From a virus, in the IMG/VR virus record IMGVR_UViG_3300020056_002227, positions 32,001-96,000 of that record: a stretch of 64,000 bases of DNA. One strand, given 5' to 3'. A program made the position numbers and the translations under genes. Positions 1-64,000 of this stretch are shown here, piece after piece. A model generated the notes under the pieces. That model was not told the origin of the DNA. It saw nothing but the letters and a program-made list of their open reading frames with translations, and ran no database searches. Each line of letters begins with the position of its first letter. The first letter of the stretch is position 1.

Positions 1-1442
1 TATCTCAATTGAACGGAATCGTCAAATACACTGCGGCGCTTTTTACCTCTCAAGGTCGAACCAATATCAGTCTTATCGAATACGGGAGTATCATCATCTC
101 GTCGACTTGATCCACCCGACTGACCACCACCATTACCATCAATGTTGATATTCTGTTGCGCGCTTTCTTCTAGGTCATAAATTTTCATTTTAGAACGATC
201 AATACCAACAAGGAATCTGCGATAATAACTCAAATCACCCCATCGATTCTTGAGTTGTTTTAGCATCACCTGACCGAGCTCATCAAGGTGCTCAGAAGTT
301 ATGATTCCAAGAATGCAATCAGCAGTGTGAGTGATACCCATAGACTCAGAGGTATTGGTGAGATCCACATCAGAGTTGCCGTAGCCGTCACGATTAAACT
401 GAGAACTAGTAACAACGGCACAATTAAATTCCATAGCGAGACCACGTATTTCCTCCGCAATTGATTTGACAAGTGTGTATGAATTGGCAGCTGCAGCGCC
501 ACGGACACGAGAGGATGCACAGATGTTGAGGTAATCAACAAACACCACGTCAGGTACAAAGCCCTTCTTCATTCGTAATTCATTTAGAAGATGCCGAAAA
601 TGACCAGCATGTGCCGATCCAGTCGGATATTCCTTAATCACCAGTTTACCCGGTGTCTTGGTCTTATATCGACCCATTCTTTTTTCATAAACGTCTCGTG
701 GACACTCACCAAGTTCATCTAGTGTGATATCCATGATATTGGCATCAATACGTCTACCAATTTCTTCTTCAGCCATTTCCATGGTGATATACAACACATT
801 CTTGCCATACATCAAATGGTTGGCTGCAAAGTGACATTTCAAAAGAGATTTACCACCACCAGTAGTGGCAAGTAGTACAGTCATTGATTTCCGAGGTAGC
901 CCACCCTTGGTGATCTTGTTCAAAATATCGATATCAAACGGAATTCTTTCTTCCTTTCGATGATAGTATTCATATCGATCTTCAAACTCTTCAAGGAAGT
1001 CGTGACCAACACTAGAATCAAAGTTGATTCCTAGCGAATCAGATAAGATTTTTGGTATCGATCCCTTATCGTTTTCTTTATCTTGGCCATCAAGAATCAG
1101 AATCGCCTTACGGATTGAATTGTATAGGTCTTTATCTTGGCAAAATTTCTCTGTTTCAGCAATCAAAAATTCATTGCTGGTATCCTTGTCGACCTCTAAT
1201 TGATCGACAGCTTGCATTACATTCGTATAAGTGTCTTCGTTTAAATCTTTTCTTTTATCGATGCTGAGTTTAAGAGCCTCCACTGAGGGAGGCTCCTTGT
1301 ATTGCTCAACATAATCAACAAACGTTGAAAAGATTTTTTGAAGAGAGATTTCGTCGAAATAATCTTCCTTAATATAGGGATATACCTTACGGTAGTAGTC
1401 CCCATTAAGAATCAAATTCGACAGTATCGTCTTCTCTAACAT
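1..1442 (-). CDS. 41: Replicative DNA helicase gp41 (DnaB-like); last base of the presumed stop codon falls outside the window
   Basis: Hand translation from ATG at 1442: MLEKTILSNLIL...LLATTGGGKS (Walker A)...YITMEMAEE...VFVDYLNI...SSQFNRDG...LKNRWGD. 480 codons plus TA at the window edge, which explains its absence from the ORF track. Confidence 0.95.
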   Translation of the reverse strand, partial: MLEKTILSNLILNGDYYRKVYPYIKEDYFDEISLQKIFSTFVDYVEQYKEPPSVEALKLSIDKRKDLNEDTYTNVMQAVDQLEVDKDTSNEFLIAETEKFCQDKDLYNSIRKAILILDGQDKENDKGSIPKILSDSLGINFDSSVGHDFLEEFEDRYEYYHRKEERIPFDIDILNKITKGGLPRKSMTVLLATTGGGKSLLKCHFAANHLMYGKNVLYITMEMAEEEIGRRIDANIMDITLDELGECPRDVYEKRMGRYKTKTPGKLVIKEYPTGSAHAGHFRHLLNELRMKKGFVPDVVFVDYLNICASSRVRGAAAANSYTLVKSIAEEIRGLAMEFNCAVVTSSQFNRDGYGNSDVDLTNTSESMGITHTADCILGIITSEHLDELGQVMLKQLKNRWGDLSYYRRFLVGIDRSKMKIYDLEESAQQNINIDGNGGGQSGGSSRRDDDTPVFDKTDIGSTLRGKKRRSVFDDSVQLR

Positions 1443-2469
1443 CCTCAACCTCGTCAGCCATTAGTAGTTTAAATTTACGTTCAACGAATTCATTGAATCG
1501 GGGATCCGCAACCAGACCTTCGAAAAATTCATCATCAGTCTCAATGTCTTTAGCGCGTTTCTTAGGTTCAATGATTTCACCAGTATCCATATCTACCTTA
1601 TTATACCATCCTTGATTGGCCTTTGTCAAGTGCCCAGATTCAAGTGCGAGATCAAAAAGGGAAGACCATTTCTGAATGCCGGTATCGTATAGTACCTTGA
1701 ATGGAAGTTTTGATTTCTCTTTTACATAGCGAGATTTTTCAATGTTGATCGTAAATTTAAATCCAGCAAGGTCGGTACCATCTTTCTCTTGTGCCTTTGA
1801 GATAATAAAAATCTGATTGGCAGAATAGTAGATGCCCGTACCACCGGATACGATATTTTTCGGGAACAAGCCAATCTCTTTATAGGTATGATTGATTGCA
1901 ACCAATGGAATGTCTTTTCCGGTAAGTTTGGGTGTGACGATGCGGAAGAGTGATTTCAATTGTTTTGCCCGAGACATATCGGCAACTGATTTCTCATTTT
2001 CAGCATCTTCGACCTCTTTACGAGAAGCAAGGTTACCGACAGAGTCGATCATAATAAAAACTTTATCACCCTTATCAATCTCGTTCAATCGCTTAGTCAA
2101 ATCAAATTTGAGTTGTTCAACGTCTTCGATTGGGATGTGTAGAACACGATTTGTATCGATGCCGATTCCTTCTAGGTATTCAGGTGTAATACCATATTCA
2201 GAATCATACAGCATCGCAATGCCGTCATCGTATTTCTTTAGATATGCTTTCATGCAATAGAGTGACAAAAGAGTTTTGAAACTCTTTGATTCACCAGCAA
2301 TCACGGTCAAACCAGGGATCAGACCACCCTTGAGTGAACCACTGAAAGCAATATTCACAATTGGCAACTCTGTCTGGATAGGATCTTTCTCATTGAAGAA
2401 TGTGCTCTTCGACAAGATAGATGAACCCTTGACAGAACCTGCCTTGAGCATTTTATCAAGCAGACTCAT
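1405..2469 (-). CDS. uvsX: UvsX RecA-like recombinase
   Basis: GESKSFKT Walker A variant, YDSEYG, IDSVGNLAS, SGGTGIYYSANQI; adjacent to gp41. Confidence 0.95.
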   Translation of the reverse strand: MSLLDKMLKAGSVKGSSILSKSTFFNEKDPIQTELPIVNIAFSGSLKGGLIPGLTVIAGESKSFKTLLSLYCMKAYLKKYDDGIAMLYDSEYGITPEYLEGIGIDTNRVLHIPIEDVEQLKFDLTKRLNEIDKGDKVFIMIDSVGNLASRKEVEDAENEKSVADMSRAKQLKSLFRIVTPKLTGKDIPLVAINHTYKEIGLFPKNIVSGGTGIYYSANQIFIISKAQEKDGTDLAGFKFTINIEKSRYVKEKSKLPFKVLYDTGIQKWSSLFDLALESGHLTKANQGWYNKVDMDTGEIIEPKKRAKDIETDDEFFEGLVADPRFNEFVERKFKLLMADEVEDVREDDTVEFDS

Positions 2470-2470
2470 A

Positions 2471-2749
2471 TTATTCTCCCTTCAGAATTTGATATAGCTT
2501 ATCTGCAAAGGCATCAAGTTTATCATAACGGTCAGGCCAATAGATATAATCTTTCTCGGGATTAGCCTTAAGATTATTCAGCAGAGGCATGACGGCATCA
2601 TAGATAAGTTGAGCTTTGGCTGCATTCGATTCAGCAGATGCACTGGTTGATTCAGCGACTGCTTTTGCCTCACGAACTACATCGAGTTCATCAGCATCGA
2701 CTGCGGTAAAGCCAAAATCAAAATCAAGTATAGTTTCTTGTTTATCCAT
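2471..2749 (-). CDS. Conserved hypothetical protein of marine T4-like phages
   Basis: DFDFGFTAVD...LNNLKANPEKDYIYWPDR; GGAG RBS upstream. Confidence 0.75.
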   Translation of the reverse strand: MDKQETILDFDFGFTAVDADELDVVREAKAVAESTSASAESNAAKAQLIYDAVMPLLNNLKANPEKDYIYWPDRYDKLDAFADKLYQILKGE

Positions 2750-2769
2750 ACGGATCTCCGTTATTGATG

Positions 2770-2789
2770 TGGGGGCCCGAAGACCCCCG
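2770..2789 (-). terminator. C(UUCG)G tetraloop hairpin after gp32 (terminator or mRNA stabiliser)
   Basis: Minus strand GGGGGUC-UUCG-GGCCCCC; no clear U tract. Confidence 0.6.
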
Positions 2790-2803
2790 ACGAATTAGTT
2801 ATC

Positions 2804-3733
2804 TTATCCTCGTGCAAGTTCTTTAAAGATAGACAGGTCGTCGTCATCATCAGTAACAGAGTTATCTTCAGAAACAGCAGGAGCTTCTGCAAAGGTAGGC
2901 TCTGGAGCCACTTGAGCAAAAGATTTGCCTAGATCAAGATCATCTGATTCTTCCATGGGTGAAGCCGCAACCGGTTCATCTGCGGTGAGATCAAGTACTC
3001 GGTAGAGCTTGGTCTTCAATTCAGCATATGATTTGAAGTTCTTAGGATCAATCACTTCATTAAGAGAGTGCTCTTGAGTCCATACGCTTTCCATTTCAGA
3101 GTCGTCATCAAAGAGAGGTGCCGGAGCATCAAACTCAGATTTGTCATAGTTGGGGTAACCTTCGAACTGTCGAATCTTCAGTCGGAAGTTTGCACCCTCC
3201 CATAGATCAAAAGGATTTACGGGATCTTCATCTTCGAAGCTAGGATTCATCAAATCATTCAGCTTGTCGAAAATCTTCTTGCCGAACTGATAAAGGAATA
3301 CCTTGCCTTCGTTTTCGGGATTCGCAGAATCCTTTACAACGTAGATGTTGGAGATATACTTGAGTCGACGCTTCTGCTTACGAGCCTGTTCTTTGTCAGC
3401 CTCGACACCAGAATTCCAGAGTTTAGAGTTGAACTCAGATACTGGATCATCTTGGTTGAGAGTGGTCAGAGAGTTTTCGATATACCAAAGACCAGTGGGG
3501 CCTTGGAAACCGTGATCCCAAATTCGCACGAACGGCATTTCTTCACCGGAAGGTGCGGGCAGGAAACGAATGATTGCGAAACCATTGCCAGCCTTGTCCT
3601 TCGTAGGCTTCCAAAATTTGCCTTCGTTTGGATCGGAGTAAGTCTTAGATGAGATTTTTTCAAGCTGCTGATTGAGCTTGTCGAGTGATTTACTGCGGTT
3701 CTTTTTGAGCGCTGCAAAATCTGTAGGTGCCAT
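2804..3733 (-). CDS. 32: Single-stranded DNA-binding protein gp32
   Basis: DKAGNGFAIIRFLP, HGFQGPTG-WYIENSLTT, NPFDLWEGANF, acidic C-terminal tail; start moved to ATG 3733 because of the AAGGAG RBS. Confidence 0.95.
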   Translation of the reverse strand: MAPTDFAALKKNRSKSLDKLNQQLEKISSKTYSDPNEGKFWKPTKDKAGNGFAIIRFLPAPSGEEMPFVRIWDHGFQGPTGLWYIENSLTTLNQDDPVSEFNSKLWNSGVEADKEQARKQKRRLKYISNIYVVKDSANPENEGKVFLYQFGKKIFDKLNDLMNPSFEDEDPVNPFDLWEGANFRLKIRQFEGYPNYDKSEFDAPAPLFDDDSEMESVWTQEHSLNEVIDPKNFKSYAELKTKLYRVLDLTADEPVAASPMEESDDLDLGKSFAQVAPEPTFAEAPAVSEDNSVTDDDDDLSIFKELARG

Positions 3734-3777
3734 ATTAGTTTCTCCTTGTATAGCGTTATATGTGCGATGTATTATCA

Positions 3778-4380
3778 TCAACCAAAATGTTCGCGGACAA
3801 TGTCTTTGAACTTCTTTTCATCAATTACTAGAAAGGGTCTGTACTTTCTAGCAGTTCTTATTATATCACGCGAGACTATTTTGTCAACCAATTTTTTATC
3901 CCAATAATCAAAAATATTTGCAAAGTGAACCAGAAGAGTAAAAGTCTCTAATGAGATCTGCTTTCGCAAATATGTAGTCATCACAATTGGATGTTGGCCA
4001 TCGTGTGATACAAAGTTTGCCTGATAACTATCATCAAGCAATTTTAGATCGGATTTGAACGTATAGGAAAGTGATTCCTGCTTCTTTTTCCAATCTGTAT
4101 ACACCCGTTCACCTTCGTGTTCGAGTATATCTTTCACCCAAATGTTAGGTTTGACTAACATATTGGATAGAATTCTATTTATATAGTCTTCTTTCTGTGC
4201 TAATTTCGCAAAGAAAAATGCATCATTTCGGGCTCTAAAGGAATCCATAGATGCTCTGACCTTACCGTTATACTTATGGTAGTCATACCCATCTGTGGTA
4301 AAATGTTTCTTTAAAGCAAGATATTTTACATACGCCTCAAATGAGGTCTCATTCACATAAGTCGGTGATGTTGGGCTCAT
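3778..4380 (-). CDS. 59: Helicase loader gp59
   Basis: YLALKKHF...YDYHKYNGKV...ISLETF; lies between gp33 and gp32 as in T4. Confidence 0.9.
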   Translation of the reverse strand: MSPTSPTYVNETSFEAYVKYLALKKHFTTDGYDYHKYNGKVRASMDSFRARNDAFFFAKLAQKEDYINRILSNMLVKPNIWVKDILEHEGERVYTDWKKKQESLSYTFKSDLKLLDDSYQANFVSHDGQHPIVMTTYLRKQISLETFTLLVHFANIFDYWDKKLVDKIVSRDIIRTARKYRPFLVIDEKKFKDIVREHFG

Positions 4381-4591
4381 CTCGTTTCACCATTTTCAAA
4401 TCTACTGCTTCAGTTCGTACTTTCTCTTTTAAGATAGAGGATTTCTTAACGATATCTGCGATTGACTCAATCTCTAGGTTGTTCTTTTCTGCGTAATGAA
4501 CTAGTGCATCAATGTAAGGTACACCATCAGCAATCATCTTAGATATTTCGTGGTGAATTTTTTCGGGCGTCATTTTCACGACAGACATCAA
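4349..4591 (-). CDS. 33: Late-transcription coactivator gp33
   Basis: YIDALVHYAEKNNLEIE...LKEKVRTEA; 33-59-32 synteny. Confidence 0.85.
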   Translation of the reverse strand: MMSVVKMTPEKIHHEISKMIADGVPYIDALVHYAEKNNLEIESIADIVKKSSILKEKVRTEAVDLKMVKRDEPNITDLCE

Positions 4592-4616
4592 AACCTCCTA
4601 TAGTAAATGAATGATT

Positions 4617-4645
4617 ATTATATCAGGTTTTATGGCATTTGTCAA
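4617..4645 (-). promoter_or_regulatory. sigma70-type early promoter for 33-59-32
   Basis: TTGACA-17 bp-TATAAT on minus strand. Confidence 0.85.
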
Positions 4646-4647
4646 CC

Positions 4648-4682
4648 ATAAAAAACGGCCTGACCAAACGATCAGACCGTTC
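4648..4682 (-). terminator. Rho-independent terminator
   Basis: ACGGUCUGAUC-GUUU-GGUCAGGCCGU followed by a U run on minus strand. Confidence 0.75.
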
Positions 4683-4711
4683 ATTATAATACATTACCCG
4701 TATTATGTCAA
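4683..4711 (-). promoter_or_regulatory. sigma70-type promoter immediately upstream of the terminator hairpin
   Basis: TTGACA-17 bp-TATAAT on minus strand. Confidence 0.75.
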
Positions 4712-4717
4712 CCTATA

Positions 4718-4966
4718 TTATACAGTAGAAGTGTCTGTACACAGATCCACAATAATAGGTCGATCAACGTCGATGATCTTGTGTCTACCTACAACAGGCT
4801 CACAAATCTCGACATTGTGTTGCACCATAGGGATGGCATGCAAGCCTGGCATCAACTTACTGTAGTATGATGGATTCATAAGTGGGATTACAAGACCTGC
4901 AAAAGAGGCTATAATCATCACAGCAATAATGAAGGCAGTAACTCTCTCTTCAGTTTTGCTTGTCAT
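4718..4966 (-). CDS. Hypothetical single-pass membrane protein
   Basis: N-terminal hydrophobic helix, two Cys. Confidence 0.65.
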   Translation of the reverse strand: MTSKTEERVTAFIIAVMIIASFAGLVIPLMNPSYYSKLMPGLHAIPMVQHNVEICEPVVGRHKIIDVDRPIIVDLCTDTSTV

Positions 4967-4969
4967 TTT

Positions 4970-5194
4970 TTAGATCTCCACCTTCTCGCCCGTACTGGGG
5001 TCAGTAACAGTGTAACCAGCTTCGGCCCACTCTTGGAGGGTTCGACACTTACGTGTCATCAAAGATCCAGTACCGATTTGGATCTTAACTTTGGCGCAAT
5101 ATTCACCTTCTTCATTGATTGTCGCACGATAATCGTCAACAGCAAACGCAGAAGGAGCAATAAGCACACAGCACAATGCAATAAACCTTTTCAT
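4970..5194 (-). CDS. Hypothetical secreted protein
   Basis: Signal peptide MKRFIALCCVLIAPSAFA; YCAKV...KCRTLQEW; AAGGAG RBS. Confidence 0.7.
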   Translation of the reverse strand: MKRFIALCCVLIAPSAFAVDDYRATINEEGEYCAKVKIQIGTGSLMTRKCRTLQEWAEAGYTVTDPSTGEKVEI

Positions 5195-5348
5195 GGTTTC
5201 GGCTCCTTAAAATATATTTTGGGGGACTTGAGTGTGAAGAAAAGTAACATTTTACCTCTTTTCACGGTAATATATATACCCGTTCTAAGAGGTTAGTTCA
5301 TATTTTTTTCATTTATTTTTCTCATATAATATATTCCCAGTAGGAATA

Positions 5349-5370
5349 ATGGGGGCATTGCACCCCCATG
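5349..5370 (-). terminator. GCAA-loop hairpin ending the hemO-reductase operon
   Basis: Minus strand AUGGGGGU-GCAA-UGCCCCCAU followed by UAUU. Confidence 0.55.
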
Positions 5371-5373
5371 AGT

Positions 5374-5784
5374 TTAGCTAGATGGGCATGCAGCTCCATC
5401 TGATGAGGCATCGTATTTCTCGTCACCACAACCATACTTGTTATCGTTGTTAGTATCGCATCCTCGTTGCCAATATTGCATTGTGAAAGTATAACCTTCG
5501 CTCCACGGTGTGTATGCTTTACACCACTCGTGAGTACCGAACGCTTCACCGTCAGTGCCATTATCTGGTGGCACGTAATCTACTTTTTCGGTTGGTACGA
5601 TTTTTTCATATCGCATCGTTTTACCGTTATTGTAGACTGAACGTCTCCACAACTCAGATCGCTTCGAAACGAAAACATATTCGTCTTCAGCAACCGTATA
5701 TACATCACCATTATCGTATGTAATGGTATGCGCCAATGCACTCGTCGAAACAAGTGCCATGATAACTAGCAAAAATTGCTTCAT
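5374..5784 (-). CDS. Secreted Cys-containing protein with a Ca-binding-like loop
   Basis: Signal peptide MKQFLLVIMALVSTSALA (AAGGAG RBS); CDTNNDNKYGCGD. Confidence 0.7.
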   Translation of the reverse strand: MKQFLLVIMALVSTSALAHTITYDNGDVYTVAEDEYVFVSKRSELWRRSVYNNGKTMRYEKIVPTEKVDYVPPDNGTDGEAFGTHEWCKAYTPWSEGYTFTMQYWQRGCDTNNDNKYGCGDEKYDASSDGAACPSS

Positions 5785-5853
5785 TTTAGATCTCCTTAAG
5801 TTAGTAGCTGCTACGGCATGCACCCCCTCGGGATGCATGAATAGAAACTTCAT

Positions 5854-6597
5854 TTAAGGATTGGGATTGTAAAAAGTGCCTTGATCAACTGGATATAGCT
5901 TTACCTCTTCGAATAAAACGTCTTCTACATACTGCTTAATTTCTTCTTCACCCAATTTCATGGCCTTCAAAGAATTCCAGAGCTGTTGGTTCTTCTTTTG
6001 ATTGATACAGTATCTATTGTGACTTTCCATACGATCCTCGCCCAACCAAAATTGTTGGTGTTCAATCTGTTCAAGATAATAATGGATCAATCTTATTGCA
6101 GTATCACAAAACTGCTCTGTCTCTTCACCCTCACGAACGTTTCCTGCTGCAACCATATGTGGAGAGAAAATTTCTTTTGCCCATTCAGGCAATTCCCTTT
6201 CTGTTTTCCACTCCAAGTCTCTGGTCGCAAGACCAAATGTAGTAATGATGGGGTGTGTTTCGTCGGATACTGGAGAGAAATCGAAAAATGAACCGCTGAT
6301 CTTATTAGGTCCGGCCACAACATCCAATCCCAAGATCGGATAATGGAATGATGTGCCGGGAAAGATATTAATGTGCATCAACCAAAGTTTTGGTTTACCC
6401 TCAATAGGCTCAATGATTTTCAAGTGTGCCTTACGAACGGGGCCAGATTGCCAAAACAGATCTGTCCAACCTTCGAATTCGTGTATGTGTTTTTCATTAT
6501 CAAAGCGCTCCATGTGCTTATCAAATATCTCAATGATATCAGTAGACAGTTTGCGCAAACGATTCAGTAGGGGTGTGTCCATAATATATTCAGCCAT
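5854..6597 (-). CDS. Ferredoxin-dependent bilin reductase (PcyA/PcyX-like)
   Basis: RKAHL...WLMHINIFP...PILGLDVVAGPNKISGSFFDFSP...RELPEWAKEIFS...YCINQKKN; directly downstream of heme oxygenase. Confidence 0.88.
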   Translation of the reverse strand: MAEYIMDTPLLNRLRKLSTDIIEIFDKHMERFDNEKHIHEFEGWTDLFWQSGPVRKAHLKIIEPIEGKPKLWLMHINIFPGTSFHYPILGLDVVAGPNKISGSFFDFSPVSDETHPIITTFGLATRDLEWKTERELPEWAKEIFSPHMVAAGNVREGEETEQFCDTAIRLIHYYLEQIEHQQFWLGEDRMESHNRYCINQKKNQQLWNSLKAMKLGEEEIKQYVEDVLFEEVKLYPVDQGTFYNPNP

Positions 6598-6600
6598 TAA

Positions 6601-7146
6601 TTACTCGTTATTAAATAGTGTGTCCAATTCTTCAAACAGTTTTGTTGCGTATTGAAAACAAATAATTGCTTCATCTACCATACCATCATAAAGCAATTCA
6701 CGAATGCCAGAGATTAACTCTCTCCTGTTTTCAAATTCGTACATGGTACCAGAACCAGGTACCCTCTTCTTAATTATCTGGCCACCGTGCATATCACCGA
6801 AGTGTCGTACATAAAGGTGTGCTAGGAGGTCGTCATTGTCCTCTAGTGAAAGGATATGGTCGATATATTCATCTACGGATCTGAGGTTTTCAGTGATCCA
6901 TGGTAGATTATACTCTTCTTCTAGTTCACATAAATCTGATAATATCTTATCTGCACGGAATACACCACGAAGATCCTGTGCCAGGTGAACTCTTTCTTCA
7001 AGGGTTTGATATATCTCATACTGCGACTTTAAATAGTATTGATACTCGACCGGAGAGATATCACCACTTATTAGTTTGCCAGCAAATTTGGATTGCTCTG
7101 CCATATCGTGGTGTTTTTGAGTTAATTCTTTTAGACTAGATGCCAT
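6601..7146 (-). CDS. hemO: Heme oxygenase
   Basis: LKELTQKHHDMAE (proximal His helix), AHLYVRHFGDMHGGQIIKK; GAGGAG RBS before ATG 7146. Confidence 0.93.
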   Translation of the reverse strand: MASSLKELTQKHHDMAEQSKFAGKLISGDISPVEYQYYLKSQYEIYQTLEERVHLAQDLRGVFRADKILSDLCELEEEYNLPWITENLRSVDEYIDHILSLEDNDDLLAHLYVRHFGDMHGGQIIKKRVPGSGTMYEFENRRELISGIRELLYDGMVDEAIICFQYATKLFEELDTLFNNE

Positions 7147-7164
7147 ACGACTCCTCATAATAAG

Positions 7165-7229
7165 TTGGTGCCCCTGTTCGGTAGCAGGGCTGGGGCCACA
7201 CCCTGTCAAGGCTGCGACTGCCTTGAGTG
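7165..7229 (-). ncRNA. Candidate structured 5' leader of hemO
   Basis: GC-rich island in an AT-rich intergenic region; hairpin UCAAGGC/GCCUUGA, plus CCCUG able to pair with either of two CAGGG. Confidence 0.45.
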
Positions 7230-7233
7230 AATT

Positions 7234-7247
7234 TATTTATATAAATA
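7234..7247. promoter_or_regulatory. Overlapping back-to-back T4 late promoters (TATAAATA on both strands)
   Basis: TATTTATATAAATA palindrome; gp55 and gp33 are encoded in the window. Confidence 0.75.
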
Positions 7248-7276
7248 TTCATTATTACTTTAGTGGAGTTTTTTAA

Positions 7277-8074
7277 ATGATGCTCAATGAGCTAGCCAAA
7301 CAAGATAGAGAGCGATCTCAGGTGTTGGAATCTGGGAAGATACACGCAGTATTGGCCGCAACGGCATATGAAGATCCTACACTAGCAAAACCAATTTATA
7401 AGTCTATGGGTTTCACCGGACTCAAGTTCTTTGAGCATGATGGTGCCCAGGCTTATGCAGTTTGGAACAAAGAACATATTGTTCTTTGCTTTCGAGGCAC
7501 GGAGCCAACTGAGATCAGTGATCTAAAAGCTGATCTTAATGCTTGGCCGGATCGTGGAGAAGTTGGGGGACTTGTTCACAATGGCTTCCAAAACGAGGTA
7601 GAGAAAATCTGGAAGGATGTTCTCAAGACGATTGATTCTAAATCTCATGCCTCAAAAAAGCTGACCATGTGTGGCCATTCGCTCGGAGGGGCAATGGCTA
7701 CCGTGGCAGCGTCCAGACAAAAAGATAGAGTTCATTCTCTCTATACATTTGGTTCACCCCGTGTTGGTAATAAAGAATTTGTCAACGCATTTAGTGATGT
7801 TAAACATTATAGGTTCGTGAATAACAACGACATCGTTCCTACAGTTCCGTTCGCATGGATGGGTTATCGACATCATGGTGAATGCATGTATTTCAATTAT
7901 AAGGGTTACCTGAAAAAATTTACTTACTGGGAAGACTTCATTGACGGTTGGAAAGGTAAGTGGAGAGCCTTACAGAAAGGTCAGGTATTTGACGGATTGT
8001 ATGATCACGGTGCTAACTACTACTGTTTATATACAGCGAGCAACTATGATCAAGAGAAAGATACAAAAGGCTAG
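7277..8074 (+). CDS. Class 3 lipase (alpha/beta hydrolase)
   Basis: CFRGTE, VHNGF, GHSLGG nucleophile elbow, YTFGSPRVG, NDIVPTVP, DH. Confidence 0.92.
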   Translation: MMLNELAKQDRERSQVLESGKIHAVLAATAYEDPTLAKPIYKSMGFTGLKFFEHDGAQAYAVWNKEHIVLCFRGTEPTEISDLKADLNAWPDRGEVGGLVHNGFQNEVEKIWKDVLKTIDSKSHASKKLTMCGHSLGGAMATVAASRQKDRVHSLYTFGSPRVGNKEFVNAFSDVKHYRFVNNNDIVPTVPFAWMGYRHHGECMYFNYKGYLKKFTYWEDFIDGWKGKWRALQKGQVFDGLYDHGANYYCLYTASNYDQEKDTKG

Positions 8075-8267
8075 AGATTTAATATTTGAAATTGTTGATC
8101 CATTTTGGGACTGGCGCATAGGTACGCCAAATGTTATTGAAAGATTAGAGCGACTAGAAAAAGATAGTCATCCACCAAAAGATCTCTGTGAGTTTGAACA
8201 GTGGGAATCTTTAGATAAACGTCTCAAACAAATAGAGCAAAAAATAAGAAAGTTGGAGAAGCAATAA
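8046..8267 (+). CDS. Hypothetical coiled-coil protein
   Basis: Overlaps the lipase stop and is coupled to the next ORF by TAATG. Confidence 0.6.
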   Translation: MIKRKIQKARDLIFEIVDPFWDWRIGTPNVIERLERLEKDSHPPKDLCEFEQWESLDKRLKQIEQKIRKLEKQ

Positions 8268-8461
8268 TGGCTGATAACGATACTCAACGTGAGCTTATGA
8301 ATCATTACAGTAATTATTTAATGGAAGAAGCTAAGTTTGAAAGCAAAGGAGTAAAGGCTGCTGCTGCGAGGGCCAGAAAACATTTAAGTGAAATCGGTAA
8401 ACTGGCAAAGATACGCAGGGCCGAGATTCAACAAAAGAAAAACGAGATGGAGGAAAAGTAA
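8267..8461 (+). CDS. Histone H1-like (Hc1-family) small basic protein
   Basis: FESKGVKAAAARARKHLSEIGKLAKIRRAEIQ. Confidence 0.7.
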   Translation: MADNDTQRELMNHYSNYLMEEAKFESKGVKAAAARARKHLSEIGKLAKIRRAEIQQKKNEMEEK

Positions 8462-8622
8462 TGGATTGGTTAAAAGATCGTTTGGAAGAGCGCACTACTT
8501 GGGACGGAGCTGTTCTGATTGGTGCTGGTGTTGCATTTCTAATCTTCAAACCTATTGCAGGTTTGATTGCGTACGGTGCAATTGCTTACGGTGCATGGAC
8601 AATCTATACTAAAGAAGATTAA
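8461..8622 (+). CDS. 53-aa two-helix membrane protein (below the ORF-track cutoff)
   Basis: Hand translation MDWLKDRLEERTTWDGAVLIGAGVAFLIFKPIAGLIAYGAIAYGAWTIYTKED; TAATG coupling, GGAGG RBS. Confidence 0.75.
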   Translation: MDWLKDRLEERTTWDGAVLIGAGVAFLIFKPIAGLIAYGAIAYGAWTIYTKED

Positions 8623-8832
8623 ATGAAATGGAAATTCTGGGAGGGCGACAGTCCTCCCACACCACCTCAGTCCATTGATGTGATGAAGGACGATACTGAT
8701 CCTTCAGAGGTTAATATTGAAAACGCATATAAGACTAGGTGGATATGGTATCATACCATTTTGGCATTGGAAATTTTGATGACGAATATATTATTGATCG
8801 CTATACTCATTGTTCTATCAATAAAATTATAA
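8623..8832 (+). CDS. Hypothetical membrane protein
   Basis: C-terminal hydrophobic helix. Confidence 0.65.
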   Translation: MKWKFWEGDSPPTPPQSIDVMKDDTDPSEVNIENAYKTRWIWYHTILALEILMTNILLIAILIVLSIKL

Positions 8833-8843
8833 GGAATTATTCA

Positions 8844-9167
8844 ATGGCAGAAGAAGAAAACAAGACATATCACCCAGCCGATACTAATGGTGACGGTAAG
8901 GTAAGTGCAGAAGAAGAGCGTATGTATCTTGAGTTTAAGAGAAAGGAACTTGAAGATGCGGATGCAATGCGAGATGCTCAACGAAGTATGACATGGTTCG
9001 CACTATTTGGATTGCTTCTTTATCCCTTTGCAGTTGTACTTGCAGACTGGATTGGTCTTGACAGTGCATCTAAAATCTTAGGTGATATGGCTGCTACCTA
9101 TTTCGTGTCTGTTGCAGCTATTGTGGCAGCATTTTTTGGTGGTCAAGCATACTCTGCTAAGAAGTAA
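8844..9167 (+). CDS. Membrane protein with EF-hand-like loop (holin-like topology)
   Basis: DTNGDGKVSAEE loop, two hydrophobic helices, basic C-terminus; AAGGA RBS. Confidence 0.7.
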   Translation: MAEEENKTYHPADTNGDGKVSAEEERMYLEFKRKELEDADAMRDAQRSMTWFALFGLLLYPFAVVLADWIGLDSASKILGDMAATYFVSVAAIVAAFFGGQAYSAKK

Positions 9168-9172
9168 ACTAG

Positions 9173-9193
9173 GTGTCGGGCATTGCCCGACAC
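9173..9193. terminator. Hairpin between convergent genes
   Basis: GTGTCGGGC-ATT-GCCCGACAC. Confidence 0.7.
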
Positions 9194-9200
9194 TTCCCCA

Positions 9201-10007
9201 TCACTCATTATAATCCAAAGATTCCACCGTAAAGAATTCTTTTATGAGTTCGATGTGCTCTGGCATCTTTTTAGATACCCAGACAAAATGTTTGTCACTC
9301 ATCATTCCGGCCAAATGATAGTCGTGTTCTTCTAAAATGTCTTTGGTCTCGACCACATTATAGTCTTCGATTACGATAATTGGTTTGTATTTGTGTATCG
9401 TTCTGCGTGCACCTAAAAGAGCACTTCTTTCATGACCCTCTACATCTAACTGCATCAATACGATATTTTCAAAATCGAACATATCTACTGTATATGAATT
9501 GGTACGAGCACCATCAGTTGCAAGTTGTAGACCACCACTTATATTTCCCTCTGAATCAACATCTTGCTGTGAGAGATCTGTATTCACTAGAATAGATCCA
9601 ACCTCATCTCGTAATGCACCATGAAATAGCACCACATTAGATAGGTCGTTTTCTTGAGTAGAAAGGTTTGATAGGTAGTAATTTTCCATCACGGGTTCAA
9701 AAGCAAAAATTTTGCCTTCTGGGTTTGCCTTTGAAAAAGATGGTAGCATATCACCAAAATAAGCCCCTGCATGAAGTACATCTTTGCCGGGAATTTTCGT
9801 GCATATATGATTGACTAGTTTATGTGTGAGTTCTTCGAATAAGAACCCTCTCATAATACACCGAGAAGCAGGATTATAAAGTGTAGTCTCAGGTACGTAG
9901 AACAGATCTGGCTTTGGATCCCATAGAGTCCACCATTCAACTTTTTTATATTCTATAGGGATCCTTTTATCCCTAATCAAAACTCTAAGAAAATTTGGTT
10001 GTGTCAT
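9201..10007 (-). CDS. FkbM-family SAM methyltransferase
   Basis: LHAGAYFG, AFEPV, QLDVEGHE. Confidence 0.85.
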   Translation of the reverse strand: MTQPNFLRVLIRDKRIPIEYKKVEWWTLWDPKPDLFYVPETTLYNPASRCIMRGFLFEELTHKLVNHICTKIPGKDVLHAGAYFGDMLPSFSKANPEGKIFAFEPVMENYYLSNLSTQENDLSNVVLFHGALRDEVGSILVNTDLSQQDVDSEGNISGGLQLATDGARTNSYTVDMFDFENIVLMQLDVEGHERSALLGARRTIHKYKPIIVIEDYNVVETKDILEEHDYHLAGMMSDKHFVWVSKKMPEHIELIKEFFTVESLDYNE

Positions 10008-10033
10008 TTAATTCCCATCTCAAATACTAAAAT

Positions 10034-10109
10034 TGGTGCCGGATGCAAGAATCGAACTCGCGACCTTCTCATTACAAGTGAGCTGCTCTGCCTGCTGAGC
10101 TAATCCGGC
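10034..10109 (-). tRNA. tRNA-Thr(UGU)
   Basis: Cloverleaf, anticodon loop CUUGUAA, GUUCGAU T-loop, encoded CCA. Confidence 0.95.
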
Positions 10110-10125
10110 TTGGTGATTTATTTAT

Positions 10126-10698
10126 TTAATCCCATAAATTCTCATAATACTTGCCAAAGAGTCTGAATCCATTTGAGATACGTTTTTGTTCTGCGCGCAT
10201 TCCTTTCATATCATCTGCATCAAAACGCATGAATACATCATCTTTATTTGCTTTACAGTCAAAAGCATAGATCATCTCATCGAGTACCCAATCCCAGCGA
10301 GCAAAAAAGAATTCGTCAGTGTCCCATTCGTTTTCTTTGGGTGGTGCACTTGTACTGCGTAGATTTTTAGGCACATCTTTATCGTCTACATTAGGGCCAC
10401 CGTGTTTGGTTTCTTTGAATTGAATCAGCATGGGAAGAATAATAGGAGCAAGCGTATGGTCCATGCTCCAAGTGTCCCAACGATCAATGTGCACTTTTAT
10501 TTTTTGTTGTCGTCTATCAAACCACAACCAGTTAAACACATTGTAAAAATCTTGGATACGATCATCCAACCAATTTAAACAGCGTTCGAATAGTGTGTAG
10601 TTTCTGGGCCAAGTCACATAACCATACTTTTTAACCATATAGTTATTGAATAGATTACACATCAGTCTGTTCGGGTAATTACCGATTTTGATTTTCAT
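10126..10698 (-). CDS. Conserved Trp-rich hypothetical phage protein
   Basis: DTWSMDHTLAPIILPML...WDWVLDEMIYAF...GFRLFGKYYENLWD. Confidence 0.8.
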   Translation of the reverse strand: MKIKIGNYPNRLMCNLFNNYMVKKYGYVTWPRNYTLFERCLNWLDDRIQDFYNVFNWLWFDRRQQKIKVHIDRWDTWSMDHTLAPIILPMLIQFKETKHGGPNVDDKDVPKNLRSTSAPPKENEWDTDEFFFARWDWVLDEMIYAFDCKANKDDVFMRFDADDMKGMRAEQKRISNGFRLFGKYYENLWD

Positions 10699-10799
10699 TA
10701 TTTTTTACCATCGAAATAATCAGTCATCCATACAGCTGCATACCATGCTGCGACAGGAATGACAAATAAAAGGATTACCGAAAAATGCCAGTATGTCAC
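10698..10799 (-). CDS. 33-aa membrane peptide
   Basis: Hand translation MTYWHFSVILLFVIPVAAWYAAVWMTDYFDGKK; fills the gap exactly, with coupled start/stop codons. Confidence 0.5.
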   Translation of the reverse strand: MTYWHFSVILLFVIPVAAWYAAVWMTDYFDGKK

Positions 10800-10981
10800 T
10801 CACTCTTCCTTAAAGTGTAGCCAGGATATTCTCCGGTGTCTTCACATATTAAAGTTTCTTCCCAAACTAATTCATCACCCTCACTCCAACCTACTTCAGC
10901 TAACAGTTCATCGGGGATGGGTAGAATCAGTTCTCCGGTCTCTGGATCTTCTTGAACTTTTACCGTATACTTACTCATCAT
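10796..10981 (-). CDS. AbrB/MazE/SpoVT-like DNA-binding protein
   Basis: GELILPIPDELLAEVGWSEGDELVW. Confidence 0.7.
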   Translation of the reverse strand: MMSKYTVKVQEDPETGELILPIPDELLAEVGWSEGDELVWEETLICEDTGEYPGYTLRKSE

Positions 10982-10991
10982 TTCCTCCGTT

Positions 10992-11067
10992 TGGTAGGAC
11001 TGGATGGGATTGAACCATCGACCTCCCGCTTATAAGACGGATGCTCTAACCTCTGAGCTACAGTCCT
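10992..11067 (-). tRNA. tRNA-Ile(UAU)
   Basis: Cloverleaf, anticodon loop CUUAUAA, encoded CCA. Confidence 0.9.
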
Positions 11068-11071
11068 AAAT

Positions 11072-11148
11072 TGGTCCGAGATGAGGGATTTGAACCCCCG
11101 ACCCCCTGCTCCCAAAGCAGGTGCACTACCAAGCTGTGCTAATCTCGG
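11072..11148 (-). tRNA. tRNA-Pro(UGG)
   Basis: Cloverleaf, anticodon loop UUUGGGA, encoded CCA. Confidence 0.95.
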
Positions 11149-11154
11149 GTTATC

Positions 11155-11862
11155 TTAAGAATAAAAATCATCGATGAATTGCAGCGCCACTTCCATGGTC
11201 ATACCTTCATCGTCGATAGAATAGATTTCCCTGTTACCACTCTTCTGAATCTTATCTTCGGAAATACCGAAAGATTCACAAAACTTACGAAGCTGTTTGT
11301 GCCTCATGTTTAGTACGTCATCTTTCTTTGCCCAGACTGCAACTTTAAGAGAAACAGAGTCCTCAGTAGAAACATCTAAGAAACATTGCATGTGTTGTCT
11401 CGTTGCAAGTTCCATAGAATGGTTTCCAGAGGTGATCGACATTCTATTGATTCGATTCAAAAAGACAGAATAGTTTTCGGTAAACCAATCTGGCAACGAT
11501 TCGAAATTATCGTGTTGATCTTTCTGGAACTCTTCAAAAAGTTCTGAGAATTTAGCCATTACAAAGCACTCCTTATGGTGTCCGGCTACGGAATTATCAC
11601 GTGGATCATATAATGAAATCAAGTAAGATTCAAGTATGAATGATTGCAAGTCGTCCTTATCGTCTCTAAACGATTCAAGATTTCTAGCAATGATGTATAA
11701 ATTATCTGTACTGTAATCCTTGGATTTCACATGGGAGATGGCACGATTTCTATTACCTTTCCCAATGTACACAAATTTATCATCTTCTCTGTATCCGTAT
11801 ACGTATTGACCAAGGGTTTCCCAAAAGGCCATAGGTATGGATTCAAATTCATTCTCAAACAT
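11155..11862 (-). CDS. GIY-YIG (LEM-3-like) nuclease
   Basis: YVYGY...VYIGKG..NRA.SH...LESYLI...N. Confidence 0.7.
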   Translation of the reverse strand: MFENEFESIPMAFWETLGQYVYGYREDDKFVYIGKGNRNRAISHVKSKDYSTDNLYIIARNLESFRDDKDDLQSFILESYLISLYDPRDNSVAGHHKECFVMAKFSELFEEFQKDQHDNFESLPDWFTENYSVFLNRINRMSITSGNHSMELATRQHMQCFLDVSTEDSVSLKVAVWAKKDDVLNMRHKQLRKFCESFGISEDKIQKSGNREIYSIDDEGMTMEVALQFIDDFYS

Positions 11863-11887
11863 AAATGTCTTCCCGATTTATGTTTTC

Positions 11888-11916
11888 ATTATAATAGGAT
11901 TAAGAGTGCTTGTCAA
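11888..11916 (-). promoter_or_regulatory. sigma70-type promoter for the nuclease and tRNA cluster
   Basis: TTGACA-17 bp-TATAAT. Confidence 0.85.
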
Positions 11917-12655
11917 TAAAAATATAGTCTTTTTTATAATAATTTTTTAACCATTCTTCTTGGTGTGGAGTTATCATTTCTCGTGTGATTTTGTAGTTGG
12001 TTCTATTCATCACCTCTTCGGTCTGGAAGAATTTACCGATATCTTTTTTCCACACAAACTGAAACTCTTGGAAGTTCTTGGTATCAACAAACGAACACTG
12101 ATCGTGGAAATGATGCACTTGATGAATATCACGAATTACATCCATATTCTCAAAGAATAAGTGCCATCGGGTCTCATAGTCGAAAGTTGCAAGGTTTGTG
12201 CCATTCAGGTGATGCAAGAATGCATGATTGCCATAACTCCAATATCGCTCGGTCTCAACTAAATAAGCATTGACTGTAGAGAGAAACCTTTCGATGGGAT
12301 CAGTAAATATAACGATAGGCTTTGCAGTCCTTACAATCTCGGGATATCGCGGATCTGATCTCTTTATTGCATGACCTCTATCCCCTCGGCCGTGCTTTCC
12401 GTTGAACAATTCCTTAATGGTAACGGAACCACTTCTTGGTATCTCAAACCAATAGTTCTCTTCGTGTTCCGATAGTTTGTATAAGAGAGGCCACTTATTC
12501 TGATCGCAGTGCCAACATCTACAAAGAGTCTGTAGCGTCTTGGGTAATTGTAAGATATTAGGCCCCTGCTGTAAGTGATCAGCATTTTCGATTTTTACTG
12601 GTTGGGGGTGGCCTACTTGATTAAATTCTTTCAATAACTCATTACGATTTAACAT
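11900..12655 (-). CDS. Sulfotransferase family 2-like protein
   Basis: FEIPRSGSVTI (PAPS loop), DPIERFLS, HFHDQ, YYKKDY. Confidence 0.75.
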   Translation of the reverse strand: MLNRNELLKEFNQVGHPQPVKIENADHLQQGPNILQLPKTLQTLCRCWHCDQNKWPLLYKLSEHEENYWFEIPRSGSVTIKELFNGKHGRGDRGHAIKRSDPRYPEIVRTAKPIVIFTDPIERFLSTVNAYLVETERYWSYGNHAFLHHLNGTNLATFDYETRWHLFFENMDVIRDIHQVHHFHDQCSFVDTKNFQEFQFVWKKDIGKFFQTEEVMNRTNYKITREMITPHQEEWLKNYYKKDYIFIDKHS

Positions 12656-12658
12656 TTT

Positions 12659-12841
12659 CTAGCTCAATTCAAAAATTTCATTTACCTTATCTTTTGGAAT
12701 ATCAATGATCATACCATCGTGTCGCTTCAGAATCCACTGATCGCTTCCTTCATTGTTCAGTTCATCCGGCAATTCACCTGCTTGTTCAAGCTCCACACCC
12801 TCTTTCAATGGGTGTTGATATAAGATTCTTACCTTTCTCAT
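12659..12841 (-). CDS. Hypothetical protein
   Basis: ORF in a tightly packed minus-strand run. Confidence 0.6.
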   Translation of the reverse strand: MRKVRILYQHPLKEGVELEQAGELPDELNNEGSDQWILKRHDGMIIDIPKDKVNEIFELS

Positions 12842-13065
12842 TACACCAGTACCCTATCGAATACTTGACTGGTAGAATAAGTATATTCTTTACCATTAGC
12901 ATCGTACATGGTAAATGAGTAGTTCACCTCGCGGATATGATAATCGCCACTAGCAGATTTATAAGTGGTCATCACACTCTTGTCTTGATACGATACATCA
13001 GTCTTTACAGCTGGGTTTACTCGGTAGACATCTCTAATGTCCACGACGTTGTTATTTACTTCCAT
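12841..13065 (-). CDS. Hypothetical protein
   Basis: ORF in a tightly packed minus-strand run. Confidence 0.6.
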   Translation of the reverse strand: MEVNNNVVDIRDVYRVNPAVKTDVSYQDKSVMTTYKSASGDYHIREVNYSFTMYDANGKEYTYSTSQVFDRVLV

Positions 13066-13276
13066 ACTTCTCTAACTCCGGTTTGTCTGCTTTATTGAAA
13101 ACGTAATTCGAATAGTCTTCAAATAATCTGAGCAACATGCCGTTCTCTTGCACCATTGCCTGGATTTGCTTTCTCTCGTTCGAACCTTTCACGTAGTACC
13201 TGTGGTCGTCGCTGTACACATAATACCAATCATGTGCTTCTAGTAGATCCCACAACTTTTGTACTTCGTTATCCAT
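13052..13276 (-). CDS. Hypothetical protein
   Basis: LEAHDWYYVYSDDHRYY motif common in phage small proteins. Confidence 0.65.
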   Translation of the reverse strand: MDNEVQKLWDLLEAHDWYYVYSDDHRYYVKGSNERKQIQAMVQENGMLLRLFEDYSNYVFNKADKPELEKYGSK

Positions 13277-13460
13277 TCAGCACCTGTATCAAACCCCTAT
13301 CCCAATTTTCTGATACGTCTTGTGCGTAATAGAAATTGTTATCTGGTAGTTCTCTGGTTTGGATTAACTTGCCGTCTTCCCACAAATCAACCACATACAT
13401 TTCACCCGACTCTGTACTGGGTGAGGGTACCTTTCGAATCTCGCTGTGTCTAATTGTCAT
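13269..13460 (-). CDS. Hypothetical protein
   Basis: GGGAG RBS before MTIRHSE; AQDVSENW motif. Confidence 0.6.
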   Translation of the reverse strand: MTIRHSEIRKVPSPSTESGEMYVVDLWEDGKLIQTRELPDNNFYYAQDVSENWDRGLIQVLNG

Positions 13461-13917
13461 GTTTTTCTCCCATGTTGATGAAAGAGTATAGCATTCCAGC
13501 CTCATCAAACATTTGTTTTGAGTGCTGAAACTCTTTTTTCCATTTGTCTGGGTATTTATTGCTTTCTGGCATCACGACTCTCATGATACCACTACTGATT
13601 ACACCCTTTGCACACTCAGAGCAAACTGGCAATCCCCAAATATAGAGAGTAGATCTGTGTAAAGAGACACCATTACCAGCAGCATTATAAATTGCGTTCA
13701 TTTCTGCATGGACAGTATAACGGTACTTCTGCTCTTTATCTAATAAACGTTCGGTGAGATCAGCAACCTTACGAGGAAATCCATTGTACCCAGTCGCTAG
13801 AACTCTACGATTCTCATTAATGATTACAGCCCCTACCTGAGTGCTAGGATCTTTACTCCAGGTTGCAACCTCGCGAGCAAGGCGAAGAAACCTAATGTCC
13901 CAGTGATCATCGATCAT
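13450..13917 (-). CDS. cd: dCMP deaminase
   Basis: SKDPSTQVGAVI, GYNGFP, HAEMNAI, PVCSEC. Confidence 0.92.
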   Translation of the reverse strand: MIDDHWDIRFLRLAREVATWSKDPSTQVGAVIINENRRVLATGYNGFPRKVADLTERLLDKEQKYRYTVHAEMNAIYNAAGNGVSLHRSTLYIWGLPVCSECAKGVISSGIMRVVMPESNKYPDKWKKEFQHSKQMFDEAGMLYSFINMGEKHDN

Positions 13918-14035
13918 TGGAATAACCACCCTTATGCTTGCGATAACCCTTTGACGCAGCTTTCTTGCGATCAGTAAACGTGGCAGGTCGATTGAACTTT
14001 TCCATGTTCTTGGCCACGGGGTTACCTTTAATCAT
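13907..14035 (-). CDS. 42-aa basic peptide (below the ORF-track cutoff)
   Basis: Hand translation MIKGNPVAKNMEKFNRPATFTDRKKAASKGYRKHKGGYSNDR. Confidence 0.65.
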   Translation of the reverse strand: MIKGNPVAKNMEKFNRPATFTDRKKAASKGYRKHKGGYSNDR

Positions 14036-14267
14036 TCTCGGTTTCATCTTTCTTTATGTCCAGTACCTTACCGTCTTTAAAGGGTTGTACCTCGACAACC
14101 GTTTCGTTTTCAATCATTCGAATACACGTGAGTGTGATCTTAAGATCTTGTTCAAGGAAAGCAATTTTACGTTGAAGCTCTTGCAGATGTTCGTAGTATT
14201 GCTCGAGCTCTTTTTCTTTGCGTATCTTACTCTCAATGATATCCGTTAATGTGATGATCTCACTCAC
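14028..14267 (-). CDS. Hypothetical coiled-coil protein
   Basis: GAGGTG RBS, heptad pattern. Confidence 0.65.
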   Translation of the reverse strand: MSEIITLTDIIESKIRKEKELEQYYEHLQELQRKIAFLEQDLKITLTCIRMIENETVVEVQPFKDGKVLDIKKDETEND

Positions 14268-14275
14268 GAATCACC

Positions 14276-14485
14276 TCAAAGGCAGGCTGCAACTATTTCT
14301 CGTTGCTCCTTATGATCTCGTACAACACGGGCAAGGTGAGATTTCAGCATGGTAATTGCCAGATCTTTATCATCCGTGCCATACTCATTGAGGTATTTAT
14401 CAGCTAGGGCATCTACAAGGGCGTTAGACTCCTTATAGGTTAAGCCGGAACTAAATTTGAATGTGTCGATGTTATAACTACTCAT
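14276..14485 (-). CDS. Hypothetical protein
   Basis: AAGGA RBS. Confidence 0.6.
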   Translation of the reverse strand: MSSYNIDTFKFSSGLTYKESNALVDALADKYLNEYGTDDKDLAITMLKSHLARVVRDHKEQREIVAACL

Positions 14486-14516
14486 AATATATCCTTACAT
14501 TGGTTTCAAATCAAAT

Positions 14517-14593
14517 TGGCACGCCCGAGAGGATTCGAACCTCTGACCGATGGCTTAGAAGGCCATTGCTCTATCCAGCTGAGCTACGAGCGC
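14517..14593 (-). tRNA. tRNA-Arg(UCU)
   Basis: Cloverleaf, anticodon loop CUUCUAA, encoded CCA. Confidence 0.95.
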
Positions 14594-14594
14594 A

Positions 14595-15026
14595 TTAGAG
14601 TCCATTCTCAAAGCCTTCGACCAGTTTCAACTGCAATCGTCGGGCTTCTTTTTCCCAAGGTTGATCCCAGTACTCTGCATTGGAGAAGTTGCGTTTCTTC
14701 CAATGGGTCAGTTGTGGGTTCAATTCACCACGGGCAAACTGCTTAATGTGTACAAATTCATGAGCAAGAATGCTCATCCAGTTGGAATACAGAGCAACAT
14801 CGATGATGAATGCCCGGGTACTCAGGGGTTCACAAAGACCCTCTGTGGTCGTTCCTCGTTCAACGACAATGTTATTATGAACACGAATCTGAATGGTCGT
14901 TTTGAGACGGCTGATTCCTAGTTGCCTTGCAAAGCTTTCGCAAGCAAGGGTCACCATACCTTGTAGAGATTTGGGTAGTTCACCTTCTTTGGGTCCGCAA
15001 ATCCATAAATCCATAAATCGACTCAC
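14595..15026 (-). CDS. HExxH zinc metallopeptidase-like protein
   Basis: LAHEFVHIKQFARGEL...YWDQPWEKEA. Confidence 0.75.
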   Translation of the reverse strand: MSRFMDLWICGPKEGELPKSLQGMVTLACESFARQLGISRLKTTIQIRVHNNIVVERGTTTEGLCEPLSTRAFIIDVALYSNWMSILAHEFVHIKQFARGELNPQLTHWKKRNFSNAEYWDQPWEKEARRLQLKLVEGFENGL

Positions 15027-15178
15027 ATTATTAAAAGAAAGAAAAGGAACAGCACAACCAGGAGAATCGCATTATTGAATGCGAATTCCGCGACCTTGGC
15101 AACCAATCCCAATGCAACGGCGAATACAAATACAAACACCATAATGCAAAAGAGAAAGGTCATGATCACGGGATCCAT
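15023..15178 (-). CDS. 51-aa highly hydrophobic membrane protein
   Basis: Hand translation MDPVIMTFLFCIMVFVFVFAVALGLVAKVAEFAFNNAILLVVLFLFFLLIM. Confidence 0.55.
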   Translation of the reverse strand: MDPVIMTFLFCIMVFVFVFAVALGLVAKVAEFAFNNAILLVVLFLFFLLIM

Positions 15179-15185
15179 AATTGTC

Positions 15186-15392
15186 TTAATACTCTGCTTC
15201 ACGGTAGGCTAGATCCTCTCGACCGATTTCGCTCAAATCGAAATCTTCAGCCCTGTCTATATAAAGAACAAATTCAGAATTTGACTTGGTGAGATTCTTG
15301 AGAGCCTTTGCATTTTTGCGCTTCTCTCGTCGATCGGCCAACTCCAATTCTCGCATTGCAAGTTCAACATCATCTAGGTCATTGTGGTACAT
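15186..15392 (-). CDS. Hypothetical early protein
   Basis: First ORF behind the tandem leftward sigma70 promoters. Confidence 0.6.
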   Translation of the reverse strand: MYHNDLDDVELAMRELELADRREKRKNAKALKNLTKSNSEFVLYIDRAEDFDLSEIGREDLAYREAEY

Positions 15393-15422
15393 AATATATA
15401 TCTCTTCTCAATTGATGATATG

Positions 15423-15451
15423 ATTCTATCAAGCCCTAGGGCCCCTGTCAA
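15423..15451 (-). promoter_or_regulatory. sigma70-type early promoter (leftward 1)
   Basis: TTGACA-17 bp-TAGAAT. Confidence 0.8.
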
Positions 15452-15542
15452 CATCTTTTTTCGGTTTTCTTAGAATATTTTGGAATATCGATATAACCAT
15501 TTGAGATGCACTTAGGAATAGATTCATTGTCTGATGGTAGAC

Positions 15543-15571
15543 ATTATATAGGGTAGCCGACCTACTGTCAA
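15543..15571 (-). promoter_or_regulatory. sigma70-type early promoter (leftward 2) with A-tract UP element
   Basis: TTGACA-17 bp-TATAAT. Confidence 0.85.
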
Positions 15572-15581
15572 CCCTTTTTTG

Positions 15582-15668
15582 CAATTTTTTTCAAAAAAAT
15601 TATGAACCGTAAGAAAATCAAATACTTAGCGGATTGACCCAAAAAATATCAATTTTTTTCAAAAAAAT
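15582..15668. repeat. Two copies of CAATTTTTTTCAAAAAAAT flanking an IHF-consensus site
   Basis: Copies at 15582-15600 and 15650-15668; AATCAAATACTTA at 15616-15628 matches WATCAANNNNTTR. Confidence 0.7.
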
Positions 15669-15670
15669 GG

Positions 15671-15699
15671 TTGACAGCCGTGGTCAATCCTGATACTAT
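15671..15699 (+). promoter_or_regulatory. sigma70-type early promoter for topoisomerase
   Basis: TTGACA-17 bp-TACTAT. Confidence 0.8.
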
Positions 15700-15725
15700 A
15701 TGATAGTTGAAATGGAGTGGTGTGA

Positions 15726-17555
15726 ATGAAACAGACCGAAGAGTTCCGAATTCTAACAGCGAGACAACACGTCCGTGAACGGATCGGTATGTATATGGGT
15801 TCATCTTCTAAAGAGGAGATCGAACGTTTCGTGCTGGGACAGTGGAAGAAAGCCACGTACGTTCCTGCACTATCGAAGATGGTAGATGAGATCCTCGACA
15901 ATGCGATCGATGAAGCGATTCGAACCAATTTCAAATTCGCCAATAAGATTAATGTATCTATAGATGGCAACAAGGTGATCGTTACTGACAACGGTCGAGG
16001 CATTCCCCAAGATGAGGTGTATGATGAGACGTCGGGTCAAAAGATCCTGCGGCCCGTTGCAGCGTGGACCAAGGTCAATGCAGGTACTTCATTTGATGAT
16101 GAAAGGGTAACGATCGGCACAAACGGTGTCGGGTCTGCTGCCACCAATTTCCTATCGGCCCAGTTTATCGGCCGCACCTGGCAGAACGGCAACCTCATCG
16201 AGGTCAAATGTAAGGGTGGTGCTGAACATACCGATGTAAAAGAGAAACAGCGAGATGGGTCAGGTACGGAGGTGACCTTTGTTGCTGATTTTGACCTTTT
16301 CGAGGTTGACAGTCTTGATGAGCTAGATACGGTCGCTCTGATTGAGGATCGATTGATCAGCCTTCAAATGGCCTTTCCTGAGATTGCATTCTCTTTCAAT
16401 AAGCGCCGAGTAAAGGTATCAGACCTCAAGAGATATGCAGCTCTGTACAGTGAATCATGCGTGATTGAGAAATCGAATAACCTGTCATTCTTCTTTGCAC
16501 CGTCTGAAGATGGTTTTCGAACCAACAGCTATGTAAATGGTGTGAATACTCGACAGGGTGGAACCTACGTCGACTACATCGTTAATGGTGTGATTGAAGA
16601 ATTAGTGTCGATGATCAAACGGAAGCACAAGGTTGAGGTAGCAAAGACTACGATCAAAGGTGGTCTCACCTTCATCAAATTCAGCCGTAATTTCATCAAC
16701 CCCAAATTCGACAGTCAGACGAAAGAACGGTTGACCAATCCCATGTCAAATGTACGAGATCATTTCGAAGCAGCTGGGGTTAAAGATTTCCAGGCCCTTG
16801 CTCGAAAGATTATGGGTACTCCCGATATCATTGACCCGATTATCGAGGCCCAACTAGCCAAGAAGATTGCAGCTGATAAACGTGCTGCAACACTTGCTCA
16901 GAAAAAGCTTCGAAAGGCCAAAGTGGCAAAACACATATCTGCTAACAGTGAAGATGCCACCCTTAAGATTGTCGAGGGTGATTCGGCCATGGGGTTCCTA
17001 TTGAAGGTTCGGGATCCCAATAAGGTCGGGGCTTACCCTCTTCGTGGTGTCATTATGAACACCTGGGATATGGCTCCGGCCAATGTATTGAAGAACAAGG
17101 AATTGAGTGAATTGGTAGCCGTGTTGGGGTTAGATATCAACGACCCAGATAGTGTCGATAATATGACCTATCGAAACGTTGCAACTCTAACCGATGCTGA
17201 CCATGACGGTATTGGTCATATCAGCCCTCTACTGATTGCCTTCTTCTACAAATTCTGGCCTCGACTGCTCAGCGAGAAGAGAGTCAAGATAACCAGAACA
17301 CCTATAATGATCTCTACAAAGGGCACGGATGTTAAGTGGTTCTATACCTATGAAGAGGCTAATTCATTCAAGGCGGAGAACACCAGCTGGAAACATAGAT
17401 ATATCAAAGGCTTGGGATCTCTCCGTGAAGATGAATACAACAGTATTATTAATGATCCGGTCTACGATACCGTGACAGTTGATGATGCTTCAATTTTCCA
17501 AATGATGTTTGGTTCTGATGCTCAATTACGAAAGGAGTTCATGTTCAATGGTTGA
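15726..17555 (+). CDS. 39: Type II topoisomerase large subunit (gp39+60 in one ORF)
   Basis: EILDNAIDE, DNGRGIP, GTNGVG, VEGDSA, PLRG, DADHDG, YIKGLGS. Confidence 0.96.
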   Translation: MKQTEEFRILTARQHVRERIGMYMGSSSKEEIERFVLGQWKKATYVPALSKMVDEILDNAIDEAIRTNFKFANKINVSIDGNKVIVTDNGRGIPQDEVYDETSGQKILRPVAAWTKVNAGTSFDDERVTIGTNGVGSAATNFLSAQFIGRTWQNGNLIEVKCKGGAEHTDVKEKQRDGSGTEVTFVADFDLFEVDSLDELDTVALIEDRLISLQMAFPEIAFSFNKRRVKVSDLKRYAALYSESCVIEKSNNLSFFFAPSEDGFRTNSYVNGVNTRQGGTYVDYIVNGVIEELVSMIKRKHKVEVAKTTIKGGLTFIKFSRNFINPKFDSQTKERLTNPMSNVRDHFEAAGVKDFQALARKIMGTPDIIDPIIEAQLAKKIAADKRAATLAQKKLRKAKVAKHISANSEDATLKIVEGDSAMGFLLKVRDPNKVGAYPLRGVIMNTWDMAPANVLKNKELSELVAVLGLDINDPDSVDNMTYRNVATLTDADHDGIGHISPLLIAFFYKFWPRLLSEKRVKITRTPIMISTKGTDVKWFYTYEEANSFKAENTSWKHRYIKGLGSLREDEYNSIINDPVYDTVTVDDASIFQMMFGSDAQLRKEFMFNG

Positions 17556-18912
17556 TATCACCGCGTTTGCTGAAGAGGTCAACAATACAAACGACTACCC
17601 AATCTCGGCTGTTGCCAAGAATGAGTGGTTGTCTTTTGCCAAATACACCGTAGAGGCTCGAGCAATCCCTAACATGATTGATGGGATGAAACCTGTTCAG
17701 AGGTTCTACCTCTACTCATCGATTATGAATTCCAAGCGAGATTTCAAAAAGGTCTCTGCTGTATCTGGTATCATTTCTGATTATGGATACAATCATGGTG
17801 AATCCTCTGCTGCTGGTGCTGGACAGTTAATGGCTGCAGAATGGAATAACAATATCTGCCTGGTAGAAGGTCGTGGTTCGTTTGGTACACGATTGATTCA
17901 AGAAGCTGGTGCACCTCGATACGTCTACACCCGACTCCACGAAAACTTTGACCGGTACATTAAAGACATTGATTTGTCCCCGAAACACGAAGACCCAGAA
18001 CACGAACCCCCGGCATTCTATCTACCCACAATCCCTCTGGTTTTGGCAAATGGTACGAAGGGTATTGCAACTGGATTTGCAACTAACATCTTACCTCGAT
18101 GCCCGAAAGATTTGCTCAAAAAGTGCGAAGACTACGTTACCTTCGGTAAGATTACACGAAACCCCAAAATCAAGTTTCCCGATTTTACCGGCAAGGTCTT
18201 GGCTGATCCTGAATCACCCAACAAGTGGATTGCATATGGCTCCTACGAGAAGACCTCGAAGACCGTAATGCAGATTACTGAGGTACCCTATGGGTTCGAC
18301 CGAGAATCATATGTAAAGGTCTTGGATAAACTCGAAGAAGATGGTGATATCGTCGGGTACGATGATCTATGTGATAAGAACGGTTTCCGTTTCGAAGTAA
18401 AATTGAAACAGGTCACATCAGCAAAATGGAATGATGCAAAGATCATTTCCAAATTCAAGCTCAGTAAGTCGTTTGTGGAGAACCTTACTGTGATCGACTT
18501 CGATGGCAAACTTCGTGAATATGATGACCCTCGACAACTGATTGCTGACTTCTGCGAATATCGTCTGGGTGTTTTGTCTCAACGAATTGATTTGAAAAAG
18601 AGTGAACTTGAAGAATTGAACCGATGGTTGAATATTAAGATTCAGTTCATTCAAGCAGTACTGGATAACCAAATTGAGTTTAAAAACAAAAAGAAGGCAC
18701 AGGTTGGAAAGCAGATTCTTCAAAACACGGATGCAATGGAAACTGATGTTGATCGTCTGCTCCGTATAAATATTATGAGCCTCACCGATGAGATGGTGAA
18801 AGATCTCAAAAAAGAAATTGCCCAAGCCAAGAAAGACCTGGCCTTTTGGAAAAAAGAAACACCAAAGAACCAGTTTATCTCCGACCTTGACGAATTGCGG
18901 AATCAAAAATGA
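17548..18912 (+). CDS. 52: Type II topoisomerase medium subunit gp52
   Basis: RAIPNMIDGMKPVQR, YNHGESS, GAPRY catalytic Tyr, GIATGF. Confidence 0.96.
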   Translation: MVDITAFAEEVNNTNDYPISAVAKNEWLSFAKYTVEARAIPNMIDGMKPVQRFYLYSSIMNSKRDFKKVSAVSGIISDYGYNHGESSAAGAGQLMAAEWNNNICLVEGRGSFGTRLIQEAGAPRYVYTRLHENFDRYIKDIDLSPKHEDPEHEPPAFYLPTIPLVLANGTKGIATGFATNILPRCPKDLLKKCEDYVTFGKITRNPKIKFPDFTGKVLADPESPNKWIAYGSYEKTSKTVMQITEVPYGFDRESYVKVLDKLEEDGDIVGYDDLCDKNGFRFEVKLKQVTSAKWNDAKIISKFKLSKSFVENLTVIDFDGKLREYDDPRQLIADFCEYRLGVLSQRIDLKKSELEELNRWLNIKIQFIQAVLDNQIEFKNKKKAQVGKQILQNTDAMETDVDRLLRINIMSLTDEMVKDLKKEIAQAKKDLAFWKKETPKNQFISDLDELRNQK

Positions 18913-19400
18913 TTACTAACTACCTATCACCGGCATCATTTACAATCTCAATTGAGAGATTGCCAAACGTAGAGTTCTTCACACAGACTCTTACGATCCC
19001 GGATATCTCTACCTCTCCGGTCGAGGTAGCAAATCCACTAAAGGCACTGTATGCGACCGGTGATCGTGTCACCTATGGTGACCTAGACCTCAGCTTTGTC
19101 GTCGACGAAGATATGAATAACTATCTTGAGATTTTGGGTTGGCTCGAAGGTATTGGTTTCCCCGATGATAGCAATCAGTATAAGGCTCTTGAGAGTAGTA
19201 AAGCTGGTATTGTAAGTGATATTCGGGTGATCATTCAAAACAGCCACAAAAACCCGAACATAGAATTCGTATTCACAAACGCATTCCCCACAAGTATGTC
19301 GAGTGTCGAACTCGATATATCTCAATCTGATATCACATACCCAAAGGCAAATGTCTCATTTCGATATGATGATTTTAAAGTGAACAAAATTAATCGTTGA
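18909..19400 (+). CDS. 3: Tail completion / sheath stabiliser gp3
   Basis: NYLSP..F...LPNVEFF...YGDLDLSFVVDEDMNNYLEI; upstream of uvsY-uvsW as in marine T4-likes. Confidence 0.8.
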   Translation: MITNYLSPASFTISIERLPNVEFFTQTLTIPDISTSPVEVANPLKALYATGDRVTYGDLDLSFVVDEDMNNYLEILGWLEGIGFPDDSNQYKALESSKAGIVSDIRVIIQNSHKNPNIEFVFTNAFPTSMSSVELDISQSDITYPKANVSFRYDDFKVNKINR

Positions 19401-19425
19401 CAGCCTGGTTAAAACTTGATATAAT
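19397..19425 (+). promoter_or_regulatory. sigma70-type promoter
   Basis: TTGACA-17 bp-TATAAT. Confidence 0.85.
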
Positions 19426-19433
19426 GATGAATT

Positions 19434-19976
19434 ATGAAACCAGTAATTCTATACAAGCACTTTGATCAAAAATTTGTCGATGAGATTTTAGCATTCCGAA
19501 CAGGATCGAGTTGGTTCAAAGGTCATATTCAGACCCAACCCAACTGGCCTACGATATATGATCCTATGACTCGACAAGTAGACTGTATCGAAATCAACGA
19601 TCAGTCCGTAAAGGACTTGCTATTCAAAGCAGCCCAAGAATATAACGATGGTATGGATATCACCCATATCGGCGAAGTACATCTTCTACGATATAATACT
19701 GGTGGTAAATTTATATGGCATTCAGATGTTTTAGAGAAAAGAGAACATCAAAGAAAGCTTACAATGGTCGTTCAGCTGTCAGAGCCAGAAAATTATGAAG
19801 GTGGAAAATTACAGGTTGCTGGGTTTGGAATGGAACCGTTTAGACATCTTGGTGATCTAACCATCTTCCCTTCTAATATGAGGCACAGGGTAACACCGGT
19901 TACCAAGGGAGTTCGATATTCCCTTATCACATGGATTTACGGACCTCCCCGACCATTAGATGAGGATTGGCACTAG
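19434..19976 (+). CDS. 2OG-Fe(II) oxygenase (prolyl-4-hydroxylase-like)
   Basis: WHSD...RKLT...YEGG...IFPS..HRVTPVTKGVRYSL. Confidence 0.9.
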   Translation: MKPVILYKHFDQKFVDEILAFRTGSSWFKGHIQTQPNWPTIYDPMTRQVDCIEINDQSVKDLLFKAAQEYNDGMDITHIGEVHLLRYNTGGKFIWHSDVLEKREHQRKLTMVVQLSEPENYEGGKLQVAGFGMEPFRHLGDLTIFPSNMRHRVTPVTKGVRYSLITWIYGPPRPLDEDWH

Positions 19977-19985
19977 GAGTTTATA

Positions 19986-20423
19986 ATGAGTACTGAAGAC
20001 ATAAGTGAAATGTGGTCAAAGGATGCACCGATTGATGAAACCGATCTCGTATCTGAAAGTCGTCGAATACCCAAACTACACAGCAAATACTATAATATGT
20101 ATTTCAAAGAAGTTTTGCGTATTAAGAAATTGAAAGCAGAATACAAGCAATTAGAACACGACAAACGAGAATACTATGATGGGTCTATGGCTGAAGAGGA
20201 TCTGAAAGATCGTGGCTGGAGACCATACCAGAAAAAGGTTTTGCGAAATGAGGTCGACAAATATATCCAGGCAGATAAAGATATCATCCAGCACAGTTTA
20301 AAGATTGACTATCATACTGCTCGAGCATCTTATTTCGAAGACATCATTAAGATGATTCACTCTCGCAATTTCATTATTAAGAATATGCTGGATGTAATGA
20401 AATTCCAGTCCGGCGATTATTGA
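19986..20423 (+). CDS. uvsY: Recombination mediator UvsY
   Basis: IPKLHSKY...REYYDG...YIQAD...RNFIIKN. Confidence 0.9.
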   Translation: MSTEDISEMWSKDAPIDETDLVSESRRIPKLHSKYYNMYFKEVLRIKKLKAEYKQLEHDKREYYDGSMAEEDLKDRGWRPYQKKVLRNEVDKYIQADKDIIQHSLKIDYHTARASYFEDIIKMIHSRNFIIKNMLDVMKFQSGDY

Positions 20424-20647
20424 TGAAAGAGCAAACTAAGCGAATTCACAAAGAGACATTCACTCAGGTAATTACCGGCATTGTAATTAACTATCCGCTA
20501 AATCTTTTGATGCTCTATACCTTCATAGAGGTCTGGAAAATTCTCGACCCAGTGACAATCAGTATCATGACCACAATTGGATTCACTGTTGTGGCTTACG
20601 CTAGAATCTTTCTGCTCCGTTCCTATTTTTCCAAGAGGTATAAATAG
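20420..20647 (+). CDS. Small two-helix membrane protein
   Basis: Two hydrophobic segments; YARIFLLRSYF. Confidence 0.65.
   Translation: MMKEQTKRIHKETFTQVITGIVINYPLNLLMLYTFIEVWKILDPVTISIMTTIGFTVVAYARIFLLRSYFSKRYK
20639..20646 (+). promoter_or_regulatory. T4 late promoter upstream of uvsW
   Basis: TATAAATA. Confidence 0.65.
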
Positions 20648-20678
20648 GTAAAACGGCAATGAAAGGTTTATCTAAATC

Positions 20679-22172
20679 ATGGGTGACGTGGTCAACGTCG
20701 AATATATCAATTCAGTTCACATGAAAGTTACTGCTGATCCAGGCATTCGACAAGAAATTTCCGAATACTTTTCGTTCAAACCTGAAGGGTGGCAATTCAA
20801 CCCTAAGGTGAGAGCACGTGTTTGGGATGGCACCATTCGTTTGTATCAACCCATGAGACCAACTCTTTATGTGGGTCTATTACCCAAACTGAGAGAATTT
20901 TGCGAAGCCCGAGACTATCACCTGAATGTACCAGATGAGATCGGCTTAGATGAAAAGATCGACGATGATTACGGTATCGAGTTGGCAAAAGAGATCAACT
21001 GCAAATTCATACCTCGTGATTATCAGAATGATTATGTGGTCAATGCACTCCGCAAGCGACGATCTCTGTCATTAAGCCCCACATCATCGGGTAAATCATT
21101 GATCATTTATTTGATCCAGCAGCATTATTACCAGGCGTTTGGCCATCGCACCCTAATCATTGTACCTACAATATCTCTGGTGCACCAGATGGCCGGGGAT
21201 TTTATGGATTATGGTTGTGACGAGAGTTTGATTTACCGAATCCAAGGTGGTATTGATAAGAATACCAAATCACCTATTGTGATCAGTACGTGGCAGTCGA
21301 TTGTGAAACAACCAAAAGATTGGTTTGCACAATTTAGAGTGGTGTTGGGTGATGAGGCACACACATTCCAAGCCAAATCTCTCACCACAATAATGGAAAA
21401 ATTAGTCGACTGTGAGTACCGACACGGATTTACGGGCACATTAAAATCATCTGAAAGTAAAACTCACCAGATGGTGCTGGAGGGGTGTTTCGGCGAAGTG
21501 AAAAGATATGTTGCAACGAAAGACCTAATGGAAGATGGTACCGTTGCTGATTTTGAAGTCAAGGCGATTGTTCTCTCACACTCTAATGACACGCGCAAGG
21601 TGTTCAAAGATGCACTGCGACAGGTGAAAGATAACAGCAGGAAATACCCGGCTGAAAGAGAGTTCATTGTCAATCACGAGAAACGAAATAACTTCATTAA
21701 GAATCTCGTTCATAGCCTAGAAGGTCAAAATAATTTGATTTTATTTGATCTCGTGGAGAAACATGGCAAGATTCTGGAGCCTCTTCTAAGGAAGGAGGGT
21801 AGAGAGCTACATTTCATTTACGGTGGAACAAAGGGAGAGGAACGTGAAAGAATTAGACACTTGGTTGAAAATGATCCTGATAAGAAACATGACATTCTTG
21901 CCTCTTATGGAGTATTTAGTACTGGGGTTAATTTGCGTCGGCTTGATAATGTAATCTTTGCATCAAGCAGTAAATCAGAAATCAAGGTACTTCAGAGTAT
22001 CGGTAGAACACTACGAAAAGGTAATGGATCAGACAAGGCAACACTCTATGACATTACTGATGACCTCAGTGTAGGGTCATTTCAGAACTACACACTCAAG
22101 CACTTTCGACAGCGCATCGACATCTACTCGAACGAACAGTTCAAATTCAAAATCTATACAATCGATATCTAA
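20679..22172 (+). CDS. uvsW: UvsW helicase
   Basis: WDGTIRL, SPTSSGKS, DEAH, GFTGT, LQSIGRTLR. Confidence 0.95.
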   Translation: MGDVVNVEYINSVHMKVTADPGIRQEISEYFSFKPEGWQFNPKVRARVWDGTIRLYQPMRPTLYVGLLPKLREFCEARDYHLNVPDEIGLDEKIDDDYGIELAKEINCKFIPRDYQNDYVVNALRKRRSLSLSPTSSGKSLIIYLIQQHYYQAFGHRTLIIVPTISLVHQMAGDFMDYGCDESLIYRIQGGIDKNTKSPIVISTWQSIVKQPKDWFAQFRVVLGDEAHTFQAKSLTTIMEKLVDCEYRHGFTGTLKSSESKTHQMVLEGCFGEVKRYVATKDLMEDGTVADFEVKAIVLSHSNDTRKVFKDALRQVKDNSRKYPAEREFIVNHEKRNNFIKNLVHSLEGQNNLILFDLVEKHGKILEPLLRKEGRELHFIYGGTKGEERERIRHLVENDPDKKHDILASYGVFSTGVNLRRLDNVIFASSSKSEIKVLQSIGRTLRKGNGSDKATLYDITDDLSVGSFQNYTLKHFRQRIDIYSNEQFKFKIYTIDI

Positions 22173-22180
22173 AATAGTTG

Positions 22181-22209
22181 TTGACTTTTAGCCGAATCTG
22201 GTGTAAAAT
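22181..22209 (+). promoter_or_regulatory. sigma70-type promoter for 55-47-46
   Basis: TTGACT-17 bp-TAAAAT. Confidence 0.7.
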
Positions 22210-22244
22210 GATACCCTAATTTTAATATCGCATTGGAGGTAATA

Positions 22245-22718
22245 ATGGCTAAGAACTATGTAAACAATAAAAGTTTACTGCAAGCCCTCATCGATTACAA
22301 AGCGGCCTGTAAAGAGGCTGAAGATTCTGGTGAACCCAATCCTAAAATTCCAGAATATATCGGGGAGTGTATTTTTCTAATCTCAACCAGACTTGCAACG
22401 AAACCTAACTTCTCTGGCTATTCTTATAAGGATGATATGATCTCTGATGGTATTGAGAACTGCATTCAATATATCCACAATTTTGACCCAGAGAAATCTG
22501 AAAATCCTTTCGCATATTTCACACAGATTATTTGGTTTGCGTTTCTTCGTCGAATCCAAAAAGAAAAGAAGCAAATGTATATCAAGTTCAAGTCCTCTCA
22601 GGCAATGATGACGGAAGCAGCTATCATGGATTCAAGTGACGTTCAGGTGCAACTGAATGAACCACCCGAATACATTGCAGAGTTCATTAAGGAATTTGAG
22701 TCTAAAAACAAAAAATGA
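22245..22718 (+). CDS. 55: Late sigma factor gp55
   Basis: NYVNNK...PNFSGYSY.DDMISDGIENC...NPFAYFTQI. Confidence 0.96.
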   Translation: MAKNYVNNKSLLQALIDYKAACKEAEDSGEPNPKIPEYIGECIFLISTRLATKPNFSGYSYKDDMISDGIENCIQYIHNFDPEKSENPFAYFTQIIWFAFLRRIQKEKKQMYIKFKSSQAMMTEAAIMDSSDVQVQLNEPPEYIAEFIKEFESKNKK

Positions 22719-22725
22719 GGTGTGA

Positions 22726-23787
22726 ATGAAAATTGCAATTGTAACAGATATTCATATTGGGGCTCGAGGTGACAGTAGAATCTTTGCTGATTTCCAGCGC
22801 AAGTTTTTCTTAGAGGTATTCTTTCCCTACCTTGACGAGCATGGTATCACCACAGTGTTCGATCTTGGTGACACATTCGACCGTCGAAAGTATGTTAATT
22901 ATTTGAGTTTGAAGCGTGGCCGTGAGTTTCTTTTTGATGAAATTGCTAAGAGAAACATCGACTTTCATGCGTTGATTGGGAATCACGATACCTATTATAC
23001 AAACACCAATGATGTCAACTCGATGAAGCTTCTGCTTCAAGAATACCCATCATTCAAACTCTACGAGGATAAGGCAGAGCACCTACAACTCGGTTCGACC
23101 AAATTTTTAATGCTTCCTTGGATCAGTAAAGAGAATGCAGAATACAACCTCGATATGGTTGCAAACTCTGATGCTAATGTAGTGATGGGTCATTTAGAAA
23201 TGAAAGGCTTCGAAATGATGAAGGGTTCGGTGTGTGCTCACGGCCTTGATTTGAAATTATTTAAGAATTTTGAGAATGTCTATTCTGGCCATTTTCACCA
23301 TCCATCTCGTTACCAAAACCTAGAGTATCTTGGTGCACCTTATGAAATGACTTGGTCTGATTATGGTGGCTCGAGAGGATTCCATGTATTCGATACTGAG
23401 ACTCGTGAGATGATCAAGGTTGAGAACCCGAATCGAATGTTCCATAAAATTGATTATGACGACGAAGATATGACCATTGAAGAGATTGCATCGCTTGATA
23501 CCTCAATGCTCAAAGATACATATATCAAGGTCATTATTAAGAATCGAACAAACGCTTACCTCTATGACCTTTTCATGAGCAAATTAAATGATGAAGGTGC
23601 GGCCGACGTAAAGGCCATAGACGATGCGCTCAATCTTGAGTCTTCTGGTGTCGAAGAAATACTTGACGAGACCAAAGACACGAAAGAAATTCTACACAAT
23701 TATATTGATTCACTTGAAACGTCAATCGATAAAGGCAAAATCAAATCGATGGTTGACGATCTTTATGTAGAGGCACTTAGCTTATAA
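22726..23787 (+). CDS. 47: Recombination nuclease gp47 (Mre11/SbcD-like)
   Basis: DIHIG, GDTFD, GNHD, GHFH. Confidence 0.95.
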   Translation: MKIAIVTDIHIGARGDSRIFADFQRKFFLEVFFPYLDEHGITTVFDLGDTFDRRKYVNYLSLKRGREFLFDEIAKRNIDFHALIGNHDTYYTNTNDVNSMKLLLQEYPSFKLYEDKAEHLQLGSTKFLMLPWISKENAEYNLDMVANSDANVVMGHLEMKGFEMMKGSVCAHGLDLKLFKNFENVYSGHFHHPSRYQNLEYLGAPYEMTWSDYGGSRGFHVFDTETREMIKVENPNRMFHKIDYDDEDMTIEEIASLDTSMLKDTYIKVIIKNRTNAYLYDLFMSKLNDEGAADVKAIDDALNLESSGVEEILDETKDTKEILHNYIDSLETSIDKGKIKSMVDDLYVEALSL

Positions 23788-23788
23788 T

Positions 23789-25501
23789 ATGAGAATAAAT
23801 TTTAAACGTGTGAGATATAAAAATATCTTATCGACGGGGAATACGTTCACTACAATTGAAATGGATGAGAGTCCCACCACTCTTATCAGTGGTACCAACG
23901 GTAGTGGTAAATCAACATTACTTGATGCAATTGTGTTTGGGCTCTATGGCAAACCATTTCGGAAAATCAATAAACCACAGCTAGTAAATTCAATCAACCA
24001 AAAGGGAATGGTGGTAGAGATTGAATTCACGGTCAGTGGTCATGAGTATTTCATACGCAGAGGAATCAAACCTGCTGTATTTGAGATAATGAAGAACGGT
24101 GAATTGATTGACCAAGATGCAGCCAAACGAGACTACCAGACGTATCTTGAGCAGAACATACTCGGCATCAATTATAAATCTTTCAACCAAATTGTTGTTT
24201 TGGGTAGTGCAACTTATGTACCCTTTATGGAATTGCCTGCTCAAGCCCGCAGAGAAATCATCGAAGATCTACTCGATATTCAGGTGTTCAGTACCATGGG
24301 TATTTTGGCAAAAGAAAGACTCAGCAACAATAAAGATGCTATCAACGAAAACTCTTATCAGGTTGAAATCGTAGAATCCAATATTGCTCTCACCGAAGAC
24401 AATAACGATAAGATCCGTAAGATCCGAGAGACTGAGGTCGAAAAGATCCGTGATAAGATGACTACACATATCAATTCTATCGAAGAAAAGAATGAGTTGA
24501 TTTGTAAGATCAATGATGATATGCAAGAGCTATATGCCACAATCGATGACAAGGTAACTGTAAAAGAAAAATTTACAGAGGCTGGTCGATTGAAACAAGA
24601 CCTCGAGACAAAAAATAAGGCAATCGAAAAGGAATTGAGGTTCTATCACGACAACGATAACTGTCCAACCTGTAAACAGGGAATTGACCATGATTTTAAG
24701 AATAATGTTGTGGAAGAAAAATCAAAGCGGAATTTGGAAATCGAATCTGGCCTACACGATATTGCAGAACAGATCAAAAGGTATCAAGAAAGGCTTGATG
24801 AAATTAGTAAGGTGCAAGACCAAATCCAAGAAAAGAGTTTCGAAACCTCAGAAATTAAGGCCGAAATCAAGTCTTCTAAGAGTGCGCTCAATGCTTTCCG
24901 TGAAGAACTACTCGCCGCAGAGAAAGAGGTTGAAGACGTCGATACATCGACCCTCAAAGGACTACAGGAAAGGTTATCGACGTATCAATCTGAAAGGAAA
25001 GAACTCTTAGATGAGCAGACTACTCTGAATGTGGTATCTACCATTCTGAAAGACGGTGGCATTAAGAGTAGAATCATCGCACAATATATTCCAGTAATGA
25101 ATAAGCTGATCAACAAATACCTCGCCGCATTTGATCTGTTCGTTGATTTCCAGCTGGATGAAAATTTCAATGAGGTAATCAAATCTAGGTTCCGTGACAC
25201 ATTCTCGTATGCTTCATTCTCCGAAGGGGAGAAGCTGAGAATTACCTTATCTATTATGCTTGCCTGGAGATCGGTTGCAAAACTGAGAAACTCAGTATCG
25301 ACCAATCTGCTAATTCTTGACGAGACACTTGATGGTGCACTTGATGGAGTTGGTATTGAGAACCTCATTGAGACTTTACACGGCCTGAACTCTGATGACA
25401 ACATTTTCGTTATCAGCCACAGAGGTGATCAATTCGCAGAGAAGTTTGCCTCTCATGTTAAATTTAAGAAGATAAAGAACTTTAGTGAGGTTGCAGCATG
25501 A
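23789..25501 (+). CDS. 46: Recombination ATPase gp46 (Rad50/SbcC-like)
   Basis: GTNGSGKS, CPTC zinc hook, FSEGE, LILDE, ISH. Confidence 0.95.
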   Translation: MRINFKRVRYKNILSTGNTFTTIEMDESPTTLISGTNGSGKSTLLDAIVFGLYGKPFRKINKPQLVNSINQKGMVVEIEFTVSGHEYFIRRGIKPAVFEIMKNGELIDQDAAKRDYQTYLEQNILGINYKSFNQIVVLGSATYVPFMELPAQARREIIEDLLDIQVFSTMGILAKERLSNNKDAINENSYQVEIVESNIALTEDNNDKIRKIRETEVEKIRDKMTTHINSIEEKNELICKINDDMQELYATIDDKVTVKEKFTEAGRLKQDLETKNKAIEKELRFYHDNDNCPTCKQGIDHDFKNNVVEEKSKRNLEIESGLHDIAEQIKRYQERLDEISKVQDQIQEKSFETSEIKAEIKSSKSALNAFREELLAAEKEVEDVDTSTLKGLQERLSTYQSERKELLDEQTTLNVVSTILKDGGIKSRIIAQYIPVMNKLINKYLAAFDLFVDFQLDENFNEVIKSRFRDTFSYASFSEGEKLRITLSIMLAWRSVAKLRNSVSTNLLILDETLDGALDGVGIENLIETLHGLNSDDNIFVISHRGDQFAEKFASHVKFKKIKNFSEVAA

Positions 25502-26250
25502 AAGGAATTAAAACCCTAAAAACCAAGGGCATGAGTTTCGAAGGATTGGGTGATGATCTGGTAGAACTTCATACTCTCTACATGGAATTCTTCCATAAAA
25601 TGATGTATGATTGGTACTACGAGGTGCAACCGGATGATATTGTGGTTGACATTGGATCGTGTATAGGAATGTTTACGTGTCATGCATTAGACAAAGGTGC
25701 AAAAGAGGTTTATGCAATTGAACCGAACAGAGCACTGCTACGGACTACCCTCTATAATTCTTTCATGCACATATGTAATAATGCCAAATCGCCAGTAATC
25801 CCGATTAACGCATTTGTAGGTACATCAAATGAAAATGGATTTGGTGAATTTGACCCAAACGATGTACCCATGCTAGACTTTAAAGATTTCCTTAAATGGT
25901 ATTATATCGAAAAAATTGATTTTTTGAAAATCGACTGTGAAGGCGGAGAGTACGATATTCTCACCAAAGAAAATCTTCCTTGGATCCAAGAGAACGTAAA
26001 GCATATTGCAGTAGAGGTTCACATGATAAATGAAGAGTCTCGTGAAAAAATCAAGCGGTTCCGTGATGAATTCCTCGTTGGTTTTGAACCTTGGAAAATA
26101 AGGTTCTCGGGAAATGGTATGGCACATAAACTGACAGATAATTTTATTGACAATTATAAGATTGGTGATTGGGGTGGATGCTTCATGGTCTACATCTGTA
26201 ATGAATCTGCGCCACAACTCAAAGACCGACCAGTGGATTTTAAATATTGA
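25498..26250 (+). CDS. FkbM-family SAM methyltransferase
   Basis: VVDIGSCIG, AIEP, LKIDCEGGEY. Confidence 0.85.
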   Translation: MKGIKTLKTKGMSFEGLGDDLVELHTLYMEFFHKMMYDWYYEVQPDDIVVDIGSCIGMFTCHALDKGAKEVYAIEPNRALLRTTLYNSFMHICNNAKSPVIPINAFVGTSNENGFGEFDPNDVPMLDFKDFLKWYYIEKIDFLKIDCEGGEYDILTKENLPWIQENVKHIAVEVHMINEESREKIKRFRDEFLVGFEPWKIRFSGNGMAHKLTDNFIDNYKIGDWGGCFMVYICNESAPQLKDRPVDFKY

Positions 26251-26275
26251 CATTTTGGTCTGCTTGTGATAGAAT
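26247..26275 (+). promoter_or_regulatory. sigma70-type promoter for gp43
   Basis: TTGACA-17 bp-TAGAAT. Confidence 0.8.
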
Positions 26276-26303
26276 ATCACAGTTCATTCAATAAAGGTAT
26301 ATC

Positions 26304-28844
26304 ATGACTTCTTTCTATACATCCGTTGAAAGATTTGGCAACAACATCTTATGGCGCGGATATGAAAATGGCAAGCGCTTTTCGTACCGTGTTCCATTTC
26401 GACCAACTCTCTATCTACACACACCTAAGAAGGGTGGTGATTACAGGTCTCTCGTCGGCAACAAACCTCTGAATCCACACAAGTTTGGAGACATGCGAGA
26501 GGCTAAAGAATTTATCGAAACGTACAAAGATGTTGGTAATATGCAAATCTATGGCACTACCAACTATACTGCTCAATTCATTCAAGAAAACTATCCAGGC
26601 TCAATTGAGTTCGATATTAACCAGATCAATGTTGCATCATTCGATATTGAGGTTGATATTCGTGATGGCTATGCTGATATCGAACAAGCCGATAAAGAGG
26701 TAACATCGATCGCATATCACAGTTCTAGGAGTTCGAAATATACACTCCTTGCTGTAAAAGACTTTGACAAATATGCAACGATTACTGGTATCGATCCAGA
26801 TGATATCGACTTCATCAAATTCGATAACGAACTTCAATTGCTTCGACACTTCGTAGAACTCTGGTCATCTGATTACCCAGATGTTGTCACTGGCTGGAAC
26901 GTGGAATACTTTGATATCCAGTACGTTGTGACCAGAATCATTCGACTGTGTGGTGAAGATTTTGCCAAAAGACTCTCACCTTGGAAACACATTCAAAAGA
27001 AATCACACGAGGTGTTCAACAAAGTTCAATCGACGTATAAGATCTCTGGCATGACTGTCATTGATTACATGGACGCGTTCAAGAAATTCGGTTACAAATA
27101 TGGTACCCAAGAATCTTATAAACTCGACCACATTGCCTATACGGTACTCGGCAAGAAGAAACTTGACTATTCTGAATACGGTAACCTCACGGCTCTCTAC
27201 GATGAGAACCCTCAGCTGTATCTTGACTACAATCTTCGTGATACCCAATTGATCTCTGCTCTTGAAGAAGAAACCAGTCTTCTGGCTTTGGTTATGACCG
27301 TTGCATATGGTGGTGGGGTAGATTATAAAGACGCATTTGGTACCGTGGGTATCTGGGAGACAACGATCTATCGCAGATTGATGTCTGACAAAATCGTGCC
27401 ACCTCTCAAGGGTGGCCCTGGTGATCACTTAGATGGTCTCGTCGGTGGTTATGTAAAAGACCCAGTGCCTGGCATGCACCCATGGGTCGTATCGTTCGAT
27501 TTGAACTCTCTGTATCCACACCTTATGTTACAGTATAATATGTCACCTGAGACATGGGTCAGCGACAGGCGGGAATATGTGACACAAGAAATGGTTCTGA
27601 ATGGAGAATTCCAAAATGATGACCCGTCTGTGTCTGTCTGTGCTAATGGAGTGTGTTTCAGTAATGAAACGGTTGGCATGATCCCCGGTATCATTGATGA
27701 ATACTATAATCGTCGATCTCTGGTCAAGAAACAGATGCTTGCGGTAGAACAGCAACTCGAGGTGGAGACCGATGAGAGAGAAAGAAAGAAACTCAAACGA
27801 GAGGTGAATCAACTCCACAACTCACAAATGTCGATTAAGATTGCCATGAACAGCCTTTATGGTGCTACTGCTAACAGATACTTTCTATACTATATTTCTG
27901 AAATGGCAGAGGCAATCACCACATCTGGTCAGTTGTCTATTCGATATGCTCAGAAATCAGTCAACCAATACATGAATAAGATTCTGGGTACCGAAGACAA
28001 GGACTACATTATCTACATCGACACTGATTCGATCTATGTGAACTTTGCTGATCTGATTCAAGAGGTCTATGGTACCACCGATATCGACCGAAAACAAGGT
28101 GAGGAATTCCTTGATAAGGTGTGCTCCACCAAAATCGAACAGGTGATCGAGCAAGGATACGAGGAACTCAGATCAAAGATGACCGGATATCGTAACGCAA
28201 TGGTGATGAAACGAGAAAAGATTTCAGACCGTGCAATCTTCGTTGCTAAGAAACGGTACATTCTCAATGTGCTCAACTCTGAAGGTGTTCATTACGAGAA
28301 GCCAAAAATCAGTGTGACTGGTCTTGAATCGGTTCGATCTTCTACTCCAGAAATCTGTCGAGAGAAAATGAAACAGACGTTTGATGTGATTATGAATGGT
28401 ACCGAATCTGATACTCAGAAATTCATCAAAGACTTCAAAGATGAATTCCAATCGGCACCCATCGAAGATATTGCAAAGACTTCTGGTACTGACGATATCG
28501 AAAAATACAAAGACCGTACCACCCTATTCCGTAAGGGTACCCCGATTCACGTTCGTGGCTCTATACTATATAATCATCATCTGGCACAGAAAAAACTAAA
28601 TAAGAAGTATGAGTCAATTCAGTCTGGTGATAAGGTAAAACTGATCTATCTCAAGGTCCCCAATCCTATTCAGCAGAATGTGATCAGTTTCCCAGGCGTC
28701 TTGCCGAAGGAAATGGAGTTGACTAAATACATCGACTATGATACTCAATTCGATAAAGTTTTTCTGACACCGATCCAAGGTATCCTAGATGCACTTGGTT
28801 GGTCTGCTGAGAAGATTGATACCCTTGAAGATTTTTTTGGTTGA
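26304..28844 (+). CDS. 43: Family B DNA polymerase gp43
   Basis: FDIE, GWNVEYFD, DLNSLYP, KIAMNSLYG, YIDTDS, KKRY, C-terminal clamp-binding TLEDFF. Confidence 0.97.
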   Translation: MTSFYTSVERFGNNILWRGYENGKRFSYRVPFRPTLYLHTPKKGGDYRSLVGNKPLNPHKFGDMREAKEFIETYKDVGNMQIYGTTNYTAQFIQENYPGSIEFDINQINVASFDIEVDIRDGYADIEQADKEVTSIAYHSSRSSKYTLLAVKDFDKYATITGIDPDDIDFIKFDNELQLLRHFVELWSSDYPDVVTGWNVEYFDIQYVVTRIIRLCGEDFAKRLSPWKHIQKKSHEVFNKVQSTYKISGMTVIDYMDAFKKFGYKYGTQESYKLDHIAYTVLGKKKLDYSEYGNLTALYDENPQLYLDYNLRDTQLISALEEETSLLALVMTVAYGGGVDYKDAFGTVGIWETTIYRRLMSDKIVPPLKGGPGDHLDGLVGGYVKDPVPGMHPWVVSFDLNSLYPHLMLQYNMSPETWVSDRREYVTQEMVLNGEFQNDDPSVSVCANGVCFSNETVGMIPGIIDEYYNRRSLVKKQMLAVEQQLEVETDERERKKLKREVNQLHNSQMSIKIAMNSLYGATANRYFLYYISEMAEAITTSGQLSIRYAQKSVNQYMNKILGTEDKDYIIYIDTDSIYVNFADLIQEVYGTTDIDRKQGEEFLDKVCSTKIEQVIEQGYEELRSKMTGYRNAMVMKREKISDRAIFVAKKRYILNVLNSEGVHYEKPKISVTGLESVRSSTPEICREKMKQTFDVIMNGTESDTQKFIKDFKDEFQSAPIEDIAKTSGTDDIEKYKDRTTLFRKGTPIHVRGSILYNHHLAQKKLNKKYESIQSGDKVKLIYLKVPNPIQQNVISFPGVLPKEMELTKYIDYDTQFDKVFLTPIQGILDALGWSAEKIDTLEDFFG

Positions 28845-28869
28845 CAATCAAAACATTTTGTGTTATAAT
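28841..28869 (+). promoter_or_regulatory. sigma70-type promoter for the glycosyltransferase cluster
   Basis: TTGACA-17 bp-TATAAT. Confidence 0.85.
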
Positions 28870-28894
28870 AGACGAGATATATTAGAGGTACTGC

Positions 28895-29212
28895 ATGAAC
28901 AGTAGTTTAAAAGAATACACCAAAGACACATCGGTCGAGTATGATGACATGCTCGACTATGTCGCAGATGAAAACATCACCGATACACTGTCTGAATTTC
29001 TTGGGGAAGAACAAGAATACAAGCCAACCGTATCACGAGGCAAGGCAGATCCCAATTTTCCAGAATCGTGGCAGACGTTGTATGTGAATTTCGAAACCGA
29101 ACAAGATTATATTGATTTCATGTTGGCAATTGATGAGAAGCCCATGCCCAGATTGAAATCAGTTGTATACAAAGGTGGCCGACAAGATAATGGCATCTTG
29201 GACTTATTTTAG
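28895..29212 (+). CDS. Small acidic protein, apparent paralog of the next gene's N-terminal domain
   Basis: VNFETEQDYIDF...KSVVY vs IHFKTQEDRQHF...NYVYY; ends GILDLF. Confidence 0.7.
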   Translation: MNSSLKEYTKDTSVEYDDMLDYVADENITDTLSEFLGEEQEYKPTVSRGKADPNFPESWQTLYVNFETEQDYIDFMLAIDEKPMPRLKSVVYKGGRQDNGILDLF

Positions 29213-29220
29213 GAGTTATT

Positions 29221-30447
29221 ATGTATCAACCTGCTCAGACACATGAAGAATTGCAACACGAATGGAAAAATCAGTACATACAATGGTATGCTGCTGGGAT
29301 GCCCTCTTTCCAAGCTCCGAAGAAAGAAATTTTCAAACGGCTACCCATTCACTTCAAGACGCAAGAAGATCGTCAACACTTCAGTGATCGGCTGGGATAC
29401 AATCTAACAAAGAAAACCAATTACGTCTATTACCCAGAAAAGGGCCGTGAAGCAAATCGAATGAACCGTTACGAAGAAGAAGATAACGGTCTGCTTCCTC
29501 GGTACCCGATCTATATTATCAGTAAGGGTCGATGGGATACGCGACACACTGCAAAGTCGCTAGAAGAATTGGGTATCCCTTATTTCATTGCGGTAGAACC
29601 TCAAGAGTATGACAAATACGTAGAGGCAACACCACCGGGTCTTGGAACGGTATTGAAATTGCCGTTTTCTAATCATGGTAAGGGATCTGGGCCTGCACGT
29701 AATTGGTGCTGGGAACATTCACAGGCAAACGGTTTTGAAAGACATTGGTTGATGGACGACAATATCGAGCGCTTCATTCGACTACATAATAACAAACGAT
29801 ATCGTGTTGCTAAGGGTGCGGCTATCTTCCGTGCTACCGAAGATTTTGTAGACCGATATGAAAACATCGCACTTGCTTCTTTTCAATACAAGGCGTTTGT
29901 GGTAGAGGGTTGTCCGTATCAACCGTTCATTCTCAATACACGAATGATGTCCTGTATTTTGATTGACAATAACTGTCCTCACAAGTGGAGAGGCAAATTT
30001 AATGAAGACGTTGATCTCAGTATTCGTGTTCTCAAAGAAGGGCTTTGTACTGTTTTGATGTATGCTTTTGTTCAAGGTAAACTCCGAACCGGTACGGTCA
30101 AGGGTGGAAACACGACTGAGGTGTATGAAGACTATCAGGTAGATGATGAAAACGATCCAGCGTATAATAAATCTAGGATGCTAAAAGAAATGCACCCAGA
30201 TTGTGTTACACTGGCAGAAAGATATGGTAGGGTTCATCATCACGTAGATCTTGATGCAATCAAAAACAAAGATGGGTATCCTGCACGACAAAATGCTTTG
30301 ATATTAAAGAAAGATGTACCCATTATTAATAAGGTAGATAACTACGGAATGAGATTGATGCGCAATTGGGGTACTGATGAACAATACCCAGACCCCAGTT
30401 TTGAGATCGATGAATTCCCTGCTGGGAGGCCTTCAGTTCATGGCTAA
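29221..30447 (+). CDS. GREB1/TET-associated (TAGT)-type glycosyltransferase with N-terminal accessory domain
   Basis: YPIYIISKGR, ARNWCW, HWLMDDNI, NEDVDLSIRVLK, KGGNT. Confidence 0.75.
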   Translation: MYQPAQTHEELQHEWKNQYIQWYAAGMPSFQAPKKEIFKRLPIHFKTQEDRQHFSDRLGYNLTKKTNYVYYPEKGREANRMNRYEEEDNGLLPRYPIYIISKGRWDTRHTAKSLEELGIPYFIAVEPQEYDKYVEATPPGLGTVLKLPFSNHGKGSGPARNWCWEHSQANGFERHWLMDDNIERFIRLHNNKRYRVAKGAAIFRATEDFVDRYENIALASFQYKAFVVEGCPYQPFILNTRMMSCILIDNNCPHKWRGKFNEDVDLSIRVLKEGLCTVLMYAFVQGKLRTGTVKGGNTTEVYEDYQVDDENDPAYNKSRMLKEMHPDCVTLAERYGRVHHHVDLDAIKNKDGYPARQNALILKKDVPIINKVDNYGMRLMRNWGTDEQYPDPSFEIDEFPAGRPSVHG

Positions 30448-31285
30448 AATATTAATTACTGGTGGTGCTGGCTTTGTCGGTTCACATCTTGCAGAAAGAC
30501 TGGTCGCAGATGGCCATGAAGTTATCTCTTATGATAACTACTTTACCGGATCGAAAGATAATCATGTTGACGGTGTTACCTATATTGAAGGTTGTACGAC
30601 ACTACTGACACCGAATCATTTCTTTGATCTGGATCTTGTATATCATCTGGGTGAATACTCTCGTGTAGAGCAATCATTCGAAGATATTGAACGTGTACAC
30701 AAATACAATATCGAAGGTACCACTCGGGTCTTAGAATGTGTTCGTGAATGGGGCTGTAAGATTATTTACTCTGGTTCTTCCACTAAATTTGCTGACCGTA
30801 ATGACAAAGATTATGTGATGAGCCCCTATGCCTGGTCTAAGGCAAAGAATACCGAATTGGTTAAGATGTATGCTGAATGGTTCGGTATCGATTATGCTAT
30901 CACCTATTTTTATAATGTATATGGCCCGAGAGAAATCGCAGACGGCAAGTATGCTACATTAATTGCTAAATACTCTAAATTGATGGAACTTTCTGGTGTA
31001 TTACCGGTTGTATCACCTGGTACTCAACAAAGAAACTTCACACACATCGACGATATTGTAGATGCTCTGGTTCTGATTGGAGAAAATGGTCATGGTGATG
31101 AATATGGTATCGGTCACCCAGAGAGATTTACTGTATTAGATGTTGCAGAAATGTTCGGTGGTGAGATTGATATGTTGCCTCCCCGGCCAGGAAATCGAAT
31201 GGCAGCAGATGTAATCACCGATAATACACGAGCACTTGGCTGGGAACCAAAAAGAAATCTAGTAGATTATATTACTAATATGTAA
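30440..31285 (+). CDS. NAD-dependent nucleotide-sugar epimerase/dehydratase
   Basis: LITGGAGFVGSHL, SPYAWSK (YxxxK), FYNVYGP, RNFTHIDD. Confidence 0.92.
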   Translation: MAKILITGGAGFVGSHLAERLVADGHEVISYDNYFTGSKDNHVDGVTYIEGCTTLLTPNHFFDLDLVYHLGEYSRVEQSFEDIERVHKYNIEGTTRVLECVREWGCKIIYSGSSTKFADRNDKDYVMSPYAWSKAKNTELVKMYAEWFGIDYAITYFYNVYGPREIADGKYATLIAKYSKLMELSGVLPVVSPGTQQRNFTHIDDIVDALVLIGENGHGDEYGIGHPERFTVLDVAEMFGGEIDMLPPRPGNRMAADVITDNTRALGWEPKRNLVDYITNM

Positions 31286-31300
31286 TCAAGGACTAATATT

Positions 31301-32218
31301 ATGATTCAAGTTGAAAACTACATTGAGACCAAACCGTCTTTATTTGCCTTTGTAGAAGATGTTGAACCAGAATCGACGTTCAATGTTGCCGATCTGGTGA
31401 GAGATTTGATTGCTGATTATTCGAATCAAACTGTTCAAAAATATACCGTCTATATTCCATCAAAGGGCAGGTCAGATCAACACACCACTTATGATATCTG
31501 CAAGGAAGAAAATATTCCTTGTAAGGTTGTAGTGGAACCTCAAGATTTTGAGCAATATGCACAGAATATTGAAACAGACGATATTTTGGTTTTAGATAAA
31601 AATGACCAGGGTGTTCAATATGCCCGTACATGGATTAAAAGATATTCGATTCAAGCCAATGAAGAGTATCACTGGCAATTCGATGACGATATGAGATCAT
31701 TTACCATGAGGGTTGATAATAAGAACAAGAAGGTAAGTGTAAGACACGCAATCTCAATCATCGAACAAGTGGCAACCCTTTTCGAAAACTTTGCGGTTGG
31801 TGGTATGACCTCAAGTGCATTTGCTTTTTCTAAGCCAGCACCTGTAAAGACCAATCAACTGGGATACGGTTGTACCTTTATCAATAATGGCTTTGACCAA
31901 GAATGGAGAGATAAGACTGTAGAGGATTGGGATTATACCTTACGTGCATTAGAAGCCGGAATGTGTACCCTGTCATTTTCTCATATCAATTTTCAAACTC
32001 CCTCGTCTGGTACGAACAAGGGTGGCAACAATCTTACCGATTGGGCTACCATGGAAAAGAGAAAAGAATTCTATGATTACTTTGCCTCACTCTGGCCGGA
32101 CAATTTTAGGGTCGTTGAGATAACAACCGAGAGTTCACGTAAGGGTTACAAGTTGGAACACAAGAGGCGCTTTTTCAATGACTACAAAAACCTAAAATTA
32201 AAATTAAAAACCTCTTGA
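31301..32218 (+). CDS. Second GREB1/TAGT-type glycosyltransferase
   Basis: VYIPSKGR, YARTWI, HWQFDDDM, VEDWDYTLR, KGGN. Confidence 0.72.
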   Translation: MIQVENYIETKPSLFAFVEDVEPESTFNVADLVRDLIADYSNQTVQKYTVYIPSKGRSDQHTTYDICKEENIPCKVVVEPQDFEQYAQNIETDDILVLDKNDQGVQYARTWIKRYSIQANEEYHWQFDDDMRSFTMRVDNKNKKVSVRHAISIIEQVATLFENFAVGGMTSSAFAFSKPAPVKTNQLGYGCTFINNGFDQEWRDKTVEDWDYTLRALEAGMCTLSFSHINFQTPSSGTNKGGNNLTDWATMEKRKEFYDYFASLWPDNFRVVEITTESSRKGYKLEHKRRFFNDYKNLKLKLKTS

Positions 32219-32243
32219 CAAATAACACGAGGTGTATTATAAT
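32215..32243 (+). promoter_or_regulatory. sigma70-type promoter
   Basis: TTGACA-17 bp-TATAAT. Confidence 0.85.
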
Positions 32244-32270
32244 GAACACTTACCTTAAAAGGATATCTCT

Positions 32271-32885
32271 ATGAAGCACTGCATCATTGACTTTGAGACC
32301 ATGGGCGTAGATGCAGGTAACTGTGTAGTTATCGACATGTCAGCATTTGTATTTGACTGGGATAGATTCACCTCAGCAAAGCCCTATGGTTTCGAAGACG
32401 TTGCTGATGTTAGAAAATTCAAGTTTGATGTGAAAGAGCAGGTTACTAAATATAATTTTACAATCGACCCAGATACCGTAAAATTCTGGGAGAGTCAACC
32501 TTCAGACGTTCGAAAGAATATTGCTCCGAAGAAAACAGACATAAGTATTGAACAGTTTACCGACGACTTCGTAGATTTCCTCATTCCGCATGGAAAGATT
32601 TCTTATTGGTGGTCACGATCTAATACTTTCGACCCTGTTATTTTGTGGCGCTTATATAATGCTGTAGGTAAAAACAAGAAGATTCATGAGTATCTACCTC
32701 ATTGGACTCTCCGTGATACGAGATCGTGGATAGATGCAAAATTAGATTTCCCAAAAAAGAATGGGTTCTGTCCAATTGAGGACGAACAATTGTGGGAATC
32801 AACATTCAAGCATCATGATAGTGCTTGGGATGTATTGGCAGATGTAATGAGATTACAGCGCATTGATCGTGCCGAAAAACTTTGA
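32271..32885 (+). CDS. dexA: DexA-like DEDD 3'-5' exonuclease
   Basis: IIDFETMG, WSRSNTFD, RDTRS, HDSAWD. Confidence 0.85.
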   Translation: MKHCIIDFETMGVDAGNCVVIDMSAFVFDWDRFTSAKPYGFEDVADVRKFKFDVKEQVTKYNFTIDPDTVKFWESQPSDVRKNIAPKKTDISIEQFTDDFVDFLIPHGKISYWWSRSNTFDPVILWRLYNAVGKNKKIHEYLPHWTLRDTRSWIDAKLDFPKKNGFCPIEDEQLWESTFKHHDSAWDVLADVMRLQRIDRAEKL

Positions 32886-33808
32886 CTATATACACTATGG
32901 AGAAAAAAATGTTCACACAGGCATCAATCGCTAAAGTAGATATGCCCCCAAACGGGATCAAATTAGATATGGACAATAATAAATTAGGGCTCGGTATTGT
33001 AGGTAAAGGCTTCGTTGGTGGGGCTGTTTCTGCTGGATTTGATACCAAGAATGTTAGACAACACGTGGTAGATCCCAGGCATTCGACACTGTCGCTTGAA
33101 GACCTGGCTGATATCAACCCAGATATTATCTTTATCTGTCTACCCACTCCCTGTCAGCTGAATGGTAAGGTAGATGCATCTCTGATTGCTAATACTCTAC
33201 ACAAATTTAACAGTGAGAAATATGAGGGTATTGTCGTTATCAAGAGTACCGTGGCTGCATCTGTACTAGATGCCTTTGTGAAGACATATGAAAATTTGAA
33301 TATCGTTTATAATCCAGAATTCTTGACCGAGGCAAATGCTAACGACGATTTCATTAACCCACCCTTTCAGATCTTTGGTGGTGAATGGGATCTATGTACA
33401 AAGGTCGAGCAGATGTACATTCAATACAGCAAGGTCAAGCCCGTACCGTCATTTAAGATGGATATCAAGGCTGCAAGTTTTCTTAAGTATACCGTCAACA
33501 GTTGGTTGGCAACCAAGGTCACTTTCTTCAATGAACTGAGACTCCTTTACGATACATATAATATGGAAACATCGTGGGAAGAGTTTGTTGGTGTTTTGGC
33601 ACACGAACCACGGATTGGTGCATCACATATGAATGTACCTGGCCCCGATGGTCAATACGGTTTCGGTGGGAATTGTTTCCCGAAAGATACCAAAGCCTTT
33701 GTAGAAGAATCCCGAAATTCTTCTATGCTGTCATTACTGGCAACGGCAATCGAACTAAATAATTCAATGAGAAACAGCGTGAAACTAGAAGAGGTAAAAA
33801 ATGGCTGA
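32882..33808 (+). CDS. UDP-glucose/GDP-mannose dehydrogenase family (short form lacking the C-terminal domain)
   Basis: GIVGKGFVG, ICLPTP, IKSTV, NPEFL, GFGGNCFPKD catalytic Cys. Confidence 0.9.
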   Translation: MTIYTMEKKMFTQASIAKVDMPPNGIKLDMDNNKLGLGIVGKGFVGGAVSAGFDTKNVRQHVVDPRHSTLSLEDLADINPDIIFICLPTPCQLNGKVDASLIANTLHKFNSEKYEGIVVIKSTVAASVLDAFVKTYENLNIVYNPEFLTEANANDDFINPPFQIFGGEWDLCTKVEQMYIQYSKVKPVPSFKMDIKAASFLKYTVNSWLATKVTFFNELRLLYDTYNMETSWEEFVGVLAHEPRIGASHMNVPGPDGQYGFGGNCFPKDTKAFVEESRNSSMLSLLATAIELNNSMRNSVKLEEVKNG

Positions 33809-34013
33809 AAACAATTTGAAGCGTGAACTACTCGAAGCACTGAAAATGGGTTTCGAATCGAACATCCAACGGCATAAAGTAAATATTCAGGTGTTACTAA
33901 ATAATGCTGTTGGTGTTGCAGAGCACCCTGACGTTATGGAAACCGTCGAAGGTGAACTGTCGAAAATGGCTGAGTATGAAGATAAACTTGAAATGCTCCA
34001 AAAATACTTCTAA
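33801..34013 (+). CDS. Conserved hypothetical protein
   Basis: NAVGVAEHPDVMETVE...YEDKLE. Confidence 0.7.
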   Translation: MAENNLKRELLEALKMGFESNIQRHKVNIQVLLNNAVGVAEHPDVMETVEGELSKMAEYEDKLEMLQKYF

Positions 34014-34028
34014 TCGGAATTTTTTATT

Positions 34029-34892
34029 ATGGACCTAAAAATCAGTACCGAAGATCTTAGAAAGTACAGTCTCTTTGTAGGTACACCCATGTATGGTGGT
34101 CAGTGTTCTGGTTTGTTCACTAAGGCATGTACAGACCTTTCCTTGGTTTGTGGTGCACACGGAATCCCACTTAAATTCTATTATCTTTTTAATGAGAGTT
34201 TGGTACAAAGAGCTCGTAACTATGTCGTAGATGAATTTCTTCGGTCTGATTGCACTCACCTTCTTTTCATTGATTCCGATATTGGGTTTCAGGCAAGAGA
34301 CGTTCTTGCACTTCTAGGGATTCAAACCTCTGACCCCGAAAAATATAATATCGTGACTGGCCCTTACCCCAAGAAAACAATTGCTTGGGAAAAAGTGTCG
34401 AAGGCAGCTGCAGAGGGTTTTGGCAAAGATGATCCTTTTCAACTGAATCAGTTCACTGCTGATTACGCATTCAATCCTGTTAAGGGTCAAACGAATCTTA
34501 AACTATCGGAGCCCATCGAAGTGGCAGAAGCAGGAACTGGATTCATGCTTATCCCTCGGGAAGTCTTAGAGAAATATAAAGAGGCTTATCCTGAACTCTC
34601 TTATAAGCCCGATCATGTTCGAACAGATAACTTTGATGGTAGCAGAGAGATCACAGCATTCTTTGATTGTGTGATTGACCCCGAAACCAAACGATATCTG
34701 TCTGAAGATTATTTCTTTTGTAAACAGGCCCGAGCTATTGGAATCTCTGTATGGATGTGTCCTTGGATGCAACTGAATCATGTAGGTTCTTATATCTTTA
34801 CTGGTAATATGGCTGCAATTAGTCGTATCGGTGCATCTGCTACGGCAGATAAAACGGCCAGTAGAAAAAACTACAAAAAGAAGAAAAAGTGA
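34029..34892 (+). CDS. GT-A fold glycosyltransferase-like protein, common in marine T4-likes
   Basis: GTPMYGG, ESLVQRARN, LFIDSDI (DxD), GTGFMLI, SEDYFFC, LNHVG. Confidence 0.75.
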   Translation: MDLKISTEDLRKYSLFVGTPMYGGQCSGLFTKACTDLSLVCGAHGIPLKFYYLFNESLVQRARNYVVDEFLRSDCTHLLFIDSDIGFQARDVLALLGIQTSDPEKYNIVTGPYPKKTIAWEKVSKAAAEGFGKDDPFQLNQFTADYAFNPVKGQTNLKLSEPIEVAEAGTGFMLIPREVLEKYKEAYPELSYKPDHVRTDNFDGSREITAFFDCVIDPETKRYLSEDYFFCKQARAIGISVWMCPWMQLNHVGSYIFTGNMAAISRIGASATADKTASRKNYKKKKK

Positions 34893-34921
34893 TTGACATT
34901 TAACCCAACTTGTTATATAAT
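34893..34921 (+). promoter_or_regulatory. sigma70-type promoter for 45-44-62
   Basis: TTGACA-17 bp-TATAAT. Confidence 0.85.
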
Positions 34922-34954
34922 GACACCTAAATTTGAAATGGAGAAATCTATATT

Positions 34955-35617
34955 ATGAAATTTTCTGAACGTACACTAACCATTCTCAAGAGCTTTGCAG
35001 GAATTAACAAATCCATTCTCATGCGAGAAGGGAGTGTTCTTAAGACAATTACACCTGAAAAGACTCTCATTGCGATCGCTAATATCCCTGATGAGATCCC
35101 GTCAGAAGCATGTATCTATGATATGTCTCGTTTTCTGTCAATTTTATCGCTTTACGAGGATCCCGATGTTGAGTTTAATGATAAATACTTCATTATCTCA
35201 GAGGGTCGGCGTCGTACCAAGTACATCTACGCTGACATTTCAATGATTCATACTCCGCCTGAGAAAGAGATTTCGATCCCTTCCGAAGACGTTGTTGTTG
35301 ATGTGAAATGGGATGATTTACAGTCCGTACTGAAGGCTGCTGGCGTCCTTCAGTTTAGTGAGGTTGCATTTGTTGGCGAAAGCGGCAAGTGTTATCTCAA
35401 GGCAATCGACAGTTCTACCGAAAATGCTGACGACTTTGATGTTGAAATCGGAGACACTGACGATACGTTTAAGATTATCATTAAAACCGATAACCTTAAA
35501 CTGCTACCTCAAGACTATCGGGTTACGCTTTGCAGCAAAGGTATCTCAGAGTTTCGAGGCAAGGATGTCACGTACTTCGTGGCAATTGATTCTAAGTCGA
35601 CTTATAACAAAGGATGA
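34955..35617 (+). CDS. 45: Sliding clamp gp45
   Basis: MKFSERTLTILKSFAGINKSI...IYDMSRFLSILS. Confidence 0.93.
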   Translation: MKFSERTLTILKSFAGINKSILMREGSVLKTITPEKTLIAIANIPDEIPSEACIYDMSRFLSILSLYEDPDVEFNDKYFIISEGRRRTKYIYADISMIHTPPEKEISIPSEDVVVDVKWDDLQSVLKAAGVLQFSEVAFVGESGKCYLKAIDSSTENADDFDVEIGDTDDTFKIIIKTDNLKLLPQDYRVTLCSKGISEFRGKDVTYFVAIDSKSTYNKG

Positions 35618-35883
35618 AAATTATGAATGAGCAACAAGAACAGGTCACTATCCAATTGGGTGATATTGCAACTCTGGTACAGGTTATCGATGTTGTATCT
35701 CAACGTGGTGGCTTCCAAGGCCAAGAATTGGCAGGAGTAGGAATGCTACGTAACAAGCTCGAGATGTTTGTTCGTCAGAACAGCCCCGAGCAGGACGGTG
35801 AGGCTATGAAAGAAGCTGGTGCCGCTCCGGTCGATGTGGACGTTCCACCCGAAGGTCCGCTCGCAGACAAAGTGGTTGGCTAA
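35614..35883 (+). CDS. Hypothetical protein
   Basis: IDVVSQRGGFQGQELAGVG. Confidence 0.7.
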   Translation: MKIMNEQQEQVTIQLGDIATLVQVIDVVSQRGGFQGQELAGVGMLRNKLEMFVRQNSPEQDGEAMKEAGAAPVDVDVPPEGPLADKVVG

Positions 35884-35897
35884 CAATCACTTCTTAT

Positions 35898-35928
35898 AGA
35901 GGGATCTACGGGTCCCTCTTTTCTTTTT
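35898..35928 (+). terminator. Rho-independent terminator
   Basis: AGAGGGATC-TACG-GGTCCCTCT followed by a T-rich tract. Confidence 0.85.
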
Positions 35929-35961
35929 TATTATGTTTTTATTTGATGAAGGTTTTATATT

Positions 35962-36915
35962 ATGTCCGTTGATGCAAAATCAAACGAAGTGTTATGGGTT
36001 GAAAAATATCGACCTCAAAAAATTAACGACACTATCCTCCCCGAAAAAACAAAGGCGATGTTTCGAAAATTTGTCGCCGATAACAATGTCCCAAATCTAC
36101 TACTAACCGGTGGCCCGGGTGTTGGAAAGACCACTATTGCTAAAGCTATGCTCGATGAGCTTGATTGCGATTACGTTGTCAAAAACGGTTCTCTTAATGT
36201 CAACATCGATACCCTACGATATGAAATCTCAACGTTTGCCTCTTCCGTTTCCCTCGCTGGTGGCCGGAAATATGTTATCTTTGACGAGGCAGACTACCTC
36301 AACGCTGCATCTGTACAACCCGCCCTCCGTAACTTTATAGAAGAATACTCTTCTAATTGTGGGTTCATCTTTACTTGCAATTTCAAAAATCGTATCATTG
36401 CTCCCCTCCGTTCTCGGTTATCTGAAATCGATTTCTCTATCGAACAAACCGAACGTCCTGCACTTGCTATGGAATTTTTCAAGCGCGTCAACACAATCTT
36501 GCAACAAGAGAATATCGACTACGACAAAAATGTAGTTGCCAAAGTAATCGAAAAACACTTTCCTGATTTTCGACGTGTTCTCACCGAACTGCAATCGTAT
36601 GCTGCATCCGGTAAAATTGATGAGGGTATCTTCGTCAATATCAAACAAGAATCGATTGATTCACTCTTTGCTCTGTTAAAGGCAAAAGACTTTACCTCGA
36701 TGCGCAAATGGGTTGCTAATAACTCTGATCAAGACATGAACGAGATGTTTCGTAGAATCTATGATGCTGCAACCGATCGAGTTGAATTTCGATCCTTGCC
36801 CGGATTCTGTGTGACCCTTGCTGATTATATGTACAAGGCAAATTTTGTTGCTGATCTAGAGGTGAACATGGTTGCATTCCTCACCGAGGTGATGATTGAG
36901 TGTGAATACAAGTAA
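35962..36915 (+). CDS. 44: Clamp loader large subunit gp44
   Basis: LWVEKYRP, GPGVGKTT, FDEAD, PDFRR. Confidence 0.95.
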   Translation: MSVDAKSNEVLWVEKYRPQKINDTILPEKTKAMFRKFVADNNVPNLLLTGGPGVGKTTIAKAMLDELDCDYVVKNGSLNVNIDTLRYEISTFASSVSLAGGRKYVIFDEADYLNAASVQPALRNFIEEYSSNCGFIFTCNFKNRIIAPLRSRLSEIDFSIEQTERPALAMEFFKRVNTILQQENIDYDKNVVAKVIEKHFPDFRRVLTELQSYAASGKIDEGIFVNIKQESIDSLFALLKAKDFTSMRKWVANNSDQDMNEMFRRIYDAATDRVEFRSLPGFCVTLADYMYKANFVADLEVNMVAFLTEVMIECEYK

Positions 36916-37106
36916 TGGTTTTTCGTAGAGGCATTGACCCATATCATGTTTCAAAAGAAAAGGCTACTGAACGCAAAGAAATTTGTAGATCTTGTGATTC
37001 ATATCTAAGCATGACCGACCAATGTAAAGAATGTTGGTGTTTCATTAGTCTTAAAACAAAATTGAAGAAACATCTAGGTGGTGAATGCCCGAAGGGGAAG
37101 TGGTAA
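36915..37106 (+). CDS. Small Cys-rich (zinc-binding) protein
   Basis: CRSC...CKECWC...CPKGKW. Confidence 0.7.
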   Translation: MVFRRGIDPYHVSKEKATERKEICRSCDSYLSMTDQCKECWCFISLKTKLKKHLGGECPKGKW

Positions 37107-37294
37107 TGTTAAAGAAAAAAGTAACTTGCTTTAATTGTGGTAATAAGGTTGCTTTCAAAAAGGCTTTCACAATTAAACTAAATACGTTAGAGGGTGCACA
37201 CGAGGTTAAGATGTGTGAACCTTGCTCAGAACAATTCGACGAGATAATGAAAGAGATAGAGGAGGTTCGCAGTGAAGGATATCAGTCCGTTTGA
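37106..37294 (+). CDS. Small zinc-ribbon protein
   Basis: CFNC...CEPC. Confidence 0.65.
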   Translation: MLKKKVTCFNCGNKVAFKKAFTIKLNTLEGAHEVKMCEPCSEQFDEIMKEIEEVRSEGYQSV

Positions 37295-37673
37295 TTTTAT
37301 GAATGCAGCCTCTTTCTCTAAAGAGGACCTGATCGGCAACAACGAGAATCCAGAACTGATCGAAAAACAATATGCTGCTTATATTGTGAATCGAGGTTTT
37401 GCTAATTTTGACGATACGATCTTACACGCGAATGAAATGAACATGAGGCCCCATCTTTTCTATGCGGCTCAATTCGATTATTACCGTGGTGCTCTACGAA
37501 AACGCAAAAGATTTTCGAAATGGCCTAAACAGACCAAAGATGCAGATCTGGATGCAATACAAGAAGTATATCAGTGTAATAGGACTGTTGCCAAATTATA
37601 TCTTAAAGCCCTTTCAAAAGACGACATGAAGCGAGTGCATGACCGTCTAGTTGTTGGTGGAGTTGGAAAATGA
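37272..37673 (+). CDS. 62: Clamp loader small subunit gp62
   Basis: SPFDFMN...YIVNRG...ANEMN...RKRKRFSKW. Confidence 0.9.
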   Translation: MKDISPFDFMNAASFSKEDLIGNNENPELIEKQYAAYIVNRGFANFDDTILHANEMNMRPHLFYAAQFDYYRGALRKRKRFSKWPKQTKDADLDAIQEVYQCNRTVAKLYLKALSKDDMKRVHDRLVVGGVGK

Positions 37674-37739
37674 TAAATAGACAGAATGGTTTACCATTGA
37701 CGACACTACTAACAATTATTATAAAGGTGACTTTAAATC

Positions 37740-38144
37740 ATGGACAACGAGGATATTTTTAGAGGCGTGGGTGTAGAGGTCAAACTACCGACTGAAGATA
37801 GCTTCCTTAAGATTAAAGAGACACTTACTCGCATCGGTATCTCTTCTAGGAAGGAAAGGAAATTATATCAGTCCTGCCACATATTACACAAAAAGGGTAG
37901 ATATTCTATCCTACATTTCAAAGAGCTGTTTATCTTAGACGGCAAACATAATACATTCACAGAGGAAGATCAGGCGAGAAGAAACACCATCGTCAACCTA
38001 CTCGAAGAATGGGAACTGCTTGAGATAGTAGATAAAGAAAAGACCAAAGAGCCCGTTGCTGGACTCAATCAAATTAAGATTATTTCTTATAAAGATAAAG
38101 GTGACTGGGAGCTTGCTGTAAAGTATAACATTGGCAAAAAGTGA
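37740..38144 (+). CDS. regA: Translational repressor RegA
   Basis: FLKIKETLTRIGI...LYQSCHILHKKGRY.ILHFKELF. Confidence 0.95.
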   Translation: MDNEDIFRGVGVEVKLPTEDSFLKIKETLTRIGISSRKERKLYQSCHILHKKGRYSILHFKELFILDGKHNTFTEEDQARRNTIVNLLEEWELLEIVDKEKTKEPVAGLNQIKIISYKDKGDWELAVKYNIGKK

Positions 38145-38151
38145 GATTATT

Positions 38152-38664
38152 ATGAATGTCTATAAGGCATATGATGAGGCCGAAATTCCGGTCTTTGCTA
38201 CAGAAGGTTCGGCATGTTTTGATATCAAGGCAAATATCAAAAACGGCCAATATCTAAAATCTTATAACAATTGGAATAAAGAACAGAGTATTCTGGTAAA
38301 AGGAGTAGGGGGTCTACGAGACGCCTTTCAACTTCCACCAGGTATTCGATGTCTTGTACCTACCGGCTTAATCTTTGATATACCCGAAGGGCATGTACTA
38401 AAGATGTACATTCGTTCTGGTGTTGCACTAAAGAAAGGTTTGGTTCTTTCTAATGGTACAGGGATCATCGACTCTGATTATGTAGAACAGACGTTTATGA
38501 TGATATCGAACATGACCGATTGTCTGGTGACAATTGAAAACGGAGAAAGGTTAGCCCAAGGTATTCTCGAGCCAACCGTTCCTTATGATCTAGTAGAAAC
38601 CAACGAAAGACCGGTGCAGAAAACTGACCGAGATGGTGGTTTTGGTAGTACGGGTTCTAGCTAA
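38152..38664 (+). CDS. dut: Trimeric dUTPase
   Basis: GSACFDI, RSG, GIIDSDY, RLAQ, RDGGFGSTG. Confidence 0.93.
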   Translation: MNVYKAYDEAEIPVFATEGSACFDIKANIKNGQYLKSYNNWNKEQSILVKGVGGLRDAFQLPPGIRCLVPTGLIFDIPEGHVLKMYIRSGVALKKGLVLSNGTGIIDSDYVEQTFMMISNMTDCLVTIENGERLAQGILEPTVPYDLVETNERPVQKTDRDGGFGSTGSS

Positions 38665-38950
38665 ACCTAGAAACCTTTTCTACTTTACAAGTATGACGGT
38701 TATCATCAATAAAGAAGATAACTCTTGTACCTTCTTTGAAGGTTCGAGCCTTAGTGGCAAATCGAACGTCAGAATTTTGTTCGATGGGTAGATTGCAGGC
38801 TGTTTCAATCTTCCAGTAATCACCTTGTCTCTTATCGTAGACAATCATACCAGTTTTGGTCATGAGAGTAGTATTTTTTGTGATATGAACTGGAACATCT
38901 GCAAACACAGATGTTGAAAACAACAAAGCCAATAGAGTTAGATATTTCAT
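38657..38950 (-). CDS. Hypothetical secreted protein
   Basis: Signal peptide MKYLTLLALLFSTSVFA; two Cys; AAGGA RBS. Confidence 0.65.
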   Translation of the reverse strand: MKYLTLLALLFSTSVFADVPVHITKNTTLMTKTGMIVYDKRQGDYWKIETACNLPIEQNSDVRFATKARTFKEGTRVIFFIDDNRHTCKVEKVSRFS

Positions 38951-39035
38951 AATGCTATCCTTTTGGTTGTATTTTTGATATATGACAGAAATATTACATA
39001 TATACACCATATATATGAATTTGAGGATCTTGGGT

Positions 39036-39191
39036 ATGAAGAAGAACGACACTCTCATTGTTAAAATTAATGATGCAGAGAAAAAGGAATTTCTTGAGTT
39101 GTGCAAGAATATTGATACTTCGGCGAGTCGCGAAGTACGTCATTTTATTCGAAAATTTATTGCAGAGCATACAGCACAACTGAATAAATAA
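39036..39191 (+). CDS. Ribbon-helix-helix (CopG-like) regulator
   Basis: TLIVKINDAEKKEFLELCK..DTSASREVRHFIRKFI. Confidence 0.6.
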   Translation: MKKNDTLIVKINDAEKKEFLELCKNIDTSASREVRHFIRKFIAEHTAQLNK

Positions 39192-39196
39192 ATTTT

Positions 39197-39283
39197 GTAG
39201 GATGCCAATTGGGTCCTACCAAATCGATGGGTATTTACCATCACTACAATTAAAACTCTTGCTTAAATAAGGAGAAACTTATG
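39197..39283 (+). promoter_or_regulatory. ROSE-like RNA thermometer upstream of hsp20
   Basis: Two upstream hairpins, then CUCUUGCU-UAAAU-AAGGAG pairing over the Shine-Dalgarno. Confidence 0.6.
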
Positions 39284-39739
39284 ACTGGTTTAAATATTAA
39301 CCACCTCACCCCGTTCACTGTAGGTTTTGATAGAATGCTTGATCGACTCGAAACGATGTCTGATCACATGAATCGAAATAATACAGGATTCCCGCCCTAC
39401 AACATCCGTAAACAGGAAGATCATTTCTATATCGACTTGGCACTTGCTGGGCTCGATAAAGATGATGTTGAAATCGAAGTAGCAGATGGAAATCTCACCA
39501 TTCGTTCCACTTGGGACGAGCAAGGTGACTACTTCAATGCTGGTGGAGATATGCTCCACCGCGGTATCTCTTTCCGAAAGTTCACCCGTAATTTCTCTAT
39601 TGCGGAAGACATTCAGGTAGTAGATGCCGAATTTGTGAATGGTCTTTTAACGATTCATCTGGAACGCATTGTACCAGAAGAGAAAAAGCCCAAGAAAATT
39701 GAAATTGGTTTAGGTGAAAGGAAACTGTTAACCGAATAG
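39281..39739 (+). CDS. Small heat shock protein Hsp20 (IbpA-like)
   Basis: GFDRM, FPPYNI, LALAG, HRGIS.RKFTR.F, NGLLTI. Confidence 0.93.
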   Translation: MTGLNINHLTPFTVGFDRMLDRLETMSDHMNRNNTGFPPYNIRKQEDHFYIDLALAGLDKDDVEIEVADGNLTIRSTWDEQGDYFNAGGDMLHRGISFRKFTRNFSIAEDIQVVDAEFVNGLLTIHLERIVPEEKKPKKIEIGLGERKLLTE

Positions 39740-39769
39740 TCTTCACCCCCTTTAATATGGAGATTAATT

Positions 39770-40324
39770 ATGAATAGAAATGGTAGACGCATCCCAGATG
39801 TGACCTTTCAAACACGTGTACGAGACGATTCTATCGATGGGCCAAATCCCTATCGATGGGAAGCCGTAACCACTGGTGACCTCTTTGATGGAAAGCGAGT
39901 GGTCGTATTTTCTTTGCCCGGTGCATTTACACCGACGTGTTCCACCTATCAGGTGCCAGGTTATGAAGAAAACTATAACCTGATTCGTGATCTAGGTGTT
40001 GACGAGGTATATTGTGCTTCTGTTAATGATTCATTTGTGATGAACAAGTGGGCAAAAGATCAATGTGTCGAAAAGGTAAAAATGATCCCAGATGGTACGG
40101 GATGCTTTACTCGACAAATGGGTATGCTTGTCGATAAGTCTAATCTTGGTTTTGGTTTGAGATCGTGGCGTTATGCTATGGTTGTGACTGATGGAAGAAT
40201 TGAGGCTTTCTTTGAAGAGCCAGGACTGAGAGATAATGCTTCTGATGATCCCTATGGAGAAACTGCTCCACAGATGATTATTGATTATTTGAGATCTGCA
40301 TCATCTCTACAACAGGCAAGCTAA
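39770..40324 (+). CDS. Peroxiredoxin (Prx5-type)
   Basis: LPGAFTPTCS, SVNDSFVM, RSWRYAM. Confidence 0.93.
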   Translation: MNRNGRRIPDVTFQTRVRDDSIDGPNPYRWEAVTTGDLFDGKRVVVFSLPGAFTPTCSTYQVPGYEENYNLIRDLGVDEVYCASVNDSFVMNKWAKDQCVEKVKMIPDGTGCFTRQMGMLVDKSNLGFGLRSWRYAMVVTDGRIEAFFEEPGLRDNASDDPYGETAPQMIIDYLRSASSLQQAS

Positions 40325-40328
40325 AGAC

Positions 40329-40352
40329 AGAGGGGCTCCGGCCCCTCTTTTC
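40329..40352. terminator. Terminator between convergent transcription blocks
   Basis: AGAGGGGC-TCCG-GCCCCTCT followed by TTT. Confidence 0.8.
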
Positions 40353-42209
40353 TTATCCAGCAGGACTACCTAATGATCTCATAGGACCACCACTAAATAC
40401 TGTACTTACCTCTGTTTTAACATTATCACCTTGTTTGACAACGTGTGTGGTGACTGGTGCATTTGTGGTATTCTGATTAATAATAACAGGACCTTGCATA
40501 TTCGGTGCATTTTCTTCTACAGTACCCAAAACCCTTCCATTGGCATCAATAACACCTAGGTCTCTCATCATCTGGTCATTTAATGCTTTTGCCTCTTCTG
40601 CGGTGAGAGGATTCTCTAGACGTTCAAGGTATGATTGAATTCGCTCTTCATCAGCTCCTGCCAGTACTGCTGTTGCAATTGTCTGATCTTGTTGAGCCTG
40701 TAACCTTTGCAGTTCTGCTACTCTTTCTTTATCAAATTCTGCTTTGGCTCTTGCATATGCTTCGTCAGATTCACCTACATTTCGGCCTTTGCGTGCCCTT
40801 TGAGCTCTAAATTCTTTTTCTGCCAATTCATCAATTTTTTCTTGTATCTCTCTTGCAGATCTTTGTGCTGCAGCAGTAGCTTCCTCTCTGATTGCAGCAT
40901 TCTCAGCCTCTACAATATCTCTTTGGGCTTGAATTGCAGCATTACCGAGACCTATATTCTCTAATTGTTGTTCTGTCAAACTCTTAGAAAGTGCCTCTCG
41001 TTCTTCTAACATTTGCTCTAATTTTGATTCTGCATCTGTCTTGAGGTCTTCAATATTCTCAAGCGAATCTTCCATCACATTTGTAATGGCACCTTCATCA
41101 TATGCATCATCTCTTATTACGTCTGCAATTTTTTCACCGATACCGAGAGCCGCACCTACGGCTGCACCTACCACAGCACCCTTTGGTCCAAACATTAAAC
41201 CAATAGATGCGTATTTTAATACAGTACCACCAAAATCTACTGCATCGTATTTTCTGTTTTTAATCTCATTGGGAGTCATACCCATTACATTTTCGCGAAT
41301 GGCATCACCCATTGCAGGCATCAGAGTATCTAATGCCAACGTTGCCAGACCAGCAACACTAAGACTTCTGAGGTTCGGCATTCTCATGCCTTTTCCTATA
41401 TCCTTACCTCCGAGGCCTCCGCGACGACCGTCGGGATCCACATCTGGAGGAGCGGCACCACCTCTTCTTCTTAGCGCTTCAATTACACCGTAAGAAACTA
41501 AACCATCACGAATCATCTCGGTTACAGGGCCAGCAGCCAATGCGGCCGCACCAATTCCAAGACCTGCCACGGCAGCCGTTCCTGCTGTTGCAGCAAGTTT
41601 CTCTAAATTTTCAGGTGATAATGCTGCTTCCATTTGAGTTAAAATTAATGGAGTCTTCTCTGCTATCAGATTTAAAGATGTGGAAATCTTGTCCCATGCT
41701 GTTGTTGCAATGGAATCGACCATTCGATCTAATCCACCCTCAGTTCTGGAATTGAGATACCCATAACCTATTGTGGCTGCTCCAATACCAAAGGCACCAG
41801 CGGCAAGGAATTTCATATTCTGAAGACCCTTCAATTGCTCGAATAGCCCCTTTCCTTTGCCCTTATCTTTCTCTGCGGCAAGATCATTCTTTAATTTTTC
41901 TGTCTCAACTTTTTCACGCAAGGCCTTTAATTCTGCGGATTCTTGGTTTGCTTCAAGATCATCAAAAGCCCTATCTCGTGCAGCCTGCTCCCTTTCTCTC
42001 TCTGCAATATCTGCTTGAGCACCCATAGATGCTCTCATCGTATCAGTTTGTGCCGCAATATTATTTGAAATGGTATTAAAAATACCTTCAAATTTAGCCA
42101 ATTCGACCTTCACAGAGCGAATTGAATTAGAGCCTGTATTACGTAACAGCCTGCCTTCTGCTTGGAGCTTATCTATGATGGCCTGTGTTTCGGCCGAGAG
42201 TTCAGCCAT
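40353..42209 (-). CDS. Putative tape measure / hub protein (gp29-like)
   Basis: 618 aa, coiled-coil plus Ala/Gly-rich hydrophobic helices; downstream of gp26/gp51. Confidence 0.55.
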   Translation of the reverse strand: MAELSAETQAIIDKLQAEGRLLRNTGSNSIRSVKVELAKFEGIFNTISNNIAAQTDTMRASMGAQADIAEREREQAARDRAFDDLEANQESAELKALREKVETEKLKNDLAAEKDKGKGKGLFEQLKGLQNMKFLAAGAFGIGAATIGYGYLNSRTEGGLDRMVDSIATTAWDKISTSLNLIAEKTPLILTQMEAALSPENLEKLAATAGTAAVAGLGIGAAALAAGPVTEMIRDGLVSYGVIEALRRRGGAAPPDVDPDGRRGGLGGKDIGKGMRMPNLRSLSVAGLATLALDTLMPAMGDAIRENVMGMTPNEIKNRKYDAVDFGGTVLKYASIGLMFGPKGAVVGAAVGAALGIGEKIADVIRDDAYDEGAITNVMEDSLENIEDLKTDAESKLEQMLEEREALSKSLTEQQLENIGLGNAAIQAQRDIVEAENAAIREEATAAAQRSAREIQEKIDELAEKEFRAQRARKGRNVGESDEAYARAKAEFDKERVAELQRLQAQQDQTIATAVLAGADEERIQSYLERLENPLTAEEAKALNDQMMRDLGVIDANGRVLGTVEENAPNMQGPVIINQNTTNAPVTTHVVKQGDNVKTEVSTVFSGGPMRSLGSPAG

Positions 42210-42480
42210 TTACTTCGTTCTCCATGAAACAGTTACTGGGCTTGGGGTAATTGTCACTTAAAAGCATGTTTTCTGCCCACTCGAGTTCTTGAATAAGTCT
42301 GTTATACCAATGAGCATCATAGGCACTATTATTAGGGTTATCTCGCTCGATCTTCAGCATCGAAATGCGCATCTTAACGTATTCTTTTTTGGCCAGTGCC
42401 TTCTTCATTCTACGTTCTTCTCGCTGGAGCAGGCCTAATTTACCTACTGTTGCACATTCAAATTTTTGTTCTACCTTCAT
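42202..42480 (-). CDS. Hypothetical protein
   Basis: WYNRLIQELEWA...NCFME; ATGA overlap with upstream ORF. Confidence 0.6.
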   Translation of the reverse strand: MKVEQKFECATVGKLGLLQREERRMKKALAKKEYVKMRISMLKIERDNPNNSAYDAHWYNRLIQELEWAENMLLSDNYPKPSNCFMENEVNG

Positions 42481-42608
42481 TGGTTCTTTTCCTTTTGTTT
42501 TTCGATGTAGTTAATCAACATCTGGAAATATAAATCCCTTTCGTATGGCAACATGCCTTCAATATCTGATATCGAATATTTATGATGCTGTGCCAAAGAA
42601 AATATCAT
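42477..42608 (-). CDS. 51: gp51-like baseplate hub assembly domain; probably the -1 frameshift extension of gp26
   Basis: Hand translation (FLTLCHVSLGEYYQ)MIFSLAQHHKYSISDIEGMLPYERDLYFQMLINYIEKQKEKNQ; frame stays open back through the U8 tract at 42649-42656. Confidence 0.75.
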   Translation of the reverse strand: MIFSLAQHHKYSISDIEGMLPYERDLYFQMLINYIEKQKEKNQ

Positions 42609-42643
42609 TTGATAATATTCACCGAGACTAACATGACACAGCG

Positions 42644-43345
42644 TCAGGAAAAAAAACTGCGCATGCCCTCGACTACAAATGTTTTCTCTTTACCTTCCTT
42701 ATTCTTATATTTCATTTCGTGACGCAATTTAGGCATCGTTTCAAAAAATGCTTGAACACCTTTAATTACATCACCTGGCATATCTTCCATGAAAGCATCG
42801 ATCTCTTCTTGCGAGTATTCACTAAAATCGTGTATCTCATCTTCAGAGGCAATTCTATCCAAACATGCGACCATGATATAGTAATTAACTAGCGGATCTT
42901 TAGGATCCAGTTTAATAATCTGACCAAACTCATCGATGGTAGGATATCTTAAAAACAAAACGTAATCTTCGTTTACCCTAACCTCATTCGTGTGAGATTT
43001 ATCCCTCGTGACCTTTACCTTAGTAATATCAAGGTCTAACTGTACGGTTTCTTCTGTGTCTGGATCTTTAATAGTAAACGACACATTATTATCCACGGAT
43101 CTTGCACGTAACTGTAACAGTACATATTCAAGATCAAACATTGCAAGGGTAGAGATATCAATGTCTACCAAACAATTATTTACAATCTGCCTTGCAGCAA
43201 GTAGCTCTTGTTCTGCATCTCCAGATTCTTGTGCCACTAACAGAATTTTTTCTTCTTTAACTGTAAATGGTCTGTATTTTATTTTTCTACCTGTAGACGG
43301 CAACTCCATCTCAGATATTGGCAAATCAATTTTTGGTAAACTCAT
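42644..43345 (-). CDS. 26: Baseplate hub assembly chaperone gp26
   Basis: MSLPKID.P..E..LPSTG..IKYRPFTVKEEKILL...LRARSV...GMRSFF. Confidence 0.88.
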   Translation of the reverse strand: MSLPKIDLPISEMELPSTGRKIKYRPFTVKEEKILLVAQESGDAEQELLAARQIVNNCLVDIDISTLAMFDLEYVLLQLRARSVDNNVSFTIKDPDTEETVQLDLDITKVKVTRDKSHTNEVRVNEDYVLFLRYPTIDEFGQIIKLDPKDPLVNYYIMVACLDRIASEDEIHDFSEYSQEEIDAFMEDMPGDVIKGVQAFFETMPKLRHEMKYKNKEGKEKTFVVEGMRSFFS

Positions 43346-43366
43346 GGTATACTTACTCCCAATAAT

Positions 43367-44149
43367 TTAAATTCCTAATGTATTACTAATATTATCAAAC
43401 GAATTAGTTACTCTTGTCACTCTATTTACTGCATCTTGAATCGAGGTGGGTCTTCCAGCTCGAGTCGTTTGTCTCACAACATCTGCAAACCCGGCAACGG
43501 CACCAAGAATATCCAAGAGTCCAGTACCTCGATTCAGGCGAGATGTGGGTGATCCAGTCTTTTCACCAGAATATTCCAATCTCTTATAATTGAACGATAC
43601 TGGTAATGTCAGATAGCTGTCGTTATTCTCCCATGCCAGATCGATATCACCAACAATGGTGGGATAACACTTATCTAATATAACCTCATAATACTTGTCT
43701 GCGAAACTTTCTGTGCTGTAATGCCTAACGGTCATTCGACAAGCATATTCATCCCGGTAGCCTATTTCAAAAGGTAGTTTCTCATCTATCTGAGCAAACG
43801 GCCCACCCTTTGTTCCGTAATTCATAACGCTTTGAGCCCACTGGTGAAAGAAAGAAATAACCTGATGATCTGAATCACACATAAAAATTGTTTCCAATGG
43901 CCTCGCGGAGATTCCGGTTGGTAACAATGATGGCAATTGTCCTACCTGAGCATTTTCTGTCGTATTAAAAATGATGCCCGGCATGTTAACCGACTTACAG
44001 AAAAATGTAAATTCTCTGGTTCCAAATACTTTATTTTCAGCAAGAGTGCTATCCTTATAAGGAGTCATCGTAACTTCAAATAAAGATGATCGAGCCGGAC
44101 CTCCGAATCGATTCATTGTTGATTTGAATTGAGTTATATCGAATGGCAT
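43367..44149 (-). CDS. 54: Baseplate-tail tube initiator gp54 (gp19-fold)
   Basis: GGPARSSLFEV...FFCKSVNMPG...CYPTIVGDIDLAW. Confidence 0.65.
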   Translation of the reverse strand: MPFDITQFKSTMNRFGGPARSSLFEVTMTPYKDSTLAENKVFGTREFTFFCKSVNMPGIIFNTTENAQVGQLPSLLPTGISARPLETIFMCDSDHQVISFFHQWAQSVMNYGTKGGPFAQIDEKLPFEIGYRDEYACRMTVRHYSTESFADKYYEVILDKCYPTIVGDIDLAWENNDSYLTLPVSFNYKRLEYSGEKTGSPTSRLNRGTGLLDILGAVAGFADVVRQTTRAGRPTSIQDAVNRVTRVTNSFDNISNTLGI

Positions 44150-44152
44150 TTA

Positions 44153-44764
44153 TTATCCTCTGATTATTCTTCTTGAGTCGGCATAAACTTTTTGTTTTGA
44201 TGCTCCGACAAATTTAGCCATTGGTAAGAAAAGAGCAATGTCCCATTCACTGGGATTGATATAAACAAACCTGGATCTCGTCTGTGCATTCAAATAATGT
44301 TTAATACAAGGTTTGAATTCTTTAAATTTTGCTGCGCTACTCAATAATTCATATGATATTCTTAATTTCGTTGTCTCGTCATATTTCTTATTAGTAAGAT
44401 TTCCATATAGTGCATCCATTAATTTTGCACGTAGCACAGGAGGTAGATAGTGTACGTTAATACCCATAAACCCACCTTTTGCTTTATTTATCGGAAAAAT
44501 CAGCGGAAATCGATCCCAATAGGGTAGTGTATCTTTGTGTTTGGCATCGTATTCGAAAAGATACATATTGCCAACAACCGGTGTACTGACCATTTCACTC
44601 TTAGATTGTTTAATTACATTCTCACCGGTGACTCCAGTCTTAGATCCAGATTTGGACATTGCTTGAGCCTGATTTCGATACCACTCCCTAGCCTTAGTAG
44701 TCCGTGCAGGGACATTACCAGCACGAATACCTTTAGCTAGAATCTTATCGAATATTTCTGCCAA
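44153..44764 (-). CDS. 2: DNA end protector gp2
   Basis: YDAKHKDTLPYWDRFPLI...GINVHYLPP...CIKHYL. Confidence 0.92.
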   Translation of the reverse strand: MAEIFDKILAKGIRAGNVPARTTKAREWYRNQAQAMSKSGSKTGVTGENVIKQSKSEMVSTPVVGNMYLFEYDAKHKDTLPYWDRFPLIFPINKAKGGFMGINVHYLPPVLRAKLMDALYGNLTNKKYDETTKLRISYELLSSAAKFKEFKPCIKHYLNAQTRSRFVYINPSEWDIALFLPMAKFVGASKQKVYADSRRIIRG

Positions 44765-44765
44765 T

Positions 44766-45221
44766 TTATACTCCTAATTCTTTTTCGGTCATGATGATAA
44801 AGTTCCAGCCCCTATCAGCACAAAAACTTCTTGCAGCCTTCCACTTTGCATCATTCACACCCCACGTCTTAACCTCATTTAGATACCGTCTTGATACTCT
44901 GCCAGTTTTTGTAGCATTTTTCTTTCGGGGGTCTGGTGGTAGAGTTTGTTTATATGGCTTTATCTCAATCATCGTTGTTTGCTTTGTACCGTCTGTCTTT
45001 TTCGTGTGAACAATCACATCGGGAAAATACCGATGGATTCTGCCGTCAATTGGAGATCTATAAGGTACGATTACCTCTTCAGATTGCCACCAAATTACAT
45101 CTGGGTGTGTGTCGCAATGTTTAAAAAACTTAAATTCCCACAAAGACCTATAAATAATCTTTGTAGGATCACCCTTGTATTTTCGGGGGTTCTTTGGTCT
45201 GAATCTCCCATTGTAAGCCAT
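44766..45221 (-). CDS. 4: Head completion nuclease gp4 (TnsA-like)
   Basis: YKGDPTKIIYRSLWE...HRYFPD...EIKP...NDAKWKAA. Confidence 0.92.
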   Translation of the reverse strand: MAYNGRFRPKNPRKYKGDPTKIIYRSLWEFKFFKHCDTHPDVIWWQSEEVIVPYRSPIDGRIHRYFPDVIVHTKKTDGTKQTTMIEIKPYKQTLPPDPRKKNATKTGRVSRRYLNEVKTWGVNDAKWKAARSFCADRGWNFIIMTEKELGV

Positions 45222-45242
45222 CTTTCTCTCTTCACATTTCCA

Positions 45243-45250
45243 TATAAATA
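45243..45250 (+). promoter_or_regulatory. T4 late promoter for the baseplate operon
   Basis: TATAAATA in the divergent gp4/gp48 intergenic region. Confidence 0.75.
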
Positions 45251-45296
45251 AACTCTATACTCATTGTATTTATTCAAAAAAACAGGTAACCAATAA

Positions 45297-46334
45297 ATGG
45301 CCAATTTTACTCGACCCGAGAGGCTAAAACAAGCAGAGTATTCTAAAAAGCACTCTCTACTCTCGTTTCCAAGTACACCATTGCCGCACGGAATTCTTCT
45401 ACTCTTTAAAGAATATGATTATGCAGCAGTAGGTGGAGAAGGTGGTGATGACTATAATAGCCTAACGAGTGGTCTTTTTGCTGGACTGTCTGGTGGAACT
45501 GATAAGCCACCACCGTCGAATGTTTCTTCAATTGAATTGCCGTTTCCAAAAACCCTTACGGACCAACACGGTATCAAGGTAAATGGTTTTGACAGAAGTT
45601 TTCTATCAGAAAGACTTTCCTCATTTGCCGCAAGTGCACTAGGTGGAAGTATTGCTGAAGGTGGTGATAGGGTGGCAGGTGCAGTGTCTGATGCTGCTGG
45701 CATGGGAAAGGATGTTCTTTCCAAATTAAAGACCATCGGCGAGAGATTAAATACAGATCCCTCTGGTGTAAAGGAAGACCTCAGATCTCTTTTAGGTAGT
45801 TCGGGGCAACAAGCCAAACAGGTAATGACATATTTGCTACAGAATTATTCTGGTGATATAGGAAGAGCAATGAGTGCTGCAACTGGTGCAGCAATCAACC
45901 CAAATGAAACCCTTGCGTTTGAAGGTGTTGATCTAAAAACATTTTCATTTACATGGGATCTGTTCCCAGAAAACGAACAAGATTCTGAAAATATCAAAAA
46001 GATAGTTCAATTAATACGACAAAACATACTGCCCGATTATGGTGCGTTTGAAGGACTCAGTGTTGAGAGAGCATTGCTTACTTATCCATCCGTTTGTTTT
46101 ATTGAATTGCTTGGAGTAGACAATTCCCACTGGCCTAAATTTAAACCTTGTTTGGTATCGAACGTCTCACTTGACTATGGTGCCGGTGGTATGATAGGCA
46201 TCTTAAAGGGAGGTCGTCCTGTTGCTGTTCAACTCCAAATGACATTTAATGAATTGACAATCCACACGAGACAGGATTACCCAGGTGATACAGCGACGGC
46301 ACCTCAAGCGGAGGCAGAGAACACTGAAGGATAA
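45297..46334 (+). CDS. 48: Baseplate tail-tube cap gp48
   Basis: IELPFP...NPNETLAFEGV..KTFSFTWDLFP...YPS...PVAVQLQMTFNE. Confidence 0.85.
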   Translation: MANFTRPERLKQAEYSKKHSLLSFPSTPLPHGILLLFKEYDYAAVGGEGGDDYNSLTSGLFAGLSGGTDKPPPSNVSSIELPFPKTLTDQHGIKVNGFDRSFLSERLSSFAASALGGSIAEGGDRVAGAVSDAAGMGKDVLSKLKTIGERLNTDPSGVKEDLRSLLGSSGQQAKQVMTYLLQNYSGDIGRAMSAATGAAINPNETLAFEGVDLKTFSFTWDLFPENEQDSENIKKIVQLIRQNILPDYGAFEGLSVERALLTYPSVCFIELLGVDNSHWPKFKPCLVSNVSLDYGAGGMIGILKGGRPVAVQLQMTFNELTIHTRQDYPGDTATAPQAEAENTEG

Positions 46335-46337
46335 GAT

Positions 46338-46715
46338 ATGACAAAATATTTTGAGCCCTTTCCGACAATAGAATATCAAGGTAGATTGGTAAAAGATATT
46401 ACTCGCAGAAATAATTTCATGCGCAGTATTACGAACAACCCATATCTATTTTTACCCTACACTGTTTCCGAAGGCGAGAGACCAGAAGATGTCGCACAAT
46501 TTTATTATGGGTCAGTCGATTATGTTTGGTTAATTTATCTTGCAAATAATATCATTGATCCCTATCACGCATGGCCTATGGATGAATTTACATTCAATAA
46601 CTACATAATTAACAAGTATCAAGAACAGTCTGGCCTTGAAGGTGATGATGTGGTTGCTTGGACACAGAGTGATACAGATGAAAATATTGTCTACTATGTA
46701 AGAGAGATTAACTAA
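46338..46715 (+). CDS. 53: Baseplate wedge gp53, N-terminal part (LysM-like)
   Basis: KYFEPFPTI...YTVSEGERPEDVAQFYYG..DYVWLIYLANNIIDPY.AWP. Confidence 0.85.
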   Translation: MTKYFEPFPTIEYQGRLVKDITRRNNFMRSITNNPYLFLPYTVSEGERPEDVAQFYYGSVDYVWLIYLANNIIDPYHAWPMDEFTFNNYIINKYQEQSGLEGDDVVAWTQSDTDENIVYYVREIN

Positions 46716-46978
46716 TGGCAGTCGACGAGATCATCCTAGCTCCAGAATCGTTTCAAACGATTTATCTCCGAAGGGAAGATAGAGTAATTCTACGAACGGA
46801 GCAAGGTAGAAAAATTATTATCAAAAGAATTGTACCGGAAGAATGGAAACCTTACCGCATCTACGATTATGAAAGGGATTTGAACGAAAACAAGAAAGAG
46901 ATTTTCTTATTCGATAAAAGATTCTTATCGCAACTATCAAAAGAGTATGTTGATGCCCTGCGTAATTCTAGCGAGTAA
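46715..46978 (+). CDS. gp53 C-terminal-like separate ORF
   Basis: YDYERDLNENKKEIFL resembles the gp53 C-terminal motif YE...NE.KR.I. Confidence 0.6.
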   Translation: MAVDEIILAPESFQTIYLRREDRVILRTEQGRKIIIKRIVPEEWKPYRIYDYERDLNENKKEIFLFDKRFLSQLSKEYVDALRNSSE

Positions 46979-46980
46979 AT

Positions 46981-48342
46981 ATGTCAGGTAATTTCAACCC
47001 ATCAAAAGCCTTAATTACAAAGGCCTTGCTTAAAAATCTTTCGGGTGCTACCGAAGAGATTACTGCACTCATTGGTGGCTTTGAAATTAAACAGTCAATT
47101 GCAAGTACCGCTTGGAATATTGTGTTGTCAGTTGGAGACTCTATAGGTTTACTCGAAGGGGCCAGAGAATTTGGTGAACTAAAAGGTGAAGAAGAGATAG
47201 AATTAGAAATTCAATGCATGGACTTTGAACCTCCTACAAAGGTGATATTGAATGCATATGTAATTCGAATCGATAACGTACAGCCAATGGGTAGTGGTAG
47301 AGGTTTGTTTTATGATATGCACCTCATTTCTAAAACTACCTTTGAGGCGTCAACAAAAAGAGTGACTAGTGCATTTAAAGAAAGAACAGCTAGTAAAGTA
47401 GCGCAAGAAATATTCAGTCAATATTATGGTAAAATGGGTGGGACCAGTAATATGGCAGCACAACAATTACCCTACCCAAAAGATGTTAGGAAAAGTCTAG
47501 GGTTGAAGGCTGTCTATTTCGAAGAGTCTGCTGATACATTGAGCCTTGCAACAATCATACCGAATCTACCTGCTGCCAGCGCAATGGAATTTGTAGCAAA
47601 TCGCTCTTATAGTGAAAAGAGTAAATCGTCATCATTTAGATTTTTCGAAACATTGACTAGCTACTTTTGGGTATCAGATGAGTGGTTAATTGAGTTTGGT
47701 AATAGAAATCCAGGCCGAAATATGCCACTCGTTTATAACCCTATCTCATCCTTAGATCCAAGAGATAAAGATTTAATGAGAAAGACTATTGAAAATATGT
47801 ACAATGATAAACGTGTAAGTGATATGGATGATATTCATTCTGGTGGATATAAAAATAGAGCTTTTATCATTGACCTTCTAAGAGGTAAGGTTGAAGATAA
47901 GACCTTTGAATATAAACCAGGCGAATTTGTCGAGATGGGTGGTGGTTCAATAACGAACGATACCCATACCAATCAATGGATCAATAAGTACACTACAAAA
48001 AATAATGCTCAACGGTTTTTCGTTTATAAAGACTACAAAGAAAAAAATCCTGGTGTTAATAGACCAAATCAATTCCATGCAGAAATTGTTTCTCAGCGAT
48101 TGAAGCACGAACACCACATTAATTATATGACGGCAACTGCAAAATTAAAAGGTAGATTAGATATTGAGCCGGGAATGATTGTAGATATAAAAGCATCGAA
48201 AATGAGTAATGTTGGAACCAAAGAAGGGGAAGAGAATAAAAGGCTATCAGGTAACTATCTGGTTCACTCTACCAACCATACGATGACGAATAATGTTTTA
48301 GAAACACAATTGACATTAATTAGATATATGAGTGAGAAGTGA
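46981..48342 (+). CDS. Baseplate hub protein (gp27-like)
   Basis: FRFFET...G..DIEPGMIV...LSGNYLVHSTNH; between gp53 and gp5. Confidence 0.6.
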   Translation: MSGNFNPSKALITKALLKNLSGATEEITALIGGFEIKQSIASTAWNIVLSVGDSIGLLEGAREFGELKGEEEIELEIQCMDFEPPTKVILNAYVIRIDNVQPMGSGRGLFYDMHLISKTTFEASTKRVTSAFKERTASKVAQEIFSQYYGKMGGTSNMAAQQLPYPKDVRKSLGLKAVYFEESADTLSLATIIPNLPAASAMEFVANRSYSEKSKSSSFRFFETLTSYFWVSDEWLIEFGNRNPGRNMPLVYNPISSLDPRDKDLMRKTIENMYNDKRVSDMDDIHSGGYKNRAFIIDLLRGKVEDKTFEYKPGEFVEMGGGSITNDTHTNQWINKYTTKNNAQRFFVYKDYKEKNPGVNRPNQFHAEIVSQRLKHEHHINYMTATAKLKGRLDIEPGMIVDIKASKMSNVGTKEGEENKRLSGNYLVHSTNHTMTNNVLETQLTLIRYMSEK

Positions 48343-48349
48343 GGGATTT

Positions 48350-49816
48350 ATGTCATTTGAATTAGGTGTAGGAATACGAGAACCACTTTTCTTTTTAGGT
48401 ATCATCGAAGATAATGATGATCCTACACTGATGGGTCGGGTTAAGGTACGTGCATTTAGTATCCACGGAACAAAAGAGGAAGTAAAAACAGAAGACTTAC
48501 CTTGGGCAATGGTGGCACACGGTAATTATGACCCGAATAATTTCTTGCCCTCGATCAACTCTTTTGTTTACGGCATGTTCTTAGATGGTCGATCCGCGCA
48601 GGTACCAGTTGTTCTGGGATTGCTTCCAACCCAATTCGTCGAGCCTGTAGATGACACGAAGATGGGCAGTATTCCAAAAAGAGATGGTAAATTACTAGCA
48701 AAAGGTTTTTCTCCAAGAGATGCTGGACAAGCTCAAATGTCTCGTTTGGCTCGTGGTGAAAATATCGAAGAGACTGGAGTCGCATCACAGGAAGTAAATC
48801 GAATCGAAGGCTTTAGAATTGGTGGTACAGATAAGAAATGGAGTGAACCCCAGACTGCATATGCTACCAAATATCCACACAATCGTGTTATCGAAACGGT
48901 ACACCATTCAATCGAACTAGATGATTCACCAGGTGGTGAACGAATTACGATTCGACACAAAGAAGGTTCATATATTCAAATTGATTCGATGGGTAATGTT
49001 GCAGAAAAATCCAAAGGAGCAAGACACGAGGTTACTACGAAAAACAGATATGAAGGTACTGGTGCTAACCACGTAGTGACGATCGGTGGTGATGCGCACG
49101 TTTATGTGAAAGGTAATAAGACCGAAGAGATTGAAGGAAATTATAATCTACTGGTGCACGGAAATGCTCAATTTGGTGTTGGTGGCCAGATGAATTTGAA
49201 TGGTGGTGATCAGATACAAATGAGAGCCGCAGATGTGAAGATTCAAGCCAACGTCGGTACTATGGCAATCAACGCAGAGAAAGAATTGCAGATACAGGGC
49301 AAGACTCGACTTAATATTAAATCAAATAACATTTATTTCCATGCAAATCTGAATCCGTTAAGCCCACTGAGTGGTAAATTTGAGGTGTTTGCAGACACAA
49401 GTACAAAACTTTTCTCTGGCACCGATGTACATATTAGATCGTCAAATATGTTTATTGATAATCATGGTCTCATCCCTTCACTCAACGGTACAGGATTTAA
49501 TGTCAGGAGCAATACTGGATTATTCATGGAATCGACTGTTGGGCCGGCTCATATCAAATCAAATACCCAAATGTCTTTACAAAGCATTGCAAATGTAAGT
49601 ATTTCGGGTCTCAGTGTATTCATTGATGATACCATCTCTATGGCAATGGGACTAGCAATCCCTGCAGCATCACCTGGAGTTCCATCATTTGCACTACCCA
49701 CCATCGATGCGGCAGAGTGTTCAATGCCGGAACCTCCTTCAAGGTCTTCGGCCCTTTCTTATATCAAATTCGAAAATACCCAATCTACCGGTGGGTATGT
49801 TTCGGCTGAGGAATAA
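48350..49816 (+). CDS. 5: Baseplate central spike gp5 (OB fold + beta-helix, no lysozyme domain)
   Basis: GIIEDNDDP..MGRVKVR...DLPWA...GMFLDG...YPHNRV...ELDDSPGGERI. Confidence 0.88.
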   Translation: MSFELGVGIREPLFFLGIIEDNDDPTLMGRVKVRAFSIHGTKEEVKTEDLPWAMVAHGNYDPNNFLPSINSFVYGMFLDGRSAQVPVVLGLLPTQFVEPVDDTKMGSIPKRDGKLLAKGFSPRDAGQAQMSRLARGENIEETGVASQEVNRIEGFRIGGTDKKWSEPQTAYATKYPHNRVIETVHHSIELDDSPGGERITIRHKEGSYIQIDSMGNVAEKSKGARHEVTTKNRYEGTGANHVVTIGGDAHVYVKGNKTEEIEGNYNLLVHGNAQFGVGGQMNLNGGDQIQMRAADVKIQANVGTMAINAEKELQIQGKTRLNIKSNNIYFHANLNPLSPLSGKFEVFADTSTKLFSGTDVHIRSSNMFIDNHGLIPSLNGTGFNVRSNTGLFMESTVGPAHIKSNTQMSLQSIANVSISGLSVFIDDTISMAMGLAIPAASPGVPSFALPTIDAAECSMPEPPSRSSALSYIKFENTQSTGGYVSAEE

Positions 49817-49818
49817 AA

Positions 49819-51351
49819 ATGGCATCTAATTGTATAGACATAACTGATCAATCAAGAATGGCCTCAGTGGCTCTGAAAGGTGGGCCTGGAGTAGATGCAA
49901 ACGGTGAATACACCCTCAGTCAAGTAAAAATATTTTCACAGGAATATGCAAACAACATATTACGAGATATTGAGAAGAACCCTCTTGCTAGAATTACTGA
50001 GCTATATGGTGATTCGATCTATGACACCACAGATTACATTAATGGTATTTTTCTCAAAAAAGATTATGTAGAAGATGCGCTAGAGAATTATCCCGGCTTG
50101 AGTCGTAGATGGGAGAAAGGCAATCTATCAAATATAGAAATTGCTGATTTCTTGAATGACTATAATCTAACTCCAAACGGTATGATTAATAAGAGTAATT
50201 TTAATTATAACGGTTTGCTACGAGATATGGATTCATACTATCAAGCATCTTTTTCTGATAGTATTTTAGGTGGCTTCTGTAAATTAATACCTCAAGTATT
50301 CGGTGCGATTGATGCCTTCTTTGATACGCTTGTTGCAATCGAAAACGCAATTGCTAATATTCTTACCAAATTAAGAAATCTGGATGATGCTTTAAATGCC
50401 CTTGCACAAAAAGCAACGATAGAGTTCTTAATCGGTGAAATCAAAAAACTAATAACTGAACTAATTACTCAGGTTTTTGCTGAAGTGATGTCTATCGTTG
50501 AGAATTTTAATATCCAAGATGTGATAGGTGATATTAATACTTTCATTCGGGAAGATATAGTAAAAGGCATTGTGATGCAAAAAGAGAGGGCATGCTTACT
50601 TCTTAATGATGATAAACAAAAATCTGTAAAAGAAGAAGCAGAGAGTTTGATCGACTATATTACAGGTCTTTTCGAAAACCCTCAGCTAGAAGAAATCGAA
50701 TTCATGGTAATGAGATTTTGTGCTTTTGCAACCAATATCGAAGCATTAATTAAAGAAGTAAATAGACCCTTAGATGATTACACCAACCGATATCGAAGAA
50801 TAGTAGGAAGATTGAAAGCCGTTTCTAATTTGAATACTTCAACAGCAGTACGAAATGGAGGTATCCGTTTATCGGATGAGCGTAAGAAAGAGATAATAAA
50901 TAGTATGGAACAGAAATGGGATTCTGCTGAAGGGACAAATAATCCACCACCTCCCACCGTTGCAGAATATTTCGGTTTACCCAGTTGTAAGGCAGTAAAA
51001 AATGGTAGCGATCCAAGAGTTAAGATATCGGGTGATTGGGTAGATCCAGAAGTATTGGGACTCGAAGGTTGGGTGAACATAGATTTGGACGCAAAGGTAT
51101 ATCTGATGCGTTTTCAAAAGAAGGTTGGTGGACAGTTGGATGTAGTCAACGGATGGAGAACCGAAGAATATAACGAAGAAGTAGGTGGATCTCCAGAATC
51201 GTCTTATTTAAGTGGTATTGCTTTAGACGTAAAACTTGCAGGCGATTCTGATGATTGGATTCAATCAGCATATGAAAGTGGTTTTGGTTATGCAAATGTT
51301 AAGGGCAGTAATATCCACCTAGATCTGACACGAAGACCGAGGCCAGAATAA
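49819..51351 (+). CDS. Structural protein with C-terminal peptidase M15-like domain
   Basis: NGWRTEEYN..VGG..ESSYLSGIALD...IHLD. Confidence 0.6.
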   Translation: MASNCIDITDQSRMASVALKGGPGVDANGEYTLSQVKIFSQEYANNILRDIEKNPLARITELYGDSIYDTTDYINGIFLKKDYVEDALENYPGLSRRWEKGNLSNIEIADFLNDYNLTPNGMINKSNFNYNGLLRDMDSYYQASFSDSILGGFCKLIPQVFGAIDAFFDTLVAIENAIANILTKLRNLDDALNALAQKATIEFLIGEIKKLITELITQVFAEVMSIVENFNIQDVIGDINTFIREDIVKGIVMQKERACLLLNDDKQKSVKEEAESLIDYITGLFENPQLEEIEFMVMRFCAFATNIEALIKEVNRPLDDYTNRYRRIVGRLKAVSNLNTSTAVRNGGIRLSDERKKEIINSMEQKWDSAEGTNNPPPPTVAEYFGLPSCKAVKNGSDPRVKISGDWVDPEVLGLEGWVNIDLDAKVYLMRFQKKVGGQLDVVNGWRTEEYNEEVGGSPESSYLSGIALDVKLAGDSDDWIQSAYESGFGYANVKGSNIHLDLTRRPRPE

Positions 51352-51768
51352 ATGACCGTACAGGTATACACACCGAGAACTAAGAAGCCGGTTCTCTACT
51401 CTGATATCCGAAAGGATTTGGCGCTTAGCCCTATCAGTTCGGATATTGCTGTATTGAAGGACGAAGATTCTGTAAAAGAAGCAATCAAGAATCTAATCCT
51501 TACAGACCCGGGTGAGAGACTCATGCAACCATTCATTGGTGGAGGTATTAGAGCTCTACTGTTCGAAAATATAACGCCTGCGGTCATCAAATTAATCGAA
51601 GATAGAGTAACTACTTGCATTGAAACGTATGAACCTAGAGCAGAATTGATTGATGTAACTGTGTCTTCAAATATCGATGATAATAAAGTGGGTGTACTGA
51701 TAAGATTTTTTATTCAAAGCAGACAACAGCCAATCACGCTCAACGTTATTTTAGAAAGGATAAGATAA
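51352..51768 (+). CDS. 25: Baseplate wedge gp25
   Basis: IKNLILTDPGERLMQP..G..IRALLFE...YEPR. Confidence 0.92.
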   Translation: MTVQVYTPRTKKPVLYSDIRKDLALSPISSDIAVLKDEDSVKEAIKNLILTDPGERLMQPFIGGGIRALLFENITPAVIKLIEDRVTTCIETYEPRAELIDVTVSSNIDDNKVGVLIRFFIQSRQQPITLNVILERIR

Positions 51769-51769
51769 G

Positions 51770-53650
51770 ATGGCAAATCCTAAAACACCAATAACAGAAC
51801 TCGATTTTGGTGCGGCCAAACAACAACTCAAACAATATTTGAGAACGCAAACACAATTCAAAGACTATGACTTTGAAGGCTCGAATATGAGTGTGCTGCT
51901 TGATGTTCTGGCGTATAATACGTTTCAAAACAATTTTTATACGAACATGGCAATCAACGAAATGTTTCTTGATTCTGCCGTTCTTAAGAATTCGATTGTT
52001 TCTCATGCAAAGGAATTGAATTACCTACCGAGATCTCGTAAATCAGCAAAGGCTGTTGTAAATGTAACCATCGTAGATCCCACAGAAACATCACAGACAA
52101 TTGAGATCCCGAGATTCACAGATTTCTCGTCTAATTATCTGGGTGAGAATTTTAACTTTGTGACAGATCAGACCTACGTTGCTAGAAGGGTATCTGTTGA
52201 CGAGGCTGCTGGCATTTTTGCTGGTACATTTATTGCTGAAGATGTCGAACTCTTTGAAGGTCAGACACTTACAAGTTTTCAGAGAGAAGGTTTCATTATT
52301 GACGCAGATGGAAAATTAAGGGTACAGCTGACCAATGACAATGCTGATATCGATTCTCTGGTAGTGTACGTTGATGCAGAAGAGACTGAAGATAAAAATA
52401 TCTTTACCCGAGCAAATTCAATCTTTGGTGTACGGCCTGATGATAAGGTATTTTATGTCGAAGCATATTTTGACAATTCCTACGCCATCTATTTCGGTGG
52501 TAATAATTATGGCTTGCAGCCAGAACCATTCGAAGATGTAAGAGTTCAATATAGAGTAACATCTGGTGAAGAGGGTAATGGAGCATTTAGTTTTAGTACC
52601 GGATTTAGAGAGGGTGAAATTTCTGTAGAAACCGTCTCTCCAGCACAAGGCGGTTTAGAAAGAGAATCACTTGACAGCATTCGTTATTTTGCACCCAAAT
52701 CATTGCAGATCCAAGACAGAGCAGTAACGACAAAAGATTATGAAATTCTGTTGCAACAAAGATTCCCAGAAATCACAGCAGTATCTGCATATGGTGGTGA
52801 AGACTTAGATCCACCTCAATTTGGTAGAGTTGCAATCTCTGTATTCTTGCAAGATGATGCACAGCTAATTTCAACGACACTTGCAAATACATTTATCGAA
52901 TATCTAAAAGAAAGAAGCCCTCTTAGTATTGAGCCTATTTTCGTACAGACACAATTCTTATATGCTGATATTCACGCGAAGATTAACTATACTGGTAAAT
53001 TATCTCAGAAAACACCACAAGAATTTGAGGTTATGGTTAGAAACGCGATTCAAGCATATTCTGATAATAATTTGGAACAATTCAATGCGACATTAAGATC
53101 ATCCAAGCTTGCCTCTTCTATTGATGCACTAGACACAGCAATTCAAAGTTGTCAGCTTGATATTATGCCAATCATTCAATACTCTCCGGTGTTGAATGTG
53201 GCAGCTAATCCAAGATTTAGATTTGAAACAGAATTGGTAAAACCATACCCATTCAGATTAACGAACGGATTTAATGATTACAAACCTGCAATTAAGAGTA
53301 GTGTATTCGATACCACTGGTGGTGTTTGTGTATTCATCCAAGATGATGGTGAAGGTAAATTGCAGCTTGTTACAGATAATCTTACAAATCCGCAGATTGT
53401 AAATCCAAATGCTGGAACTGTGGATTATGAAACCGGTGATGTTCGTTTATCAAAATTGATTGTAGAGGATTATCCGGGCCAAGCAATTAAGATTATGGCA
53501 AAGACAGCATCCGACGATATTAAATCTCCCACAGGCCGAGTTTTCATTATTCGTGATTCTGATGTTAGATTTAGTGCAATTCGTGAGGATAGTGATGCTT
53601 ATGGTAACCTCGATGGAAATATTAGTAGAACATCAACAACTACGTACTAG
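51770..53650 (+). CDS. 6: Baseplate wedge gp6
   Basis: LDF...FKDYDFEGSNMSVLLDVLAYNT...EMFLDSA...QDRAVTTKDY. Confidence 0.95.
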   Translation: MANPKTPITELDFGAAKQQLKQYLRTQTQFKDYDFEGSNMSVLLDVLAYNTFQNNFYTNMAINEMFLDSAVLKNSIVSHAKELNYLPRSRKSAKAVVNVTIVDPTETSQTIEIPRFTDFSSNYLGENFNFVTDQTYVARRVSVDEAAGIFAGTFIAEDVELFEGQTLTSFQREGFIIDADGKLRVQLTNDNADIDSLVVYVDAEETEDKNIFTRANSIFGVRPDDKVFYVEAYFDNSYAIYFGGNNYGLQPEPFEDVRVQYRVTSGEEGNGAFSFSTGFREGEISVETVSPAQGGLERESLDSIRYFAPKSLQIQDRAVTTKDYEILLQQRFPEITAVSAYGGEDLDPPQFGRVAISVFLQDDAQLISTTLANTFIEYLKERSPLSIEPIFVQTQFLYADIHAKINYTGKLSQKTPQEFEVMVRNAIQAYSDNNLEQFNATLRSSKLASSIDALDTAIQSCQLDIMPIIQYSPVLNVAANPRFRFETELVKPYPFRLTNGFNDYKPAIKSSVFDTTGGVCVFIQDDGEGKLQLVTDNLTNPQIVNPNAGTVDYETGDVRLSKLIVEDYPGQAIKIMAKTASDDIKSPTGRVFIIRDSDVRFSAIREDSDAYGNLDGNISRTSTTTY

Positions 53651-53662
53651 GGACACTCCCAG

Positions 53663-56353
53663 ATGGCGGTAATAGAAAATAACATATCGTTCTTTATCCA
53701 GTCTCATTTTCCTGCTATCTATAGGGAGAACGGCGAAGAGCTCGTTGAGCTTGTAGAAGAATATTATAAGTGGTTGGAATCGACGGACAACCAATCGATT
53801 TATAATGCAAGAAGAATGTTTGAATATCGGGATATTGATACTACTCTCGAAAAAATGCTTATCTTCTTCCAGAAAAAATTCTTAGCAGATTTACCTCTGA
53901 AAGAAGAAACAATCAGATTTGTTACTAAAAATATTCTTGACCTTTACCGAAGAAAGGGAACACCAGCAGGTATTGAACTTTTCTTTGCTTTATTCTATGA
54001 TGAATTTGATGCTGAAATTACTTATCCAGCTAGGTTTATGTTTAAGGTTTCCGATTCCAATTGGAAAAATGGCATATACCTACAGATGTTCCCTAACAAG
54101 AATAAATTTGTTTCTAAAACAGATGTTATATACACCTACAAAGATCTCCTTAGCAGAAATATATTAGGCTCTTCTTCAGGTGCAGTTGCAGCTGTCGATA
54201 AAATCAATTTTATCATTTTAAATAATATTTTGACACCCATCATTTATATTGATGAGGTGTTGGGTGTATTCGAAAAATACGATGACCTAATTACTACCAT
54301 TAACGGCGAAGAAATTTCTTTTGGTCGTGTTGCTGGATCTTTAAGCGCAGTTGAGATTGATACTGGTAATAAAGATGCTAGTACTGGCCACAAGATTGGT
54401 GACATATACAATATAAGAACCACTACTGGTAAGGGCGGAGAGGTGATGGTGACTGAGGTCACTGATGATCTATCTGGTAGTATTAATTATGAAGTAGAAA
54501 ATGGTGGTTTCGGTTACACGATTGAAAATACCAGGCTGATTGTTTCAAATCAATCGATTCTATTCAATCAAGCAGAATATGATGCAAACAAAGATGACTT
54601 GACATTTACTCCGTTTGAAAGATTAAGAGATTTTGCTGGAAATGAAGCAATTGTTGTAGGACAAGCAGATAATGTTGTAGGTATTGAGTGTGATGCTAGT
54701 GCTGGACTTCATGGTGAATTTAGTATTAACAGAGTAATCCTTACCGTAGATCGATCTCCGAATATAACAATTAATCCTAGCTGGGTTGGACTTGTTACAC
54801 CTAAGAATATAACATCACCTGGTGATATGTACGTTGATACCGGATTAGAAAGTGATGTGAAAGTCTTGAGTCTTGACAATGCAACAAACATCAATATTAT
54901 TACCGATCCGATTGCTAATTTTATTGAGAATACCGAACCCGGTGGTCTTGCGTCTGCTCCTGTTTTCCTTAATTCAACTAATTATAATGATGTACCACCT
55001 GCTGCGGCACCAATGTCAGGTACAGCAGATCCGGTAACGCTAGCAACACCATTGAATCAGGCTTTCAATATCGAAACACTTACCATTGGTTCGATACGAG
55101 AATTTGAGAATATCGACCCTGGCAGAGATTACACATTTGATGTATTTGCTCGAGCAAAAGATGATGTGTTTTCAACACTTTCTAGGAGGCCTCAGATTAT
55201 CAGTTTCGATGATCCTGCTTCTGCTGGTGTATTTGATGTTGGAGAAATCGTTGAAGAAACTAATTCGGGCCGCACCGGTATTGTTACAAAAACTAATACA
55301 CAGCAAGGCTATATTGGATTAATACCTTACGACTATTATGGGTTCTCAGCAGAGAACGAAATTATAAGAGCAAATGGTAATATACCTATATCTCAAGCAG
55401 GAGATGATCTTACTGAAGAAATTTTAGGATTAAACGCCATTATAGATGCAGAGACACAATTTTCTATAGGTAAGATTTCGAAGGTTGCAGTAATCGATTC
55501 TGGTTTTGGCTATGTTACTGGCCAACTTGGTGAAATATTTGATGACGACAATGATATTAAAGCAATAGGTACAGTATTTGCCGAGACACAAGGTAGTACC
55601 AGTGGATTCTGGTCTGAATTTAATTCTCATATAAATGGGTATCAGGATCTTCCAGTCGATCTGAACACTCCAATATTACCCACAGAAAAACTCGTAGAAC
55701 AGCTTGAGGTATTTGTCGCGGGAGTAGAACCTACAGTTCCCCCAGAGCTTGGATTGTGGGCAAACACAGTACATTCAGATGGGTATTCATATTTTGATTA
55801 TACACTGAATGGGGAAATCAATGCAGCAGATATAACACAGCTGAGAAAACTTTCTGACGGTGCTGAAGACGTTGCTCAAGACACAATTGATAGATGGAAT
55901 AATGTAGTTGCACCGAGTCTTAAATCTCAAGTTTGGTACAAGACGTATCCAGAATACTATGTGGTCTTACCAGAAAAAATATATTATGATTCTGCAATGA
56001 AGATTCAAGATAGTGATTTCTATCAGGAATATTCATATCAAATTAAATCGACTCTTGCTAAGCAAGAATATGAGAAATTGCTAAAAGAGAATGTTCACCT
56101 TGCTGGAACGAAGATGTTCGGTGACTTTATCTTTAAGGCATTAATAGGTTCACCTCAAGAAATGAGGTTTAGAAGAAACTTTAATACACCGGGGCCCACA
56201 TATAATAATGATGGTACCGTCGATGATGGTGCACCACCTGGGTCATTACCGGTGCTTATTGATTCACCAGATTTGGAGACACTTACAGTAGATGTAATCA
56301 ATCTAAGAGTCGATAGAGACGATGTAACCGTAGATAATGATTCTACAGTTTAA
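53663..56353 (+). CDS. 7: Baseplate wedge initiator gp7-like
   Basis: KNILDLYRRKGT...IQDSDFYQEYSY...VHLAGTKMFG; follows gp6. Confidence 0.8.
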   Translation: MAVIENNISFFIQSHFPAIYRENGEELVELVEEYYKWLESTDNQSIYNARRMFEYRDIDTTLEKMLIFFQKKFLADLPLKEETIRFVTKNILDLYRRKGTPAGIELFFALFYDEFDAEITYPARFMFKVSDSNWKNGIYLQMFPNKNKFVSKTDVIYTYKDLLSRNILGSSSGAVAAVDKINFIILNNILTPIIYIDEVLGVFEKYDDLITTINGEEISFGRVAGSLSAVEIDTGNKDASTGHKIGDIYNIRTTTGKGGEVMVTEVTDDLSGSINYEVENGGFGYTIENTRLIVSNQSILFNQAEYDANKDDLTFTPFERLRDFAGNEAIVVGQADNVVGIECDASAGLHGEFSINRVILTVDRSPNITINPSWVGLVTPKNITSPGDMYVDTGLESDVKVLSLDNATNINIITDPIANFIENTEPGGLASAPVFLNSTNYNDVPPAAAPMSGTADPVTLATPLNQAFNIETLTIGSIREFENIDPGRDYTFDVFARAKDDVFSTLSRRPQIISFDDPASAGVFDVGEIVEETNSGRTGIVTKTNTQQGYIGLIPYDYYGFSAENEIIRANGNIPISQAGDDLTEEILGLNAIIDAETQFSIGKISKVAVIDSGFGYVTGQLGEIFDDDNDIKAIGTVFAETQGSTSGFWSEFNSHINGYQDLPVDLNTPILPTEKLVEQLEVFVAGVEPTVPPELGLWANTVHSDGYSYFDYTLNGEINAADITQLRKLSDGAEDVAQDTIDRWNNVVAPSLKSQVWYKTYPEYYVVLPEKIYYDSAMKIQDSDFYQEYSYQIKSTLAKQEYEKLLKENVHLAGTKMFGDFIFKALIGSPQEMRFRRNFNTPGPTYNNDGTVDDGAPPGSLPVLIDSPDLETLTVDVINLRVDRDDVTVDNDSTV

Positions 56354-56386
56354 GATAAATAGTTTAAAAATCTTTTAGGAGAAATC

Positions 56387-57604
56387 ATGTCAAAACAAAC
56401 TGTCAATATTGGTACTTCTGCCAACGACGGTACCGGCGATCCTCTCCGCACAGCATTTGATAAGACCAATGATAATTTCGTAGAATTATATAATGCGCTG
56501 GGTGGAAACGATATCGTAAACCTCATTAATAATGATGAGGAAATTGAGCTCTTATCTACAGCAAATAAAATTTCGTTTTTATACAATACAGAGGCTCAGC
56601 TACTTGACGTAGATCCTACCTCACATCACGGTTGTATTGCTCATGCCCACGATACCGGTGCACTGTATTATGCTCATCAAGGTGAGTGGAGAAAGTTACT
56701 AACTGATAATGCAAATACGGCCGCACCAGTACCAAGTTATACTGATCCTTTGGCAAGGCATTCTTATGGTGAAGCAATTACAGGTTCAGAAACTGATGGG
56801 TATATCTTACAGACAAATGCTGACGGCACCTATCAATGGGCAGCTCCAGGTGATGTAACAGGTGCAGTTAGAAATATCTCAGAATTAGACGATGTTGTTC
56901 TAATCAACCTGAACGCAGGTCAGACTTTGAAGTGGAATGGTTCTAATTGGATCAACGATTCAGATTTAACTGGAAGTGGTGGTTCTGCTAGTTTTACAGG
57001 GCTGACCGATACACCGGCTTCACTTGGAAGTGCTGGTCAATTTATCAGAGTTAATTCTTCTGGTAATGCGCTAGAATTTACTGCTGCTCCCTCTGGTGGA
57101 GGTGGTGCAAGTGTATTGAATGATTTGACCGATGTTTCTACAGCAGGGGCATCTAGTGGACAAGTATTAAAATACAACGGTAGTAGTTGGGCCCCCGCAG
57201 CAGATGCAACTGGAAGTGGTGGCGGTACTCTCAGTAGAACAACAGAGACTGTGACTACAAGTGGATTAATTGGTAACCAGCAAGATGTGGTGATGAATTT
57301 CAACAATGTAGGTTCTTCATTTATGCTAATGAAGGTTCAGGTAAGCCATGCAGTTTGGTTCAGAATATATGTTGATGATGCTGCTAGAGCAGCAGACATA
57401 TCAAGAGTACAGGGTGATGATATTGCTGATGGTGAAGGTCTTATTGCTGAATTCATTTCAAATGGAGCAGAAACTTTTGATATTACACCAGCCATATTAG
57501 CATATTCTAATTCCGGCTCGAGTCTTAGGTGTGCAATAAAAAATGACTCTGGTGGTGCTCAAACACTATCAGTTACCCTTACCGGAATTATCTTAGAGGC
57601 ATAA
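56387..57604 (+). CDS. Baseplate-attached fibre/adhesin with gp9/gp10-like N-terminus
   Basis: MSKQTVNIGTSANDGTGDPLRTAFDK.NDNF.ELY; internal L.D..D...GQ.LK.NG..W repeats with Gly linkers. Confidence 0.7.
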   Translation: MSKQTVNIGTSANDGTGDPLRTAFDKTNDNFVELYNALGGNDIVNLINNDEEIELLSTANKISFLYNTEAQLLDVDPTSHHGCIAHAHDTGALYYAHQGEWRKLLTDNANTAAPVPSYTDPLARHSYGEAITGSETDGYILQTNADGTYQWAAPGDVTGAVRNISELDDVVLINLNAGQTLKWNGSNWINDSDLTGSGGSASFTGLTDTPASLGSAGQFIRVNSSGNALEFTAAPSGGGGASVLNDLTDVSTAGASSGQVLKYNGSSWAPAADATGSGGGTLSRTTETVTTSGLIGNQQDVVMNFNNVGSSFMLMKVQVSHAVWFRIYVDDAARAADISRVQGDDIADGEGLIAEFISNGAETFDITPAILAYSNSGSSLRCAIKNDSGGAQTLSVTLTGIILEA

Positions 57605-57608
57605 TTTT

Positions 57609-59951
57609 ATGTCAAAGGAAGCATATACAGTCGTCTTTGAATCTGGAGTTGATGAAAATCTATTTTTCGATTCGGGCGACGGCCGAGATATTGAGGTCAT
57701 AAGTAGACTATCGTCGATACCCGGTGTTGCTAGTGTTAAGCTTGACGAAGAAGAAAAAACATCTCTTTTAGAAAGTGCAGAAGTAAAAAATCTTGAAAAG
57801 GCAAAAATGCCGGTGAAGTTTTCTACTGCTTTCTATGATGGACCATGGCCATCCACAGTTGTTAATACCGATTTGGTTGGAGGTGCTGATCTTACAGCAC
57901 CCCCAGTAAGTAATGGTAATTCTTATGATTATCAACCTCTCGGCAAGGCTCTTATGTCATCCGTAAACATCACCGCATCTTCAGGTCCAGCTGGATTTCA
58001 TTCCTACCAAGGTGAAGATAATTTAGTCACTGCAAACTGGGAACAAGTACCTGTAGGACGATATGTTGATATCGTTTGTATTGAAGCTGGTGTACCACCA
58101 GACACTTCATATAATAGTAGAGAATACTATTTTGATTTTGCTGAATATGATCCTCGAACATGGAATCTCACATTAACTCCAAATGGCTCATCAAATTGGA
58201 TTGTAAGTGGTACACACAGAGGTGGTACACTTTCCAGTGCCAATAATCCAACACTAATATTTCATCCAGGCGATACAGTTAATTTTACCAATAATGCTAG
58301 TAGTTCTCACCCACTAGAATTGGTAGATGGTTCGGGCAATCAATTGCCCTTGGTAGATAACCAAGGTGCGGCAAATGGCGAGACACTCACATATAAAATT
58401 TCTAAATGGGGCAACGGTGGAATTCAATTCTACTACAGATGTACAATACACACCGGCTCGATGGTCGGAGGTGTAAACCTTAGCTTAGGTGCGAATTCAA
58501 AAATTGTTAAAATGGATTGGAGCAATTATGATTCTGCGATGAATGAACCGGGCAATAACCAGATCTCAAATCCATCAGCTGGATGGCTAGATGAACATGG
58601 TATCGGTGTAATGAGTGCTGCAGCAGGGAGAATAAACAGCTGGGCAATAGGTTCCGATGTTCGAGTAATATACATTCAGGATTATGATACCTTGGTCGCC
58701 TACAATGCAGTATTAGAGTGGCATAAAGCTAAAGCTGTAAATTCAGAAACTGGTAAAAGAAATGCTACAATTTGTACCGGGGCCTGGGGATTTTCGGACG
58801 AATATTATGATAAGGCAGTACCCATTGATAATATTACAACTCTCACTTATTACAGTGATGGTGGTGGAGCTACTACAGTCAATAGACCTGGTGGTGGCTG
58901 GGGAAATGATTATTCAGCATTTGAAGCTGCACACATGGCACCAAAGCAATTCCAAGACCCATTTGACAATGTAAAAAAATGGTGTATCATAGTACCAAAT
59001 TCTACTCAAAATAGTGCTCTTAAGGCAGCCAATGTAGCATTTGACAATGTTACCACTGCCGGCCATAGCCCAATTTATCACTTTCGATCAATAGGTAATG
59101 CTGGCAATGTTTTTGCCAAAGAAGGTACTCCACAGTGGGATAATGAATTTACTGCGAATGGTCGAATTATCAATATTTCTACCTCAGGTTTATCCGTGAG
59201 TGGAGGTAGTAGTTCTTCCGTATCCAATGTAGTATATTATCCACTGCGCGTTGGAGACAATGGTATGGAAGAAGAGATTAGTATCGGAGCATATCAATGC
59301 AGCCAATTAAAGCCTTATGTTGATTTTTATAGCACGAGGGGCCCGATTGTAGATCTATTTGCTCCGGGCAATCATTGGTATGGGCCATATCATAGGTATG
59401 GTAATCCAACTGACCTTTTTAACCAGTCAGGTACTACCAGCATTAATGGTGAACTAATGGGTTATTTCATTGGAACTAGTTGTGCCGCACCAGTTGCTGC
59501 TGGAGCTGGAGCTCTATTTGTTGAAGATTATTACTCTAAGACGAGAAGCTATCCCTCAATAGCAAAGCTGAGAGAAATAATGCAAAATTATGCAGCGCAC
59601 AGATTAGAAAGTATGAATCAGATTGACTGGTCAAACGCGCCTACTGCTACCCAAACAATCATAAGCCCAGCAGGTGAACTAGCTTGGCCCGGGCCGACAG
59701 TAACATATTCAGACCCAGGATCGGCTTTTCAACCTGTACATGCTACGTATCTTGGTTACAATTTAAGCACGGGTGGTTCCATGATTATGCAAGATTTATT
59801 CGGTTCAAAGAATCTTTGTACTTTCTTGCCCAAGGCAATCTTACAAAGTAATGGAAAATTCATTAACTCTAATGGTACTGGAATAAGGCGACCAAAGCCA
59901 GGAAGAACCGGCATGATGTATCCTCGTCGTCGACTTTCAATACAGAAATAA
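57609..59951 (+). CDS. S8 subtilase-like protease with inserted cupredoxin domain
   Basis: DEHGIGVMSAAAG, SIGNAG, VDLFAPG, GTSCAAPVAAG; insert contains SHPL...YRCTIHTGSM. Confidence 0.78.
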   Translation: MSKEAYTVVFESGVDENLFFDSGDGRDIEVISRLSSIPGVASVKLDEEEKTSLLESAEVKNLEKAKMPVKFSTAFYDGPWPSTVVNTDLVGGADLTAPPVSNGNSYDYQPLGKALMSSVNITASSGPAGFHSYQGEDNLVTANWEQVPVGRYVDIVCIEAGVPPDTSYNSREYYFDFAEYDPRTWNLTLTPNGSSNWIVSGTHRGGTLSSANNPTLIFHPGDTVNFTNNASSSHPLELVDGSGNQLPLVDNQGAANGETLTYKISKWGNGGIQFYYRCTIHTGSMVGGVNLSLGANSKIVKMDWSNYDSAMNEPGNNQISNPSAGWLDEHGIGVMSAAAGRINSWAIGSDVRVIYIQDYDTLVAYNAVLEWHKAKAVNSETGKRNATICTGAWGFSDEYYDKAVPIDNITTLTYYSDGGGATTVNRPGGGWGNDYSAFEAAHMAPKQFQDPFDNVKKWCIIVPNSTQNSALKAANVAFDNVTTAGHSPIYHFRSIGNAGNVFAKEGTPQWDNEFTANGRIINISTSGLSVSGGSSSSVSNVVYYPLRVGDNGMEEEISIGAYQCSQLKPYVDFYSTRGPIVDLFAPGNHWYGPYHRYGNPTDLFNQSGTTSINGELMGYFIGTSCAAPVAAGAGALFVEDYYSKTRSYPSIAKLREIMQNYAAHRLESMNQIDWSNAPTATQTIISPAGELAWPGPTVTYSDPGSAFQPVHATYLGYNLSTGGSMIMQDLFGSKNLCTFLPKAILQSNGKFINSNGTGIRRPKPGRTGMMYPRRRLSIQK

Positions 59952-59953
59952 AA

Positions 59954-59961
59954 TATAAATA
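59954..59961 (+). promoter_or_regulatory. T4 late promoter upstream of gp8
   Basis: TATAAATA. Confidence 0.7.
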
Positions 59962-59991
59962 ACCAATATCGTTTGGGATTGAGATGGTAAC

Positions 59992-61614
59992 ATGCCAGAG
60001 ATTTTAACTTCAGAATATAAGACAGATGCAACACGACGGTTTGCACAAGACGTGCAGACAAATAACTACTATGTGTTCGTATCTTCTATTAATGAATTTG
60101 TACCTGATGATACACAGGTAGCTAAGAATACGTTCTTGGAGCGAGTAATTTTTGGCAAAAAAATAAGACCAGAAGATACTCATTTCATGATTAAATATTA
60201 TCCTTGGCAGAGAGATGAAGTATTTGTACAATATGATGATACAGTACCTCTAGACTCCCAGAGATTCTATTGTGTTGTGGGCCCAAATGATAATGATACC
60301 GGAGATTATCGTGTTTATAAGTGCCTGTTTAACAATTATGGAGCAGGTGTACAAAGCCCCCCGGCATTCAACGAATCTTCAGATGACCAGATATACCGAA
60401 CAGCAGATGGTTACATTTGGAAATTCATGTATGTTGTATCTGCACTAGAAGAAGACGCATACAGTCATATTGGATATCTACCGCTGGTTGGTACATATGA
60501 CCAAGACCCGTCACCATCACCCAACGGAGGTGGAGGTGTTTCTGATATTGTCGTGGAAAATAACGAAGATAATTTTGGTTATGTGGAAGAAACCGGTAGG
60601 GTAACAGAAAGAGCAATAACAAACAGTACAATACAATATGTTCCAGAGAGTACATTCAACCCTCGTGGTAATTATTATAACGGTCAGTCGATATACTTTA
60701 CAAACCCAGATGGATCGACTTATCTTTACAGAATTACTGGATATAATTACGACGATACAATTAATAAGGGATTCATTACTCTCGACCAAGATCCCGTGGT
60801 ACAAGGTGGTGGAACTTCAGTAATTAAAGAAGCTGCAACCTTCAGCATCTTCCCTACGGTTGATATTAAAGGTGATGGTACCGGTGCTGTTGCTATTCCA
60901 AATATCATCGATAATACAATTGCGTCAATTATCGTACTTGATCCAGGTACTGGTTATAATAATGCAACTGCTACAGTTGTTGATCCAGAGAATGATTTCA
61001 ATCCAGAGGGAACCAACAGTACCGATGTAAGAGCTCAGATTCGTGCAATATTGACACCAAACGGTGATCACGGATACAATTTAATCGATGAATTTAAGTG
61101 TAGACATTATTCTTTATATGCGTATATTACAGGAGATGATAATAATCAAATCGGTGCCACCAATACTTACGGCTGTGTAGGTATCGTAAAGAATCCAGAA
61201 TTCTCCTCGGTATCGCCTCCTATCGTATTCGATAACAGGATTGGGGTTGTTAGTGAAAATATAGATAGAATAGTGGCCAACACATCGGTGGTACAGATAA
61301 ACTCTGATAACGATATTACATTCTCTGGTAGAATTCACGAAATTGATGAATCAGCAAATACATTTTATATTGCTGAATATATGGGACCATATGTAAATGG
61401 AACTGATGGTAATGGCGATACATCGCTTGATCTGTCACTAACATTTAGAAATGATACAGGCCAGATAATTGAAATAAACACACCTCAAGTAGATAATGTG
61501 ACCTTCTCCCCTTATGTACAAAGAAGCGGAAAGATTTATTTTATGGAGAACTTTAAGCCATTACCGAGAACAGAAGGGTCAAGAGAAGAATTTAAGTTCG
61601 TACTAGAATTTTAA
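59992..61614 (+). CDS. 8: Baseplate wedge gp8
   Basis: YRVYKCLFNN...TADGYIWKFMY...SGKIYFMEN.KP..R...EEFKFVLEF. Confidence 0.88.
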   Translation: MPEILTSEYKTDATRRFAQDVQTNNYYVFVSSINEFVPDDTQVAKNTFLERVIFGKKIRPEDTHFMIKYYPWQRDEVFVQYDDTVPLDSQRFYCVVGPNDNDTGDYRVYKCLFNNYGAGVQSPPAFNESSDDQIYRTADGYIWKFMYVVSALEEDAYSHIGYLPLVGTYDQDPSPSPNGGGGVSDIVVENNEDNFGYVEETGRVTERAITNSTIQYVPESTFNPRGNYYNGQSIYFTNPDGSTYLYRITGYNYDDTINKGFITLDQDPVVQGGGTSVIKEAATFSIFPTVDIKGDGTGAVAIPNIIDNTIASIIVLDPGTGYNNATATVVDPENDFNPEGTNSTDVRAQIRAILTPNGDHGYNLIDEFKCRHYSLYAYITGDDNNQIGATNTYGCVGIVKNPEFSSVSPPIVFDNRIGVVSENIDRIVANTSVVQINSDNDITFSGRIHEIDESANTFYIAEYMGPYVNGTDGNGDTSLDLSLTFRNDTGQIIEINTPQVDNVTFSPYVQRSGKIYFMENFKPLPRTEGSREEFKFVLEF

Positions 61615-61629
61615 GGAATCGGATTAAAA

Positions 61630-64000
61630 ATGCCAATTAATACAGATCTCAATGCAGCACCATATTTTGATGATTTTGATTTAGAAAATCAATATCACCG
61701 TGTGCTGTTTAAACCGGGCTATGCCGTTCAAGCAAGAGAGCTGACACAGCTGCAAACAATGTTGCAGAGTCAGATTGAACAGTTTGGCGATAATATCTTT
61801 AAAGAAGGATCTATCGTTAAAGGTTGTAACTTTACCGAATTAGATGATCTTCAGTATGTACGACTTCAAGATACGTGGATCCCATATGATGCTAATGGTG
61901 TTGCCCAAGCTCAAACTGGTTTTGATCCTAGAGCATATGTGCCACAAAGAGTAACTGTAGTAGCAGAAGGTGTAGAAACAGAGTTTGATGAAATTTATCA
62001 GTTGACTGGTGAAACGTCTGGTCTTCGCGCAAATGTAATTGCAGCTGATCAAGGAGTTGAGGTTCGAACTCCAGACCTCAACACATTCTATATCAACTAC
62101 CTAAATTCGAACGAAACAAATAACTATCGTGTTTTCCAGCCTGGTGAAGTTCTGACACTTTCTTTGCTGAGATTCAAAGCAGGAACACAAGATCCTGCCG
62201 CAGGCCAAGGACAAGCAGTAATACAGGGTAAAGTAACGACAACCAATGTCGTAACCACTACTGGCAAATCTTTTGGTATTCAATCTGCTCCTGGTATTAT
62301 TTTCCAAAAAGGTCATTTCCTTTTTGCTGATGCTCAAACACTTGTCGTTTCGAAATATAATAATTTACCAAATGATGTTAACGTAGGTTATAACGTACAA
62401 GAATCTACGATTGCCGCAATTAATGATGGTTCTTTGTATGATAATGCAAATGGCTCTAGGAATGAGAACGCACCAGGCGCTGACAGATTAAAACTGGTTC
62501 CATCTCTCACAGTTCTAACCTCATCCGAAGCAGAAACTGCTGCTGATTTCTTTACACTGGTCCGCTACCAAAACGGTAATGCAATCACACTAAGAGACGT
62601 TTCTCAATATAACGTATTAGGTGATGAGCTTGCCAGAAGAACATATGAAGAATCTGGTAACTATGTACTAGAGAAATTTCCATTAGGTACAGATGATCGT
62701 ATTCCTGCCGGTGCTTCAAATACTGAAGTTTATGCGGTTCTAGGATCTGGTATTGCATATGTTAAAGGCTATAGGGTAGAAAATTCTGCTGACAGATCAT
62801 TTAAGATTGATCAGATCGTTGAAACTGAAACTGTTTCAAACCAATCGATCTCTTTTAATTACGGTGGTGGCTATCCCATAGACTATAATAATGGTACGAA
62901 TTGGGTTTCTTCAGGAACAACCGATATAGATTGGCACTCGGTTATTTTACGAGATCCATTATCATCAAATATGGGCTCTGCAGTTGTATATAATATTACA
63001 CCCACAGAAGTTTATATGACAGGTGTTGAAGTGAATGGTGGAGAATTTGGCAACGATATTCATGAAATTTTTGATAGTAATGGTGCCATTGTTTTTGATG
63101 GTGATTTCGGTGTAACACCGGGTGAAGGTGGAACTTATCAAAAACAATCTGGAAATGAAGCACTCATTTTTCCCACTGGTCATCGCAGTCTTTTCTCAAC
63201 CGAAAAAATGGCCATCCCCGTTAGAGTTCGTGAAAATGTAAGCGGCATTACAGGTAATACAATCACAATTAACGCGAACCCCGGCGAAGATTTCAATTGT
63301 AATAATGATGAAGTCCTAGTTGTAGGTAGTGGTCCTTCACAAGTACGGGTTATCAGTGTTGCAACAGCTTCTAATAACAGCCAATTAATTATTGGTTGTA
63401 ATCCTGCAGATTCAGTTGGCTCACAAGCAACAGTATATTTCAATAAGAGACTTGTTGGTAGTACCGTAGACGGTGTATCTCCATTTGATAAAGTGGTTCG
63501 AACACCATATATCAGACAGACTTGGAACGCAAGCCAATCAAAATATTCTTTAGGATTCCCAGACGTATTTGATATTATCAGTATTACAGACGCAAACGGT
63601 GTTGATGTAACTGAAAGTTTCAGATTGATTTCTAACCAGAAAGATACCTACTATGATATTTCATATATGGAATATATTCCTGGTCGACCGCAGCCTACAG
63701 GCTCAATGTTAATTCAATTAAAAGTATTTGAAATTAGTCAAGGCTCTGGAGAATATTTCTTCACGATTAATAGTTATCCATCAACATTAGATCTATACGA
63801 TATTCCGGTCTATAAAGCCAAGAATGGATCATCATATAATCTGCGAGAATGTCTTGACTTTAGACCCTACGTAGATAAAGATTCGAATGTAGATTATACC
63901 GATGATGTTGCTGCAGCATCTGTTCCTTCTTCTGCTGTTGGTGACAACTCAAAAGTATTCACTACAATAACTCCAATAACCCCAGCTAGAAATGCCTCTG
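61630..64000 (+). CDS. Large virion structural protein (VrlC/DUF4815-like), runs off the right edge
   Basis: Hand translation MPINTDLNAAPYFDDFD...VLFKPGYAVQARELTQLQTMLQ...NAPGADRL...ARRTYEESGNY; AAGGA upstream; no stop seen before the window end. Confidence 0.85.
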   Translation, partial: MPINTDLNAAPYFDDFDLENQYHRVLFKPGYAVQARELTQLQTMLQSQIEQFGDNIFKEGSIVKGCNFTELDDLQYVRLQDTWIPYDANGVAQAQTGFDPRAYVPQRVTVVAEGVETEFDEIYQLTGETSGLRANVIAADQGVEVRTPDLNTFYINYLNSNETNNYRVFQPGEVLTLSLLRFKAGTQDPAAGQGQAVIQGKVTTTNVVTTTGKSFGIQSAPGIIFQKGHFLFADAQTLVVSKYNNLPNDVNVGYNVQESTIAAINDGSLYDNANGSRNENAPGADRLKLVPSLTVLTSSEAETAADFFTLVRYQNGNAITLRDVSQYNVLGDELARRTYEESGNYVLEKFPLGTDDRIPAGASNTEVYAVLGSGIAYVKGYRVENSADRSFKIDQIVETETVSNQSISFNYGGGYPIDYNNGTNWVSSGTTDIDWHSVILRDPLSSNMGSAVVYNITPTEVYMTGVEVNGGEFGNDIHEIFDSNGAIVFDGDFGVTPGEGGTYQKQSGNEALIFPTGHRSLFSTEKMAIPVRVRENVSGITGNTITINANPGEDFNCNNDEVLVVGSGPSQVRVISVATASNNSQLIIGCNPADSVGSQATVYFNKRLVGSTVDGVSPFDKVVRTPYIRQTWNASQSKYSLGFPDVFDIISITDANGVDVTESFRLISNQKDTYYDISYMEYIPGRPQPTGSMLIQLKVFEISQGSGEYFFTINSYPSTLDLYDIPVYKAKNGSSYNLRECLDFRPYVDKDSNVDYTDDVAAASVPSSAVGDNSKVFTTITPITPARNAS

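What the first reader, a model, noticed from the sequence alone, without database searches (positions are those of the whole stretch)
28841..34892. Candidate new DNA glyco-hypermodification system: two TAGT/GREB1-type glycosyltransferases with their own nucleotide-sugar pathway
Seen: directly after gp43 an early promoter drives a small acidic ORF, GT1 (IISKGR...HWLMDDN...NEDVD...GGN), an NAD-dependent epimerase and GT2 (IPSKGR...HWQFDDD...VEDWD...GGN). DexA, a UDP-sugar 6-dehydrogenase and a third GT-A protein follow before the sliding clamp. Established: GREB1/TAGT/base-J-glucosyltransferase-type enzymes glycosylate hydroxymethyl-pyrimidines in DNA, and T-even phages keep their DNA modification genes beside gene 43. 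Dehydrogenase plus epimerase typically yields UDP-uronic acids (GlcA/GalA) or derived sugars. Inference: this phage makes its own donor and uses two or three GTs, sequentially or in different sequence contexts, to put a uronic-acid or disaccharide glycan on hmC or hmU as anti-restriction/anti-CRISPR armour. dCMP deaminase and dUTPase, which both feed dUMP, would fit an hmU (base-J-like) acceptor but are not diagnostic. No hydroxymethylase or TET/JBP is visible in the window.
Basis: partly seen in the sequence, partly recalled or inferred. Interest (0 to 1): 0.8.

Follow-up and report, generated by a model that had tools for sequence, protein, structure and literature searches.

The report
Clamp-linked phage DNA sugar-transferase cassette
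An uncultured salt-marsh T4-like phage carries, between its DNA polymerase and sliding-clamp genes, a conserved cassette of DNA-type sugar transferases, sugar-nucleotide enzymes and a small protein that probably docks on the clamp, but no known gene for the modified base that such transferases normally decorate.

Summary
Two Pfam TAGT glycosyltransferases, an SDR epimerase-like enzyme, DexA, a UDP-sugar dehydrogenase and a third GT-A protein lie between gp43 and gp45, behind perfect early promoters.

About 70 environmental T4-like contigs conserve a core of acidic ORF, small domain plus TAGT, SDR, short dehydrogenase and GT3. GT2 is a rare accessory gene. GT3 also sits beside gp45 in phages that lack TAGT.

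New points:
- The acidic ORF ends in a tail like the clamp-binding tail of gp43.
- Its folded half is paralogous to the GT1 N-domain.
- That domain family is otherwise fused to TAGT, or forms the C-terminus of ParB-like proteins encoded directly upstream of TAGT genes.

Together these favour DNA glycosylation at the replication fork.

No ThyA-type hydroxymethylase or 5-hydroxycytosine synthase, TET/JBP, C5-methyltransferase or TGT was found in the 170-kb record. Only one partial ThyA turned up in 34 relatives' records. ThyX is canonical, and the genome avoids restriction palindromes. The acceptor is therefore unknown, and blanket T4-style modification is unlikely.

This scan reached the same reading earlier for a like cassette in another genome (e1-5700297). 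There is no chemistry.

The parts
26304..28844 (+). gp43 DNA polymerase (context). Its C-terminal tail ...TLEDFFG (28821-28841) is the reference clamp-binding tail of this clade.
   Evidence: Pfam DNA_pol_B and exo domains, phrog_262 at 1e-295. The tail is conserved as T[LI]E[DNS]FF[GST] in relatives.
28841..28869 (+). Early sigma-70-type promoter P1 (TTGACA-17-TATAAT, 12/12, with TG extension) driving the acidic ORF, GT1, SDR and GT2.
28895..29212 (+). Small acidic protein (105 aa, pI 4.1). It has an acidic N-terminal half, a roughly 40-aa alpha/beta domain paralogous to the GT1 N-domain, and a C-terminal tail GILDLF (29192-29209) resembling the gp43 clamp-binding tail. Proposed clamp adaptor.
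   Evidence: No Pfam, PHROG or NCBIfam hit. Present in about 60 related loci, with a conserved tail [GS][IL]x[DGNS][FL][FLM]G[DE]. hhalign to the N-domain family gives prob 80.5%, E 1.3e-5. The strict tail motif occurs in only 3 of 173 ORFs against 0.11 expected. Complex prediction with gp45 gives weak support, 0.37 against a best control of 0.01.
29221..30447 (+). GT1 (408 aa): N-terminal partner domain (29221-29499), TAGT GT-A catalytic domain (29503-30108), and a conserved C-terminal region (30109-30447; HPD...ERYGRxHHHVD...NKVDNYGM).
   Evidence: Pfam TAGT 1.7e-44, phrog_842 6.9e-43. AF2 pLDDT 86, GT-A fold. Invariant S101, R104, D179, D180, E262, D263, D265 and GGN295-297. In most relatives it is split into an ~88-aa ORF plus a ~315-aa TAGT ORF.
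30440..31285 (+). Extended SDR nucleotide-sugar enzyme (281 aa from the internal ATG; overlaps the GT1 stop by 8 nt). UXS-like overall but without the decarboxylase Glu, so probably a 4-epimerase.
   Evidence: PF01370 9.8e-41. Best PDB match is human UDP-glucuronate decarboxylase at 6e-26, about equal to short GalE at 1e-25. GxxGxxG and YxxxK are kept, and UXS Glu120 aligns with Thr. No NCBIfam model reaches its cut-off.
31301..32218 (+). GT2 (305 aa), a second, divergent TAGT paralogue without the partner domain or the C-terminal region. Accessory gene.
   Evidence: Pfam TAGT 2e-24. 25% identical to GT1, catalytic motifs kept. True orthologues only in L027 and L072. Present in a 2024 seawater variant contig.
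32215..32243 (+). Second perfect early promoter P2, ahead of dexA, the dehydrogenase, the 70-aa ORF and GT3.
32271..32885 (+). DexA-like 3'-5' exonuclease. Probably an ordinary replication-module gene rather than part of the glycosylation chemistry.
   Evidence: PF16473 3e-14, phrog_255 6.8e-33. Its position within the cassette varies among relatives.
32969..33808 (+). Short UDP-sugar 6-dehydrogenase (about 279 aa; the ORF opens at TTG 32882). It has the Rossmann and central domains with catalytic GGNCFPKD, and no UDP-binding C-terminal domain.
   Evidence: PF03721 and PF00984 only. TIGR03026 2.7e-39, below cut-off. Alignment to 3gg2 covers residues 78-305 of 450. PF03720 is absent from the record. 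It belongs to a family of more than 7,400 short (262-300 aa) proteins.
33801..34013 (+). 70-aa helical ORF of unknown function (phrog_1811).
   Evidence: conserved in close relatives
34029..34892 (+). GT3 (287 aa): GT-A fold glycosyltransferase with a DSD motif and a Lys-rich tail. A conserved neighbour of gp45 even in phages without TAGT, so its membership in the system is uncertain.
   Evidence: phrog_1574 8.9e-60. AF2 pLDDT 86; Foldseek hits STIV A197 at 5e-9 and GalNAc-T2. Homologues lie beside the clamp gene in Stenotrophomonas phage DLP6; further homologues are in Cr30, phiM12 and pelagiphages.
34893..34921 (+). Third perfect early promoter P3, ahead of gp45.
34955..35617 (+). gp45 sliding clamp, the proposed docking site of the acidic adaptor.
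   Evidence: PF09116 5.1e-19, phrog_223 4.8e-70

Best explanation
The region is a replication-fork-coupled DNA glycosylation cassette.

The core unit is a TAGT-family GT-A transferase (GT1) carrying a small 'partner' domain, together with a free acidic copy of that domain. The free copy ends in a tail like the one gp43 uses to hold the gp45 sliding clamp. The free copy is proposed to pair with the GT1 N-domain and so park the transferase on the clamp behind the polymerase, where it transfers sugar to newly made phage DNA. This pairing and parking are inferred.

The short dehydrogenase and the SDR are proposed to make the donor from host UDP-glucose: UDP-glucuronate, then its 4-epimer or a related product. 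This is inferred from family and from relatives.

GT2 is an accessory paralogue that may add a second sugar or serve another sequence context. GT3 may contribute but is not specific to the cassette.

The acceptor in DNA is not identified. None of the known routes to a hydroxylated or hydroxymethylated pyrimidine, or to a 7-deazapurine, is encoded in the available 77% of the genome. Any modification is probably partial rather than a complete base replacement.
For: 1. Family. GT1 and GT2 score 152.6 and 87.1 bits on Pfam TAGT (cut-off 27.5) and keep all invariant motifs. The characterised TAGT member, the T2/T6 beta-glucosyl-HMC-alpha-glucosyltransferase, acts on DNA (PMC13216743).

2. Context. 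Early promoters and a position between gp43 and gp45. The order acidic ORF, partner domain plus TAGT, SDR, short dehydrogenase, GT3, gp45 is kept in about 70 IMG/VR contigs at 40-90% identity. GT1-type TAGTs also lie in replication modules of unrelated cultured phages: Paraglaciecola GD1, Vibrio henriette 12B8 and Kuja.

3. Clamp tail. 23 acidic-ORF homologues end in [GS][IL]x[DGNS][FL][FLM]G[DE], like the gp43 tail T[LI]EDFF[GST] of the same phages. The strict motif occurs at only 3 of 173 C-termini against 0.11 expected. T4 alpha-GT binds gp45 (PMC13216743, citing Sommer 2004).

4. Complex prediction of gp45 with acidic protein residues 50-105: weak support. Median score 0.37, best control 0.01. 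The mark was reached by 58 of 80 solved complexes and 2 of 110 mismatches. At scores of 0.60 or below, however, it was reached by only 7 of those 80 and by both mismatches. The runs agree in at least 92% of contacts and partner pLDDT is at least 66. My own alignments were used, and because clamp-peptide complexes have been solved the pass may reflect likeness.

5. Partner domain. hhalign of the acidic family against the GT1 N-domain family gives prob 80.5%, E 1.3e-5. In L080 an acidic-type domain, an N-domain and TAGT are fused in one 465-aa protein (prob 90%, E 1.7e-6).

6. Wider distribution of the partner domain. An exhaustive profile search finds 2,682 cluster representatives. These include N- and C-terminal fusions to TAGT and a large class of 190-260-aa proteins. 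In that class 18 of 49 sampled members carry an N-terminal ParB_N domain (best 1.1e-9). Both of the members I looked up are encoded directly upstream of, and overlapping, a TAGT gene. Phage ParB-like proteins with an N-terminal nucleotide-binding domain and a C-terminal dimerisation domain are shown partners of DNA thymine dioxygenases (bioRxiv 10.1101/2025.08.14.668559).

7. Donor. The catalytic Cys motif of the dehydrogenase is intact. In a sister subclade the SDR slot holds an enzyme whose PDB matches include 6zl6 and MoeE5 (8.4e-47, 7.5e-33), which I recall to be UDP-glucuronate 4-epimerases. GT plus epimerase pairs yield hexuronic-acid-5hmC (Pyle et al.).

8. Metatranscriptome contigs 100% identical to parts of GT1, GT2, dexA, the dehydrogenase and GT3 exist in salt-marsh runs. 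DNA carry-over is not excluded.
Against: No acceptor pathway was found. PF00303, PF12851, PF00145, PF01702, PF03819, and T4 alpha-GT and beta-GT are all absent from the record. Pfam scans of about 90 early ORFs show only ThyX, SHMT, dCMP deaminase, dUTPase and RNR.

ThyA is absent from 33 of 34 relatives' records.

The genome avoids restriction palindromes. CATG and AGCT are the two most under-represented of 136 tetramers. Five of the ten most under-represented of 2,080 hexamers are palindromes, with Mann-Whitney p = 0.0024. This is unexpected if every C or T carried a sugar.

The phage carries many other glycan enzymes that have no DNA link: GT17, GT25, sulfotransferase-like proteins and at least four FkbM methyltransferases.

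The dehydrogenase lacks its UDP-binding domain, and its short family also occurs beside GT-B genes in phages without TAGT.

One GT1 homologue, in Vibrio phage 1.076.O, lies between the portal and head-morphogenesis genes.

All binding and chemistry are inferred.
Confidence: 0.55

Rival explanations
1. This is a T-even-like system in which a dCMP or dUMP hydroxymethylase (or a 5-hydroxy-dCMP synthase, or a TET/JBP enzyme) encoded in the missing ~23% of the genome supplies hmC, hmU or 5hoC, which GT1, GT2 and GT3 then coat with a uronic-acid glycan.
For: The record is linear and estimated 77% complete. Five cultured phages with GT1-type TAGTs each encode a ThyA homologue. Kuja belongs to the Ackermannviridae; that this family uses hmU-derived bases is my recollection. 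Thousands of phage 5mYOX escape the Pfam TET model (bioRxiv 10.1101/2025.08.14.668559). dCMP deaminase, MazG-like and dUTPase genes are embedded in the cassette in relatives. Other notes of this scan report hmC operons with TAGT in other marine T4-like phages (e1-5354241, not checked here).
Against: None of the ~79 related loci holds a ThyA homologue within 10 kb of the TAGT gene. Only one partial ThyA was found in about 1.3 Mb of relatives' records. In T4, gene 42 lies beside gene 43, and that neighbourhood is fully covered here. A canonical ThyX with SHMT points to normal dTMP supply. There is no dCTPase/MazG and no C5-methyltransferase. Palindrome avoidance argues against full replacement. 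The ThyA of Paraglaciecola GD1 has the canonical D169/N177 motif, so TAGT without a hydroxymethylase occurs elsewhere too.
Confidence: 0.15
2. The transferases do not act on DNA. They glycosylate a protein (a virion, replisome or host protein) or a host envelope glycan. On this view the SDR and dehydrogenase are auxiliary metabolic genes for a phage-directed glycan, like the other glycan enzymes of this genome.
For: The genome is rich in glycan-tailoring genes (GT17, GT25, sulfotransferase-like, FkbM methyltransferases). GT3 and the short dehydrogenase are widespread in phages without TAGT. No acceptor base pathway was found. Restriction-site avoidance is present. One TAGT homologue lies among head genes. 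About 65% of phage contigs found with DNA-GT profiles lack a base-modification enzyme nearby (Pyle et al.). From memory, GREB1, a eukaryotic relative of this fold family, is reported to glycosylate a protein.
Against: This model does not explain the clamp-type tail, the repeated fusion or pairing of the partner domain with TAGT and with ParB-like proteins, or the fixed position in the replication module under early promoters.
Confidence: 0.25
3. The cassette is a decaying remnant with no present function.
For: The dehydrogenase lacks a domain. GT1 is split in many relatives.
Against: All ORFs are intact and the catalytic motifs invariant across 30 homologues. The short dehydrogenase is a family of thousands. 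The split and fused forms both keep full-length domains. The cassette is conserved over 40-90% sequence divergence.
Confidence: 0.03

Closest known systems
T2/T6 beta-glucosyl-HMC-alpha-glucosyltransferase (TAGT, PF20691) within the T-even glucosyl-hmC system
   Same: Same Pfam family and GT-A fold. Early gene of a T4-type replication region. Acts (there) on phage DNA after replication.
   Different: T2/T6 TAGT adds glucose to an existing alpha-glucosyl-hmC and depends on gp42, gp56 and alpha-GT; none of these is found here. tblastn with GT1 or GT2 finds no T-even phage at all. Here the enzyme carries an extra partner domain and a C-terminal region and comes with its own sugar-nucleotide enzymes.
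Metavirome 'subclass II' DNA-glycosylation clusters: GT-A plus sugar epimerase next to C5-methyltransferase and 5mYOX (Pyle et al., bioRxiv 10.1101/2023.12.21.572611)
   Same: A GT-A DNA-type transferase translationally coupled to an SDR epimerase. One such pair yields hexuronic-acid-5hmC. Clusters near gp45, DNA polymerase and secondary GTs were noted there.
   Different: No methyltransferase or dioxygenase here. An added short dehydrogenase. A clamp-tail adaptor rather than (or beside) ParB.
Phage ParB-like regulator plus thymine dioxygenase pairs (O'Toole et al., bioRxiv 10.1101/2025.08.14.668559)
   Same: A small C-terminal domain on a DNA-tracking partner protein is needed by, or placed next to, a DNA base-modifying enzyme. 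The partner domain of GT1 and the acidic ORF belongs to a family whose other members are C-terminal domains of ParB_N proteins encoded directly upstream of TAGT genes.
   Different: Here the DNA-tracking part is replaced by a clamp-binding tail, and the enzyme is a glycosyltransferase. I did not test whether the ParB proteins of that paper carry this same domain.
T4 alpha-glucosyltransferase binding to gp45 (Sommer et al. 2004; PMC13216743)
   Same: A DNA glycosyltransferase tied to the sliding clamp so that modification follows the fork.
   Different: Alpha-GT is a GT-B enzyme that binds gp45 itself. Here a separate adaptor protein is proposed.
Arabinosyl-5-hydroxycytosine systems of RB69/DLP3 and the Thanatos pentose-cytosine system (PMC13326640, PMC12838424)
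   Same: T4-like phages with several DNA glycosyltransferases and a phage-encoded NDP-sugar pathway.
   Different: Those use GT-B transferases, a ThyA-homologue 5-hydroxy-dCMP synthase (D169N) and an arabinose-5-phosphate route. None of these is present here.

Membership tests
TAGT (Pfam PF20691) glycosyltransferases | Match to the family profile above the curated cut-off | tested here: met
   GT1 152.6 bits, GT2 87.1 bits, cut-off 27.5; confirmed on the genome
TAGT (Pfam PF20691) glycosyltransferases | GT-A fold with conserved acidic metal/donor motifs | tested here: met
   AF2 model pLDDT 86 with GT-A matches such as SpsA. The DD, EDxD and GGN motifs are invariant in 30 sequences.
TAGT (Pfam PF20691) glycosyltransferases | Genomic association with TET/JBP or another source of a hydroxymethyl-pyrimidine or glucosyl-hmC acceptor | tested here: not met
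   No PF12851, PF00303, PF00145, alpha-GT or beta-GT in the 170-kb record. The record is about 77% complete.
TAGT (Pfam PF20691) glycosyltransferases | Sugar transfer to DNA | not testable with these tools
   Needs biochemistry
T-even glucosyl-hmC pathway | dCMP hydroxymethylase (gp42, ThyA family) | tested here: not met
T-even glucosyl-hmC pathway | dCTPase/MazG-type pool editing and GT-B alpha/beta-glucosyltransferases | tested here: not met
   PF03819, PF09198 and PF11440 are absent. The PF09198 control rang nowhere, so that negative is weak.
Metavirome GT-A plus epimerase DNA hypermodification clusters (Pyle et al.) | Adjacent GT-A and SDR epimerase genes | tested here: met
   The GT1 stop overlaps the SDR start. 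The pairing is kept in relatives.
Metavirome GT-A plus epimerase DNA hypermodification clusters (Pyle et al.) | Neighbouring C5-methyltransferase and 5mYOX | tested here: not met
   None seen in the gaps of the related loci that I inspected; those gap ORFs were read by eye and not scanned for families.
UDP-glucose/GDP-mannose 6-dehydrogenases | NAD-binding and central domains with the catalytic Cys | tested here: met
   PF03721, PF00984; GGNCFPKD aligned to the active-site Cys of 3gg2
UDP-glucose/GDP-mannose 6-dehydrogenases | C-terminal UDP-binding domain (PF03720) | tested here: not met
   Absent from the protein, from the record and from the listed homologues
UDP-xylose synthase / UDP-glucuronate decarboxylase (extended SDR) | Catalytic Thr/Ser-Tyr-Lys plus the decarboxylase Glu (human UXS Glu120, recalled from memory) | tested here: not met
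   Best PDB match overall, and Tyr-x3-Lys is kept, but the position aligned to Glu120 is Thr
T4-type sliding-clamp-binding proteins | C-terminal hydrophobic tail like that of gp43 | tested here: met
T4-type sliding-clamp-binding proteins | Physical binding to gp45 | tested here: inconclusive
   Complex prediction gives weak support, 0.37 against 0.01

The most novel reading that the evidence does not exclude
TAGT-type enzymes that are delivered to DNA by a dedicated partner domain, hooked either to the sliding clamp (as here) or to a ParB-like CTP clamp, glycosylate phage DNA at an acceptor made by none of the known routes. The acceptor would be either a canonical base or another DNA hydroxyl/amine, or a base made by an unrecognised hydroxylase. 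That would be a new chemistry of DNA glycosylation, widespread in marine T4-like phages.
Probability: 0.18. Interest if true: 0.9.

Novelty: new variant of a known kind. Interest (0 to 1): 0.62.

Why it matters
The function of 'solitary' TAGT glycosyltransferases is an open question stated in the 2026 literature: 288 of 753 GT-bearing phages have them.

This cassette gives a concrete, testable model. A partner domain links the transferase to a DNA-tracking protein, here the gp45 clamp through a polymerase-like tail. A phage-made uronic-type donor feeds the transferase.

The cassette is common in salt-marsh and seawater T4-like phages. If the DNA is indeed glycosylated without a known precursor base, that would reveal either a new acceptor chemistry or a new base hydroxylase. 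It would also matter for sequencing, restriction and CRISPR targeting of abundant marine phages.

If the target is not DNA, a family-based annotation used widely ('beta-glucosyl-HMC-alpha-glucosyltransferase') is misleading for hundreds of phages.

Tried and rejected
- Megablast of the region against cultured phages found nothing.
- A sequence-profile search of the PDB with the TAGT alignment found nothing.
- The Iyer et al. 2013 paper that defined TAGT is not held, so its statements are not cited.
- The 2OG-Fe(II) oxygenase at 19434-19976 was considered as the missing hydroxylase and rejected. It is PF13640 (prolyl-hydroxylase type), and in every relative that covers the site the flanking ORF is followed directly by uvsY.
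- ThyX was considered as a hidden hydroxymethylase. Its RHRxxSxxxxSxR motif is canonical and nothing supports the idea.
- A separately encoded UDP-binding domain for the dehydrogenase: none found.
- A 7-deazaguanine route: no TGT.
- The ORF at 11155-11862, whose tail looked clamp-like under a loose pattern, is a GIY-YIG-type endonuclease and fails the strict pattern.
- A 434-aa TPR/FkbM-like ORF outside the window also ends in the strict motif. It was not followed up.
- Laying public runs on the region gave only assembled contigs, which cannot show base modification, transcript ends or expression level. Stretches without RNA cover mean nothing.
- Classifying the ThyA homologues of phiAS5 and Kuja by motif failed with my patterns.

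Full report
**What is there**

The window is bases 32001-96000 of a 169,742-bp linear IMG/VR virus record that CheckV puts at 77% complete. It is a distant T4-like phage. Its gp43 is at most 45% identical to any cultured phage, the nearest being Phage C48C1 and cyanomyoviruses. Near-identical DNA occurs in salt-marsh and seawater metagenomes of 2018 and 2024.

Between gp43 (26304-28844) and gp45 (34955-35617), all on the + strand, lie:
- a 105-aa acidic ORF
- GT1 (408 aa)
- an SDR enzyme
- GT2 (305 aa)
- a DexA-like exonuclease
- a UDP-sugar dehydrogenase
- a 70-aa ORF
- a 287-aa protein, GT3

Three perfect 12/12 TTGACA-17-TATAAT promoters stand at 28841, 32215 and 34893. The region is therefore read as early units: acidic ORF to GT2, dexA to GT3, and gp45 onward.

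**The enzymes**

GT1 and GT2 both hit Pfam TAGT far above the cut-off (152.6 and 87.1 bits against 27.5). They also hit PHROG 842, 'beta-glucosyl-HMC-alpha-glucosyltransferase'. An alignment of 30 homologues keeps S101, R104, D179-D180, E262-D263-x-D265 and G295-G296-N297 invariant, in GT2 as well.

The AF2 model of GT1 (pLDDT 86) is a GT-A fold, with SpsA-like and GalNAc-T-like matches. No solved structure is a sequence relative.

GT3 has no Pfam hit, but its model (pLDDT 86, pTM 0.86) is GT-A. The best PDB match is the STIV A197 viral glycosyltransferase at E 5e-9.

The SDR has GxxGxxG and YxxxK. Its best PDB match is human UDP-glucuronate decarboxylase (6e-26), essentially tied with short UDP-glucose 4-epimerases (1e-25). 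The residue aligned with the decarboxylase Glu is Thr, and no Asp-Glu dehydratase pair is present. It therefore looks like an epimerase of undetermined substrate.

The dehydrogenase keeps the Rossmann motif and the catalytic GGNCFPKD. It stops after the central domain, and the UDP-binding domain PF03720 is not in the protein or anywhere in the record. This is not a truncation accident. More than 7,400 proteins of 262-300 aa share this two-domain form. Some lie in ~240-kb marine phage contigs beside GT-B genes and without TAGT.

**Conservation and anatomy of the cassette**

A scan of IMG/VR with GT1 gave 79 loci. tblastn of the window's proteins on them shows the order gp46 ... gp43, acidic ORF, GT1, SDR, (dexA), dehydrogenase, GT3, gp45, gp44 in about 70 contigs at 40-90% identity.

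- **GT2 is accessory.** Separate orthologues exist only in L027 and L072. Elsewhere the 'GT2' hits are cross-matches on GT1.
- **GT1 is usually two genes.** These are an ~88-aa ORF equal to GT1 residues 1-90 and a ~315-aa TAGT ORF.
- **The SDR slot holds two unrelated enzymes.** One is the type seen here (58-84% identity). The other is a 318-aa type only 25-28% identical, whose PDB matches include 6zl6 and MoeE5. I recall both to be UDP-glucuronate 4-epimerases. This supports a uronic-acid donor for the cassette in general.
- **GT3 is not specific to the cassette.** It is a general neighbour of the clamp gene in Stenotrophomonas phage DLP6, and homologues occur in Caulobacter Cr30, the Sinorhizobium phiM12 group, pelagiphages and some cyanophages, none of which appeared among the TAGT hits.

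In five contigs the partner-domain ORF plus TAGT pair stands alone near gp23, behind a GIY-YIG-type ORF. In relatives, dCMP deaminase, MazG-like, dUTPase, extra GT-B and methyltransferase genes are inserted in the cassette.

**The small proteins**

The acidic ORF (pI 4.1) has no family. Its last residues, GILDLF, and those of 22 homologues (GLLDFF, GILNFFGD, GLESFFGG, SLEDLFGG and others) resemble the C-terminal tail of gp43 in the same phages (TLEDFFG, TIEDFFT). By analogy with T4 and RB69, that tail is the clamp-binding peptide. A strict form of the motif occurs at only 3 of 173 ORF C-termini in the record, against 0.11 expected by chance. Two of the three are gp43 and this ORF.

A complex prediction of gp45 with residues 50-105 gave weak support:
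- The median score was 0.37 and the best control 0.01.
- The mark was reached by 58 of 80 solved complexes and 2 of 110 mismatches. At scores of 0.60 or below it was reached by only 7 of those 80 and by both mismatches.
- The runs agree in at least 92% of contacts, and partner pLDDT is at least 66.
- My own alignments were used, and solved clamp-peptide complexes may be remembered by the model.

The folded half of the acidic ORF is paralogous to the GT1 N-domain (hhalign prob 80.5%, E 1.3e-5). In L080 an acidic-type copy, an N-domain copy and TAGT are fused in one 465-aa protein (prob 90%, E 1.7e-6).

An exhaustive profile search with the N-domain found 2,682 cluster representatives (819 below 1e-10). 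They fall into three groups: free small proteins, N- and C-terminal fusions to TAGT, and a large class of 190-260-aa proteins with the domain at the C-terminus. Of 49 of the latter, 18 hit ParB_N (best 1.1e-9), and the consensus shows a GHxRxxA box. The two I looked up are each encoded directly upstream of, and overlapping, a TAGT gene, in phage replication contexts.

Phage ParB-like proteins with a nucleotide-binding domain, a linker and a C-terminal dimerisation domain are experimentally required partners of phage thymine dioxygenases. They co-occur with GTs (bioRxiv 10.1101/2025.08.14.668559). T4 alpha-GT binds gp45 (PMC13216743). The simplest reading is that this domain couples TAGT to a protein that rides on DNA, and that in this phage clade the rider is the gp45 clamp.

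**The missing acceptor**

The record has none of the following:
- a ThyA-family enzyme (dCMP or dUMP hydroxymethylase, 5-hydroxy-dCMP synthase)
- TET/JBP
- a C5-methyltransferase
- TGT
- MazG
- T4 alpha-GT or beta-GT

Pfam scans of about 90 early ORFs found ThyX, SHMT, RNR, glutaredoxins, dCMP deaminase, dUTPase and one PF13640 oxygenase. They also found GT17, GT25, sulfotransferase, cytidylyltransferase and several FkbM methyltransferases.

ThyX has the canonical RHRSFSFQEFSQR motif. The oxygenase is absent from all relatives that cover its site. Among 34 related records (12-108 kb each), only one has a ThyA fragment, at a contig end more than 20 kb from the TAGT gene.

Cultured phages with GT1-type TAGTs do encode a ThyA homologue. 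At least that of Paraglaciecola GD1, however, has the canonical thymidylate-synthase motif. The missing ~23% of the genome, or an unrecognised fold, could still hide a hydroxylase.

**Evidence on the extent of any modification**

With a maximal-order Markov expectation, CATG (0.66) and AGCT (0.75) are the two most under-represented of 136 tetramers. ACATGT, GGCGCC, TCCGGA, TCTAGA and AGTACT are among the ten most under-represented of 2,080 hexamers. Palindromic hexamers as a class are depleted (median 0.94 against 1.00, p = 0.0024).

This signature of selection by Type II restriction is not expected if every C or T were shielded. I recall that T4 shows no such avoidance, but I did not test that here. 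Any modification is therefore likely partial or context-specific, or it serves another purpose.

**Verdict**

DNA glycosylation at the fork by a TAGT enzyme with a phage-made uronic-type donor is the best-supported mechanism (about 0.55).

Similar solitary TAGT and GT-plus-epimerase clusters have been counted in surveys (PMC13216743; bioRxiv 10.1101/2023.12.21.572611). This scan reached the same reading for a like cassette in another genome (e1-5700297).

Three things are added here: the breadth of conservation, the accessory status of GT2 and GT3, and the link of the partner domain to ParB-like proteins next to TAGT genes.

Noticed in passing
window 11155-11862 (-); L025 8839-9534, L031 8941-9645, L029 9255-9974, L036 9264-9971: A GIY-YIG-type (Seg-like) ORF of ~235 aa. 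In relatives its homologues sit immediately upstream of the acidic ORF or TAGT cassette, including the five contigs where the TAGT pair stands alone near gp23. This suggests the cassette moves by homing.
   Followed up: partly
window 32969-33808 and P0001-P0120: The two-domain 'short UDP-glucose dehydrogenase' without the UDP-binding domain is a family of more than 7,400 proteins (262-300 aa). It is also found in ~240-kb marine phage contigs next to a GT4-type gene. How it holds its substrate is unexplained.
   Followed up: partly
window 25498-26250, 9201-10007 (-); genome 141476-142780; early region of the record: Unusual load of glycan-tailoring genes: at least four FkbM-type methyltransferases (one directly upstream of gp43, and in L072 one directly after the GT2 orthologue), sulfotransferase-like ORFs (for example window 11900-12655), GT17, GT25 and a cytidylyltransferase. 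They hint at a methylated or sulfated glycan of unknown target.
   Followed up: no
window 19434-19976: A PF13640 2OG-Fe(II) oxygenase inserted between a conserved 163-aa ORF and uvsY. It is absent at this site in all relatives examined.
   Followed up: yes
whole record (G000): Clear avoidance of palindromic restriction sites (CATG 0.66, AGCT 0.75, ACATGT 0.17, TCTAGA 0.29, TCCGGA 0.29). Palindromic hexamers are depleted with p = 0.0024.
   Followed up: yes
L080 5866-7263 and 7295-8458: A 465-aa TAGT with two tandem partner domains fused at its N-terminus. It is preceded by a DPPY-type DNA methyltransferase-like ORF and followed by a 387-aa ORF with a 'DHPLQRNH' stretch that may be ParB/Srx-like.
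   Followed up: partly
L040 12999-15549, L043 14069-16602, L072 2475-5403: In relatives the cassette also holds MazG-like, dCMP deaminase, a 'DLYPTPP' methyltransferase-like ORF and a 357-aa GT-B-like ORF. These assignments were made by eye from motifs only.
   Followed up: no
genome 141476-142780 (outside the window): A 434-aa ORF with weak TPR and FkbM hits also ends in a clamp-tail-like motif (...LDDIEEFLN).
   Followed up: no
L097/L098 (Tenacibaculum phage PTm1): Its ThyA homologue is interrupted by a ~250-aa insertion within one 527-aa open frame (intein- or endonuclease-like).
   Followed up: no
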